Shown: piece by piece, positions 1-64,000 of the stretch | Position numbering within the stretch: the stretch's first letter is position 1 | How the letters are laid out: each line of letters opens with the position of its first letter | NCBI GenBank assembly: GCA_973895155.1 | Contig: OZ316895.1 | Span: forward strand, 14,194,225-14,258,224 | Direction of reading: 5' to 3' | Length of the DNA: 64,000 bases | From: Marsupella aquatica | Taxonomy: Eukaryota; Plantae; Marchantiophyta | Program-made: the position numbers and the translations under genes | The notes under the pieces: model-generated | Database searches by the model: none | Seen by the model: the letters and a program-made list of their open reading frames with translations, nothing else | What the model was told of the DNA's origin: nothing

Positions 1-2198
1 ACATCCATTTGATCTAACACCAGATCAAAAAACACAACAAGTTGACACAAAATTCGTATCGTGGAATACTTGGCAACTGGAGAGAAGACCTCATTGTAAT
101 CCACTCCCTTCTCTTGAGTGAATCCCTTGGCAACAAGCCTTGCCTTGTATATCTTGTCTCCTCCATCTGTAGAGTTGTCCTTCAGCTTGTAAATCCACTT
201 GCTATCCACCACTTGTTGATCACTTGGCAGCTGCACCAGCTCCCATGTTCTATTGTCACTTAAAGATTGTAACTCCCTCTGCATCGCTGCATTCCATTCA
301 TCTTTCTCGTCTGAAATGCACGCCTCATGATAAGAAGAAGGTTCTCCTTCTTCCAAGATCAGTGCTCTGTCATCATCTTCAGGTGCAATGTCAATAGCAT
401 CTAACCTTGATGAATCTGTCCATTCTCCATACCTTGTAGGAGCTCGAGTAGTACGTCTTGATTTTTTAGCTGATGATTCTGGTTGATCTTGTTCTGTTGG
501 TTGAATTTGAGGTATTCCAACAACAACTTGCTCCTCTTGTTCCAATACCGGAACCAACTCCATTCTCAAAGCACCTCCTTCATTTATGTCATGAAAAATC
601 TCATGACCAATCTCCCCCACAACATGGTCTAGGATAGGAGATTTACCTTTGTCAGTACGGGAAGCCTGAGCATTCTCCCCCTCCTTTGATGATCTGGATT
701 CATTAAAGGATACATCTCTACTGACAAGCAACGTACAAGCTTCTGGATCCCATAGCCTGTAACCTTTCACACCTGGTTGATAACCAAGAAAAAGACACTT
801 CTTGGAAGTAGAATCTAGTTTAGATCGATTCTGCTTAGGTGTGAGAGCACATGCATCACTTCCAAAGACTCTAAAAACCTGATAGTCTGCGTGCCGTCCA
901 TACCTCATTTCAAACGGCATTTTGAAATTGAGTGCACTTGAAGGAGAAAGATTTACCAAATAAGCTGTCGTATTTATAGCTTCAGCCCAAAATTCATGCG
1001 GTAAACCTGATTGGCTCAACATACTCCTCGATCGCTCCAATAGTGTTCGGTTTAGCCGCTCACAAACACCATTCTGTTGAGGAGTATAAATTGTCGTGAG
1101 ATGACGAGTAATCCCTTGCTTTGCACAATATAGTTCAAATTCACTTGAACTATACTCCCCGCCGTTATCTGATCGCAGATATCTCACCTTGGATCCAGTC
1201 TGATTCTCAATTTGGGCTTTCCACTTCTTAAAAGTGCCAAAAACTTCAGACTTGGCTTGTAGAAATGTGATCCACACATACCGTGAGTAATCATCAATGA
1301 ACGTGACATAGTACAATTTTCCAGAAAGTGAGGGAGTTGGGGCTGGACCCCACACATCACTATGTACATACTCAAGTATAGCTTTGGTATTGTGAGTTCC
1401 AACACCAAAGGTTCTCCTGTGCTGCTTCCCAAGTACACAGTGTTCACAAAAATCTAGCTTAGTAGATTCCAAATTAGAAAGAAGTCCTTTCCTGCAAAGT
1501 ACCGCCAAACCCTTTTCACTCATGTGTCCCAATCTGCAGTGCCATAACTGAGTCATCTCGCCTTGAGATCTAGTTACATTGGCTTCTTCACAAATCACGT
1601 TGCCCTCCAATAAATATAGATTCCTGTGCCGCTTACCCTTCATGACAACCTTGCCTCCGGTTGACACTTGAAGAATACCATCAGTAGAACTCCACCGACA
1701 TCCATTTGCTTCCAGCATTCCAAGAGAAATCAAGTTCTTTTTCATGTCAGGTATGTGTCTGACATTACTCACTGTTCGCACAGCTCCATCAAACATCTGA
1801 ATTTTCACGGATCCAATTCCAACAATTTGACAAGGATGATCATTCCCCATCAACACGGAACCGGTTGATACTGAGTAAGAAGTAAAAAACTCTTTCATAC
1901 AACAAATATGATAGGTACAGACACAATCTAAAATCCATTCATCACCGTTGTTACTGGATGAAATGCAAAGGGCAACATCTGGACTTCAGAAGATTTCATC
2001 ATCAAGCAAGTCAATCATATCAACATCAGTGGCTGCGTTTGCTGATGGTTGATGAGTTTGCTTGACTCGACAGTCTCGTTTCATGTGGCCAGGCTTGTTA
2101 CATTTCCAGCATATAATTGGTTTCCTTTCTAGAGATTTCTCTCTAGACCTGGATCTAGACTTAGACCGAGCCTTCTCCTTACCTCTATTCCGTGAGGG
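1..2198 (-). mobile_element. Ty1/copia fragment (gag C-terminus, protease, integrase, start of RT); inverted near-identical duplicate of 35669-37866
   Basis: Mirror coordinates sum to 37867 (ORFs 42..263/37604..37825, 1184..1447/36420..36683, 1986..2384/35483..35881 translate identically); zinc knuckle CWKCNKPGHMKRDC; only scattered SNPs versus 35669-37866. Confidence 0.95.
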
Positions 2199-2230
2199 AA
2201 CAAGAAGCCTTAAATGATGAGTAACAAGCC
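2199..2230 (+). repeat. Terminal inverted repeat, transposase end, copy 1
   Basis: aacaagaagccttaaatgatgagtaacaagcc; 27/32 match to reverse complement of 10328-10359, first 15 bp perfect. Confidence 0.9.
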
Positions 2231-2758
2231 CATACTTTAGGAACTCTAGCCAAAAAATCAGAAAAACAACGAAAAAGTCAAAAAAAGTGCAAAAATTAGC
2301 ACCTATTTTAGAGCAAAAATATGGAGCGAACAAAATATGACATAAACTAGCTATGTTTTGACACCTAAAAATGACCAAATTCATCTGAAGTTACATTCCA
2401 CCAATAAATGATCTCAAATACAACACTATTATCTACAATGGTCTCACAATTACACGAGGTGTCTTTTGAAACAACAACTAAATCACCTCCAAAAGCCATT
2501 GTCATTTAAAAACCAGAAAATAAATTACTACAACTTAACCTGATACACATTATTGTGAAAAGAAGACAAGGAGAATAGAAATGACACCATCTAATTGAAT
2601 TGAAACACAACCCACTAAGATAATATTAAACTACAAATTTCTCAAGAAACTTTAACCATGAATTCATGAATAAGTGGTAAAGGCATTTTGAAAATTTGTA
2701 AATTTTCAAGTTATCCATGTTTTTCAATGGTAATGTCACAAACAATAACTACTTTTCA

Positions 2759-5700
2759 TTACTCAGATCCAGAAGTTCTCAATTCTTGAAACAAAATATC
2801 CCTAGATTTATCTCCTAGCGGGGTTCTAGTTGATCCATTCTCTTGTTCTTGCTCTTTCTCTTCTGCCAAAAATTCAGTCAATCGGATTTTGATTCGATCT
2901 ACTATCTTTTTGTACAATGTATCAGATTTTGTCAACATGAAGTTGTAAGCAAAAACAGTCGTTGAAGATAAATCAAGCTCTTGGTGAAACCATATTGGTT
3001 TCAAAGTTCCTTTCCCACGACCACTTTTCTTCTTTTCGTAGTTTAAGACTTCTGGTAAGTACTTGGCTTTCCAAGGATCTGACCCGGTTTTTGGAGCATG
3101 CCATAAAACATAAATCATTTTTGGAATGTTGAACTCGTCGCGCTGGTCAATTCTTTCCACCTTGGCCACCCAAAATGTTTCCGATTCTTCTCCAGCAACA
3201 GAAATATAAGTGTTGACTTCAAGATCCGAAAAGTCTCCTTCCATATTCTCCTTCTCTGCATCTATCTTTCCTTGATTCCGATAAGGACCCACGTATATAT
3301 CTCTGGTAGGTCCGTATACTCTCTCTTCAATTTCCTCTTCATTGACAAGGACTCTGGGAACTTCAGCAGCAACAGCAATCTCCCTTTGGGAGCGTGGCCA
3401 TTGAAAAGGGAAAATCAATGGTCTTTGATCAAGGAGCAAAGATTTATTCAATTCCCGTTGCTCTTCAAAAAACATTCTCCACCAGTTCACTTCCTCTTCT
3501 AAGAATAAAGTTTCAACTGCAAGTATTCCCTTTTGAATCTCATTTAACGAATCATCCATCTCCTTCAAAGTCATTCTTGAAGAACTAGACATATTTGGTT
3601 GAGTCCTTGTAACGTTCTTATCCCCCTTTTTGAAAAGGGGTAATCCGGGAGCACAACCCATCACCTTTTCTGGCTCCTCTTCCCTCAAAAATTTCACGCC
3701 TCCGTCAGGTTTCCAAGTTGAGTCCGTGGAAAACTTCTTCCCCCATTGGGTTGGAACTTGATTTTCCAACTTTTCAAATGCAAATTTGTACTAGTGGTGG
3801 AAGGTAACATTTCGAATCCTTTCAATGACTAAAGGTGGATCTGAGAAGGCATATTGACGGAAATCATATGTTTCCTTTAAAAGAGCGATATTTGGTTGGG
3901 GTTGATATGATTCACAAATAATATCACATAGGCTTTCGTATGTGAATGCCTTAAACCTTGCTAGTCGTTTAGAAAATCGACTGAACATTTGATCTATTTG
4001 GTCGTGTGTGTGTCCAACCAACAAGAATCCTAGTTTGATTTTCCAAAAAACCTTTCTTCGAATCAACATATGAAGATAGGCAAAGAGTAAATTATTTTTA
4101 TTTTCTCTACTGGTATTATCAAGTTGAAGATAGAGAACAGGCGGCAAGCCACCAGGCTTTTCTTCCCATTCGTGAAACACCCTTTGCAGGATTGTGACTG
4201 TCAAGTTTCCATCATTATGCAATACAGGATAATTAAGAAACACTCTTGAAAATAGTGCACCATTGAAAACCAGGCATCCGACAATGTGCATTTGGATCAA
4301 ACATGTTTCGTCCACCGATTTTGGGGGCCGCGGCCAATGAGGCAACCTTGTCTTCTTCTGATCCATCCCATCAATGACAACTCCCAAATATTTATCAGAA
4401 TTTGAAAAACATTTCTTACGATGCTTCGCGAGTTTCTCACGTTCTTTGGATTGTTGGTCTCTATGTTTTTGTAACATAATTTCCCCTCGCCCTGGAAAAA
4501 CAACTTGTTAGTTTCTTCAAAAAAAATTAGAAATCATGTGTTAAGCCATATTCTTGAAACAAAAACTTGTCAAACTTGTAAGCAACTTACTCTTTTCGGT
4601 GTCCGAGACAGCTTTGTCCCGAATTGATTTGAACTCCTCGCAATCCGCGCAAGCACTGAATCGATTGACTGGAGGAATCTTCACATGACCAAATTCTTGA
4701 ACCCAAACTTTCAAGAATTGTCGATAGGATATTTTTGAAGATTCATCAATCTTGGCATAGTTGGAGTCGTAGATCTTCCATACCTCCAGCTTTGAATAAT
4801 TATCCGGTAAATGTGAAACTTCTTTATTTGGCAATGTTTCCACGCGTGTCTCAAAAAACGACCTAAGCCAACTGACCAAGACTAATCTTTTAACAGATGG
4901 AGGGCGTCCAACTGGTTTAGAATATCCTAAGTCTTGGTTGTCTAATTTCAAAATTCTATTTAATCTATGATTGCCAACGCAAAATATAAGCTTGAAAGCT
5001 TTCCGACAAATAATCTTTTGACCAAACGTGTAAGATATAGTCTGCCTCCCTCCTTCATTTCCGTCTCGCTTTATAAGCCACTGCAAAGATAAAGATCGAT
5101 CCTGAGATTTTTGCCTCAAAAATTTAGAACGGGCCTCACGAATTTCTTTTGGAGATAGACTTAGGAGACAATGACTCTGACAACAGTACTTACTATTTGT
5201 TTTCTTGATATCCTCCTCTTTCAACTTTGTTTCACACAAAGTGGCGTTGCTCGTACGTTTGTAACGACTAGATGCCACCGGAACATCATCATCCTCCCCA
5301 CTCTCCGAAGACTCGCTTTCATTCGATGATGAAATGGTCACCAACATTTGCTTCTGAACATGCCTAGATTCCAGACCTGCAGCCTTCGGAGATGGAGGCT
5401 CTTCCTTCACTCTATGCACCCTTGGAATACCTGGGCGTATTTCAGAAATCCCTCCATTACCGTGTAGGGACCCTTTCAATATTTTCCTAGGGTCCCTCTC
5501 CACCAGGTTGGTTTCCCTGTTTGAGTTTCCGTGACTTGATCCGCTCCCTGCCCCAACACCATGACTCCTAGGTAAAACTGAGGAACGCACATTAGAATTC
5601 TTTTCTGGAATACTTTTCAATAACACTGGTCGTCTAGTTTCTTCCCTCATCCCCCTGTGAAATGTTTCCGACGTTGGCTTACCAAAGGTTTTACTTTTTG

Positions 5701-6157
5701 GCATTTGCTTCAGCCGCTGAACACTTTGCAGACTGCAAAAATCTCTGTCATTTTCCCCACTTAGTGCCTTCTTCGTCTTTCCAAATCCAGTCTTCATGAA
5801 TTCATGAGACCGTTTCCCAGACATCCAAATAGGCATTGAACCTTCCAGATTACTCCCCAATTTGTCCTTTGTTGGTGACAAAGGAGATACAACTTGACGT
5901 CCAGGGGGACCAATACTCTCCAAGGAGTCAGAGGAGCTCCCTGACCTCTCTTTACCACCGACCAATGATTTCTTCCCACTAATTGCAAGTCGTAAAGGAC
6001 TACGTTTTAACTTGCTCATAGGGGTGGGGGGTGGCATATCTAAAACAGTAGTTATTCCAGGGATATCTGGGCCAACCACTGTGCAGGGGCCATCCGGCAA
6101 TGAAACATCATCAGAAACTCCATCTGAATAATCATCTGATTCGTAACACGCCGCCAT
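2759..6157 (-). pseudogene. Sola1-like DDD transposase, 2 exons (6157-4591, 4491-2759), ~1099 codons with one in-frame TAG at 3791-3793
   Basis: ORFs 4541..6157, 3791..4477, 2759..3769 join in frame through a GT-AG intron (4590-4492, CTAAC branch site) and across one stop; motifs SACADC, IDGMDQKK..P, LYLQLDNTSRENKN, FLLVGHTHDQIDQMFS. Confidence 0.8.
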
Positions 6158-6700
6158 TGGAAAAACTAGTGCAAATTGACAGGAAACTCAGAAAATCAGT
6201 AAAATCTAACAAATGTTCTCAAAATAATGACCAAGAGTCATGAATAAACGAGCCTATTTATAGTTTTTCACGGATTGTTGGGACTTTTTAACTTCAAAAA
6301 TATCAAATATTCATGAAATTTGCAAGCTTTTTCCCGTTAATACCCCGAAATATTCATGAATAATTGGCCCAAAAACATTGATTTATCATGATTCTGGGTT
6401 AATTTTACTAAGTCGCGCCTGATCCGTGATTAGTATGTATAACCAAGGAACACGGGGCAGCCCATTCATTTTCACTCAATGTCATTTGGATTTCCTTTGT
6501 AAAAGAGTGAAAAACAATCTCGCTATCCAATTTCGTGCCATTTTCAGCACTCATCGGCGACGTGTCGCGAGTTGTCTCGGTCGCACTTCATTTCGACCCT
6601 GTTTTAGGTAGTAATTTAGGCCCTGGGTGATTTCTTCACGTCACCCCCCTCCAAACCCTATTTTAAATACCCTTCTGCATCACCGAGGTGTACAAGCAAA

Positions 6701-6811
6701 GAGAGAGGAGACTCCCTTCATGAATTCATGAAGGTCGGAGCGAGAGGGAGACTCCCTTCATGAATTCATGAAGGTCGGAGCGAGAGGGAGACTCCCTTCA
6801 TGAATTCATGA
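6701..6811. repeat. 40-bp tandem repeat (3 cores) containing the 20-bp palindrome CCTTCATGAATTCATGAAGG
   Basis: Unit cgagagggagactcccttcatgaattcatgaaggtcggag read directly; last core partial. Confidence 0.95.
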
Positions 6812-6976
6812 TAGGAGTCCTGGGGTGGCCGAGAGCGTTGTTAGATCCGTAAGGACACGGTTTTAGTAGCCATTTGTTGGCACATTCCTTGGTTCTGTGG
6901 CACTTTGTCTCGCAGGTTGGGGTTGAAGTGGACTGATTTTGTGGTATGTTCTCAGGTTTGAAGATCAGGCAAAAAC

Positions 6977-9900
6977 ATGACAATGTCGCAGGAAGAGCTG
7001 GTGGATGACATCTTTTCGCGCCATCCTTTGACGGACTTCCACAACTCATCCTGGACGATTTCCTTAGGGACGGAAACATGGAAGAAGCCCTTCCTAATGC
7101 TGTGTGTATTTGAGGGGCTTCCATCGGGGGCATTAGGGTGGGTAAATTACGGCCGCATCGATGTATTTCGACGGGGCGACGAAGTTGTGAACATGTTGAT
7201 CACAACGAAGGAAACATCAACTTTGATTGTCGTGGATGTGGAGAGGTTTTCTGGAACGGCTGCCACCTGCTATCTCGATGAGGACATCGATAGCATCATT
7301 GAGACTGTCAAGTCTCTTTCGAGTGAGGAACGTTACCACGACATCGCGGGAAAGATTTCCGGTTTTGTGTTTGAATTTCACGCTAGCACTTTAAAGAGTG
7401 CAATCCGAAAATCAAGAGAGATTCTCCGGAAAAGGTCGGCAGAGAAGGGAGTAAGTCGTCCACCCAAATCTGGGGCTTCCGGTGTTCCTTCTGGATCGAG
7501 GCCTAGCATTTTACCCGATGATATTTTGACCGTGGTAGCGCCTACAACCTCCCGGGAAGCAGCAGCATCTGGAGGGGGATCTCAAGTTGGCAGATCATCC
7601 CAGGGAACGGCTTTGACTGGTGGGTCGGCACAAGGTACGACTGGAACTCGCATTTCTTCAAAGAAGCGACCTGCTATGACTCCTGAGCCTACCGAGCCCA
7701 GTGCTACAAAGTCAAAAAAGAAGACTTTGGAGAAAATTCCAACGCATTTGGAGCAAAAGGCTCAATCAATGTCAATGGATGCACGGGTATTGTACCAGGA
7801 GGAGATTCTGGGAAGATGTGGTGTTCAAGAGGAGACCGTGACCGTTGACATTGGTCAACTTTACCCTCCAGTGAGAGAGAAGGCTGTGGGCTTGCCCATT
7901 TACCAGGTCCGACACATCCAACCATATTTCTTGACCCAATTGACCTTGCGGATGAAGACTGTAGGTGCCAGTCCACTTGCAGCTTCGTTTGTCCTCTTGG
8001 TGGATCCGAAGGAGTGTGCTACTAGGCAAGACTTTGATTTTTCAAGGAAAGCTGATTACCATTATTATGTGATTGGGGGCAACCATTCAGCCTGTGCCAA
8101 AGCAGACCTTGCTCTTCAGTTCCCTAACAACAAGGCATTTTGGAGAGTGCAATCTTGGATATTTGCGGGATTGAGTGTGCAAGAGGCAAGAAACCTTGCG
8201 TGGAGTCACAATATTGATTCTGAATTTCGACAACAGATGACGACAATCCAGAGAGTAAATTATATTCACATGAGATTTGTTGAGAATGGATTGTCGTCCA
8301 ACCAGGATTTCAAGAAAGAGTGTGCTACTGAAATCAATCTCAAGGATTGGGGTGTACGAAAGGATGCTGAGGTTCTTAATGCCAATGATAACCTATTTCA
8401 GTTGGCATTCCGACAAGATCCTGTGTGGTCATTTGTGAGGCAGATTTGTGACAAGTGGGAGATGTGTGAGATCAAAGGTCAAAAAGGAGACAAAGGCAAG
8501 AAGAAAGTCTCTAAGTCTGGAGATGCCAAATTGCCTTATGAGGACATGAAATTAACAGAGTGGAGACACATGCAGGCCTTGAAAGATCCTGATATGATTT
8601 GCCCAGTGTTACAGAGAGTTCTTACTAAAGAACTCTCTTTACAGGAAATGGGTCACGAATTTACTCGACACAAATTTCAGATGCAGGTGCAGAAGGCCCT
8701 CCTCACGTGTCTACACGAGGAGAGTTGGTCAGGTTGTAAAACCAAGTACCCTGAGCATTGCACAGACAATGTGCTTAAGAATTTTGTACCTGTTTTCCAG
8801 ACATGGGTAAGATTCTGTCACCTTTCTTTGAATGATTGTTTGAATTCATTTAATATTTGGAATCCTTGTTTCTAATTCTACAGTTCCTTTTTGTAGAAAG
8901 ATACCACCTCCCGGAAAAAGAAGGGAGATGAGGAAGGCAAAGATCTCAAGTCATTCCCGGACAAATTCAATGCGCATATTGTGCAAGCCCAAAATTGGCT
9001 ATCCATGAAGACTTCTAGTCGGCAAACCCAAGAGGGGGAACTTCATCCAAATTCGTTTGAGCATCCAGAGTTTGGTGATGTGCACTATGATATTTTTACT
9101 CATGATGCTCAGCGATTACATGAGGTGGTTCCGGGTCGGGCTTACACATTAGCTTTAGTGGATATTCCCTACGGGTTTGCATTGCCTGGATGTCTTCATG
9201 AAGACACTATTGGATGGGGAACTGAGGAGATCACAAAAATGGTCCAATCGTTCAAGGTGGCTACTACTGCAAAGTTGTGGCGTATTATCATTCACCACAG
9301 CCTTGACCAATATGAGGCCATCAAGACCATTTTGAAAGCGGAGTGTAATGGAGGGTTCCAGAATTGTGTGTGGTAAGAAATATTTGTTTTTGAAAAAAAC
9401 AACTATTAGTTATTCATGATTTCATGAACCATGTTTCTCAGTTTAAATAACTCCTTGACTTTTTGTGACTTTTCAGGGTTAAGGATAATGTGAAGAATGC
9501 TGGTGGACCAAGATTGAACAGCAACTTTGAGTGCTTTACAATTGGCTTTCACAGCCAGGATGGTAAACGGTCATTGGAGCACTTCAATTTTGACACAAAT
9601 GAATCAAGGAACAATGTGGTTGTATGCGCAGCTGTGACTAAGAAGCTGAAACACAACGGGGATAACAAGGCAGTGAATGTTTATCAGAAACCACGTGCAT
9701 TGTTAGATTGGGAAGTGAGTCATTTTAGTCAGGTTGGAGACTGGGTTTTGGATATTTGTTCAGGATCAGGGACTGGGACAACCTCCTCCTTGGCCATGGG
9801 GAGATATTGCGTTGCCATTGAGATTGACGAGCGACAGAGCAGTGTGTTGAAAGGGAGGATTCTTAACCTTGCAGATAACATTGAAGAGGAAGACGGACAG

Positions 9901-10038
9901 GGGGAGATGGATGAGGAGAGTGAGGAAGACATTCCTCAGGCCGGAGAGGATAGCGTGGTTGACGATGCCACAATTGTTCTAGAATTGACGACAGGGACTT
10001 CCGGAACCGAGGAAGGGGAAGCGGTCCCTTTGGATTAG
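6977..10038 (+). CDS. ParB/Srx-like domain fused to beta-class N6-adenine/N4-cytosine DNA methyltransferase, 3 exons (6977-8806, 8897-9372, 9477-10038), 955 aa
   Basis: Two GT-AG introns (8807-8896, 9373-9476) join the three ORFs in frame; motif IV-like LALVDIPYG, VWVKDN across intron 2, YQKPRALL, motif I VLDICSGSGT, GRYCVAIEID; YYVIGGNHS resembles the ParB/Srx core. Confidence 0.85.
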
Positions 10039-10327
10039 ACTAGATAAATAGAGGGACTCGTAGCATGTGAAACCACTTGGGCTTAAGTTGGGTTATATTT
10101 TGTAAAACTTTGAGTTTGACTTAAACTCTGATCGATGAGTTTGATTTTGATTACTTTTATAAAGTGCATATTTCAAGGTTTATACAATTGTGAGAATATC
10201 ATATAAGATATGCTTAGATTTTGGTGGTAAAATTCTCTTGAGTCTAGTTTGGAAAATACATACCATTTTTTGGTGGTTTTTTGGTATACACTTTTTAATA
10301 TCATGAAGATTTTGAAAAGAGAAATAA

Positions 10328-10359
10328 GGCTTTGGACTCATCCCTTAAGGCTTCTTGTT
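10328..10359 (-). repeat. Terminal inverted repeat, methyltransferase end, copy 1
   Basis: ggctttggactcatcccttaaggcttcttgtt. Confidence 0.9.
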
Positions 10360-10779
10360 CTTGCTTCTGCTAAGCTCCTTACCGTCATCTTATCAGGGCT
10401 TGAAACAGGTGCTCTTGTACAAAGATCTGAAGTCCATTTTGTATGATGAGGTGGTGAGCTCTTTACTGTCTGATGATGCTCCGAAGAAGTTGGGTCAAGC
10501 ACAGACAACATCTTCTTCTGCGTTGAATGTGAACCGTGGAAGATAGACTAGCGCAGTGCACGAATGGGCATAACAGATTGAGATCTACATCACGGGGGAG
10601 ATCTAAATCCAGAGGGAAATCGCAAGAGAGGAAGCCTCTTGCATGTTGAAGATGTGGTAAGCTTGGCCACATGGAAAGGGATTGTCGAGTAAAGGACCCT
10701 ACCCCATTAGCTAACGCGGTATCAAGCGCACATGAGGTAGATTTACTCGATGATGATGACATTTTATGATGCCAAGGTT

Positions 10780-11076
10780 CTCGGGGGTCTCACTATATGG
10801 GGACCTCCCCATCACCTACGACGTTTTTAGGCCTTGGACCCCCTAAAATGTAAGAAAAAATTATTATTTTTTAACCCCTATAAAGTTGGAATATTCTTGG
10901 AATATTCTAAAAATTGAATTAAAAAGGCCCTAATGTTCTTATAAGTCTCAAAATTGAATTTAAAAGACCCTATTGTTCTTCTACAAAAATTCTTAAGTTT
11001 TCCCTTACAACCAATAAAATGACCCTATCCTTCGTCGCACATGATATGCCATTTTTGTGGAAGTGAAACCCCCGAG
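10780..11076 (+). mobile_element. MITE (family 1), 297 bp
   Basis: TIR CTCGGGGGT(C/T)TCACT; 8-bp TSD ccaaggtt/ccaagatt; its removal restores the copia frame. Confidence 0.85.
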
Positions 11077-14000
11077 CCAAGATTTTTCTCTCAACATAGT
11101 GTTAAATCTAGGTAGTGATGACTGGATACTAGATAGTGCATGTACTTTTCACATTTTCTCTAGGAGAGATTTTTTCAGTTCTTACACGGTTTCCAACGGT
11201 TCAATGTTGATGTGAAATTGAATCTCATCTCAAGTAGTTGGACTTGGATCTGTAAGATTTCAAATGTTTGATGATGTTGTGAGAACGCTGAGGAATGTGA
11301 GACATATTCATAGCATGATGAAAAATCTCATTTCACTTGGAGTTTTAGAAGCAAATGGTCATCGGTGGAATTCTGCTAATGGTGTCCTTCAGGTTTCAAT
11401 TAGTACTAAAGTTGTATTGAAGGGAAAGAGACATAAAAATCTATACGTTTTGGAGGGCAATGTAGTCTGTGATGAAGCCAATGTAACCTTATCTCATGAG
11501 GAGACGGCCCGGCTGTGGCACTTCCGCTTGGGCCACATGAGTGAAAAAGGTTTGGTTGTTCTTAAAAAAAGGATTACTTTCAAATTAGCAATCTTATAAG
11601 TTAGAATTTTGTGAGCATTGTGTGCTTGGGAAGTAGCAGAGGAAACCCTTTGGAGTTGGAACTCACACCAGCAAGGAGGTACTTGAGTATGTACATAGTG
11701 ATGTGTGGGGACCAGCCCCTACTCTCTCACACTCTAGACGGTTATACTATGTCACATTCATAGACGATTACTCAAGGTATGTGTGGATATATTTTCTACA
11801 CAATAAGTCTGATATTTTTGACACTTTTAAGGAGTGGAAAGCCCAAGTTGAAAATCAGACTAGTAATAAGGTGAGATATCTTCGATCGAATAACGACGGT
11901 GAATACAGTTCTGGGGAATTTTGAATGTATTGTAAGGAGTAGGGATTACCCGCCATCTCACAACAAGATATACTCTTCAACAAAATGGTGTTTCCGAGAG
12001 GCTCAACCAAACACTATTGGAACGCTCGAGGAGTATGTTGAGTCAATCATGCTTACCACATGAGTTTTGGGCTGAAGCTGTCAACACTGCAGCTTATTTG
12101 GTAAATTTTCTCCATCTAGTTCTATTGGATTCAAGACGCCATTTAAAATGAGGTACGGGCGTCCAGCAGATTACTCACATCTGAAGATTTTTGGATGTGA
12201 TGCTTATGTACTTACACCTTCCCAGCTTTGATCCAAGCTAGAGTCCAAGTCGAAGAAGTGCATTTTCCTTGGCTATCAGAAAGGTGTGAAGGGTTATAGG
12301 TGATGGGATCCAGTAACCTGTAAGCTAATTGTTAGTAGAGATATGTCATTTAATGAATCTAGATTATCAAAGTAGGGGAGAGTTCTCAGGACTCCCATAC
12401 TGACAAGGGGAAATCTCACATCCGGACCGGGTTGAGGGGGAGATTAGTCATGATGATGTTCATGACAGGAGAGATGGAGAAGCTCTGGGCATGGAGCTGG
12501 TTCCTGTTATGGAACAAGAGGAGCAGATTGTTGTTGGGGTACCTCAAATTCAGCCAGCAGCAGCAGATCAGCCTGAATCATCTACTAGAAGAACTTCCAG
12601 TCGTTCTACTAGAGCTCCTACTAGGTATGGTCAATGGGCAAACTCATCTAAGCTAGATGATATTGACATTGCACCTGATGATGATGATATGGCTTTGATC
12701 TTAGAAGAAGGAGAGCCTTCTCCATACAATGAGGCTTGTGCTTCAGAGCAGAAGCATGAGTGGAATGCAGCAATGCAGAGGGAGTTGCAATCTTGAGTGA
12801 CAAAAAGACATGGGAGCTAGTGGAGCTTCCAAGAGGTCAGCAAGTGGTGGATAGCAAGTGGATTTACAAGATGAAGGACAGTCCTTCAGAGGGTGGAGAT
12901 AAGATCTACAAGGCAAGGCTTTGTTGCCAAGGGATCACATTGAGGAGAAAGGAGTGGATTACAATGAGGTCTTTTCACCGGTGGCCAAGTATCACACAAT
13001 TCGGATCTTGTGTCAGTTTGTTGTGTTTTTTGGTCTGGTGATGGATCAGATGGATGTTGTTACTACTTTTCTCTATGGCAACTTTGAAGAGATTATCTTC
13101 ATGAGAGAGCCACTAGACTTTATGAAGAGGGGCCAAAAGAACTTAGTTTGCAAATTGTTCAAGTCCTTGTATGGATTGAAACAGTCTTCCAGACAGTGGA
13201 ACAAGCGGTTTGATGATTTCATGTTTGCTCAAGGCTTTACAATGATGGTGTATGATCCTTGAATGTGTGTATACAAAATCAATCAAGAATGATGTATGTG
13301 GATGACATGCTGATTGTGGCTAAAGATCAATATGAGGTTGACAAACTCAAGGAAAAATTGAGTTTTGAATTCAGGATGAAGGATCTTGGTAAGGCCAAGA
13401 GGATCTGAGGGATGGAGATTTTTAGAAACTCTGATATTGGACAGTTGTGCTTGAGTCAAGGCCAGTATGCAAGGAAAGTACTTGCACGATTCAACATGCA
13501 AAACTGTAAGCCAGTGAGTATTCCTTTAGCTTCACATTTCAAGTTATCATCGGCTTTCTCTCTTACGAATGCTATGGAGAAAGGTTTGATGGCTAAGATG
13601 TACCTTATGAGAAGGCAGTAGGCAGCCTGATGTATTTGATGACTTGTACTAGGCCTGACTTGGCCCTAGTGATGGGCAAAGTTAGCAGATTCATGTCAAA
13701 TCCAGGGAAGGTACATTGGGAAGCTGTGAAATGGATTCTCAGGTATCTGAAGGGTACACAGGACTATGGATTACTATTTGATGCTAGATCAGATAGAATG
13801 TTAGTTGGCTATGTAGATTCTGAAGGCTGTTTGGATACAAGGAGGTCTACAATTGGGTTTGTATTTACTCTTGGAGGAGGATGTATTAGTTGGAAATCTA
13901 CCTTGCAAAAGTGTATATCTCAGTCCACTACAGAAGCAGAGTATGTTGAGAAGCAGCAAAGGAAGCAATTTTGTTGGACAAGTTGATCATAGAGATGGGT

Positions 14001-14465
14001 TTAGAGCATGGCAAAATGTCGCTAAATTGTGATAGTCAAAGTGCTCTTCACTTGGCTGCTAACCAGGTGATGGATAACAGGGTGAAGCACATTGATATCA
14101 GGTACCATTTTATCAGACATGTGTCTAATAAAACTTTTGAGCTAGTCAAGATTAATGGAAAGCTCAATCCCGCTGTTGCCTTTACCAAAGTGATTCCTTT
14201 GGAAAGTTTCTCAAGACACCGTGCTACTTTGCAGGTTTTGCAGTTGTAGCGCAAGTAGAGTTATTTAGCAATGTGTGACTATTTGTATATGGATTACTCA
14301 TTCCAGTTTGGCTACCGACGGCTTAGTTAGTTCTAGTTAACCCTTAGTTAACCCTTGTGGTTTTTAGGGGGAGACCTGTTTAGGTGATTGTCTAGAACTT
14401 TCCGCTGAGTATTTCATGTGGTTGCAATTAGTCAAGTCCTCAAGACACAATGTCAACAGGGAGTT

Positions 14466-14810
14466 TGTTAGGTATTGCTCTTAGTCTTGTGACTCATGAG
14501 CTAACCACAGTTAGGCTAACTTGGGTTAGGACTTAGCTAATGTTAGCGGTAGTTCTGTTGTGTATATTGCCAGGGATGGTGCCAGCCCCTGGTGGAACTA
14601 AGGCTTATTGTTACGGAACTAGTTGAGAGATAGGGAGAGCTTGTGTTGTGGATGCTTGGTATGGCCGGTTGGCCTAGAGTGCAGTAAAGCTCTTGTGTGT
14701 TCCCATGGACGTAGCCTCATGTGGAGGTGAACCACGTATCTCTCTGTGTCGACTCTTGTGCGTTGGATGGTTCATGTGCTTGCCGTTGCGATAGTTGTCT
14801 ATGCTCAAGA
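14466..14810 (+). repeat. 3' LTR of copia B (345 bp)
   Basis: TGTTAGG...CTCAAGA after PPT; same length as and ~95% identical by eye to reverse complement of 39933-40277; followed by ATAAG. Confidence 0.9.
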
Positions 14811-15001
14811 ATAAGAACCATGTGTATGCCTATGTGTACGGAACCTACATTAGGGGCCTAGTTTGTAGCATCATTTTTGTGGGGGGTCTACTTTGTGACA
14901 AAAGTTTTGTAGGGGCCCATCACGTAAATATGCTTTCGCAAGGGTCCATCAAGCATATACATGGCAGTTTGTGCGGCTACAGTTTTGAAGATCTTGCGAA
15001 C

Positions 15002-15316
15002 CCCAAGGTCCTCACTTCTTTTCTTCCAACCCATCACGCGCGAACAAGAATAATTAGGGTTTTTTTAATTGGGTTTAGTGAAAGAGTTTAAAAGTTTTTT
15101 TTAAAGAACATTAGGGCTGTTTTAATACAGTTTTGAGAAATCAATTATAATAATCATAGGTTTTTTAAAACCAAAATTGGAAATATTCCAAGAATATTCC
15201 ATTGATTTAGTGATAAAAAATTCCTCAAAAAACTTTATTGACTTAAGTTTTAGGGTGTTTATTTTCCTAAAACTTTGCGTGTGATATGAGACACCCCTTG
15301 GATTGATGCCCTTGAG
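15002..15316 (-). mobile_element. MITE (family 2), degenerate
   Basis: Inverted homologue of 50526-50826; degenerate TIRs; flanks ttgcgaac/ttaccaac match 6/8. Confidence 0.6.
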
Positions 15317-15414
15317 TTACCAACGATACGATTTTTCTGGTATTGGAGCTCTTAAGAAGTCTGAAGCAGCTAGAGTATCTATACTCTATAGACATGCAAG
15401 ACAAAGGGGGCTCC

Positions 15415-16025
15415 CTCGGGCCGTTTTACTTTCACAAAAATGGCACATCACATGTGACAAAGGGTAGGGCGGGGGGTAGGGTCATTTCATTGGTTTTAAG
15501 GGAAAACCTAAGAATTTTCTCAGAATAACAATATGATCTTTTAAATCTAATTTTTGAAAAAAGGGAAGGCCTGTGAAACCCCACATAAAGGGAATAGTAA
15601 GTCACAACATTTAAACCCAATACCTCTTGTGGGGGGGTTACTATATGGGCCATAGGGTTTGACCTCCTAACTTATAAGTGAAATTTAATTTTTTTGGGCA
15701 AATCGTTTTTGCCTTAAAAGGTTTCCATTTTTTACTAAAAAACCCCTAAAACTTTTTTAGAAGTATATTTTACAATTAAATAGGCATATATGTTCTTTAC
15801 AGCCGACCAGTCAATAAAACTTTGGAAGTCTTCTGTCACACCCATTGAAATGGGCCTATACTTCGTTGCACGTGACTTATAAGAACATGAGGATCATTCT
15901 AACCAATTGGGAATATTCCAATTTCTAGGGGTTTAAACAAATAATGTTTTCTTACATCTTAGGGGGTCCAAGGCCTAAAAATGTTGTCGATGATGGGGAG
16001 ACCTCCATAGAGTGAGACCCCTGAG
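15415..16025 (-). mobile_element. MITE family 1 copy interrupted by ~300 bp of other sequence
   Basis: Both ends homologous to 10780-11076 in reverse orientation; no TSD found. Confidence 0.55.
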
Positions 16026-16752
16026 CATATATGGGCATCTCATTTATTTTCTTCTAATACATCATGAGCATATAACTCATGATGTTTATAAAATGAGTTT
16101 AGGGTTTTTATTGAGTTTAGTGAAAGACTGAGATAATGTTGTTTACAAATATTATCAAGAATATTATAGGTTTTTAATCTAATTCTCAACTTTATAAGGG
16201 AAAACAGGTGTTTAGATACATATTTTTGGATCATTCCTGGAATGTTTTAAATAGGGGAGACAAACTATAAATTCTTCTTCTTCTTTATGTTTATTATCAA
16301 AAATGTCCATAATGACACTTCTTGAGAGTGAGACCTAGATCTAGAAGAGCTCATATTGATCAGAAATGGGGGATATCAATGAAGATGGGGTGATGGGCTA
16401 ATCTCCAAATATGTTCCAAGCCCCTGTCCAACGGACAAATTACCTTGTTTCTTCTCTTCTATTTAGTACATACATGCACTTGAGCTTAAGGTGCACTCTA
16501 AGTTTCTTTTGTCACTCATTTTTATAAGTGGAAACTGGGGTGGAAACCCGGCTAGAGGTGAGGCTTGGGTGGTCACTCACACAAGAATGTGTGATCCAAA
16601 ATATTTGTATTCATACTAGCCCGATGCCTTGCATTCCACAAAAAATGATGTCAAGGTGAAAATGAATATCGAGGAAATAAAAAGTTGTCAAGGAGAGAAA
16701 AGATACAAGGTGAGAAAAAGATGTGGAAGCCAAAAACAGGGCCAGAAAAATA

Positions 16753-17007
16753 CTCAAGGGTCTCACTATATGGATGCCTCCCCATCCCCTGCGACGTTTT
16801 TAGGCCTCGGACCCCCTAAAATGTAAGAAAAAAATTATTTTTCAACCCCTATAAAGTTGGAATATTCTTGGAATATTCTAAAAATTTGGTTAGAAAGACC
16901 CTTATATTCTTCTGCAAAAATTCTTAAGTCTTCCCTGCAAACCGATAAAATGACCTTATCCTTCGTCGCACCTGATGTGCCATTTTTGTGAAAATGAAAC
17001 CCCCAAG
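16753..17007 (+). mobile_element. MITE (family 1), 255 bp
   Basis: Homologous to 10780-11076; perfect 8-bp TSD GAAAAATA. Confidence 0.88.
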
Positions 17008-17742
17008 GAAAAATAATATGTTTAGGCAAGACAAAGATGTCAAAGTGAGACAAGAAAATATAGACTTTGCAAATTAGTTGTTGCCAAATATGTGTACATA
17101 TGATATTTATATGCAAATTATGATGACATGTTTATACAAATTCATAGCACATTCATGCACTCTTTATTCATGTTCAATAGCTTGATATTTTTGAATGCAT
17201 AGAACATGTATGTCATATAAAAGATGTTTTTGCCAAAAACTTGTTAATGCATAAAGGATTTTATTTTGTATTAGAAGTTAATGTAAAAATTGAGGTGATA
17301 TCATGTCATATACGAAGAACTTTGAGCCCTATGTCCATACATTGCAAACTTATCATTGACAGTGTTGTGCTTGTCCTCACGTTGGCACTGGTGTGCTGTA
17401 CCCATGGTTACAAAAGTCAATTTTGATTCAACTCGGTCATCATTGTGGCCATTGTGCTTGTTACAAAAATGTTGTCATTCCCACCGTGTCATTTGTGTAG
17501 TCATGTTGTGGTTGTGGAAGTGTAAGTTATTTTGGTTGGGTGCGTGGTTATTGGTGTGACAATGCTGTCATTTAGTCTGAAATGCTGTTGTTGTGAATCA
17601 TGTGATGTTGTTTGGGAAGGCAAGGGCACTGGAAATGCAAGGCAAATGGGTGCATGCAAACATGCTGATCGGGATGCGGATGGACTATGGGTCCCCTTTG
17701 TTGTTTTCTTTTTCCCACAATCCTTCTGTCCATTTTGCTGCC

Positions 17743-20700
17743 TGTTGAGCATAGACGACACTCGTAACGGTAAGCACATGACACATCCAACGAGCAAGTA
17801 GTCGACACAAGAGATATGTGGTTCACCTCCTTGAGGCTACGTCCACGGGAACACACAAGAGAGCTTTACTAAACTCTAAGCCCGTCGGCTAAACCAAGTC
17901 TCCATAGTGTAAGCTCTCCTCATCTCTCAAGTGGCTCCATAATGAGCCTAAGTTCCACTTATCCAAGCAAACACCGCTTGGCATATAGTGTGCATCCTAG
18001 TTAAACTAACCACGTCTCCGACTACGGTTAGTCTAACTATGGTTATATGTCGTAACCCTAGACCTTGAGTAAATACCTAGAACAATCTCCCCCTTGACTC
18101 TGGTCTAGGGGAGGGTAATACTGCTAACCTATATGATTTCTCAGCGGGAAGTTCTGGACGAAAACTAGAGTAAACCAGAACTAAGCCGTAGCCTATTACT
18201 AGGAGTGAAGAAGAGCATATATCAATAATTATAGCAAATGTTAAGAAAAACCCTTACTTGTGACGCAATTGCAAAATCTACAGCACGTCACGATGTCTAG
18301 AGAAACTTTCCGAAGGAATCACTTCGGTAAATGCGTCAGTTGGGTTGAGTTTACCGTCTATCTTGACTAGCTCAAACAAATTATCAGACACAGCCTGCCT
18401 GATAAAATGGTACCTGACGTCTATGTGCTTCACTCTACTGTCTATCACCTGGTTCATAGCAAGGTGGAGCGCACTTTGACTATCACAATGGAGCTTCATA
18501 TTCCCCTGTGGCAATCCCATTTCAGTGATAAGTCTATCCAACCAAATTGCTTCTTTCGTTGCTTCTGCTGTTGCAACATACTTCGCTTCTGTAGTAGACT
18601 GAGCAATACACTTTTGCAAAGTAGACCTCCAACTTATGCATCCACCGCCAAGTGTGAATACGTACCCTGTTGTTGATCTCCTTCGGTCCAGATCTTGTTC
18701 ATAGTCAGAATCTACATAGCCAATCAATGATCTCGCATTCTTTGCATTTGCATCAAATAAAAGACCATGATCCACGGTACCCTTCAAGTACCTGATAATC
18801 CACTTCACTGCTTCTCAGTGTACCTTCCCTGGATTTGACATGTACCTGCTCACCTTGCCCATAGTCATGGCAAGATCAGGTCTAGTGCAAGTCATCAAAT
18901 ACATGAGACTTCCCATTGCCTTATCATAAGGAACCTTTGACATCAGCCCGTTCTCTATCGCATCTGTGGGATAAAAAGCTAATGACAATTTGAAGTGTGC
19001 AGCCAAAGGGGTACTTACCTGGCTTACTATCCCCCATGTTGAACCTAGCAATTATCTTCCTTGCATAACTGCTCTATGTCAACCATAGCTTACCAGCCTC
19101 CAAGTCCCTAGTGATCTCCATACCCAAAATTCTCTTAACTGGCCCTAGATCCTTCATCTTAAACTTTGCACTGAGCAGTGCCTTAAGTTTAACAATCTCA
19201 GACCTATTCTTGGCCGCAATAAGTATGTCATCCACATAAAGTACTAAAACAATGAAACCAAAGACAACATTCTTCACCGGTTTCAAATATACACAAGGGT
19301 CAAACACACTCCTGTGAAAACCTTGTGACCGAATCCAATCGTCAAACCGCTTGTTCCATTGTCTTGGTGATTGCTTCAACCCATACAAGGATTTCAGCAA
19401 TCTGCAAACCAGGTCCTCCTGTCCTCTCTTCACAAAACCTAGCGGCTGTCTCATGAAGATCACCTCTTCCAAGGTGCCATAGAGGAAAGCTGTGACAACA
19501 TCCATCTGATCTAGCAACAGACCAAACATTACAACTAGCACACACAATAGCCGTATTGTTGAGTACTTAGCGACTGGTGAGAAGACCTCATTGTAATCCA
19601 CACCTTTTTCCTGTGTGAATCCCTTGGCTACCAACCTAGCCTTGTAGACCTTTGATCCATCTCCCGTAGACTGATCCTTCAGCTTGTATATCCACTTACT
19701 GTCCACCACTTGCTGACCCTTAGGCAACTTCACAAGCTCCCAAGTTTTGTTGTCCTTCAGTGACTGCATCTCCGTTTGCATTGCTGCAGTCCACTCTTGC
19801 TTCTTCTTTGAAGCACTTGCCTCAGGAAATGAAGAAGGTTCCCCTTCTTCCAAAACCAACGCATCACCCTCATCATCAGTTGCAAAATCATCCTCTTGCA
19901 ATTTAGATGAATCAACCCACTGTCCATACCTAGGAGGAGCGCGTACAGTATGACCAGATGTTCTTCTAGTCGATGACTCCAGTTGAATTGCGTCTACTGG
20001 TACAATTTGAAGCTCAGCAGCATCCACTTGCTGCTCACCAGCATCAACAAACTCCTCTTGTTCCTTTGGCACAGGAACCAGCTCCATGCTTGGAGCACCT
20101 CCTTCTCTTCGATCATGCACCTCATGATCAATCTCCCCCTCAACAAGATCCGGGATAGGAGATTTTCCTTTGTCAGTATGGGAAACCTGAGTATTCTCCC
20201 CCTCCTTCAATAATCTGGATTTATTGAAGGAAATATCCCTACTGACAACAAGCTTACAAGCAATAGGATCCCATAGCCTGTAGGCCTTCACACCACTCTG
20301 ATACCCAAGAAAAATATATTTCTTAGACGTAAGATCCAACGTGGTCCTATTCTGCTTTGGTGTGAGAGCATATGCATCACTTCCAAAAACTACCAAGCCA
20401 TGATAGTCTACTTGCCGCTTATAACGCATTTTAAAACGTCGTTTTGAAATTGATTGCACTAGAAGGAGAAAAATTTACCAAATAAGCTGTAGTATTGACA
20501 GCTTCTGCCCAAAATTCCTGTGGTAAACCTGATTGGCTCGGCATACTCCGTGACCGCTCCAATAGTGTTCGATTGAGCCTCTCAACGACAGCACTCTGCT
20601 GCGGAGTATAAACTGTGGTGAGATGACAAGTTATCCCCTATTTTGCACAGTACTCTTCAAATTCTATTGAAGTGTACTCCCCTCCGTTGTCTGACCTTAG

Positions 20701-23700
20701 ACTCTTCACCCTAGTATCCAAACACTTAATCGTGTTTCTTGTCTGATTCTCCACTTGGGCGTTTCACTTTGTAAAAATGGACAAGACATCAGACTTATGC
20801 GTCATGAAATAAATCCATACAAATCTCGAGTAATCGTCAATGAAGGATAGATAGTACAATTTTCCAGAATGTGAGGGAGTCAGGGATGGTCCCCACACGT
20901 CACTATGTATGTACTCGAGAACCGCTTTGGAACGATGAGTTCCAACACCGAAAGCACGACGATGTTGCTTTCAAAAAATGCAATGCTCACATAAATCCAA
21001 TTTACAAGATTGCAAATCATAAATGAGCCCATTATTCCGCAAGATAGCCAAACCCTTCTCACTCATGTGGCCTAACCGTGAATGCCATAGTTGAGTCATT
21101 TCCTTGTGAGACTTGGTTACATTGGCCTCTCCACATATTGTATTGCCCTGTAGCACATACAAATTCTTCTGTCTGCTCCCCTTCAAAATCATTGTCTCTC
21201 CCGAAATGACTTGAAGTTCACTATCAATTACTCGCCATTGATGACCATTTGTATCCAACACACCGAGTGAAATCAAATTCTTACGCATGCCAGGTACAAA
21301 CCTGACTCCGGACATTGTGCGCACAATGTCATCAAACATTTGAATCTTTATAGACCCAATACCCTCAACTCGAAAGGAGTGATCATTTCTCATCAAAACT
21401 GAACCGTTTGACACAGAATAAGAATTGAAATACTCGCGAATGTAACAAATGTGAAAGGAGCAAGCACAATCAAGAATCCACACATTGTTTGCTCTCCTAG
21501 ATGATGTGCACAGGGCATACTCCTGGTTTCATAAAACATACTCATCATTGAGTAAATAAACTTCTCCATCAGCACTAGTCACATTGGCTGATGAAGATTC
21601 AGTTGCCTTACCCTTACAATCCCTCTTAACGTGACCAACCTTGTGACACTTCCAGCAGACTACTGGCTTTCTCTCCTAGGACTTCCCCCTGGAAGCAAAT
21701 CTTGTCCTAGATTTACTTCGTCCCTTGCCATTCATGCGCTGCTCGGGATGCCGCTGTGACCTCCCACGATTCACATTCAAGGCAGCACCAGATGATGATG
21801 CTGTCTGGGCTTGACCCAACTTCTTTTGTGCATCATCTGACAGCAAAGAGCTTACCACCTCATCGTATGAAATAGACTTCAGGTCTCTATACAAGAGAAC
21901 CTGCTTCAAACCCTGATAAGATGGGGGTAAGGAGCTGAGAAGAAGCAAGGCCTTGTCCTCTTCTTCAACGCCCTTACCAAGATTAGACAAATCAACAGCT
22001 AGGCTATCAAATTCATCCAAGTGATCCTAGAGCTTGTTCCCTTCTTTGAGCCTATGGCTCATCAAGAGAAACTTCTTGTACAATCGATCGGATGCATCCT
22101 CCCGATACTACTTCTCCCTTAGGGCTTTGAACAGAGATGCACAATCCGCATAGTCATCCAACTTCTTGATGATATGCGGCTTCAGATAAAGCATCACCGC
22201 ATTCACTGCAATTACTTGTTCCTGCCTCCACCTCTTTAGTGGAATCTCCTCCTCGTCATCGTACATCTCTCGTGTAGAGAGAAGATGATCTAGGTCCATA
22301 GCGCGAAGAACTCCTTTTACTTGCTTCTCCTAGAGCAAGTAGTCCGTCCGTCCATCATACTTTTCCACCTCAAACTTGACACCTCCGAACCTGGATGCCA
22401 TCTCTATTTTCTTCACAGCCCCCTCTACTCGCTGCATCGGTGATCGTACCAGTGTCACATTTGCTTCCTCCTGCTCCTCTCTCTCCACCTCAAATCGTCG
22501 TGGGTGATCCTTGTATTTCAAGCTCCACGTCTTCAAAAATCTCCTCCGAATCACTCATGTGAGAATGCAAGAAAAAATGATGTTTTTCTCAACTTCTCCA
22601 AAAAACTCAAAACTTATCACCGCCATGTAGCCCATAAGCCTAGCTTTCCAATGCTGAAAACCAAAATCAAAACTGAACTCCGACGTAAAAGTTATTCACT
22701 TTTTGGTCGGGGTGGGTAAAACTTGGAATTCTCCCCCGTGTTGACCACCTTGGGGAATAACCAAAATGTGAACTAGTACCCGGCGTCGGAAATGCAATTC
22801 AATTTGTGCACTGCGTTGCCAACTCCGATGGCTAGCAACTTGCCGAAGATGAACGAAAAAAGTTACCGTTTGGCGGACGAAATCTTTGACGGACGGCCAA
22901 AAACATGCTCTTTGTTTTTTGGGAATATTCCCGCATAGAGCAGCAGGTCCCACAGGGGGCCATTCCCCCTGTCCAAGCGGTTAAAGTGGAGGGCAGCAGG
23001 TCCCGAGATGCAGAAGCCAATGGGGAGGAAGGAAAATAAATAAAAATTAAGGCCTAAAGGGGGTTTAAAGCCCCTTTACAAAAAACAGGTGTATAGCCGG
23101 GGTGTATGGCGGGGCCAGGCACAAGATACGCGCACGGAGGGCGTATGGGGCGGTAGCAGCCGCGAAGTTGCAAGGCCGGGCCGCGAGCCGGGAAGGGGGA
23201 CCAGCCGGAAGCCAAGTCCGGAAGGGGGGTGCGAGGGTGTAGCGCGGGGGCAGCCTGCGGGCTGCAAGAGGCAGCCGGAGGTCACGGCCGGTCGGCGCGG
23301 GGGGGTTGAGGTGCCCGTGGGAGGCCGTTGTGTGGCCAAGCAGGCTGCCGGGTCGCGACGGGGAGGGGAGGGGGACGACGTACGTAGGGAGGGTGGGGGT
23401 GAAACGTGTGTATACACATGCGTTTGTGTGTGCACACACCCAAATGTGTGTGTATACACAAAAGTGTGTGGACCCCTCCAAAAAACACAAAGGAAATGGC
23501 CACCAATGTTCCCAAATTCACCTCATCACCGGCAAGGGCCCTAAAGAAAAATTTCCCTCCAATGTGCAATGGAGGTCGAGAGAGAGAGAGCCGTAAATGG
23601 AGTACTTTTCAAACAAAAAATTTGCTCGTAAGAAATCCAAAAATGCTTGTGGACATCAAACGAAAAGAGCTTGCACTTTGTAACGTTCGGATTATGGTGA

Positions 23701-24589
23701 GGAATCAAAAACCGATGTCGGTGAGTTGAAAAGATTTGCGCACCCGCACCGTTTTCTGGTCAATCAGTGGCAAAAACTCAGAACTCCTTCCTCCCGTGGG
23801 CAAAACCGTCAATCTTGGACTCAAAACGATCACCTCTTCGTGATCTCTCCGTTCAGCCCAAGTACTTCACGTCTCTCCCTCCGAGTCGAGTGCAACGACA
23901 AGAAATCCCGCTCAGGCAAAAGAAGACTCCATAGCCGGTCAGAAAATCAGAACGCTTCTTTTTCTCGTCTCGTCGCACACGGTACTCACTTGGTAACAAA
24001 TTAGCTACCAAAATGACCAGCTTGTCCCGATCTACAAGCGGAGCTATAGTATGTGACGTCTCCTTCACCGTAGAGCTCACACCATTGAGTAAACAAACTC
24101 TGGTCCCTCCTCCGAAAAACCGTCGAACACGAATGTTGTCAACTTTCTTCACAAAATACAGAACGACAAAAACTTAGATCTCTCCGCACCACGAGCTCCG
24201 TTCAGCGATTTCTTCACACCGTTAGAAAGCCCTCGCCCCAATCTATCCGTTGAGCCCATAAACTCCAAGTTCCACGCGACGAAACTCCAAGAAATCCACC
24301 GACACTCAATGCTAGAAAAAACCGTCACGAACAATGTCACCTCCCAGGCATGCTCTAATACCAATTGTTGAGCATAGACGACACTCATAACGGTAAGCAC
24401 ATGACACATCCAACGAGCAAGTAGTCGACACAAGAGATACGTGGTTCACCTCCTCGAGGCTACATCCACGGGAACACACAAGAGAGCTTTACTGAACTCT
24501 AAGCCCGTCGGCTAAACCAAGTCTCCGACTATGGTTAGTCTAACTACGGTTATATGTCATAACCCTAGACCTTGAGTAAATATCTAACA
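17743..24589 (-). mobile_element. Full-length degenerate Ty1/copia element C
   Basis: 3' LTR 17743-18084, 5' LTR 24366-24589, 5-bp TSD CTGCC, PBS TGGTATTAGAGC (24352-24363), PPT AAGGGGGAGAT, gag-PR-INT-RT-RH order. Confidence 0.95.
18278..22401 (-). pseudogene. gag-pol: gag-pol of copia C with stops and frameshifts
   Basis: MASRFGGVKFEVEKY start, CWKCHKVGHVKRDC, WILDCAC, KARLVAKGFTQ, LYGLKQSP, LYVDD, CDSQSA. Confidence 0.92.
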
Positions 24590-24931
24590 CTGCCACCTGT
24601 TAAGGATTGTTCTTAGTCTTGTGACTCATAGATTACGGTACTTAGGCTAACCACAGTTAGGATCTTAGCTGAGGTTAGGTTAGTCATGTGTGACCTTATA
24701 TATACCAGGGCTAGTGTAAGCCGCTGACGGGTGGTGCTTACTCATTGTAACGGAGCAACTTGAGAAAGAGGGAGAGCATGTGTGTTCGTCTACTCTTGAA
24801 GTAAAGCTTGAGTGTTCGTGTGGATGTAGCCAGGGAGAAGAGGTGAACCACGTAGAGATTGTGTCGACTACGTGTGCATGGAATGAGTCATGGTTGTATG
24901 GTCGTTGCGAATGACGTCTTAGTTCAACAAT

Positions 24932-24943
24932 TGGTATCAGAGC
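24932..24943 (+). promoter_or_regulatory. Primer binding site (tRNA-iMet) of copia D
   Basis: TGGTATCAGAGC two bases after the LTR end. Confidence 0.92.
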
Positions 24944-26773
24944 AAGCCTGGGAGGTGACGTTAAGGTGATCAAAAATTTTGTGACGTGTTGGTGACGATT
25001 TTTCCAGCGGTTAGAGTTAGTGGATTTCACGGAGTTCCGTCGCATGGAACTTGGAGGTGTAGGGCTCAACAGATAGATCGGGGCAAGGGCTTTCCGACGG
25101 TGCAAAGAAATCTCTTAACGAAGTTTGTGGTGCGGAGGAATTCATGTTTCCATGGTTCTAGATTTTATGTGATTCGTGTTCGACGGTTTTCTCCGACGGT
25201 TCTTTCGGGGGGACCTGAGATCGTTTACTCAATGGTGTGAGATTTGTGGTGGACAAGGTGACGCATACTATAGCTCAAATCGTAGATCGGGCAAAGCTGA
25301 TCGTTTTGGTAGCTGGTTTGCTCTCGAAGGTATAGCGAGTGCGACGTTCCGAGCAAAAGAGCCGTTCTCAGTTTCTGACCGGCTATGGAGACATAGCCTT
25401 GGCTGAAGCAGGTTTCTCGATGTCACACTCGGCTCGGGGGGAGAATTGCAAAGTACTATGGCTTCACGGAGAGATCATGGCGACGTGATCATTCTGAGTC
25501 TGGGATTGGCACTTGATGTGCAATGAGGGAGACACAGCGGAGATTTTATGTTGCTGGACCTGCTGACGGCAAAGGGGAAAATCCAGAAATATTTTTCATG
25601 TCGGTCGGCACTTTTCCTATTTGAAACGACATCTGTTTAGTGAGTAACCCAGGCTTTTTTGTTTAAGCAAATTTGTGATTTTTTAAAGGGGTTTAAGGGC
25701 CATTTTTTGTGTGTGTATACACACATCGGCTGGCCCCATACTCTTGCTTACCCGGTATACGGTCCCCCCTGCACGCGCATAGGGCGCAAATTTACTCGCG
25801 GCCACCTCCCCCTCCCTCGCGACCCTTCGCCTCCCCTCTTTATTGCATCATAGGGCCCCGTGCCCTCCCTCCTGCATCTCCTCTTTACTCCCGGCCATCC
25901 CCCCTCCCCCTTCGCGTGCGCGTATAGCGCCTTGACACCTCACCCCCTTCTTACATGCTACATAGGGCCTCATGCCCTCCCTCCTGCATACGCACTCGCT
26001 CCCCTACCTCCCCTGCCTTAATGCTCCATAGGGCCTCGTGCCCTGTCTTGGCGCCCGTATAGGAGCACGTATTTGCGCCTCCCTCTCGCAGTACTCTGCC
26101 TGGCCCGTCACGCGTATAGGCGATGCGGATGTGCCTTTTTTATTATACCTGTATTTTTTTAAAAGGGATTCCCCCCCTTTAGGGCAATTTTTCTTTTTTC
26201 TCTTCTTTCTCCCATTGGCTAAGCGGCAACCCGGGCCCGGTGACCCGGCAATTTAACCGCTCCGACAGGGGGAATGGCCCCTTGTGAGACCTGCCGTACA
26301 GTCCAAGGAATATTCTGAAAAATCAGAGAGTTGTTTTTTGGACTTTAGTCAAAGATTCCAACGTCGGAATGGTAACTTTTTTTGGATCTTTTTTGGCAAG
26401 GACGTAGCCACTGAAGCTAGCAACGCGGTGCACCACTCGATTTGCATTTCCGACGACGGGTGGTACTTGGAATTTTTTCTTATTCCCCGAGGTGGTCAAA
26501 ACAGGGGAGAATTTTATGAGTTTTACCCACCCCGACCGAAACATGAAAAAGTTTTTTGTTAGAACTCGGTTTCAATTTTGGATTTCAGTGTTGGCTTGCT
26601 AGGTTGGTGGGCTAAGTGGCGGTGATAAGTTTCAAGTTTTTTGAAAAGTTGTGAAAAACGAAGTTTTTTCATGATTTGGATTTGAGTCAACGGGACGGAA
26701 GGAAGGAAAAAGTGACAAAAGGATACAAGGAGCGACAAAAAACTAGCACGTGGAGATCGTCGGGAGGACAACG

Positions 26774-27467
26774 ATGGCATCCAAGTTTGGAGGTGTTAAG
26801 TTTGAGGTGGAAAAGTATGATGGGCGCACGGATTATTTGCTATGGGAGAAGTAGGTTAAGGAAATTCTTCGTGCTATGGGCCTAGATCATCTGCTCTCCA
26901 CTCGGGAGGAGTCTAGCAGTGAGGAGGAGATCCCGTTGAGGAAATGGAGGCAGGAGCAAGTGATCGCTGTGAATGCGGTTATGTTATATTTGAAGCCGCA
27001 TATCATTAAGAAGCTGGACGATTACGAGGATTGCGTATCCTTATTCAAGGCCCTTAGAGAGAAGTACTACCGAGAGGATGCCTCAGATCGATTATACAAG
27101 AAGTCTCTCTTGATGAGCTTGAGGCTAAAAGAAGGAGGCAAGCTTCGAGATCACTTGGATGAATTCGACAGCCTAGCTGTAGATTTGTCAAATCTTGGCA
27201 AGGGAGTGGAAGATGAAGATAAGGCATTGCTTCTTCTCAGTTCCTTACCTCCATCGTATCAAGGTTTGAAGCAGGTTCTCTTGTATAGAGATCTCAAAAC
27301 CATTTCATATGATGAGGTGGTAAGCTCTTTGTTGTCAGATGATGCACAGAAGAAACTGGGTCATGCCCAGACACCATCTTCATCTGGCAGTGCATTGAAT
27401 GTTAACCGCGGAAGGACTCAACAACGGATGACTGGTGAAAATAGGTCCTTTTCACAAATGTACCCCT
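26774..27467 (+). pseudogene. gag: gag of copia D, 5' part (continues at 35673-35881)
   Basis: MASKFGGVKFEVEKY..., one TAG near the start; removing 27468-35672 gives in-frame ...QMYP-SRNRGKEK... Confidence 0.9.
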
Positions 27468-27788
27468 AACAAGAAGCCTTAAGGGATGAGTCCAAAGCCT
27501 TATTTCTCTTTTCAAAATCTTCATGATATTAAAAAGTGTATACCAAAAAACCACCAAAAAATGGTATGTATTTTCCAAACTAGACTCAAGAGAATTTTAC
27601 CACCAAAATCTAAGCATATCTTATATGATATTCTCACAATTGTATAAACCTTGAAATATGCACTTTATAAAAGTAATCAAAATCAAACTCATCGATCAGA
27701 GTTTAAGTCAAACTCAAAGTTTTACAAAATATAACCCAACTTAAGCCCAAGTGGTTTCAAATGCTACGAGTCCCTCTATTTATCTAGT

Positions 27789-30700
27789 CTAATCCAAAGG
27801 GACCGCTTCCCCTTCCTCGGTTCCGGAAGTCCCTGTCGTCAATTCTGGAATAATTGTGGCATCGTCAACCACGCTATCCTCTTCGGCCTGAGGAATGTCT
27901 TCCTCACTCTCCTCATCCATCTCCCCCTGTCCGTCTTCCTCTTCAATGTTATCTGCAAGGTTAAGAATCCTCCCTTTCAACACACTGCTTTGTCGCTCGT
28001 CAATCTCAATGGCAACGCAATGTCTCCCCATGGCCAAGGAGGAGGTTGTCCCAGTCCCTGATCCTGAACAAATATCCAAAACCCAGTCTCCAACCTGACT
28101 AAAATGACTCACTTCCCAATCTAACAATGCACGTGGTTTCTGATAAACATTCACTGCCTTGTTATCCCCGTTGTGTTTCAGCTTCTTAGTCACAGCTGCG
28201 CATACAACCACATTGTTCCTTGATTCATTTGTGTCAAAATTGAAGTGCTCCAATGACCGTTTACCATCCTGGCTGTGAAAGCCAATTGTAAAGCACTCAA
28301 AGTTGCTGTTCAATCTTGGTCCACCAGCATTCTTCACATTATCCTTAACCCTGAAAAGTCACAAAAAGTCAAGGAGTTATTTAAACTGAGAAACATGGTT
28401 CATGAAATCATGAATAACTAATAGTTGTTTTTTTCAAAAACAAATATTTCTTACCACACACAATTCTGGAACCCTCCATTACACTCCGCTTTCAAAATGG
28501 TCTTGATGGCCTCATATTGGTCAAGGCTGTGGTGAATGATAATACGCCACAACTTTGCAGTAGTAGCCACCTTGAACGATTGGACCATTTTTGTGATCTC
28601 CTCAGTTCCCCATCCAATAGTGTCTTCATGAAGACATCCAGGCAATGCAAACCCGTAGGGAATATCCACTAAAGCTAATGTGTAAGCCCGACCCGGAACC
28701 ACCTCATGTAATCGCTGAGCATCATGAGTAAAAATATCATAGTGCACATCACCAAACTCTGGATGCTCAAACGAATTTGGATGAAGTTCCCCCTCTTGGG
28801 TTTGCCGACTAGAAGTCTTCATGGATAGCCAATTTTGGGCTTGCACAATATGCGCATTGAATTTGTCCGGGAATGACTTGAGATCTTTGCCTTCCTCATC
28901 TCCCTTCTTTTTCCGGGAGGTGGTATCTTTCTACAAAAAGGAACTGTAGAATTAGAAACAAGGATTCCAAATATTAAATGAATTCAAACAATCATTCGAA
29001 GAAAGGTGACAGAATCTTACCCATGTCTGGAAAACAGGTACAAAATTCTTAAGCACATTGTCTGTGCAATGCTCAGGGTACTTGGTTTTACAACCTGACC
29101 AACTCTCCTCGTGTAGACACGTGAGGAAGGCCTTCTGCACCTGCATCTGAAATTTGTGTCGAGTAAATTCGTGACCCATTTCCTGTAAAGAGAGTTCTTT
29201 AGTAAGAACTCTCTGTAACACTGGGCAAATCATATCAGGATCTTTCAAGGCCTGCATGTGTCTCCACTCTGTTAATTTCATGTCCTCATAAGGCAATTTG
29301 GCATCTCCAGACTTAGAGACTTTCTTCTTGCCTTTGTCTCCATTTTGACCTTTGATCTCACACATCTCCCACTTGTCACAAATCTGCCTCATAAATGACC
29401 ACACAGGATCTTGTCGGAATGCCAACTGAAATAGGTTATCATTGGCATTAAGAACCTCAGCATCCTTTCGTACACCCCAATCCTTGAGATTGATTTCAGT
29501 AGCACACTCTTTCTTGAAATCCTGGTTGGACGACAATCCATTCTTAACAAATCTCATGTGAATATAATTTACTCTCTGGATTGTCGTCATCTGTTGTCGA
29601 AATTCAGAATCAATATTGTGACTCCACGCAAGGTTTCTTGCCTCTTGCACACTCAATCCCGCAAATATCCAAGATTGCACTCTCCGAAATGCCTTGTTGT
29701 TAGGGAACTGAAGAGCAAGGTCTGCTTTGGCACAGGCTGAATGGTTGCCCCCAATCACATAATAATGGTAATCAGCTTTCCTTGAAAAATCAAAGTCTTG
29801 CCTAGTAGCACACTCCTTCGGATCCACCAAGAGGACAAACGGAGCTGCAAGTGGACTGGCACCTACAGTCTTCATCCGCAAGGTCAATTGGGTCAAGAAA
29901 TATGGTTGGATGTGTCGGACCTGGTAAATGGGCAAGCCCACAGCCTTCTCTCTCACTGGAGGGTAAAGTTGACCAATGTCAACGGTCACGGTCTCCTCTT
30001 GAACACCACATCTTCCCAGAATCTCCTCCTGGTACAATACCCGTGCATCCATTGACATTGATTGAGCCTTTTGCTCCAAATGCGTTGGAATTTTCTCCAA
30101 AGTCTTCTTTTTTGACTTTGTAGCACTGGGCTCGGTAGGCTCAGGAGTCATAGCAGGTCGCTTCTTTGAAGAAATGTGAGTTCCAGTCGTACCTTGTGCC
30201 GACCCACCAGTCAAAGCCGTTCCCTGGGATGATCTGCCAACTTGAGATCCCCCTCCAGATGCTGTTGCTTCCCGGGAGGTTGTAGGCGCTACCACGGTCA
30301 AAATATCATCGGGTAAAATGCTAGGCCTCGATCCAGAAGGAACATCGGAAGCCCCAGATTTGGGTGGACGACTTACTCCCTTCTCTGCCGACCTTTTCCG
30401 GAGAATCTCTCTTGATTTTCGGATTGCACTCTTTAAAGTGCTAGCGTGAAATTCAAACACAAAACCGGAAATCTTTCCCGCGACGTCGTGGTAACGTTCC
30501 TCACTCGAAAGAGACTTGACAGTCTCAATGATGCTATCGATGTCCTCATCGAGATAGCAGGTGGCAGCCGTTCCAGAAAACCTCTCCACATCCACGACAA
30601 TCAAAGTTGATGTTTCCTTCGTTGTGATCAACATGTTCACAACTTCGTCGCCCCATCGAAATACATCGATGCGGCCGTAATTTACCCACCCTAATGCCCC

Positions 30701-30850
30701 CGATGGAAGCCCCTCAAATACACACAGCATTAGGAAGGGCTTCTTCCATGTTTCCGTCCCTAAGGAAATCGTCCAGGATGAGTTGTGGAAGTCCGTCAAA
30801 GGATGGCGCGAAAAGATGTCATCCACCAGCTCTTCCTGCGACATTGTCAT
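27789..30850 (-). CDS. ParB/Srx-like + beta-class N6/N4 DNA methyltransferase, copy 2 (exons 30850-29021, 28930-28455, 28350-27789), 955 aa
   Basis: Mirror of 6977-10038; open frame, same splice sites, DIPY and DICSGSGT intact. Confidence 0.85.
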
Positions 30851-31015
30851 GTTTTTGCCTGATCTTCAAACCTGAGAACATACCACAAAATCAGTCCACT
30901 TCAACCCCAACCTGCGAGACAAAGTGCCACAGAACCAAGGAATGTGCCAACAAATGGCTACTAAAACCGTGTCCTTACGGATCTAACAACGCTCTCGGCC
31001 ACCCCAGGACTCCTA

Positions 31016-31166
31016 TCATGAATTCATGAAGGGAGTCTCCCTCTCGCTCCGACCTTCATGAATTCATGAAGGGAGTCTCCCTCTCGCTCCGACCTTCATG
31101 AATTCATGAAGGGAGTCTCCCTCTCGCTCCGACCTTCATGAATTCATGAAGGGAGTCTCCTCTCTC
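31016..31166. repeat. 40-bp tandem repeat (4 cores) with 20-bp palindrome, copy 2
   Basis: One more unit than 6701-6811, accounting for the 40-bp length difference. Confidence 0.95.
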
Positions 31167-31604
31167 TTTGCTTGTACACCTCGGTGATGCAGAAGGGTAT
31201 TTAAAATAGGGTTTGGAGGGGGGTGACGTGAAGAAATCACCCAGGGCCTAAATTACTACCTAAAACAGGGTCGAAATGAAGTGCGACCGAGACAACTCGC
31301 GACACGTCGCCGATGAGTGCTGAAAATGGCACGAAATTGGATAGCGAGATTGTTTTTCACTCTTTTACAAAGGAAATCCAAATGACATTGAGTGAAAATG
31401 AATGGGCTGCCCCGTGTTCCTTGGTTATACATACTAATCACGGATCAGGCGCGACTTAGTAAAATTAACCCAGAATCATGATAAATCAATGTTTTTGGGC
31501 CAATTATTCATGAATATTTCGGGGTATTAACGGGAAAAAGCTTGCAAATTTCATGAATATTTGATATTTTTGAAGTTAAAAAGTCCCAACAATCCGTGAA
31601 AAAC

Positions 31605-31612
31605 TATAAATA
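31605..31612 (+). promoter_or_regulatory. Putative TATA box of the transposase gene
   Basis: TATAAATA ~105 bp upstream of ATG 31710 (mirror at 6255-6262). Confidence 0.45.
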
Positions 31613-31709
31613 GGCTCGTTTATTCATGACTCTTGGTCATTATTTTGAGAACATTTGTTAGATTTTACTGATTTTCTGAGTTTCCTGTCAATTTGCACTA
31701 GTTTTTCCA

Positions 31710-34700
31710 ATGGCGGCGTGTTACGAATCAGATGATTATTCAGATGGAGTTTCTGATGATGTTTCATTGCCGGATGGCCCTTGCACAGTGGTTGGCCCAG
31801 ATATCCCTGGAATAACTACTGTTTTAGATATGCCATCCCCCACCCCTATGAGCAAGTTAAAACGTAGTCCTTTACGACTTGCAATTAGTGGGAAGAAATC
31901 ATTGGTCGGTGGTAAAGAGAGGTCAGGGAGCTCCTCTGACTCCTTGGAGAGTATTGGTCCCCCTGGACGTCAAGTTGTATCTCCTTTGTCACCAACAAAG
32001 GACAAATTGGGGAGTAATCTGGAAGGTTCAATGCCTATTTGGATGTCTGGGAAACGGTCTCATGAATTCATGAAGACTGGATTTGGAAAGACGAAGAAGG
32101 CACTAAGTGGGGAAAATGACAGAGATTTTTGCAATCTGCAAAGTGTTCAGCGGCTGAAGCAAATGCCAAAAAGTAAAACCTTTGGTAAGCCAACGTCGGA
32201 AACATTTCACAGGGGGATGAGGGAAGAAACTAGACGACCAGTGTTATTGAAAAGTATTCCAGAAAAGAATTCTAATGTGCGTTCCTCAGTTTTACCTAGG
32301 AGTCATGGTGTTGGGGCAGGGAGCGGATCAAGTCACGGAAACTCAAACAGGGAAACCAACCTGGTGGAGAGGGACCCTAGGAAAATATTGAAAGGGTCCC
32401 TACACGGTAATGGAGGGATTTCTGAAATACGCCCAGGTATTCCAAGGGTGCATAGAGTGAAGGAAGAGCCTCCATCTCCGAAGGCTGCAGGTCTGGAATC
32501 TAGGCATGTTCAGAAGCAAATGTTGGTGACCATTTCATCATCGAATGAAAGCGAGTCTTCGGAGAGTGGGGAGGATGATGATGTTCCGGTGGCATCTAGT
32601 CGTTACAAACGTACGAGCAACGCCACTTTGTGTGAAACAAAGTTGAAAGAGGAGGATATCAAGAAAACAAATAGTAAGTACTGTTGTCAGAGTCATTGTC
32701 TCCTAAGTCTATCTCCAAAAGAAATTCGTGAGGCCCGTTCTAAATTTTTGAGGCAGAAATCTCAGGATCGATCTTTATCTTTGCAGTGGCTTATAAAGCG
32801 AGACGGAAATGAAGGAGGGAGGCAGACTATATCTTACACGTTTGGTCAAAAGATTATTTGTCGGAAAGCTTTCAAGCTTATATTTTGCGTTGGCAATCAT
32901 AGATTAAATAGAATTTTGAAATTAGACAACCAAGACTTAGGATATTCTAAACCAGTTGGACGCCCTCCATCTGTTAAAAGATTAGTCTTGGTCAGTTGGC
33001 TTAGGTCGTTTTTTGAGACACGCGTGGAAACATTGCCAAATAAAGAAGTTTCACATTTACCGGATAATTATTCAAAGCTGGAGGTATGGAAGATCTACGA
33101 CTCCAACTATGCCAAGATTGATGAATCTTCAAAAATATCCTATCGACAATTCTTGAAAGTTTGGGTTCAAGAATTTGGTCATGTGAAGATTCCTCCAGTC
33201 AATCGATTCAGTGCTTGCGCGGATTGCGAGGAGTTCAAATCAATTCGGGACAAAGCTGTCTCGGACACCGAAAAGAGTAAGTTGCTTACAAGTTTGACAA
33301 GTTTTTGTTTCAAGAATATGGCTTAACACATGATTTCTAATTTTTTTTGAAGAAACTAACAAGTTGTTTTTCCAGGGCGAGGGGAAATTATGTTACAAAA
33401 ACATAGAGACCAACAATCCAAAGAACGTGAGAAACTCGCGAAGCATCGTAAGAAATGTTTTTCAAATTCTGATAAATATTTGGGAGTTGTCATTGATGGG
33501 ATGGATCAGAAGAAGACAAGGTTGCCTCATTGGCCGCGGCCCCCAAAATCGGTGGACGAAACATGTTTGATCCAAATGCACATTGTCGGATGCCTGGTTT
33601 TCAATGGTGCACTATTTTCAAGAGTGTTTCTTAATTATCCTGTATTGCATAATGATGGAAACTTGACAGTCACAATCCTGCAAAGGGTGTTTCACGAATG
33701 GGAAGAAAAGCCTGGTGGCTTGCCGCCTGTTCTCTATCTTCAACTTGATAATACCAGTAGAGAAAATAAAAATAATTTACTCTTTGCCTATCTTCATATG
33801 TTGATTCGAAGAAAGGTTTTTTGGAAAATCAAACTAGGATTCTTGTTGGTTGGACACACACACGACCAAATAGATCAAATGTTCAGTCAATTTTCTAAAC
33901 GACTAGCAAGGTTTAAGGCATTCACATACGAAAGCCTATGTGATATTATTTGTGAATCATATCAACCCCAACCAAATATCGCTCTTTTAAAGGAAACATA
34001 TGATTTCCGTCAATATGCCTTCTCAGATCCACCTTTAGTCATTGAAAGGATTCGAAATGTTACCTTCCACCACTAGTACAAATTTGCATTTGACAAGTTG
34101 GAAAATCAAGTTCCAACCCAATGGGGGAAGAAGTTTTCCACGGACTCAACTTGGAAACCTGACGGAGGCGTGAAATTTTTGAGGGAAGAGGAGCCAGAAA
34201 AGGTGATGGGTTGTGCTCCCGGATTACCCCTTTTCAAAAAGGGGGATAAGAACGTTACAAGGACTCAACCAAATATGTCTAGTTCTTCAAGAATGACTTT
34301 GAAGGAGATGGATGATTCGTTAAATGAGATTCAAAAGGGAATACTTGCAGTTGAAACTTTATTCTTAGAAGAGGAAGTGAACTGGTGGAGAATGTTTTTT
34401 GAAGAGCAACGGGAATTGAATAAATCTTTGCTCCTTGATCAAAGACCATTGATTTTCCCTTTTCAATGGCCACGCTCCCAAAGGGAGATTGCTGTTGCTG
34501 CTGAAGTTCCCAGAGTCCTTGTCAATGAAGAGGAAATTGAAGAGAGAGTATACGGACCTACCAGAGATATATACGTGGGTCCTTATCGGAATCAAGGAAA
34601 GATAGATGCAGAGAAGGAGAATATGGAAGGAGACTTTTCGGATCTTGAAGTCAACACTTATATTTCTGTTGCTGGAGAAGAATCGGAAACATTTTGGGTG

Positions 34701-35108
34701 GCCAAGGTGGAAAGAATTGACCAGCGCGACGAGTTCAACATTCCAAAAATGATTTATGTTTTATGGCATGCTCCAAAAACCGGGTCAGATCCTTGGAAAG
34801 CCAAGTACTTACCAGAAGTCTTAAACTACGAAAAGAAGAAAAGTGGTCGTGGGAAAGGAACTTTGAAACCAATATGGTTTCACCAAGAGCTTGATTTATC
34901 TTCAACGACTGTTTTTGCTTACAACTTCATGTTGACAAAATCTGATACATTGTACAAAAAGATAGTAGATCGAATCAAAATCCGATTGACTGAATTTTTG
35001 GCAGAAGAGAAAGAGCAAGAACAAGAGAATGGATCAACTAGAACCCCGCTAGGAGATAAATCTAGGGATATTTTGTTTCAAGAATTGAGAACTTCTGGAT
35101 CTGAGTAA
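31710..35108 (+). pseudogene. Sola1-like DDD transposase, copy 2 (exons 31710-33276, 33376-35108; in-frame TAG at 34074-34076)
   Basis: Donor A|GTAAGT at 33277, branch ACTAAC, acceptor TTTTCCAG at 33375; spliced frame ...TEKRRGEIMLQKH...; same motifs as copy 1. Confidence 0.8.
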
Positions 35109-35881
35109 TGAAAAGTAGTTATTGTTTGTGACATTACCATTGAAAAACATGGATAACTTGAAAATTTACAAATTTTCAAAATGCCTTTACCACTTATTCA
35201 TGAATTCATGGTTAAAGTTTCTTGAGAAATTTGTAGTTTAATATTATCTTAGTGGGTTGTGTTTCAATTCAATTAGATGGTGTCATTTCTATTCTCCTTG
35301 TCTTCTTTTCACAATAATGTGTATCAGGTTAAGTTGTAGTAATTTATTTTCTGGTTTTTAAATGACAATGGCTTTTGGAGGTGATTTAGTTGTTGTTTCA
35401 AAAGACACCTCGTGTAATTGTGAGACCATTGTAGATAATAGTGTTGTATTTGAGATCATTTATTGGTGGAATGTAACTTCAGATGAATTTGGTCATTTTT
35501 AGGTGTCAAAACATAGCTAGTTTATGTCATATTTTGTTCGCTCCATATTTTTGCTCTAAAATAGGTGCTAATTTTTGCACTTTTTTTGACTTTTTCGTTG
35601 TTTTTCTGATTTTTTGGCTAGAGTTCCTAAAGTATGGGCTTGTTACTCATCATTTAAGGCTTCTTGTTCCCTCACGGAATAGAGGTAAGGAGAAGGCTCG
35701 GTCTAAGTCTAGATCCAGGTCTAGAGAGAAATCTCTAGAAAGGAAACCAATTATATGCTGGAAATGTAACAAGCCTGGCCACATGAAACGAGACTGTCGA
35801 GTCAAGCAAACTCATCAACCATCAGCAAACGCAGCCACTGATGTTGATATGATTGACTTGCTTGATGATGAAATCTTTTGA

Positions 35882-38686
35882 AGTCCAGATGTTGCCCTTT
35901 GCATTTCATCCAGTAACAACGGTGATGAATGGATTTTAGATTGTGTCTGTACCTATCATATTTGTTGTATGAAAGAGTTTTTTACTTCTTACTCAGTATC
36001 AACCGGTTCCGTGTTGATGGGGAATGATCATCCTTGTCAAATTGTTGGAATTGGATCCGTGAAAATTCAGATGTTTGATGGAGCTGTGCGAACAGTGAGT
36101 AATGTCAGACACATACCTGACATGAAAAAGAACTTGATTTCTCTTGGAATGCTGGAAGCAAATGGATGTCGGTGGAGTTCTACTGATGGTATTCTTCAAG
36201 TGTCAACCGGAGGCAAGGTTGTCATGAAGGGTAAGCGGCACAGGAATCTATATTTATTGGAGGGCAACGTGATTTGTGAAGAAGCCAATGTAACTAGATC
36301 TCAAGGCGAGATGACTCAGTTATGGCACTGCAGATTGGGACACATGAGTGAAAAGGGTTTGGCGGTACTTTGCAGGAAAGGACTTCTTTCTAATTTGGAA
36401 TCTACTAAGCTAGATTTTTGTGAACACTGTGTACTTGGGAAGCAGCACAGGAGAACCTTTGGTGTTGGAACTCACAATACCAAAGCTATACTTGAGTATG
36501 TACATAGTGATGTGTGGGGTCCAGCCCCAACTCCCTCACTTTCTGGAAAATTGTACTATGTCACGTTCATTGATGATTACTCACGGTATGTGTGGATCAC
36601 ATTTCTACAAGCCAAGTCTGAAGTTTTTGGCACTTTTAAGAAGTGGAAAGCCCAAATTGAGAATCAGACTGGATCCAAGGTGAGATATCTGCGATCAGAT
36701 AACGGCGGGGAGTATAGTTCAAGTGAATTTGAACTATATTGTGCAAAGCAAGGGATTACTCGTCATCTCACGACAATTTATACTCCTCAACAGAATGGTG
36801 TTTGTGAGCGGCTAAACCGAACACTATTGGAGCGATCGAGGAGTATGTTGAGCCAATCAGGTTTACCGCATGAATTTTGGGCTGAAGCTATAAATACGGC
36901 AGCTTATTTGGTAAATCTTTCTCCTTCAAGTGCACTCAATTTCAAAATGCCGTTTGAAATGAGGTATGGACGGCACGCAGACTATCAGGTTTTTAGAGTC
37001 TTTGGAAGTGATGCATGTGCTCTCACACCTAAGCAGAATCGATCTAAACTAGATTCTACTTCCAAGAAGTGTCTTTTTCTTGGTTATCAACCAGGTGTGA
37101 AAGGTTACAGGCTATGGGATCCAGAAGCTTGTACGTTGCTTGTCAGTAGAGATGTATCCTTTAATGAATCCAGATCATCAAAGGAGGGGGAGAATGCTCA
37201 GGCTTCCCGTACTGACAAAGGTAAATCTCCTATCCTAGACCATGTTGTGGGGGAGATTGGTCATGAGATTTTTCATGACATAAATGAAGGAGGTGCTTTG
37301 AGAATGGAGTTGGTTCCGGTATTGGAACAAGAGGAGCAAGTTGTTGTTGGAATACCTCAAATTCAACCAACAGAACAAGATCAACCAGAATCATCAGCTA
37401 AAAAATCAAGACGTACTACTCGAGCTCCTACAAGGTATGGAGAATGGACAGATTCATCAAGGTTAGATGCTATTGACATTGCACCTGAAGATGATGACAG
37501 AGCACTGATCTTGGAAGAAGGAGAACCTTCTTCTTATCATGAGGCGTGCATTTCAGACGAGAAAGATGAATGGAATGCAGCGATGCAGAGGGAGTTACAA
37601 TCTTTAAGTGACAATAGAACATGGGAGCTGGTGCAGCTGCCAAGTGATCAACAAGTGGTGGATAGCAAGTGGATTTACAAGCTGAAGGACAACTCTACAG
37701 ATGGAGGAGACAAGATATACAAGGCAAGGCTTGTTGCCAAGGGATTCACTCAAGAGAAGGGAGTGGATTACAATGAGGTCTTCTCTCCAGTTGCCAAGTA
37801 TTCCACGATACGAATTTTGTGTCAACTTGTTGTGTTTTTTGATCTGGTGTTAGATCAAATGGATGTTGTTACTGCTTTTCTCTATGGCACCTTGGAAGAA
37901 CAAATTTTCATGAGGCAACCACTGGGCTTTGTGAAGAAGGGCCAAGAGAGTTTAGTTTGCAGGTTGCTTAAGTCCTTGTATGGATTGAAGCAAGCTCCTT
38001 GACAGTGGAACAAGCGGTTTGATGATTTCATGTTTGCACAAGGATTCACTAGGATGGTGTATGACCTTTGTGTTTATACGAAATCAGTCAAGATTGGTGT
38101 GTTTGGTTTGCTCATTCTGGTGCTCTATGTGGATGACATGTTGATTGTGGCTAAGGATCAAATTGAGGTTGACAAACTCAAAGAAAAATTGAGTTCTGAA
38201 TTCCGAATGAAGGATCTTCGGAAAGCCAAGAGGATCTTAGGTATGGAGATTACGAGGAACTTTAAAACTGGACAATTGTGGCTGAATCAAGGCAAGTATG
38301 CTGAAAAGGTACTTGCAAGATTCAACATGGAAAATTGTAAGCCAGTAAGTATTCCTTTGGCTCCACATTTCAAGTTATCATCGGCTTTCTGCCCCACGGA
38401 TCCAATGGAGAGAGGCTTGATGACTAAGATTCCTTATGAGAAGGCAGTGGGTAGTCTAATGTATTTGATGACATGTACCAGGCCTGATCTAGCCCTAGCA
38501 ATGGGCAAAGTGAGTAGATTCATGTCAAATCCAGGGAAGATACATTGTGAGGCTGTGAAATGGATTCTCAGGTATCTTAAAGGCACAATAGACTATGGTC
38601 TGTTCTTTGATAGTAGATCAAACAAAACCAAATCTTTGGTTGGCTATGTAGATTCTGACTACGGAGGCTGTCTGGAAACAAGGAGG
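35882..38686 (+). pseudogene. pol: pol of copia D (PR, GAG-pre-integrase, INT, RT, start of RNase H), one stop at 38000-38002
   Basis: ORFs 35969..38002 and 38030..38698 in one frame: WHCRLGHMS, HSDVWGP, SDNGGEY, PQQNGVCER, LYGLKQAP, LYVDDML. Confidence 0.95.
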
Positions 38687-40277
38687 GTCCCGACATGAAG
38701 GAGAACAAAAGGAAGGAAAAAATGGGTAAAACTTGGCCTTAAAGGGGGTGCTAAGCCCCTTATGACCCAAAAATACCTCGTATAATTTGGGTGCCCCAAG
38801 GGCGTATGGCCTGAGTACGTCGGGGGGTATTGCAAGGGGTGGCTACGAGCTGCGTACGTTTTAAAAAATGGGGCCGGGGAGGAGAAGCAACGGTCAGCCA
38901 GCTGGTCGCGAGGGTGTGGAGAAGGTCGCGCGAAAGGCTAGGGGCGTGGGGGCGAGACATTAAGGCTCGGCAGGGCCGGTCGAAGGGAGGCAGGTTAAGG
39001 GCGCGAGGGCAAGCAGTAGGGCGGCTGCATATGTGTTGGCCGGCGCTGCACAGCTCGCCGCTGCGGCTAAAGAGACTGGCAGGGGGGAACACAGTGGGCA
39101 AGGGGAGTAAACCAGGTACACGGGGGGAGGTGCGGGGCCCGAATACAAGGTGTGTATATACACAAGACACCTTGTGTATACACAAAAAATGGCCCAAGAA
39201 AACCCCCCTTAGAGCCAAAAAACTCCCCCTAAAGATAAAAGGAAATAACTCACTTGAATAGCCGCTGTTTTAAACGAGAAATTTAAAGTGAACGCCGCCG
39301 ACGGGAAATATTGCCGAATTGCACCGGCACAATCTCTAGCTCTAGCAGAGTAAAAATTTCTGCCGCACCGCCTTCACTCCGCGTCAAGTGCCAACTCTAG
39401 GCTCAAAACGACCGCCTCGCCGCGATCAAACCGTTGAGCCGTAGCACTTTGCGTTTCTTCCACCGAGTCGGACGTCATGAAGAGAAACCCGATTCAGAAG
39501 GGAACAAGCTCCATAGCTTGTGAAAAAACCTGAACTCCCCCTTCTCGTCACAACACACTCGGTAACAACTCGGCAGCAAATCAGCTACCGAAACGACCAG
39601 CTCGCTTCAACCTTCAACTTGAGCTACAACATGCAACTCCTCCCGCACCGCACAGCTCACACCGTTGACAAACGCAAACTCTGATCTCTCCCTCGAAAAG
39701 CCGTCAAACATGAATAAACCTTGAACGACACAGACTTTGATTCCTCCGCACCACGGATACCGATCAGTGAGTTCTAACCACCGTTAGATCGACCTCTCAC
39801 TAACCTATCCGCTCAACCACACACATTCAAGTTTCATGCGACGAAACTCTGAATGTACCACCGACAATGAATGCCAAAAAAAACCAGTCACGAAAACACC
39901 TCGTCACCTCCCAGGCATGCTCTGATACCACTTGTTGAGCATAGACGACTATCGCAACGGCAAGCCCATGAACCATCCAATGCACAAGAGTCGACACACA
40001 GAGATACGTGGTTCACCTCCACATGAGGCTACGTCCATGGGAACACACAAGAGCTTTACTGCACTCTAAGCCGACCGACCATACCAAACATCCACAACAC
40101 AAGCTCTCCCTATCTCTTAACTAGCTCCGTAACAATGAGCCTTAGTTCCACCAAGGGCTGGCACCAGCCCTGGCAATATACACAACAGCACTACCGCTAA
40201 CATTAGCTAAGTCCTAACCCAAGTTAGCCTAACCGTGGTTAGCTCATGAGTCACAAGACTAAGAGCAATACCTAACA
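38687..40277 (-). mobile_element. 5' part of copia B (5' LTR 39933-40277, PBS 39919-39930, partial leader), inverted relative to its 3' part
   Basis: LTR matches 14466-14810; PBS TGGTATCAGAGC; outer flank CTTAT = ATAAG on the minus strand, same as 14811-14815. Confidence 0.9.
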
Positions 40278-40509
40278 CTTATGTGGTGCCTCATTGCATG
40301 GTCAACCCTTCACTTCCCACAACACTCCATTTTGAGCCGTGTCATAGTCCATAGTGTATATGTCTATCCTTGAAGACATAATGGATTAGTCTTATGTCTA
40401 TGAAAATATAGTTTTAGGAGTTCCGTTTCGTCTACATGACAGCGGATTTGTACTACATTTCGTCTAATTCTTGCAGGCTATCAAAATTTTCCCGTTAATG
40501 ATTAAGTCT

Positions 40510-41030
40510 GTGTTATCTTTGTTTCACACTTAAGTACACAATTTTTGAAAGTTGCAACAAGGCCAAACAGCCAAATTAAAGTAAAAGATCCTTCAGTTGG
40601 TTCCTTCCATACTTGGACAAATTTGGAGTCTAGATGTGAGAAGATAACATCTATATATATTGTCTTTGTTCCACACTTCAGTTGGACAATTTTTGAACGT
40701 TGCAATAGGGGCAAGAGGATTCATTCCATATTTAGACAAAAGAACAAAGAAAAATGTCAAAACACATGCAAACCCTTTTGCCTAACAACCTATGATGGAC
40801 AGTATTGTCAAAATTCAAACCTGAAGACATGAACCATATTATCTTCGTTCCACATTTGAACAATTTTGAACATTGCAATAGGGGCAAGAGGATCCATTCC
40901 ATACTCAGACAAGAGAACAAAGAGCAACGTCAAAATATCATGCAAACCCTTTGCATAACAAGCTAATGATGGTCGGACGGTATGGTCAAAATTCAACCCT
41001 GTCGAATACATGAACCATATTGTCTTCACG
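40510..41030. repeat. Degenerate tandem repeat, ~150-185 bp period, ~3 copies
   Basis: Recurrent ...ttccaca...caatttt(t)gaa..ttgcaataggggcaagaggat.cattccata..agacaa.agaacaaag blocks. Confidence 0.7.
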
Positions 41031-44000
41031 TAGGAAATCGTAGTTTGTGTGACGGCCACCACTACTCTGTGGTTCTCTCCACGGTGTTGTTTTCCATTCA
41101 ACATGGTTAGGCTCTAAACTTTAGAGTAGCTTTTATTGATGATAATATAAAATTAAAACTCCTTATAGAAACTCTTACAAGAACATAAGTGTAGGGAGGG
41201 GCTACTTTGTAACCCAAGTTTGATAAGGGCCTATTACCTAAATCTATTTTGGTGGGGCTATCATCAATCACATACCAACACCGACCGGGACTTTGGCATA
41301 GACATAATCTGGTTTGTAACAATAGGCATAGGTTGCATTGCAAGTCTTTTCTGCACCCTTCAGAGCAGGTTCTTGGTTCGGCCTAATCTTCAAGGTAACT
41401 CATTGTCTGCCGAGGTACAGAAGCAGAGCATCTCCAGTTTTGCATCGAGACTCGCATTGAAATGTAAACTTTCAAATTTGTAGCATTATACTGTAGTTCC
41501 TTCGACATTTTGTCGCCCACTCACGTCAATGCTTCCGAACATTCAGGGCTAGGGATTTGGCTTTCTGCCTTTCTGGCTTGGCGAAAATAACAAGATGCCT
41601 TCCAGCATTCAACATTCAGTACGTGGAAAAGTAGGAAAACAACTAGCGGGAGTCGATCAGACATGCAGTGTTTACCGTTCCAATTCTAAGAGTAAAGCTT
41701 TTGCTGCTACGGCATCAGATCTGCTTGACGTACAACACAAGGATCTCACTGTGGGATCTGGAACCCTAGCGGTATATAAGGTGGAGAGCCAGATATTTGA
41801 ATTTTAAGCTTATAATAATTTGTATAACTTTAACTATGGCGACGTTGGAGATCACGCTTTGTTTGGGTAGATCAAACACCTAATTCGAGCCCACGAGACC
41901 GTCAATACAAAAGCGTCACTGATAGTCTGTAAGGAATCCCCAAGGATTCGGGAGCGACAAAATTGAGTGACATGTTTCTACCTCATGACTCCATGTAGCT
42001 CATTAGATCGAAGTCTCTTCAAGTCTACGGAAGTCAAAATCGAGAGGTTTGTTCTCGAGTACACGAAGACTGACTTACGGGAACATGCACCTATCGAGTA
42101 TCGACTGCAAAGATTGCAATAGATAACTCGAATGGTCACTGTGGCGGTAGATATGCACCCAATTGGGCTTCAAAGCCTCCATTCATCCTTACTTGACCTT
42201 TTGTTCTGATAACGGCCGTTCAGTATGTCAACGTTTGATTCGCACCTAAATGTAGGAGGCGTAGCCACCGATTTGCTTTTGCTTTTCAAAAAGCCACCCA
42301 ACAAACCTGATTGCAGGGAGAATGGTGGGCGTGAGACTTTCATAGTCCTCATGCGACCAGTGCCAGGAATGGCGCCATAGATCTCGGTCCAAGATTCACC
42401 TGCACATATGTATTCACTAACAACATGCCCGAAAGTATATACAACTTTACCGCTTAGGCCTCTGGGAACTCTGGGACTGCGAGTGGCGACCCGTTTCAAG
42501 TCCCTTTCCAGACGAGACATTGAGATGAGTAAAATGTTTCCAATTCTCCAGCTGTGACACCTTCATGCTCAGCAGCTCAGGAGCTCAATTGTGCTTTTCC
42601 ACAGGAGACTCTCACAGATTCATGACTAAATTGTTTTTATTCTCATAAAGCTTATACCAGCCCACAGGATTACAAGTTATTGTCTCTGCCACTACAGCCG
42701 CCAGTTTGGAAAGGTGCAAAAAGGAGCCAGCTGGCAGCTGCTGAAGAATCCTGCAACCGAGAAATCAGACCTTCCTACTGTAGTCCAATTTATTGGGGAT
42801 GCTCGTCCGATAAGATTCCGATTGCTGGGTCCACCAATCCGTCTCTTGCTCAGTTGCTCAAACATCAGCAGACTGATGAGGCTCAGCAGTGACCTGGTAA
42901 ACGTAGAAAGATCGGGAGAATGATCACTGGACCTGGTCGGGCACGGACGATACGATACGATACAATACTTGTACTGTACGCCCTCTTGAAGACAGTAATC
43001 GTCAACTGGTCCTGATGATGAATGAGACTGAGGCGAGAGACGAGAGACGAGACTACGAGAGACTAGAGACTAGACCCCGGACGAGAGACGATCCTCAAGC
43101 TGTACGCACATCCTCGGTCTCCTGACCAGACTGGGTAACAGGAATGAACGGTCCACTGTGTATGAGGGTCGATCGAGGTAGAGTGTAATGTTTCTACGCT
43201 GTCAATGAAAGTGCCAAAGCATTGATTTAAAAATGCCCTTGATCAAAGAGGTTTAGTCACAAAAGCTAACCTTTATAAGTTTTGAATATTTAGGGTTAAA
43301 CCCATCTTGAAATCAATTGAAAATCTGCTAACTTTTCCAACGAAGTTCCAATCTGAGTCAAATTAGTTACTAACTGATATTATACCTAATCTAATTAAGA
43401 GCATACCCACCCGTTCTCCTACAATTACTCAAATAAAAATCTAGATTTTTGTTGAAATGTGAGTGAGAAGTCTAGAAAAGAAGTAAAAGCACATCTTCTT
43501 TTGTTTTGATGTTGACCCCTCTTGCAAAAATTAATCAGTGTACCCCCATGTTATTTTAGAGCCAGTTTACTAGAAACCGAAGCCTAGATGGACCTCCAAT
43601 TCTAAAGGACAAAAAAATCAAAAATGGACAAGTCAATGTTTGATTGACACTTGAAACTATTTCCAAGCTTACCAAGGCAACCATAATTAACATCAATCAC
43701 AAAACCAGTTGCAATATGAACTACTGTCAGACTCATTGGAAAGCTAGAGAACGTTGGAAACTTATAATCTCCTCAAAAATCAATTAAATCTATCAATGTT
43801 AAGTTCATTAAAAAGCTAAAAAAATTCTATAATTCATAATCTCCTTACTACTCGATAAAATCTATCAATTTTAGGTTCATTCTCATGGAAAGGGTCAACA
43901 TTTAAGGGGTTGTACAAGAAAGATTTATATTCACGTTAGAGATTATGAAATCATGGGTAAAATCTTTTCAAATTATTTATTCAATTCTTATCAAATGGTG

Positions 44001-47000
44001 ACAATGTTGAGCTCATTAGGACCGTCTCTTCAAGATCTTTCCAACGCCATATTATACGTGAGTTTTCATGATGATTTGACTCAGCAATGTCAAATCAAAA
44101 ATTATTGTTGGGGAAAATTTATGTTTTAAATAAAATCAAAATGTAAATAAAACCTTTATTGGGAGAAATTTTACATCAATCTTTTTGTCTTTTGATTTGC
44201 ATGTCAGTTTTTTTTCATTTGTTTTTACGGCATGGCATCCCAATTTTTACAGCAAAGTTGCCACAAACACGAATGCAAAATGTTAATTCTATCCAAAACG
44301 TCTCTTCCTATTTGCAAAGTGCCATGATGATGTGGCGCGCTGTGGAGCAAGGAATTTTGGAAAGGACTCCTAATGGGGGTCCGTAAAAAGTAAAGATTTA
44401 TAAACCTGAAATCTCTCCCTTCTTTGTCTTTTTTGTTCCTCCCCTTAGTTAAAATATCCTTAAATCATCCATCGCTCCCCACTTCTAAGATCCAATACAG
44501 GGGTTAGCTAGTTTGATACAATCAACTAGTGTCCGCCCCCTCTAGCAAGAAAAAATACAAACAAAGACCATTTTGAAAAAGTCTCCCTTTCTTTGACTGT
44601 TTATTCCTTCTTTTAAAATACCCTTAAACCACTCAATAATTAAAGAAAAACAAATTTAACCCTTTTTTATCCCTCCACTTAAAGTAGCCCTCTATCCCGG
44701 CCAAAGAATGAAAATGTCTCTCTTTGACTTTTTTGATTTTCCCCTTCTTTAAAGTACCCTTGAATCTCTATCCCTTTTAACTCTCAAAGAAAATAAAATA
44801 ATGAGATCAGCCATGGGGCATGCTCCTTACCCATTGTTTCTTTTAAACAAAAAGGAAGCCCCTCTAAAATTCGTCTTTTTTCAATGTGACAAATTTCACC
44901 GAAAAGAAAATATATATGTTGCTTCTAAACAAAAGGAAGCCCCTTTAAGAGTCGTCCCTTTTCAAGATGATCATTCCACCCTAACGAAAATAAATATGAT
45001 CCATTTCACCCAAACCAAAATATATAAAAACATTAAGAAATTCAAACAAGTAAAAGATAAAGACATTAAATGGAAGGAATGGTGAGAGAATCAACTACAC
45101 ACATTGAGGGGAATGTAATTTCATTTGTCTTTAATACAATGTACTATGTATACTCCAATTTGTGTTGAGTACTTTATACTAAAGAGTGTTAGAGTGAGTG
45201 AAAGTATTGTGACCAAAGTATATTTCTGTGCCTCCATAAGTATGGAGAGAAAACTGTATGGGAAGAAAATACTTTGGAGACATTTTTTGCCCCCCATCAC
45301 AGAACTGAACTTTCAGTTCAGCCAACAATTCAGATTATAGCCTAGACAAGTAGCATTTGATCAAACTGGTGAATGAACTGTGTTAAATGTTGTTGGCCTG
45401 TCTGAGTAAACTACCGGAGAGTTTGAGACAGCTTCACGCAAGGATCGATTGAGGGTAGAGTGGAATGTTCATACGATTTGATAAGCCCTTTGATAAGTAG
45501 TGAGTCAACTTGTTAGCCTGTTTAAGTAAAGTGGCACCTGACATGGTGTGACTTGTAAATACAATGTATAAGATTAAGGGTATATGGTCTCCTTTGCGAG
45601 ATAGGGGGTGACCGTATGTTGCCCCAAATACACAGGTCATATGTGGGGCAACAGACAAGAGACCGTGACATAAAGAGTTACTTCACCCATATTCTTTTTA
45701 TCATACTTTCAGATCGTGTGTTCCTTCACTATGGTGCCACATCATCTCTGCTGAGTCAACTCCGTTCTGTCCGTTTGTCTGTGGCTACCACCCTCAGCTT
45801 GCATGTAAAGGCCTGTCATGTTTGGCGAGGGTCCCATCAAGCAGATACTGCTTTCATGGAGTGTTGTTTGTGTTTGTATCTATTGATTAACTTATTCCCC
45901 TTTAATTGCGCTTACATCCGCTTTCCATAGAGATCTGCTTTCCATAGCTTGCTTTTGTAACTATGATCTTAGAGCATTTGCAGGATTAACTTGTGTTGGT
46001 TATTGCTGCTAGCTTATCAACGTTTGTTTCTTGTTGCAATAATGTTTGTCTTTGATGCATGTCACAATCACTACCTGCAGCTGCCCTTAAAACATCCCCT
46101 AGTGTGTTGGCATATGGCTGGCATGTGACAGTCATCCATCCCCCAAAGTCTATACGGTGTGGTTGGCATCCAAATACTCTTAACTGGTATTGAAAAATTA
46201 AAAATGACAGGTGGAGAAAAGTAACTGGACAAGGACCGTAATAATGGAACCCACGACCTTAAAGATACATTTGCTTAAATGTCCATTTTAAGCTCTTAAT
46301 TTGAAATTTCAAATGAATTTTGGTATAAACATTTCTCACTTGGGTTCAAAATTTAGTTCAACGCAAAATTCGTTTGGATTCAGAGTTTCAAAAACCAGCA
46401 AACTGTAATCATCCAATTTCATCTCTGAAATGGTGTTTTAGATTTGTAGAACTTCATAGAAACAATAATTAGCATCATGCTCCTGTAATTATGTAAACGT
46501 TTGAAAGTAAATGAGAGCATTCCAGGTCTTCTTTACAGGGCTTATGGGTCCATTGCATCTGAGGTGATCAAGTTAGAATCACATGATTCTACAGTTGTCT
46601 GATCTGTAATTCCAGATAGTGTATGAGAAATCAACCTCACTTGGATGAGGTGCCATTGCCAATGAACTTGGCGGACACTATGCTTTTTGCATTATTCACT
46701 CCCCAATACTCAAAATTGGATGAATAAATCTAGACATGCACACAATTCCTGCACCAAAGTGTGAGCCAGTGCACCCACATCGTTGGTCTATCTAGCACTT
46801 GATGTATGCACATCGAATTACCAAAGTGCTTGGGTCATTGTAGCCTGGAAGGAAACAAGCAAGTTTCCTCAAATTACCCCTAATTTTTCTATATCCGACT
46901 CCCTTGCTAACAACAACCTGGTTGATAACATCCATTTTGGGGACTCCTCTTTTGGCTAGCGAAGTTGCTAACCATCTGGAGTCTTAACAAAACACAAAAA

Positions 47001-50000
47001 ATAGAAAAGGCCGCCAAAAGTAAAAGAAATCTAAAATCACTAGTGTCTCGCTAACAACTCTCCTTGCTAACAAAATTCTTGTTCAATACTCGCATTATGC
47101 AATACCTCCTCATCAAAAGACCTAACTTAGGACATTCCCATGATTGATGTACTCTCAATGGGTTTTAAGCACCTCAATCATTTCTAGCTTCCAACTCTGT
47201 GACAGAATCTCTTTCTATTGACCCGAGTGATTAGATTATTTGAGATAGTGCAAAATATGCCAAAGGACAGTCAGGGAAGAGCCAAGAAGCCCATTTCTCG
47301 AGAAGTGAGCAAAGCGAAAACCTACAGTAGAAGTTCTCACCAAAGTCAATAAGACTTACAGATAGTAGATGATAGACGCGTTCTACAGTCTTAGGCCATG
47401 GGCAACTTAGCAAAAACCAAACTACCCTACAATTTGACATGCAATTAGGCTCATATTACATGTGACTATGTGAGGGGAATACGATGCATGCCAATTGGAC
47501 CAACTTACTGTCACCTTGGGCCGATTGCAAAAGTTATGTTTTCTACTGAATTTTCCACCGTCCATCTTCAAAATGGTGGATATAATAATGTTCTTAGTGA
47601 ATAAGAAAAGTTTAAAATGATGTTACCATGTCAACCCTGAACTCATTGACACTCTTCGAGTTTTCACCAGCAACGTTTGACTTTCAATATGATCTCCGTT
47701 GATAAAATAAGCTCGTCTTGGGAAGTGAATTGAAAAGATCTTTACTCTATTCCACTCTAATATCTCTAGTTTTCCTGAATAATAGAGTGTCATGAGTTTC
47801 TAAAGATTATTGGATTACTTTTTGTGTACATTTGTTTCTTGTGAGAGTTTTTGAGCAAATAATTTTGACATTCAGTATCTCCCTAGATATCCAATGGAAA
47901 TGGATAACTTTGACATTCAGTATCTAGCTAGATATCCTATGTGTTAAGGATTTCTCTTAATTTTGTGATTCATAAGTTAGGGTAATTAGATTAACCACAG
48001 TTATGAACCCACAAATATCCCCAGATATGCAATGGAACTCAGGTTTTTGGGTTAGTTAGAAAGTGCTTGGAAAGACCTTTCCCATGAGCCTAATATTCAT
48101 TGAGAACTAAGAGACTTACAAATTTCCAAAAATGACTATTTCATTTTCTTTTCACATTTCACTCATCATGTGATATTGTGATATGTACTAAATGAGCAGA
48201 AAGGACAGTTGTGCTTGCAGTCCGTACAGGTGGGCATTGAGTTTGCGACAGTATATCCAAGCATTTTAGCAAACATAGAGTACATCCAAGCTTCAATTTC
48301 ACAAAAAGTAAAGGTGATTGGTTTGTCCTTCCACAATCAGTATGATTAGCCAGTTTCTTAACCAAATTAAATAAGAGAGTCGGAAGTTATTATCTTCTGT
48401 CCCCAACTTCGAGGGCAATGGCCTTTGTACGGGATAAAGTTTACTACAGATTGCGAAATACATGGTATTACCATTTAGAAAAAACCAATACCATTATTCT
48501 AAATGTGCTCACAGGTGTCACAAAAGCGCCACCTGACAACATTGCAAAGTCATTATTCCATATTATTATAATGACCCAATCTAATGACTTGTGTGAAGTC
48601 AATTGTATTTTGGGTCACTCACCACAGGAGTTGCTTTGGAGGTCTGTTTGGGTGGTTTCCTAGCAAGCTAACGGCCTTCTAGGGCAGGAAGTCATTCCCT
48701 ATCCAAGGGATTAGGGTGGTTGCAGATTTTATTGGTGAGAGCCATGTTGCGGTTGCTTCCCATGTACGCCTAGTGTTTCGGTTGCTTCCCATGTATGCCT
48801 AGTCAGCCGGCTCGCAGAGGAGGTGTAAGCAGCTCACTACCATAGGGATTTCTTTTAATTATATATAAGATTTCCTTGGAGGTCTTTGGGGCTACAGCCC
48901 TCTATCTCTGGCCATTTTGTGCAATTGTGTGCAGTCTTGTGTGTAGAGCAATAACCTTATCCTCTAGTATTTGTCCTTGTTGCCTTAGATAGCAGTCCAA
49001 CAGCAGGTGTTTATTGCACAACAAAGGGCTCAACCATTCACTGTTGTGCGGAGGGCCTATAGTGTTGGATTTAGTGTCTCTAGACAAATAAATTCCTCTT
49101 TGTAACCCTCCTATGCAATAAGTTTAATTTTGAGCTTTACTAGGCTTTCAGTATATTGAGTATGGCTTTGTTCCTTTGCCACTGTGTGTGACTCTTGGAT
49201 TTCTTGGCTAGGTTTGAACTTTTTATTAGTGCTAGTGGGCTAGGTTTTTCATAACAGGTAGTTGTACAGGATTTCCTCCTTAATTTGCATGCCTAATAGA
49301 CTCTGTAATATATTGACTTGAGGTGTAAGGTTTAAATCTCAACGAGGAGTGACTTGTTGGTTGTGGGGGACACTAAGAGAAAGTCCCCCACAACGAAAAA
49401 GGGACCTTCTCTTGGTATCTTTCTAATCTCCCAATTTGGGGGAAATTAATCTGGGATGGACTGGCACATTGCCCATGGTGATTACCATGGACTGTTACAG
49501 TACGTTGTTGCAGTCTTTATATGCGTTGCACTGGAATCTCATTTCTATGCCTTACTTGGCGCAGTTGGTTACTGAGTGCTTCTAGCATGATTGTTCTCTA
49601 ATCTCAAACACCAATGACCGATCCCATGAAATTGATCCTCAACTGCTCAACAATGTTTGTTAAAGGAGAGTAACGCTTCTTTGTCTTAAACCACAAATCC
49701 TGGTACAAGGTCACCGTCCTGGGGTGCTCATTGAAAATGATTCCTCACTTGAAGAACGCAAGGCATTCTCCCAACAGCCGTTGCACCACCACTCACCCCT
49801 AAGCCTTATGTCCACCGTTCAGTGTGATCCCTTGTGTCACGTGAGAATAAAATATCCGTTTGTTCTCACGTGTTTTAGGGTTTTACTCTAAGTGATTCCT
49901 CACGGGCAACTATGTGAAGGTCCATCTGGGCTTCACTTTCATCCGGGCTTAAGTTTCCAACTTTTTGGCAACCTTGTGGCAGTATAAATTAGGGTGGCTT

Positions 50001-50525
50001 TAAAAGACATTGGGGGCAGTTTCCTTTTTTTTTTTGTCTCCAAGATTTGATCAAGGGCATCTATTTGGGAGAGACTGCTTCTGTTCACTTTACAAAACAT
50101 TGGGGGCCTTTTCAACCTAACCTATTACCAATCCTACATGGAATGGAGTGGGGGTAAATTTTTGCTTATGTGGAGGCTTACTCTTTTGTTCTAGATTTTA
50201 GACCACCTCTGTTGGAGGTCTCTTCTTCTAAAGATATACCTCCAAACTAAAATTTTGTACTTAACAGACCAATAGATGCACACTCTCTCCCAGTGGACCT
50301 CCGGGCCCACTAGAGGTAACATTTTGTGTGAGATGTTCTTCAAACACAGTGTGCAGTCCTTAATAACGCAAGATTGTCAAGGAGATTGTCATTGTAAATG
50401 CAAGTTCATGTTCTCTTTTTTGTCAGTGTCCAATCGCATTGCCAAATGCGGTTGACTACGATTGCAGTTCCAAGTGAATCAATGTATTAACATTGTATAC
50501 AATGACAACAATGCATACAAACATC

Positions 50526-50826
50526 CTCAGAGGTCTCACTCCAAGGGAGGCCCCACATCACGCGTGAAGTTTTCAAATAATAAACACCCTAAAAATTAAG
50601 AAAATAAAATAGATTTTTTCTATTTTTCCTAAATTGATGGAATATTCCAGAAATAGTCACACATTTGAGACTAAAAAACCCATATAGCTCTTATAATTCT
50701 CAGAATTGGATTAAAACACCACTGTATTTTTTCCAAAAAAATTAATTAAGTCTTCTGCGCAATTGAATTTAAAAAACTCTTTCTTTGTGTGCAATGGGTT
50801 GAAAGAGAAGAAGTGAGGACCCCAGG
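50526..50826 (+). mobile_element. MITE (family 2), 301 bp
   Basis: Ends ctcagaggtctcact...agtgaggaccccagg; perfect 8-bp TSD CAAACATC. Confidence 0.85.
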
Positions 50827-51566
50827 CAAACATCAACCGTAGTGTCAAACAAAATATACGTCGTTCGGCCGCACGACAACACAAAGCCTCGCTGTTAGAT
50901 CATGTATACATTGACAATAATGTATACAAAGACCCTAATGTTTGATGAACCAAGCATTATGCAACCACAACATACACAAAGCTTTGTAGACATTGACATC
51001 CATGTATAAAAAATGTATTATATTATAATAATTAGCCAACTTAGGGTTTGGAGTAAACCAGAGCAAAGGTGTGTAAAGGCTAAATATGCACGGGAATATG
51101 CATATATCTTGAACCAAATACATTCTTGACAATGTGTTTAGAGGAGGACCCACCAAATCACTGACCTCAAGTTACAAAAGTTTTGCAGATTCCTGTCATT
51201 TTACATGACATTTTTTATGCACATGCTTTGCATGTGAGCTAGCTTGGACAGCAAGGTTGTGAGTGTTTCCACTCCCCTAATGTGTAGAGGATGCTTAGAG
51301 GGAGGTGTTAGGCATGGAGGACAATGAGTCAATGCATTTGTGGAGGTGATCTTTGGGAGGTCCATGTCTCCTACCATGAGAGGGCAAGAATGCAAGACAC
51401 ACATGAACATCTGAGGACTTGAAAGAATGTTGGATGACAAAATTGCTAAAATAGATGCCATAAAGGGCGGGCACATCTAAATTTTGAAAATGCCTTTAAA
51501 AGTTGTATACACTCCGACAATGTCTTCATAAAATCAGGGAGGTTTGGGGGTGACAGAGCTTGCAAG

Positions 51567-51864
51567 CTCAAGGGTTTCACTTCTATAGAATCGGCACATC
51601 ATGTGCGACGAAGAATAGGGTAGTTTTACTGGTTTTAAGGGAAGACTTAGAAAATTTTGTGGAAGAACTTTTAGGGTCTTTGAAATCCAATTTGGAGTCC
51701 TGTAAGAACATTAGGGTCATTTTAATGATTTTTTTGGAATATTCCAAGAATATTCTAACTTTATGGGGTTTTGAAAATAAATATTTTTTCTTACATTTTA
51801 GGGGGTGCATGGCTTAAAAACGTCGCAGGTGATGGAGGGGGCCCTATGTAGTGAGACTCCCAAG
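51567..51864 (-). mobile_element. MITE (family 1), 298 bp
   Basis: Reverse homologue of 10780-11076; perfect 8-bp TSD CTTGCAAG. Confidence 0.88.
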
Positions 51865-52749
51865 CTTGCAAGCTCCAATGAGGTTGTCAACTCTTTTCTT
51901 TGTGTTGTGAATACTAAAGTGACAATGTATGCTGAAAAGCTGAGAGGCCAGGCACAAAGGCGCTTGCATGCTCTGATGCCGTTGCAAACTTGAATGTTCA
52001 TTTGTAGTTTGAATACAAAAACCATATTGTGAAAAAAAATAAGAAGCCATCCGCCGTGCTCCAATGCTCCATTGAGGCTAGGGGCTATATATGGCGTTTG
52101 CACGATCCATGCACTGCGTAGTTATGGTCGGCCTTCTACACACGACCAACCATGGTGTCCGCAGGGTACTCAATGAACCTGAAATGTGTGGTAAAGCGTT
52201 TCACAAGAATATTGTTGTACCGAGTGGGCGTGGAGGCCCATTGGGAGGGAATCTGAAACTTCAGGTCCACTGGGAGACGGGCTGGGAGAGAATCTACATC
52301 TGTTGGTCTGTTAACTAGAAAAGTTAGGTTTGGAGGTCCATTAGGTATATGTCTCTCTCTTCTTCTGGCCCCTTGGTCCATTCCTATTTTGAGTCATTTG
52401 CATTAAGAGGGAACCCACAAGTCATTCATAGGATCTTCTCTTGTCACATCTACAAAGACTTTAACCACATATACATGAAATTCAGGTGGAGTGGGTCCTC
52501 AATCTGTCTTTTAGCAACTTAATCTAGCACCAGGCTGCACTTACTTAGCTTTATTACACCTTGGGGGCTATAAAAGGATTCCAAAAATGCTTTTAGTACC
52601 CAAACACCTAATTTAGTGTGTGCCATGGCCCTCCAGTTTGCTGTGGTAGAAAAAGCTCCCAAGTTCCCCCAATGTCTTGTAAAGTCATCCTTATTGAATT
52701 TATTGAATGATCTACTTCTATAATATAGCTCAATACCCGTGCGTTGCAC

Positions 52750-53235
52750 AAAAGATGTCGTGACGGCCAAGATGTCGTTCCCGATGTCCTTGAGAACAAA
52801 AGAGGTCATGTCGGCCAAGAGGTTGTTGAGAATAAAGATGTCATGTCGGCCAAGAGGTAGTTGAGAAGAAAGGTGTAGTGTCGGCCAAGAGGTCGTTGAG
52901 AAGAACGATGTTGTGTCGCCCAAGATGTGAGAACAAAAGATGTTGTGTTGGCCAAGATGCTGGTGATAACAAAAGATGTCGTGTCGGCCAAGAGGTCATT
53001 GAGAAGGAAAATGTCGTGTTGGCCAAGAAGTCGTTGAGGACAACAGATGTCATGTCTCCCATTCAAGATGTTATTAAGAAAAAAGATGTCGTGTCATCTA
53101 AGATGTCATTAAGAAAAACAAATGTTGTGTTGCCCAAGATGTTGTTGTTTAAAAAAAAAGATGTGGTGTCACCCAAGATGCCGTTAAGAAAAAAAGATGT
53201 GGTGTCGCCCAAGATGTTCTTAAGAAAAAAATCTT
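52750..53235. repeat. ~35-bp tandem satellite, about 13 degenerate units
   Basis: Consensus approx AAAGATGTCGTGTCGGCCAAGAGGTCGTTGAGAA(N). Confidence 0.9.
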
Positions 53236-53396
53236 GCGCAAAAAATGAGTAACAACAACCACAAAGTATCACCAGTCAAGAATGATTTTTGTCTTTGTAT
53301 TTTTCATTTTGTAATTCCTTGAAAACCTTTAACTTCTCCCCCACCCACCTTTTAGGCCTTTTCTACTATTTTTTGGTTTGATCTTTTCTATTACAT

Positions 53397-54039
53397 CCCG
53401 GTTTGACCTTGCCCGTCAAACTGACAAAAAATCACCGGCAAATCGGCAACCCGGCACCCGGGTTCGGGAACAGTCCTGGCCGGGATACGTTTGGGAGACG
53501 ATTGGGCCGGGTCCGGGCCGGGTTTGGGCAAGGTTCGGGGGAGTTCGGGCGAGGTTTGGGGGGGTTCCAGGGGGGTCGGGGGGTCGGGGGTCCGGGAGGT
53601 TCGGGTTCGGGGGAGCTGATCCGGGGGGGTTCGACGGTCCGGGTCTGGGGCGTGGAGGATTAGGGTTCGGGTCGCGGCCCCCCTTTCCCCGGCCCCCTTT
53701 CCCCGACCCCCAAACCCCCTTCCCCCGGCCGCCGACCCCCAAACCCCTTTCCCCGAACCCCACCCCCTTTCCCTGGGCCCCAACCCCAGACTCGGCCCTG
53801 ACCGGCTGCCACCCCAAACCGGGGTCCGGGGGAGTCGGGGAATGGTCCGGGAATGGTCCGGGGGAGTCCGGGAAGAGTTTGGGAATGGTCCAGGTGAGTC
53901 CGGGAAGGGTCCGGGGGAGTCTGGGTGAGTTCAGGAGAATATTATCAAATATCTGTCAAATTGGTCGTTTTCAGGCCGTCATTTGACAGTTTTTGACGTG
54001 CACGGCAAGCCGTCAACTTGCCCGTCACGTTAAACCGGT
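53397..54039. mobile_element. GC-rich non-autonomous TIR element (643 bp)
   Basis: 8-bp TSD TATTACAT (53389-53396, 54040-54047); ends cccggtttgac / gttaaaccggt. Confidence 0.7.
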
Positions 54040-56268
54040 TATTACATTAAGTAATAGTTATAATCATTTAAACTCCTCCTAGGAAGTAGATTACCATGGG
54101 GTACAATGTCTAGGCATGGAGAATACTATTTCTATACATGGGGTTTCGTATGCATGGATAGTACTATACATAGATGGTCCATAAAATACTTGATTATTGT
54201 GTATTGTCATTCCTTGACATTCCCAATTCCCCTTTAGTTCTTGCTTGAAAAACGTGTCACTCTTTATTTTACACTCAATATAATTTAATTTTGTTTTATT
54301 ATTTCTTTTGGTTAGATTTTTTAATTTTTGTGCCCTTCAAATTTGAATGAGGAACACTCTAAAAAGTGGCACAACTGTGTATTATAGGAGTTAATGTATT
54401 CCTAACAAAAATACTCTCTGCTGATTGCTTACAAACTTGGAGCAAGGGAAGAAGACCATATACAATAAAAGCACATCGAAACAGAAATAATGGTTTACGA
54501 GGTCTTCGTTTACCATCCTTAGGTATAGTGACCAACATTTGCTACCTGTAGATTCCACCTCACTTTGTTACTCTTTTGGCAAAAAATTGCTGCTGTAGAT
54601 TTTTTTTGACTTCCATGAGCATACCCCATTGGCCAAAATCTGTTACTTCAGACACGTTGACATTTGGCACCGTGGCAAAAGTTGGAGAAATCTTTAAAAA
54701 TTATCATGGAAGTAAGGGCAAGAGGGCGTATTACAAGTGACAGATTTATATCCACTCCCACAGAACCAAACCAGTACATACTAGGGAGTAGTACAACTCA
54801 GCCAATTTTTGGGTGGCCAAATTAGGCTACACTCTACCTCTCCAAAAACAATTTGCCACTTTTGGCAGGAATCTGCTAGGTTTATTGTTTTCCACTAGCT
54901 GGTGTGGTTTCCCATCTAGCCAGCCTCCCACATAGCCACAAACCCCATTAGCCCAAATCTGATGGCCATCATTACATGAAGGGAGATATAACGGTCAAAA
55001 CATCATTCCAGAAAATTAGGAATTCCTAGCCTCTTCTTCTTCACGAAGGCCTGACATTAACCACAGGGCCAAATTTAGAAAAGCCTTACAAAATACGCTG
55101 GTAAAACTGGCCGAATTATATCCACTACCATAGACCCAAAAACACCAAACGAGGATCCCAGAGGCTAATGCAGTGACACAATAAAGCGGATAAAAGGATC
55201 TCTCAAAGGCTAATGACAGTAACGAGGATAACAAAAAGGACAAACTTTGGAGGCCCAAATAGGCAAAAAGCTCCAGAATCCCCATAGCACAAGAACTATG
55301 GCCATCCTGAGCAGCACGTTTATTCCTTGAAATAAAGTAAGACCAACATATCTTATTCTCGTACTAGTTTTTATTTTATTTTTAAAATAATGGATGCCCT
55401 GGAAAGAGTCAATGTTAACAGGACATCAAGCTTCATAGGTCAATATATTGCGAGCTTCTCTCAGTCACATCTTTAATCAATAAATAATTGTTTTTAGTGC
55501 CAACCTGGATGACACTTCAGGTAAACTCTGTAGTACTTTTGCCAGATGACAACGTTCGCCGATTTAGAGTTTCTTCTGTTTGCATATGAAATTCATAACT
55601 TTTAAGGTTCTTTCTTTCCTGCCAGGGGTGGCTAATAATGTAACCTTGGGAAGGAGAAGATACTAGAAACAATTTTTATCTAAATTTAGCAGATTAATTA
55701 TGACCATGCAATCTCTTGACATAGCCATTAGATTCTGTTGCTAGGTGGGAATCCTGATCCTGATGGAAGACAACAAATATTTTTTGCCAAAAATTGCATG
55801 GTGTCGTGAGGTAATGAGTCTCCAACAGATCTTCTAGTCCGGGAGGTTTTATATATAGGTGTATGTATCATGTACACCCCTGGTTAGGGTGACTTAACCA
55901 GGGTAAACGGTGACTAGACGTGGGGATTATAACACTCCCCCTTGGCTAAATAGTGGTAGCTATGTAGACAACTAATCCTATGAGTCTAGTCTTTGTTGAT
56001 TATGTTTATGGAGTGTATATGATAGGTGTACAAGCGAGGAGGACTGCCTCGTTAAAAAACCTTTATCAACTCTAGCTTAGTAAAAACTCTACCAGTGTAG
56101 TAGAGAAAAATATGAGTGCTAAAGGAAAAAGAGTGCAGTCTAACAGTCCTCGTCGTAATAAATATCAATGTTAAGTAAAGTTAGATGCTATAGTAAATCT
56201 AGCTTTTAACATTTGTCTCATCAGTAGGTTGTCAGCAGCATATCATCAGCATCATGTCGTCAACATCA

Positions 56269-59200
56269 TCAAGTATCATGTGGAGCAGCAGCCTCCACGG
56301 TCATCATGCGTCGCACGCTCCGTAGTCCAATCGCCTGGCAGTGTCGGTGATGGACTGATGGTGATAATGATTTGGTGAAGAGATCCACACAGTTGTCTGC
56401 ACTTGAAATCTGCAAAATGTTGATCTCTTTTCCATGTAACTCGTGAGTGTAGAAAAATTTCGGAGCTATGTGCTTCACGCGATCACCTTTGATAAACCCT
56501 AAACCCTAAACCCTTCACGACCCTTCACGACCCTTCACGACTAGCCTCATGTAACGGCTTCACGACTAGCCTCATGTAGAGCTAAGATTTCTGAGTGATT
56601 CGATGAGGTTGCTGTTAGGGTTTGTTTCACGCTTTTCCAAGAGAAAGCGGTACCCCCTATGGTAAAAACATATCCGGTTTGGGATTTTGCGGTATCAGTG
56701 TCGGAGAGGTATCCGACATCCGCGTATCCTATTAGCTCGTGGTTTGCACCGAATGAGTAAAATAACCCGGTATCGGTGGTTCCACGTAGATATCTAAATA
56801 CGTGCTTAACTCCATTCCAGTGTCTGGCTGTGGGAGTTGCACTATGTCTGGCTAGTAAGTTAACTGCAAATGCAATGTCTGGTCGTGTCTGATTTGCTAG
56901 ATACATTAATGCTCCTATTGCGGAAAGATATGGTGTTTCTAGTCCTAATAGTGGTTCATGTTCTTCGCGCTTGCGAAAAACATCAGTATTATTTTCTAAT
57001 GAACGTACAACCATTGGTGACGTCAATGTGCTAGGTTCATATTGAACTGTTTTAGGATCTTTTCGGTTTGTGTGGTCTGATGGAGCATCATGCCAGTGGG
57101 TAGGATCTCTAGTTGTAAGCCTAAGCAAAAGTTTGTATGTCCAAGGTCTTTCATCTCAAATGTGGATTTAAGACTGGTAATAGTATCTTCTGTAAGTTGG
57201 GGTGTCCCAAATATATTTAAGTCATCAACATAAATAGAAACGATGACATATTCATCATCCACATGTTTAATAAATAAACATGGTGTAATGGCATCATGGG
57301 AAAAACCCATGGCAATCATTTCATCAGTAAATCTTTGATACCATACTCTGCCACTTTGTTTCAGACCATATAATGCCTTCAACATGCAGATAGCTAGTCC
57401 ACGGCGAGTATTCCGTACGGTTGACACAGCGGTGTCATTATTATGAGTTACATGTGTAGATGACACATGAGGTGTAACTTGAGATAATTGTGTGATAATC
57501 TTATGTAAATATGGGATATGCGATTTAGCGCCTTGAGCTAAGGCTCGGCGTCGTTGCTCCAACTCGGGAGGTGATCGCATGTATAGACAAGTGTCTAAAG
57601 TTCCATATAGATATGCGGTTGCAACATCCAGTTGTCGCATTTGTAGTTTATGGAAAATGGCAAATCCGATAAGGTATCGGAATGTTGTGCTATCCATAAC
57701 CGGTGAGTAAGTTTTATCGTAATGAATTCCCGGTTGTTGGGTAAATCCTTTCCCTACCAGACGTGCTTTGTAGCGTACAACTTGGCCTTTATCATTTCTT
57801 TTGTGGACGAATGTCCACTTGTAGCCAATGAGGTGTACGTCTTGCGGTGTTGGCTCGACTGGGCCAAAAGTGTGTCTGCTTAGTAGGAAATCTAATTCTC
57901 CGTTTATAGCTTTTTGCCATTCAGGCCAATCTGGTCTGTTTTGGCATTCTAAGATGGATATTGGTTCTGGTGTTTTGTCTGTGATATGTGTTGCCACCAT
58001 TAATGCAAAAGCATCATCTATTGAAGTAGTATTTCTATCCCACATCGCACCTGTGTCTGCGTAGTGGATAGAGATCTCTTCATGGGATGTAGATTCGGTA
58101 TGATTGACATCAGGTGAAGGTGATATAGATGAACCACGCCTTCGTGGTTGTTTATCTTTTGATCCCAAGGGTCTACCTCGTTTTGCACGAGGTTGGGATG
58201 TACTTGCTGGCTCACTTGATAATTCGATGCGAGCAGATGCTCTCGCAGCTGGAATATGTGAGCGGGTAATTTGTGATGTGTCAATGAAAGCGTCAGGAAG
58301 TTCTTCCACAATCTTGTGGAGTTGCAGAATTCTTTGAACTTCTTTCTCCCCTTGATTCGTTCTAAGGTCTTGCCAAAATGGCGAGTGTCTTTCCCACTCC
58401 AAAGGTGGTTGTGGGTGTTCGGGGGTTTAGGGTGATGTGCAGAAGTCATCAAATGTTTCGGATGTGAATTCCCCTGCATTGTCCACCCTTAGTGTCTTAA
58501 TGGGGTGGCCTGGGAATTGTGCTTTCACGCGCAGGATTTGCGCCAAGATACGAGGCATAACCATGTTCCTCGTTGAAAGCAATGTCACATTTGACCATTT
58601 AGTTGATGCGTCGATTAATACCATGAAGTAGCGAAAGGGTCCGCTCGGTGGGTTGATCGGCCCGCAACATCGGCGTGGATTATTTCCAAGAATTTGGGTA
58701 TTTTGGTTGGCAATTTTGATGCCGTGGGCCTTGTTATTAATTTTCCGCGTGAGCATGCAGTGCATGGGATGCTAGCTGGAATGTGGCGTGTATTGATTGG
58801 AATGCCACTTGAATTCTTAAGTATTTTGCTTAGCATTGATTGGCCGGGGTGGCCAAGGCGTGCATGCCAAAGCGCGGACAATTCACTTGTGTTGGCATTG
58901 TTATGCAAGCATTCAATATGAGTTACATAAAACCCGCAGGGGTACGAGAAAAGGGTTTCTTTAATGATATTCCCCGTAGGGGTATTTTCAACCAAGTGTA
59001 TCACTTCCTGATCTCTGGTATCGCCCGTCTGGACATGTAGTCCGTTTGCTCGTATATCTCTAAAACTGAGGAGATTACGCGTTACGTTCGGGGCAAAAAT
59101 AGCAGATTCTATGTGTATAGCTATACCCTGCGGGAGTCTAATGGAAGCTGGGCCAAAGCCCTCTTCTATTTGGCTAGGGCCATTAATAGTGGTTAGGGAT

Positions 59201-60473
59201 CGACGTGAGGGTGTGATCTTGTGAAAAAGGTGTCGATCCCGGAGGATAGTGTGCGTGGTTGCACTATCTATAATACATGTGCTGGGGCTATTTAGATCTG
59301 GGGTTGTGGAACTACTTGCCACTAAGTGTGCTTCGGATTGGGCAGGTAGATCTGAAAAGTCTTGGAATGGGTCGCTGGACCCCATAAACGCCCCGTGGGT
59401 TTCACGGGGTGGTGCCCTAGAGGTTTGTCCGTCCCTGAGGGATCGTTGATATAGCTCTTTAAGGTGTTGTGGGATTCTATAGTTTCTGGCTAGGTGGTTG
59501 GTCATGCCACATGCATGGCATTTTGGGCATTCCCGTTGTGGTTGGGATTGTGACCAATCATTTTGGCGGTTGTTGTTATATGTTCTTCCATCGCCGCGTC
59601 CGCCGTGTCCACCTCGTCCGCCGTGTCCACCTCGTCCGCCGTGTCCACCTCGTCCTCCGCGTCTGCCTCGTCCTCCACGTCCTCCGCGTCCTCCGCGTCC
59701 ACTAAAGGACCGTCTGAAATTGTATTGTGGGCGTTGGTTAAAGAAACTCCCCCTGTTGGGGTGGTTTCTATGGTTGCCATTCCTACTTCGCTTAATGCCC
59801 TGCTTTGATGTGGAGGGTTCAGCGGTGTCGGTAAGATGTGTTTCACTCTGTGATCCTGAGGGCAGTGTGCCCGCAGGACGTTTTCTAGAGTTAACTAAGA
59901 GGAGTTCTTGGTTTCTTTCGGTGACTAGGAGGTGGGCTATGAGCTCGGAGTATTGCCCGAACTTCATGTTTCGATACTGAGTTGATAGCCACACATTCGA
60001 TGAATGAAATGTTGACAAGGTCTTCTCTAGCAGATCCTTGTCTGTGACCGGCTCGCCACATATGCGAGGGTTGATGTTATTCTAAAGAGTTCGCTATTGT
60101 AGGCTGAAATAGAGGTAAAGTCCTGGACCCGCAGGTTGAGCCAGTCTTGCCTGGCTCTAGGTAATTCAACCAGTTTCCGGTGGTCGAATCGGGTCTGGAG
60201 CGCTATCCATAGTTCGCGAGGAGTCAAAAGGTGCATGTATTGTCTCTGTAGGAATCTATGGATGTGGCGTCTCAAGAATACTAGGGCTTTCGATTCGTTG
60301 GCTTTAGTTAATGGGTCTGGTTGTGGTTCACCGGCAAGGATGGGTTGAGCGAGCCCTATTGCAGGGAGTAGGGTTAGCGAGGTTAGGTTTTCTTTTAGGT
60401 TCATGGACCATTCTAGGTAGTTGCCGCCATCTATTTCTAGGGCTGGAAAGTTAAGTTTCTCTAGGTTGGTCAT
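56269..60473 (-). pseudogene. gag-pol: gag-pol of Bianca-like copia with frameshifts and internal deletions
   Basis: MTNLEKLNFPALEIDGGNY, CIIDSATTHTIL, WHARLGHPG, RVDNAGEF, LYGLKQSG, IYVDDL, KHIAPKFFYTHE. Confidence 0.92.
59590..59700 (-). repeat. 9/18-bp coding repeat encoding a GGR/GGH tract in gag
   Basis: GRGGRGGRGGRGRRGGRGGHGGRGGHGGRGGHGGRG in ORF 58615..60018. Confidence 0.9.
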
Positions 60474-61883
60474 TGGGGTGGTGGCTCGATTCCTTTTAGT
60501 GGTACTTTAGGCTTATTTACTAGTAGGTATAGTAGGAAATGACAAAGCACATTTCTGTGGCATGCAAGGTGGGGCTGGGTGGAGAGAGCATGCAAATCCA
60601 AAATTCAATTTTAGGGTTTGCACTTAGGATTTAGGTTTTCCTTGGTATTTGGTTAACTGCAAAGTTTCCTTTGTATTTGCTCTTTCCTTTGTTAAATTGT
60701 GCAGTAATGAAGTTTTGCAGTCTGTGCAGTTATGGGTGATTCTTTACTCGTACCCTGGTTAATTGCACTTTCGGCTTTGTAAAGTTAATTTTCTTTGTTA
60801 CGGGATGCAGTTATGGAGGTTTTGCGGTTATGTGCGCTTATTTGGTTAAGTGCAACTTTTCCTTTGTAATTGAAATTTCTTTGACGGATTTGCAGTTAAG
60901 GAGGTTTTGCACTTAGCAGCGGTTCTCGAGGTTTTCTCGACATTTTGGCAATTTTGTTGCGAGATTTGTCGAGGTGCCGTCTTGCTTCCGGGGCTCCTTC
61001 GATCACGATTTCATATCCTCTCTCGAGCAATGTCTTCTTGAGGTTCTCCAATCAACCCCGGTTGCTCCTTTGCTTCTCTTTGTCGATAGTTTCTTCCAGA
61101 TTCTCAAGGTACCGATTCTCGCTGTGACTTTCCTGAGCGCTTTCTTCGCCTTATTTCTACACAAGCTCCATGGGACTGCCTTTTTGATGGTCAGAGTATC
61201 AAATGGTAGGGCTGCGCCTTCCTTCGCCTGTGTCACAACGCTATCCTGAATTCTTCTTCCTTTAAATCCAACCATTTCCTGGAATCTCCATAGCCCCTCT
61301 CAAGTTTCTTTGCCTCTTCGTTGTTCTGCTATATTGTCCTTACGAGTTCAAGTCTCAATGTCCCTGTGGCATTTCTTTGAAATTTCGGTGCTGCCTGTCT
61401 TTTCCTTTTTCGGCTCTTACAGATCTTCGATCCTAGTCTCTCAATTCTTATTTCCTCATGATTCCTGGATTCGCCTTGCTACTAATCGTTCTCATTCAAT
61501 CCTGCCTACTCTTTTTGTTTTCTATTGGTTCTTCTCGATTCACTCCGCTCAGTCTGATCGTTAATCTTATACAATCCCATTCACCATTGCAATTCAATTT
61601 TCTGCGCTCGGTGCTCCGTTGTTATCTTTTGGCATATCCTTATGAATGTTGTTTTTGTTTCTCTGCCCTTGGTTCTCTGCTTCTCAACCTCTCGCGCTCC
61701 TCTTATCACTTTTCGGGTCTGTTTCCTTCATTCGTCATCGGGCATTCATCTCCCCTATCCTTTCCTTTAAGCCTTATCGATCTGTTTCCTTATGAGTCTC
61801 GATTCTTGCTTTTCTTAATTTCTTGCGCTCCGCTGGGTCCTCGAAAAAAAAATCTTAGCCTCCTTGCTCAGCCTCGGTGTGTC

Positions 61884-61897
61884 TCGTGCTGATAACG
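61884..61897 (-). promoter_or_regulatory. Primer binding site of Bianca-like element
   Basis: CGTTATCAGCACGA immediately after the 5' LTR. Confidence 0.75.
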
Positions 61898-64000
61898 TGT
61901 CGTGAGGTAATGAGTCTCCAACAGATCTTCTAGAACGGGAGGTTTTATATATAGGTGTATGTATCATGTACACCCCTGGGGTGGGTGACTTAACCAAGGT
62001 AAACGGTGACTAGACGTGGGGATTATAACACATGGCTATTAGATTCTGGGGCTAGGTGGGTAACCTGATCCCGATGGACAAGAGCAAATGTTTTTTGGCC
62101 AAAAATTAGTCGCCACTAGATTCCCTGGCTACCAGGTGTGAAACCTGAAACCTACTCACGACTGAAAAATACAAATATTTTTTAGGGAACCCATGTGAAG
62201 TTCCTTCCAAAATTCCTGGATGCATACGGAGCCATATCAACATGACTTGTCACAAAAATAAGAATTGTTAGTTACACAAGAAAAACCAAATCTAACTACT
62301 CATGTTCTAGGCAAGGCAAGGCAAACAGCTAGACCTTGTAACTGAAAAAACAATGGAAAATTGAAGAGTAAAATAGGGGATGGAATGTGATTGATATATC
62401 TGTGTTTTCTGATAATCTATTTTAATTTTCTATTTAATAACACATTTTTTAAATAATGACAAGTAGAAAGAAACTCTTCAAGTACTCTAACATTTACCAA
62501 GGTAACATAGAAACCCAATAAAATTTTCAACTTCTCTAACATTTACCAAGGTAATGTAATAAACCCTTTGACTACTATGGTAGGAGTAGCAACCAAACTA
62601 TTACGATTAGAAAAATACCAAGGGACTCTAAGACCTTTCAACTACTATAAACAAAGTAATATTTTGCATGAACTATATGGATGGTTACATGTATTCTATG
62701 GACATAAAGGCACTAAGGGAAATATTTTGGATGGAGAATTCCCTCAGTATTACCCTGAATGTATGCCTATTTGTTTTCAATGAAATTTTCCTAACAACCT
62801 TTGAAATTCACTTCAATTAGAATCCTCTGTTTAGTCTTTGTCCTCTCATCTACCTATTTTAATGTGCAAGACTTCATGGCTCCAAAATAAGCTTCCATAA
62901 CCAAGGGTCCTCAAAACTAATTGCCAATTAAAATTGGGGAAAGCCTTCCTGAGGTATATACTAATGTAGACATAGAACTGCACAAGGAACAAAAAGACCA
63001 AACCCCGAGAGAGGATCCAAAGACCAAAAACCCAATAAAGGAAAAAGAAAACAAATGTCAAACAGGGAAAACCTAAGAGCCAAACCACGGGCCAATGTAA
63101 TGTTTACAGGGCTTTGGGGGATAACATGTCCCAGCGAATGAGAGCCTCGAGGAGCTACTATTGCCCTTAATGCTATGGAAACGAGGCCTTTAAACACTTA
63201 AAGGTCTGAGAGATTTATTTTGTCAATTAATTTTTGTAAAATTAAAATCTTCCTAAGACACTGAAGCCAAGATGGACCCCCATCTTGGACTTTGATGGTC
63301 CGTGGAGTTTGGGGCCCATAACTTGATGCTTAGAAGTCCTCGAAATATTTTTTAGTTTTGCATGTGCCAGACAACTAGAGAAGGGCCGGGTAGACAATAT
63401 GTTACTATGATGAATAACTCAACTAATGGTCAGAATTTCACTGTCATTTTGATGCCCGTTTTGATGGAAGTGTAGTGACCTACTCGTGTAGCACATACCC
63501 AAAATTAAAAAGTATCTGAATGTATGGAAATCAAGCTATTACAATTAAAATGAAATTGGGAAATGTGGTCCATAGGGGGGTCAAAGACCAACCTGGATGT
63601 CCATGGGGCTCTCAAAGAGGTGATCCAAACTTGACAGGAGCTTTCTTCTCCAAGAAAGCATTGAAAAATCTCACTAGGAAAGCCCCATGCAAAGTTACGT
63701 TTGAGGGCTATGGTCTAGAGTGAAACCTCTTGACCTTAACTCTCAATAAGGACAAAACTTAAAGTGAAAGTGCACAGAAAAAAGGGATGGAGACAAGATT
63801 GAACAGAATATAATACAGATTTGTTTTTTAGCAGTATGTTTTCTTCTTCATTTCTGTTTACACTCAAGGAACTAATTTCAAAAGAAAAGCCCGGATGGAC
63901 CAACAGTGTCCCTGCCCATCGATCCCCATGGACTGCGTGAAGCGATTGTTGTTTTTACACCAAAAAGAAAAAGGAACCAGTCTAAGATTGCAGTTGACTA

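Follow-up and report, generated by a model that had tools for sequence, protein, structure and literature searches.

The window analysed here, a 64,000-nucleotide stretch of the genome of the liverwort Marsupella aquatica, carries two copies of a gene predicted to encode a 955-amino-acid protein in which a ParB-like N-terminal half precedes a DNA methyltransferase. In copy 1, the coding sequence (6977-8806, 8897-9372 and 9477-10038, forward strand) comprises 955 codons and a stop, with no internal stop. Exon 1 (6977..8806) encodes residues 1-610, with the N-terminal and ParB-like parts, exon 2 (8897..9372) a linker and the first half of the predicted beta-class methyltransferase with motif IV, and exon 3 (9477..10038) the target-recognition region, QKP, motif I and an acidic tail. 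Both introns have GT-AG borders, the first (8807..8896, 90 nt) being in phase 0 and the second (9373..9476, 104 nt) in phase 2, where it splits the TGG codon of Trp769 in the segment CVWVK. A previous sequence-only reading of this DNA had proposed the same two introns, the same 955-residue frame and the split Trp codon of the W-x-K block, and our recomputation and the related loci agree with it. Copy 2 (27789..30850, reverse strand; exons 30850-29021, 28930-28455 and 28350-27789) is likewise open over 955 residues. The predicted splice model is more than a product of chance, since all three related loci (L001, L002 and L003) are interrupted at these two positions, in matching phases, by GT-AG introns of 89-104 nt, 11 of 12 exon 1 homologues end a few residues past the same W-V donor read-through (the remaining one stops earlier), and an independent gene model from Calypogeia fissa (P0013) reads straight across both junctions. 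In contigs from four runs over 1800-10800, some pieces run through the introns unspliced and neither intron was matched among the joints listed (15 of 35), which has no bearing on expression.

The gene lies inside a DNA transposon. Copy 1 of the element (2199..10359, 8,161 bp) is bounded by 15-bp perfect terminal inverted repeats (TIRs; left, 2199..2213, forward strand, beginning with AAC; right, 10345..10359, reverse strand) that extend imperfectly to about 32 bp. Copy 2 (27468..35668, reverse strand, 8,201 bp) is inserted in a Copia gag whose frame is continuous across the insertion, and is flanked by a 4-bp target site duplication (TSD), CCCT. Head-to-head with the methyltransferase gene lies a transposase gene (2759..6157 in copy 1, reverse strand; exons 6157-4591 and 4491-2759, 1,099 codons, one 99-nt GT-AG intron) that matches the DUF7869 profile with an E-value of 1e-48 and is interrupted in both window copies by an in-frame stop at codon 756 (3791-3793). 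The model of a transposase homologue (63% identity) resembles the transposase domains of Mos1 and SETMAR (VIA, Z 8.4-8.5, rmsd 4.2, 166 aligned residues); Foldseek alone ranked PIWI domains first. Three Asp are conserved in 37 sequences of the family. The element combines a DDD/E transposase with an RNase H-like core, TIRs and a 4-bp TSD (seen at one of the two copies), as in Sola1, and is likely a cut-and-paste DNA transposon of this type. Its single TSD (n = 1) does not fit the AWWT target preference described for insect Sola1 (PMC3845634); for Ectocarpus Sola1-1, the only target bias listed in the part of the report on which we draw is a duplication ending in A (PMC12477816). We also matched an Ectocarpus DUF7869 protein (E = 1e-9), which is not known as the transposase of Sola1-1_Ec32.

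Within the Marsupella element, the ParB-like and N4/N6 methyltransferase domains are found in one gene, on the strand opposite the transposase. A divergent gene whose start resembles the window transposase is found at L001, and in Riccia sorocarpa a DUF7869 gene (R1sor_010795) is numbered next to a ParB-methyltransferase gene (R1sor_010796), with a second pair formed by R1sor_020635 near R1sor_020633; within each pair, the two genes are recorded on contigs of equal length. Many diverged variants along the element are found in the contigs of the four runs. We regard it as highly likely that the ParB-methyltransferase gene is transposon cargo. The lack of a TSD at copy 1 (flanks AGGG and CTTG) and the more than 2 kb of flank common to both copies might instead point to a domesticated host gene caught in a segmental duplication, or to a bacterial contaminant, an explanation that we find hardly credible: the gene sits inside TIRs, copy 2 has its 4-bp TSD, the two genes stay paired in other elements, diverged element variants are numerous in the four-run contigs, the gene has spliceosomal introns, and its identity to prokaryotic relatives is about 25% at most.

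The C-terminal half is predicted to be a beta-class amino-methyltransferase domain. Exon 3 alone scores 33.7 bits with Pfam N6_N4_Mtase (PF01555) against a curated cut-off of 26.7, which 9 of the 10 relatives scanned also pass, and the motifs stand in the beta-class order, IV (DIPY, residues 699-702) then I (DICSGSGT, residues 861-868). Both are present as first read, but they had been considered odd variants, whereas D-x-P-Y and D-L-C/F-x-G-S/T-G are the family norm: of 69 aligned rows, 64 have Asp and 57 have Tyr in motif IV and 63 have a residue other than Pro at its position 2, and Cys occupies position 3 of motif I in 62 of 98 rows. The acidic tail, also noted earlier, does exist (38% D/E over the last 55 residues of the copy 1 protein) but is not conserved, the proportion ranging from 11 to 29% in eight relatives. 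Introns and "variant" motifs are, by themselves, ordinary; it is the ParB-like half, the transposon context and the palindrome described below, all absent from the sequence-only reading, that carry the interpretation.

As to the target base, DIPY is the motif IV of HindIII-like N6-adenine beta-class enzymes (PMC12294265). The family profile aligns with the DPPY and DPFFGVG regions of CcrM, its best match among solved enzymes (5e-17), followed by other beta-class enzymes that write N6-methyladenine (6mA); with the N4-methylcytosine (4mC) enzymes N4CMT and PvuII the values are 2e-7 and 2e-5. If active, the family would with high probability write 6mA rather than 4mC, and the earlier lean towards 6mA is thus strengthened by the HindIII-like motif and by CcrM as best solved relative. 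The converse, a 4mC enzyme comparable with Marchantia DN4MT1 and bdelloid N4CMT, is improbable: these proteins carry (T)SPPY (10.1101/2021.02.12.428880, PMC8885841), the motif of eukaryotic 4mC writers, which is not seen here, Ser opening motif IV in 1 of 69 rows, and the scores of solved 6mA enzymes are far higher than those of solved 4mC ones. In its favour are the common Pfam domain and beta-class order, the repeated switches of the amino-methyltransferase domain between 6mA and 4mC (PMC8885841), and the existence of a 4mC writer in a liverwort (10.1101/2021.02.12.428880).

We consider it probable, on sequence grounds, that the ParB-methyltransferase family is catalytically active. The Asp, Pro and Tyr of motif IV persist, along with W-x-K and QKP, from Chara through liverworts, a fern and Ginkgo to distant members, DIPY occurs in characterised 6mA enzymes, and purifying selection on the methyltransferase domain is as strong as on the ParB half. 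These points argue against a methyltransferase half that is weak or dead family-wide, with the protein serving as a sequence-specific DNA binder or transposition cofactor. Such a protein is unlikely, even if it would suit the non-Pro residue at position 2 of motif IV and the Cys of motif I counted above, the members with DLPR, DIPS or DIPH at motif IV, and a SAM-binding loop that is not constant among the three close relatives, reading GFGT in L001 and GSST in L003; many database rows of the family are decayed transposon copies.

Selection on the gene has to be read at two distances. Between the methyltransferase domain of the window and those of L001-L003, dN is 0.25-0.26 and dS is 2.3 or saturated, so that a dN/dS near 1 among distant copies, named in the sequence-only reading as evidence that would count against it, is not what we observe (dN ~0.25, dS at least 2.3). 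Sixteen coding bases distinguish the two window copies; 15 of the changes are non-synonymous and one is synonymous, where about 5 synonymous changes of 16 are expected under neutrality (P ~0.016, by simulation). That none falls in DIPY or DICSGSGT is true and uninformative, since in 20,000 simulations 16 random substitutions miss 12 motif residues in 87% of cases and create no stop in 58%. Each copy has private changes at conserved residues: P337, R389, F575 and H879 set copy 1 apart from both copy 2 and the relatives, and E436, V487 and K503 are the corresponding departures of copy 2. The intactness of both copies had been taken as a sign of function, a view that does not survive these private changes at conserved residues and the lack of purifying selection between the copies. 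Purifying selection is visible only across distant elements, not between the window copies; these are young and probably decaying, because the transposase is broken and the methyltransferase changes look unselected.

For the N-terminal half, ParB was not detected with sequence profiles (Pfam, PHROGs and PDB) and was found only with a predicted structure. The model shows a folded N-terminal domain (residues ~5-157), a disordered linker (158-263), a domain of the ParB N-terminal type (285-419; GGNHS lies at 367) and a helical region that tentatively matches the DNA-binding part of ParB (421-566). The top 12 rows of a Foldseek search with this model are all Noc/ParB (best E-value 3e-5), and residues 285-419 align with Caulobacter ParB (7bm8) with a Z-score of 10.2 and an rmsd of 2.4 over 98 residues (VIA-align), as expected of a ParB/Srx-type fold. 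The match of residues 421-566 alone to Spo0J 128-225 is modest (Z 5.4); the matches to whole ParB proteins include them, with a high rmsd. The fold matches also comprise the ParB-family repressor KorB (Z 8.2), and residues 20-141 gave weak PH-like matches only (Z at most 4.3), too weak to put a name to the fold. At the probable nucleotide-binding position of ParB, for which residue equivalence is approximate, the family has GGNHS/T or GGGHx. The arginine patch of CTP-binding ParB proteins is GxRR, and GGNHS/T appears to lack its arginine, so that a sliding clamp is at most a possibility for this family. The N-terminal half is thus predicted, from its modelled structure, to adopt a ParB-like fold, and it is joined to the methyltransferase half in single open frames of relatives such as P0043, P0048, P0069 and P0168.

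Named relatives are found only in streptophytes (Calypogeia, Riccia, Adiantum, Ginkgo and Chara). The presence of both introns at identical positions in L001-L003, together with synonymous sites near saturation, indicates that the gene has long resided in eukaryotes. The same conclusion had been reached before, against bacterial contamination, and it gains from the streptophyte-only distribution and from the distance of the phage relatives (~25% identity): P0016 and P0168 match 210 and 71 phage records, at 23-28% identity among the matches listed, and P0013 matches none. No close relative was found in prokaryote genomes or viral contigs, none being confirmed among 43 pattern matches in the former, by a search that finds close relatives only, and 91 in the latter. 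A phage family with DIPY/DPCAGSG might be a candidate donor. The tree of the methyltransferase core, built on the 38 of 153 aligned rows that pass the coverage filter, is unrooted and has weak deep support.

The element contains a palindrome, TCATG-N4-CATGA, with five exact occurrences in copy 1, six in copy 2 and none in the other 47,638 bp of the window. For the looser CATG-N4-CATG, copy 1 has six occurrences, whereas 300 simulations gave a mean of 0.17 and a maximum of 2. Upstream of the methyltransferase gene, a tandem array of 40-bp units (6701..6811) carries TCATG-AATT-CATGA at 6718, 6758 and 6798, and copy 2 has one more unit than copy 1. Two further exact sites of copy 1 lie in intron 2 (9414-9427) and in the 5' coding region of the transposase (5794..5807), and a one-mismatch site lies 3' of the transposase gene (2656..2669). 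The palindrome is found in intron 2 at all four loci (window and L001-L003) and in intron 1 at none, with a chance expectation of about 5e-5 per intron, and upstream palindromes come in pairs or triples 40-42 bp apart at all three loci reaching that far; this evidence amounts to four loci, tandem copies being non-independent. Among the 13 exact sites of copy 1 and L001-L003, 10 have a self-complementary centre of four bases, and the centre is element-specific, reading CTAG at all three sites of L002. Such self-complementary, element-specific centres are expected of a double-stranded protein site evolving with its element, and the palindrome is a likely parS-like docking site of the ParB-methyltransferase. 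With its nearest copies ~460 and ~930 bp from the ends, it is unlikely to be a subterminal transposase site, and the self-complementary centre of those 10 sites makes an RNA hairpin unlikely as well. Neither CATG (39 against 36 expected) nor GATC is enriched in the element. The density of GANTC is 5.0 per kb in the element and 2.8-5.5 outside.

We propose that the transposon accessory protein binds the palindromes of its own element, writes 6mA and helps to keep the element expressed, a reading to which we give an even chance. The ParB-like domain would recognise TCATG-N4-CATGA, with a protein dimer docking on this two-fold symmetric sequence in the way that ParB docks on parS, a step that is rather likely by analogy, and the fused methyltransferase would place N6-methyladenine on the element. 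The mark would then favour expression from the shared divergent promoter, as in the anti-silencing by VANC; this most speculative step, again an analogy, might equally prove right or wrong. Docking and an active enzyme might instead serve to restrain the element, by way of either the methyl mark or the bound protein, through repression of its own promoter, shielding from re-insertion or a tie between transposition and replication. The palindromes found in the promoter region common to both genes, in the 5' coding region of the transposase and within the gene's own intron would suit such autoregulation, as would the match to the KorB repressor, but 6mA accompanies expressed genes in surveyed eukaryotes (PMC12695648), and VANC, the only self-modifying transposon protein cited in the part of a study of red algal elements on which we draw (bioRxiv 10.1101/2025.02.11.637652), is anti-silencing. 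Neither argument is direct for this gene, and we consider restraint rather unlikely. Extending the anti-silencing proposal to a streptophyte-wide transposon lineage with a private circuit, made of a ParB-derived reader, a co-evolving palindrome that even lies in the enzyme's own intron, and 6mA set against host 5mC silencing, is tentative and rather doubtful; if true, land plants would have sequence-targeted DNA 6mA made by a transposon rather than by the host.

Transposon ParB-methyltransferases have received a brief mention in algae, with no assay described in the portions of those reports used here, and the present locus extends them to land plants and Chara, adding long purifying selection and a stable intron structure. 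It also offers handles for assays: a candidate binding site, which varies among sister elements, a catalytic residue and a predicted base. If active, the enzyme would give land plants, described as poor in such enzymes (PMC4738411), a natural origin for locus-specific 6mA; its element would join VANDAL as a second kind of transposon that modifies itself, and the protein might serve as a compact tool for site-directed methylation. We found no paper on the gene in land plants; Iyer et al. 2011, Bao et al. 2009, the Repbase entry Sola1-1_PPa or the Bostrychia supplements may list plant members. Sola1-1_PPa is a moss element.

Among known systems, VANC of VANDAL works in a similar way, as an accessory protein recognising a short motif, specific to the element, that occurs in introns, between genes and in tandem repeats, but it removes 5mC via host factors whereas the Marsupella protein is predicted to add a methyl group, and homology is not expected (PMC5735166). 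Marchantia DN4MT1 and bdelloid N4CMT are also bacterial-type beta-class amino-methyltransferases resident in eukaryotes, the latter having likewise gained conserved introns (PMC8885841); unlike the present gene, they are 4mC writers with (T)SPPY, host genes rather than cargo, and have no ParB domain according to the portions of the reports consulted (10.1101/2021.02.12.428880, PMC8885841). CcrM (PDB 6pbd), M.PsaI and M.HindIII have the same order of motifs IV and I, W-x-K and QKP, and the HindIII group has DIPY at motif IV (PMC12294265). Similarity to this group is distant (CcrM 5e-17), and the Marsupella protein differs by its large ParB-like N-terminal half, its spliceosomal introns and the lack of a restriction partner. 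Phage fusions (PV036459.1 XPP58209.1; PHROG 498) likewise carry ParB ahead of a beta-class methyltransferase. Their methyltransferase half aligns with that of the present family at an HH probability of 97.8, and ParB-family phage proteins top the viral fold search, but the ParB halves do not align by profile and the phage motifs are DPPY/DLFGGSG against DIPY/DICSGSG here. No single donor can be named.

Closer parallels come from algal transposons. The Bostrychia Plavaka genes PAG2 and PAG3 provide a transposon-borne PF01555 methylase and a ParB-like domain, with tandem inverted repeats beside the ParB gene (PAG3) proposed as its site, but there the methylase is fused to SET and ParB to a 2OG oxygenase, in separate genes of EnSpm/Plavaka elements (bioRxiv 10.1101/2025.02.11.637652). 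The nearest case is Sola1-1_Ec32 of Ectocarpus, whose transposase is reported as closest to Sola1-1_PPa and whose accessory gene, on the strand opposite the transposase, encodes ParB and an N4/N6 methyltransferase in one protein (1,104 against 955 residues) proposed to bind and modify its own element; its TSD is also of 4 bp and its termini also begin with AAC (PMC12477816). Compared by description, it differs in coming from a brown alga, in its size (21.5 kb, against 8.2 kb here) and in its TIRs (282 bp, against 15-32 bp here), and the part of the report available to us mentions neither a binding site or motif nor conserved introns or a test of selection (PMC12477816). The pairing of ParB with a methyltransferase was therefore already known from Ectocarpus Sola1-1, described there without biochemistry (PMC12477816); what the Marsupella locus adds is a palindrome that, in the window, is confined to the element and that is kept in intron 2 of the gene.

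The ParB-methyltransferase gene of the first of two transposon copies in the window (copy 1) occupies three forward-strand exons (6977–8806, 8897–9372 and 9477–10038) comprising 955 codons and a stop, and its counterpart in copy 2 (30850–27789), inverted relative to it, also retains an open reading frame. Both introns are GT-AG (90 and 104 nt), the second interrupting the codon of Trp769, and the motifs DIPY and DICSGSGT stand at residues 699 and 861. Of the 16 coding bases at which the two genes differ, 15 change the amino acid. All these features, previously described from the sequence alone, are present as reported. A search with the exon 1 protein matched 12 proteins (54–70% identity), 11 of which share an identical W-V read-through into intron 1 and end shortly past it. 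In the three distant metagenome loci recovered (L001, L002 and L003), both introns (89–104 nt) occupy positions and phases identical to those of the window gene, despite synonymous sites at or near saturation, and a gene model of Calypogeia fissa splices across both junctions as predicted. As judged from these alignments, both introns are genuine features of an ancient eukaryotic gene family. An extra intron in the N-terminal coding region, absent from the window gene, appears at one common position in L001 (~2085–2310) and L002 (~1008–1122), corresponding to an intron gain or loss inside the family.

The profile-library search returned 410 relatives at E <= 0.001. Among 29 of these examined, 12 belong to named species (Chara braunii, 7; Riccia sorocarpa, 3; Ginkgo biloba, 1; Adiantum nelumboides, 1), and the others are environmental sequences. 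Of all relatives with a name the closest comes from a liverwort, which makes a non-seed plant the likely host. Phage relatives shared 23–28% identity among the matches listed, and searches of prokaryote genomes and viral contigs confirmed no close relative. Together with the conserved intron positions and phases, these observations exclude bacterial contamination.

The C-terminal part is, by its sequence, a beta-class amino-methyltransferase, with a Pfam N6_N4_Mtase match above cut-off and motif IV preceding motif I. In a search with a profile built from the family, CcrM (5e-17) outranks the 4mC enzymes N4CMT (2e-7) and PvuII (2e-5), and in HindIII-like N6-adenine beta-class enzymes motif IV likewise reads DIPY (PMC12294265). 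That the enzyme writes 4mC is the less likely alternative. Among 69 aligned rows, motif IV starts with Asp in 64, lacks Pro at position 2 in 63 and ends in Tyr (position 4) in 57, and Cys occupies position 3 of motif I in 62/98, so that the motifs once read as variant are not odd. The acidic tail of the window protein is not conserved in relatives.

Sequence profiles named no family for exon 1. Its predicted structure (mean pLDDT 71) matches ParB and Noc; in the model, residues 285–419 fit Caulobacter ParB (Z 10.2, rmsd 2.4) and residues 421–566 match the ParB DNA-binding part more weakly. The ParB-like and methyltransferase halves occur together in single open frames of other organisms. CTP-binding ParBs carry an arginine in the nucleotide-binding patch, and the stretch that is probably equivalent reads GGNHS in this protein, which may or may not behave as a clamp. 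The first 157 residues (6977–7450) form a confidently predicted domain, kept in close relatives, whose PH-like matches are weak (Z <= 4.3).

Both transposon copies (2199–10359 and 27468–35668) measure 8.2 kb and are bounded by perfect terminal inverted repeats of 15 bp. The methyltransferase gene is arranged head-to-head with a DUF7869 gene that has 1,099 codons and a single intron (99 nt); a close homologue of its protein has the fold of an RNase H-like transposase core, Foldseek alone having placed PIWI domains top, and three aspartates are conserved in the family. The same gene pairing is found in L001 and, judging from gene numbering, twice in Riccia. Codon 756 of the transposase is a stop in both copies (3791–3793, and near 34074–34076) and a sense codon in contigs from all four sequencing runs compared; the window copies therefore derive from a non-autonomous element. 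A 4-bp duplication (CCCT) brackets copy 2, which lies in a Copia gag; the gag reading frame keeps register from one side of the insertion to the other. Copy 1 has no target duplication at its ends. The left flank is common to both copies, and on the right copy 1 abuts a different Copia gag exactly at its repeat, which suggests an inverted duplication made by the transposase, in a layout that looks like alternative (sister-chromatid type) transposition. The inverted duplication (1–10359 versus 27468–37866) includes at least 2.2 kb of the Copia flank of copy 2, with 2 differences in 2,198 bp. Both independent junctions (10360 and 27467) fall in Copia gag and are separated by ~240 bp when homologous positions are compared (10361 aligns to 27227), a possible target preference (n=2).

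Copy 1 has five exact matches to the palindrome TCATG-N4-CATGA, a candidate parS-like docking site, and copy 2 has six; the remaining 47,638 bases of the window have none. With one mismatch allowed, the counts are 7 in 8,161 bases versus 4 in 47,638. The palindrome is carried by a tandem array of 40-bp units that precedes the methyltransferase gene, by the 5' portion of the transposase gene and by intron 2. In L001–L003 it is found in intron 2 in 3/3 and in intron 1 in 0/3, and upstream pairs in L001 and L002 are spaced by 40 and 42 bp. The central four bases are mostly self-complementary and vary with the element (window, AATT; L001, ATAT or ATTT; L002, CTAG at 3/3 sites). A palindrome of two-fold symmetry, uniform per element and differing between elements, is the trace expected from a ParB-type dimer co-evolving with its site, and from these four loci we infer that the protein may bind this candidate site. 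The tandem arrays at 52783–53231 and 59592–59702 (35–36 bp and 9–18 bp units) are unrelated to the transposon.

Between the two copies, ~5 synonymous changes were expected among 16 and one was observed, giving no purifying signal. In simulation, 16 random changes missed the motifs in 87% of cases and introduced no stop in 58%, so that the intact frames, which had been taken as meaningful, reflect young age. The 15:1 non-synonymous excess exceeds the neutral simulation (P ~0.016) and may be due to chance or to selection against active copies; over the whole element, 21/24 differences are transitions. Each copy also carries private changes at residues otherwise conserved in relatives. Among distant elements the methyltransferase domain is under strong purifying selection, far from a ratio of 1 (Nei-Gojobori counting: dN 0.25–0.26 with dS 2.3 or saturated for the window against L001–L003, dN 0.13–0.15 versus dS 1.3–2.5 among L001–L003), which speaks against the rival reading of a dead catalytic half. 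On these counts, selection is maintaining the family, not the two window copies. The sequence-only interpretation holds in part: long residence in eukaryotes and the lean towards 6mA are supported, odd motifs and intactness as a sign of function are not.

We propose that the protein would dock on the palindromes of its transposon and methylate adenine within or close to them; more speculatively, this mark could counter 5mC silencing and so keep the divergent promoter active. The last step draws on analogy with VANC, whose motifs are located in introns and tandem repeats (PMC5735166), and with the association of 6mA with expressed genes (PMC12695648). A repressive or protective role of the protein or its mark would fit the same sites; these two analogies, both indirect, lean towards activation.

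The element likely belongs to Sola1; its single target duplication (CCCT) misfits the AWWT rule of insect Sola1 (PMC3845634). Like the window element, Ectocarpus Sola1-1 has a ParB and N4/N6 methyltransferase gene opposite the transposase, a 4-bp duplication and AAC-type termini, and its describers propose that the protein binds and modifies its own element, pointing to similar proteins from green and red algae (PMC12477816). A Bostrychia transposon carries a ParB-type accessory gene next to tandem inverted repeats (bioRxiv 10.1101/2025.02.11.637652). The window gene is therefore a further member of a kind already known. None of the papers listed by literature searches describes such transposon genes in land plants. 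The interest of the finding rests on the candidate site for binding and on the occurrence in land plants, not on introns or motifs.

Follow-up and report, generated by a model that had tools for sequence, protein, structure and literature searches.

A young two-gene transposon of the liverwort Marsupella aquatica encodes a predicted ParB-methyltransferase fusion and carries candidate parS-like palindromes

The window analyzed here is a 64,000-nt stretch of Marsupella aquatica DNA (assembly GCA_973895155.1, contig OZ316895.1, positions 14,194,225-14,258,224, forward strand), in which a cut-and-paste element of 8,201 bp spans positions 27468-35668. Its left terminal inverted repeat (TIR; 27468-27499, plus strand, AACAAG...) and right TIR (35637-35668, minus strand) had been described as a 32-bp pair; the pair is present, with identical tips (15/15) and an overall identity of 27/32. 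CCCT flanks the element on both sides as a 4-bp target-site duplication (TSD), the left copy (27464-27467) lying in a Copia gag and the right at 35669-35672, and removal of the element in silico leaves a single open Copia gag frame that matches PF14223. The empty site is found in three of four public sequencing runs, as contigs joining 27463 to 35669 with four letters in common. Contigs carrying other flanks terminate exactly at 27468, again in three of the four runs (5, 8 and 3 contigs in X1, X2 and X4); these flanks are unlike (agreement 0.45-0.56), and several of the contigs are members of a sister subfamily. The ends, the CCCT duplication and the restored frame proposed in the first-pass annotation are thus borne out, and the element is a real, recently mobile cut-and-paste transposon of a non-seed land plant.

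As first described, the element holds two head-to-head genes, and both have GT-AG introns. Gene B, on the plus strand, encodes a low-complexity N-terminus and a Cys-rich region in exon 1 (31710-33276) and a DUF7869 core (DGMDQ, QLDN, NKN, GHTHDQID; E 1.9e-48) in exon 2 (33376-35108). In this DDD-type catalytic core, residues D40/D43, D124-N125, K131-N132, G159-H162 and D166 are invariant or nearly so in 15 plant and animal sequences, and the D..DN..KN..GH...D spacing is what we take to be the signature of Sola1 transposases; a literature search returned no paper naming DUF7869. The TIRs, the 4-bp TSD, the DUF7869 match and the catalytic core residues support the earlier description of a Sola1-like transposon, and we regard the element as a young two-gene transposon of the DUF7869 type whose assignment to Sola1 is likely. 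Gene B has 1,099 codons with a single stop at codon 756 in both window copies (34074-34076 in the one described here), which the first-pass annotation did not mention. Position 34074 reads C in 4/4 public runs, which gives a sense codon and leaves gene B open in those four runs.

Gene A, on the minus strand, encodes 955 aa and is stop-free in both window copies. Exon 1 (29021-30850) encodes an N-terminal domain with a weak match to a PH-like fold, a disordered linker, a ParB/Srx-fold domain (approximately residues 284-417 of P0001, with the motif GGNH) and a helical region. Intron 1 (28931-29020, 90 bp, GT-AG) has a position common to relatives and is followed by exon 2 (28455-28930), which carries the catalytic motif IV, DIPY, at residue 699. 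Beyond intron 2 (28351-28454, GT-AG), exon 3 (27789-28350) encodes methyltransferase motifs QKP and I (DICSGSG, residue 861) and an acidic tail, and matches PF01555 at E 1.5e-8. The profile and structure searches proposed with the first-pass annotation recovered PF01555 and DUF7869 by profile and the ParB fold by structure; the anticipated ParB family match from Pfam was found neither in exon 1 nor in 11 relatives, and when exon 1 or exon 2 was used by itself, profile searches of PDB sequences found nothing. In Foldseek, all six matches to the ParB region with E<=0.001 are Noc or ParB (best 4.5e-5), KorB is also among the fold matches, and structure alignment to PadC gives Z 8.7 and rmsd 2.8 over 95 residues. 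Helical region 411-596 aligns to the DNA-binding domains of ParB, KorB and SopB at a low Z of 3.5-4.8. As a separate lead, the atlas look-alikes of residues 260-615 are fungal DUF3723 proteins (0.95-0.96). The CTP-binding motif of ParB-type proteins is GxxR, of which the arginine is part. GGNH stands in its place in 12/12 close relatives and Chara-type relatives read GGGH, and, as the arginine is missing from GGNH, clamp sliding may have been lost.

The order of motif IV before motif I is that of beta-class amino-methyltransferases, the class first assigned to this gene, and the assignment is supported both by the PF01555 match and by the fold of a relative's model (P0137, pLDDT 81.5), which has M1.HpyAVI among its matches and aligns to M.BceJIV and CcrM with E-values between 5e-14 and 9e-14. 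Methyltransferase profile scores are 9e-21 for CcrM, against 2e-7 for N4CMT and 2e-6 for PvuII. We describe the predicted gene A product as a fusion of a ParB-fold domain with an amino-methyltransferase of the beta class. Among 154 matches examined, motif IV begins with D in 41/41 aligned relatives and reads DxP[YFW] in 33 of these; the other eight depart from that pattern, and variants in some relatives include DLPR, DIPS and DIPH. Some 4mC enzymes also carry D-type motifs. Bacterial N6A enzymes are marked by DPPY and N4C enzymes by SPPY, according to the available part of PMC8885841; the motif here is DIPY, not DPPY, and points to 6mA. Because motif IV starts with D rather than S, the suggested tie to N4CMT and Marchantia DN4MT1 finds no support. 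Compared with L001-L003, gene A is under purifying selection (pN 0.17-0.29 versus pS 0.71-0.83 in 8/8 comparisons), and motifs IV and I are both retained under this selection in the close family. From these sequence features we infer that the enzyme is probably active and would write 6mA rather than 4mC.

A palindrome, TCATG-N4-CATGA, recurs through the element. The spacer of 860 bp shared by the start codons of the two genes contains, 166-316 bp upstream of gene A, a 40-bp tandem array of 3.8 units (31016-31166) in which every unit includes the palindrome TTCATGAATTCATGAA. Further copies lie in gene A intron 2 (28400-28413) and early in gene B, at 32060 in exon 1. Near the element ends there is only one full palindrome, a subterminal copy with one mismatch (35198-35211), and a half-site lies 53 bp in from the left end. 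TTCATGAA occurs 13 times in the 8.2-kb element and not at all in the other 45.4 kb, and all 11 exact TCATG-N4-CATGA sites in the window fall within the two element copies. CATG-N4-CATG occurs 7 times against 0.15 in shuffles, with as many in 0/200 shuffles, a count to be read knowing that four of the seven form one tandem array and that the pattern was picked after looking at the sequence. The palindrome is present in methyltransferase intron 2 of 4/4 elements (this one, L001, L002 and L003) and upstream of the methyltransferase gene in 3/3 elements in which that DNA is readable. Its cores across the four are AATT/AAAT, ATAT/ATTT, CTAG and ATAT, and it has been retained in the same intron although synonymous sites among the relatives are saturated. 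The palindrome thus has the appearance of a parS-like site, conserved with a variable core.

A second copy had been reported at 2199-10359. A copy is present there, on the minus strand (8,161 bp, lacking one 40-bp repeat unit), with gene A open and the same gene B stop, but it is an inverted duplicate with its own left junction and the right flank of copy 1. It repeats at least 2.2 kb of that flank, with 99.87% identity over 6,815 bp up to the window edge. Because the right flank is a duplicate of that of copy 1 and the left flank is different, the second copy has no TSD, which rules out an independent TSD-bounded insertion. Of the 26 changes between the copies 23 are transitions, and 17 of the 23 lie at CG/CHG, against a background of 26%. 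This bias indicates that host 5mC acted on both copies, and any protection was ineffective in this case. The CpG observed/expected ratio of the element is 0.61, compared with 0.28-0.47 for three Copia stretches and 0.80 for a fourth. The differences are unevenly spread, with 22 in the 5.3 kb on the left and 4 in the 5.1 kb on the right (Fisher p 0.0006, for a split set after seeing the data), which disfavors a single alternative-transposition event as the origin of the second copy. Exchange between two older copies, by recombination or conversion, fits better, and an assembly chimera stays in play.

The pairing of transposase and methylase is a family trait rather than a one-off capture, and relatives occur in the liverworts as well as in Chara and Ginkgo. 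The two-gene family first claimed is supported by L001, which has a head-to-head ORF starting like gene B, by the consecutive Riccia locus tags R1sor_010795 (DUF7869) and R1sor_010796 (ParB plus methyltransferase), and by read depth that is even across genes A and B in 4/4 runs. In Calypogeia, one gene model covers the junctions of all three gene A exons. A tree of 51 methyltransferase domains groups Chara, Riccia, Calypogeia and Ginkgo with support of 87; it is a quick, unfinished tree with long branches and some "noIV" labels that are partly trimming artefacts, and, being unrooted and built on a set without phage, N4CMT and DN4MT1 sequences, it names no donor. Among the matches listed by tblastn, the nearest phage proteins share only 23-29% identity with gene A, and 4 of the 25 rows are phage "ParB-like partition protein" genes. 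A metagenome scan with the single gene A protein matched 0/60 stretches, one with an alignment 3/28, and viral contigs gave 0/168. That gene A is a captured passenger or a bacterial contaminant is a reading we consider largely refuted. It could draw on the surrounding DNA of most named relatives, which is not readable, and on three other Riccia and Chara genes whose next locus tag is not a DUF7869 gene among the best 120 of 141 transposase matches, but two spliceosomal introns at positions common to relatives, the L001 layout and the even depth stand against it, as does the low identity of the listed phage matches.

We propose, with a probability of about 0.55, that the gene A protein carries out ParB-guided self-methylation of the element. 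Its ParB part would bind the element's own TCATG-N4-CATGA palindromes, on the model of ParB, Noc and KorB with their palindromic sites, and the bound methyltransferase would deposit N6-methyladenine on the transposon DNA. Either this mark or the protein bound there might then keep the promoter region that both genes share open to use in the face of host 5mC silencing, in the way that VANC proteins act for VANDAL elements. Alternatively, the protein could be a brake or timer that binds the inter-promoter array like KorB, with binding or methylation limiting transposase expression or tying transposition to replication; Dam methylation is known to couple bacterial IS transposition to replication or to limit transposase expression. 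The placement of the array, the additional sites within intron 2 and the early part of gene B, and KorB among the fold matches would suit such a role, but intronic and coding-region sites suit element-wide marking better than a single operator, and with only one full site near an end we think it unlikely. We are similarly doubtful that the gene A protein binds the element while its methyltransferase part either acts as a reader, without catalysis or under RNA direction, or writes 4mC, the palindrome perhaps being a transposase site. The motif IV variants (DIPY here, others in relatives) and the half-site inside the left end are consistent with this, but motifs IV and I are under purifying selection and N6-adenine DNA enzymes top both the fold and profile rankings. 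Extending self-methylation to the whole lineage is more tentative. A Sola1-type lineage that extends from the charophyte algae through liverworts to Ginkgo may possess phage-derived ParB-parS-like addressing in which each family's protein reads its own version of a palindrome of 14-16 bp and places 6mA on the cognate copies. This would be a private epigenetic mark, opposing host 5mC silencing in land plants and retargetable through core change.

Self-methylation guided by ParB, by a bacterial-type enzyme borne on a transposon, has been proposed for algae. The present family is a compact, young, multi-copy land-plant case, and its intact motifs and named candidate site with a varying core make binding, base type and silencing effect directly testable. 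If the proposal is true, a writer of a non-5mC mark joins plant transposon counter-defence, and plant genomes have a lasting point of entry for enzymes of this kind.

The closest known system is Sola1-1_Ec32 of the brown alga Ectocarpus, so that the first-pass view that no Sola element with such cargo was known does not hold for the design, which is already published; what we describe is a land-plant family of the same design. According to the accessible text of PMC12477816, Sola1-1_Ec32 is likewise Sola1-type, with a 4-bp TSD, termini starting AAC and, inside the TIRs, an opposite-strand gene with ParB-like and N4C/N6A methyltransferase domains, for which self-modification is proposed; we liken its protein to gene A by domain description, not by sequence. 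It differs in size (21.5 kb with 282-bp TIRs, against 8.2 kb and 32-bp TIRs here) and in accessory protein length (1,104 aa against 955 aa), and its main text does not mention palindromes or 6mA (PMC12477816). The literature searches brought up no land-plant example of the design; Iyer et al. 2011, Bao et al. 2009, Repbase and the bioRxiv supplements lay outside their scope and may contain one. Plavaka (EnSpm) PAG2/PAG3 of Bostrychia also place a PF01555 methylase and a ParB-like protein on a transposon, with inverted-repeat tandem arrays adjoining the ParB gene and self-binding proposed, but they belong to another transposase superfamily and have separate genes, as methylase-SET and ParB-2OG oxygenase fusions (bioRxiv 2025.02.11.637652, available part). 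Bdelloid N4CMT and Marchantia MpDN4MT1 are, like gene A, prokaryotic-type beta-class amino-methyltransferases in eukaryotes; as far as the available parts of PMC8885841, PMC10406627 and bioRxiv 2021.02.12.428880 describe them, they are SPPY/TSPPY 4mC host genes with a chromodomain or no extra domain and with silencing or sperm roles, whereas gene A is DIPY, ParB-fused and transposon-borne, with a far weaker profile match to N4CMT. VANC of Arabidopsis VANDAL is also a transposon accessory protein, with element-specific, often tandem targets that vary between related elements, but it is an unrelated protein of Mutator-like elements with tested removal of 5mC and no methyltransferase (PMC5735166, available part). 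Phage fusions of ParB with N6/N4 methyltransferases share the two folds in the same order, and gene A departs from them in its introns, extra N-terminal domain, GGNH motif and identity of only 23-29% among the matches listed. New here, relative to these systems, is a land-plant family that combines intact motifs with a candidate parS-like intronic palindrome of variable core.

The element at 27468-35668 is a real transposon of 8,201 bp, with inverted repeat ends (tips 15/15 identical, 27/32 overall) and CCCT on both sides. The first-pass annotation had described an 8.2-kb unit with a CCCT target-site duplication whose removal restores a gag frame, and this was borne out: the Copia gag frame (PF14223) is continuous across the flanks once the element is removed, and contigs joining 27463 to 35669, the empty site, are present in three of four public sequencing runs. 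Other insertion sites appear in three of the four runs as contigs with unlike flanks that break exactly at 27468 (5, 8 and 3 contigs), some of which represent a sister subfamily. This subfamily, seen in runs X1, X2 and X4, has about ten changes in the first 60 bases (27468-27530) and a different interior. The main X1 contig begins at base 27468, and the depth of the element in X1, about 480-620 along its entire length against 16-25 for single-flank contigs, suggests a family of a few dozen copies, depth not being equal to copy number. X1 also holds a joint from 32077 to 35609, based on 23 letters, that may be a deletion derivative.

On the right, the inverted second copy (2199-10359) has the same flank as the first up to the edge of the window; on the left it joins a separate site, in the gag of a different Copia copy, and so lacks a target-site duplication. 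The left half carries 22 of the differences between the copies and the right half 4 (p 0.0006), a skew consistent with two older insertions having recombined or undergone conversion, or with a mis-join. Transitions make up 23 of the 26 differences, and 17 of these lie at CG or CHG against 26% expected, a sign that host 5mC reached both copies. The left ends (27468; 10359-10360) lie in gag of one Copia family, about 240 bp apart homologously and in opposite orientation, which may be a target preference or a coincidence where so many Copia copies are nested. At 21755-27420 a pair of related Copia 5' regions stands back to back as a loose mirror (75-83% alike); they belong to a nest in which one family has at least four copies. 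Elsewhere are a tandem array of 12.5 35-bp units, 74% alike (52783-53231), and a GC-rich 9/18-bp array (59592-59702) inside a Copia reading frame (58615-60081).

Gene B (plus strand; 31710-33276, 33376-35108) encodes a DUF7869 transposase (E 1.9e-48) whose acidic triad and DN, KN and GHTH motifs are conserved across liverworts, ferns, Chara and marine animals, its best-scoring named relatives being from a fern and Riccia. Codon 756 is a stop in both window copies. Because relatives have Gln at that site and all four public runs carry a sense codon, the transposase is disabled in these two copies and not in the family. The element is likely of Sola1 type, given the 4-bp duplication, an AAC terminus in common with the Ectocarpus transposon Sola1-1_Ec32, and a motif spacing like that of Sola1.

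Gene A (minus strand; 30850-29021, 28930-28455, 28350-27789; GT-AG introns) encodes 955 aa and is stop-free in both copies. Its introns are common to three loci with related elements (L001-L003), prokaryote-style gene calls in relatives stop at the same first intron, and a gene model from Calypogeia, whose species C. fissa supplies the best-scoring named relatives, covers both exon junctions. Judged by these relatives and those of gene B, the host would be a non-seed land plant, probably a liverwort. For a model of exon 1 (pLDDT 68.8), all six Foldseek matches at E<=0.001 are Noc or ParB; residues 284-417 resemble PadC (Z 8.7, a model comparison), and the ParB signature is GGNH, not GxxR. The N-terminal domain (30420-30780; residues ~25-143 of the exon 1 protein, P0001) is well modelled and conserved, has a weak PH likeness (Z ~4) and is possibly a chromatin or protein-binding module. 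The nearest Atlas look-alikes of the ParB region (29020-30085) are fungal DUF3723 proteins (0.95-0.96). DUF3723 is an accessory gene family of Starship elements and may be a similar ParB-like self-recognition protein.

Exon 3 matches PF01555 (E 1.5e-8). For a model of P0137, a relative 47-56% identical to the window's exons, the best fold matches are the N6-adenine enzymes M.BceJIV and CcrM; the family profile ranks CcrM (9e-21) ahead of N4CMT (2e-7). Motif IV starts with D in 41/41 matches aligned across it (154 examined, a few of prokaryotic look in the tally), with DxP[YFW] in 33. Under the motif rule separating N6A-type from SPPY 4mC enzymes, as given in the consulted part of PMC8885841, this D-type motif points to 6mA, rather than 4mC, as the putative product.

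The element has 13 occurrences of TTCATGAA, and the other 45.4 kb of the window has none. CATG-N4-CATG occurs 7 times in the element against 0.15 in shuffles (0/200), 6 times in L001 and 3 in L002 (0/200 each), and once in L003 (9/200), with 3 occurrences elsewhere in the window (3/30); all 11 exact TCATG-N4-CATGA sites in the window fall within the two copies. The pattern was chosen post hoc; three independent loci nonetheless repeat it. One 40-bp array accounts for four sites. The palindrome lies in gene A intron 2 in all four elements and, where sequence covers these parts, upstream of gene A (3/3) and early in gene B (2/2), positions kept despite saturated synonymous sites between elements. 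Cores vary across the four (AATT/AAAT, ATAT/ATTT, CTAG, ATAT), and the CTAG form shows that what stays constant is an inverted repeat of 14-16 bp rather than a doubled 8-mer. In size and symmetry it is akin to parS, NBS and KorB operators.

We propose, with a probability of about 0.55, that the ParB region would bind the family's own palindromes and bring the methyltransferase onto its own element, where it would write 6mA, so that the shared promoter region stays usable. That the gene A protein is instead a brake or timer is doubtful. We hold it similarly unlikely that the methyltransferase is non-catalytic, that it writes 4mC, or that the palindrome is a transposase site. Values of 0.17-0.29 for pN and 0.71-0.83 for pS against L001-L003 indicate purifying selection on all three domains. 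The rotifer and Marchantia 4mC enzymes have an SPPY motif, this family a D-type motif IV.

A one-off capture of gene A is highly improbable. With the exon 3 profile, 1,538 clusters match at E<=0.001, and 104 still do so at 1e-10; eight of the 20 proteins looked up come from a named species, Chara braunii (4), Riccia sorocarpa (3) or Ginkgo (1), and several of these relatives have both ParB region and methyltransferase. L001 has a head-to-head ORF with a gene B-like start, its contig ending before the transposase core; L002 and L003 are too short to show transposase linkage. A putative linked pair in Riccia (R1sor_010795/010796) has consecutive tags, and two more putative pairs of gene A relative and DUF7869 protein come from contigs equal in length (8,829 and 8,915 bp). 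Three other named relatives have no DUF7869 neighbour among the matches listed. Phage matches are 23-29% identical, some to ParB-methylase genes, and a preliminary tree identified no donor.

With its range in land plants, its intact motifs and a conserved site whose core varies, this family is a good test case. The transposon-plus-methyltransferase design was read correctly at first pass and is not new: the part of PMC12477816 consulted describes Sola1-1_Ec32 with an opposite-strand 1,104-aa ParB and N4C/N6A methyltransferase gene and proposes self-modification, 'palindrom' and '6mA' both being absent from that paper's text. The portions consulted of PMC9033089, PMC4455052, PMC5751038 and bioRxiv 2026.08.24.746577 hold no further land-plant case. 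PMC4738411, as far as consulted, reports chlorophyte Dam-type enzymes fused to ParB-HTH and few N6A methyltransferases in land plants, and a Bostrychia preprint, likewise in part, describes Plavaka elements with PF01555 and ParB accessory genes and inverted-repeat arrays. The functional analogue with experimental tests behind it is VANC.
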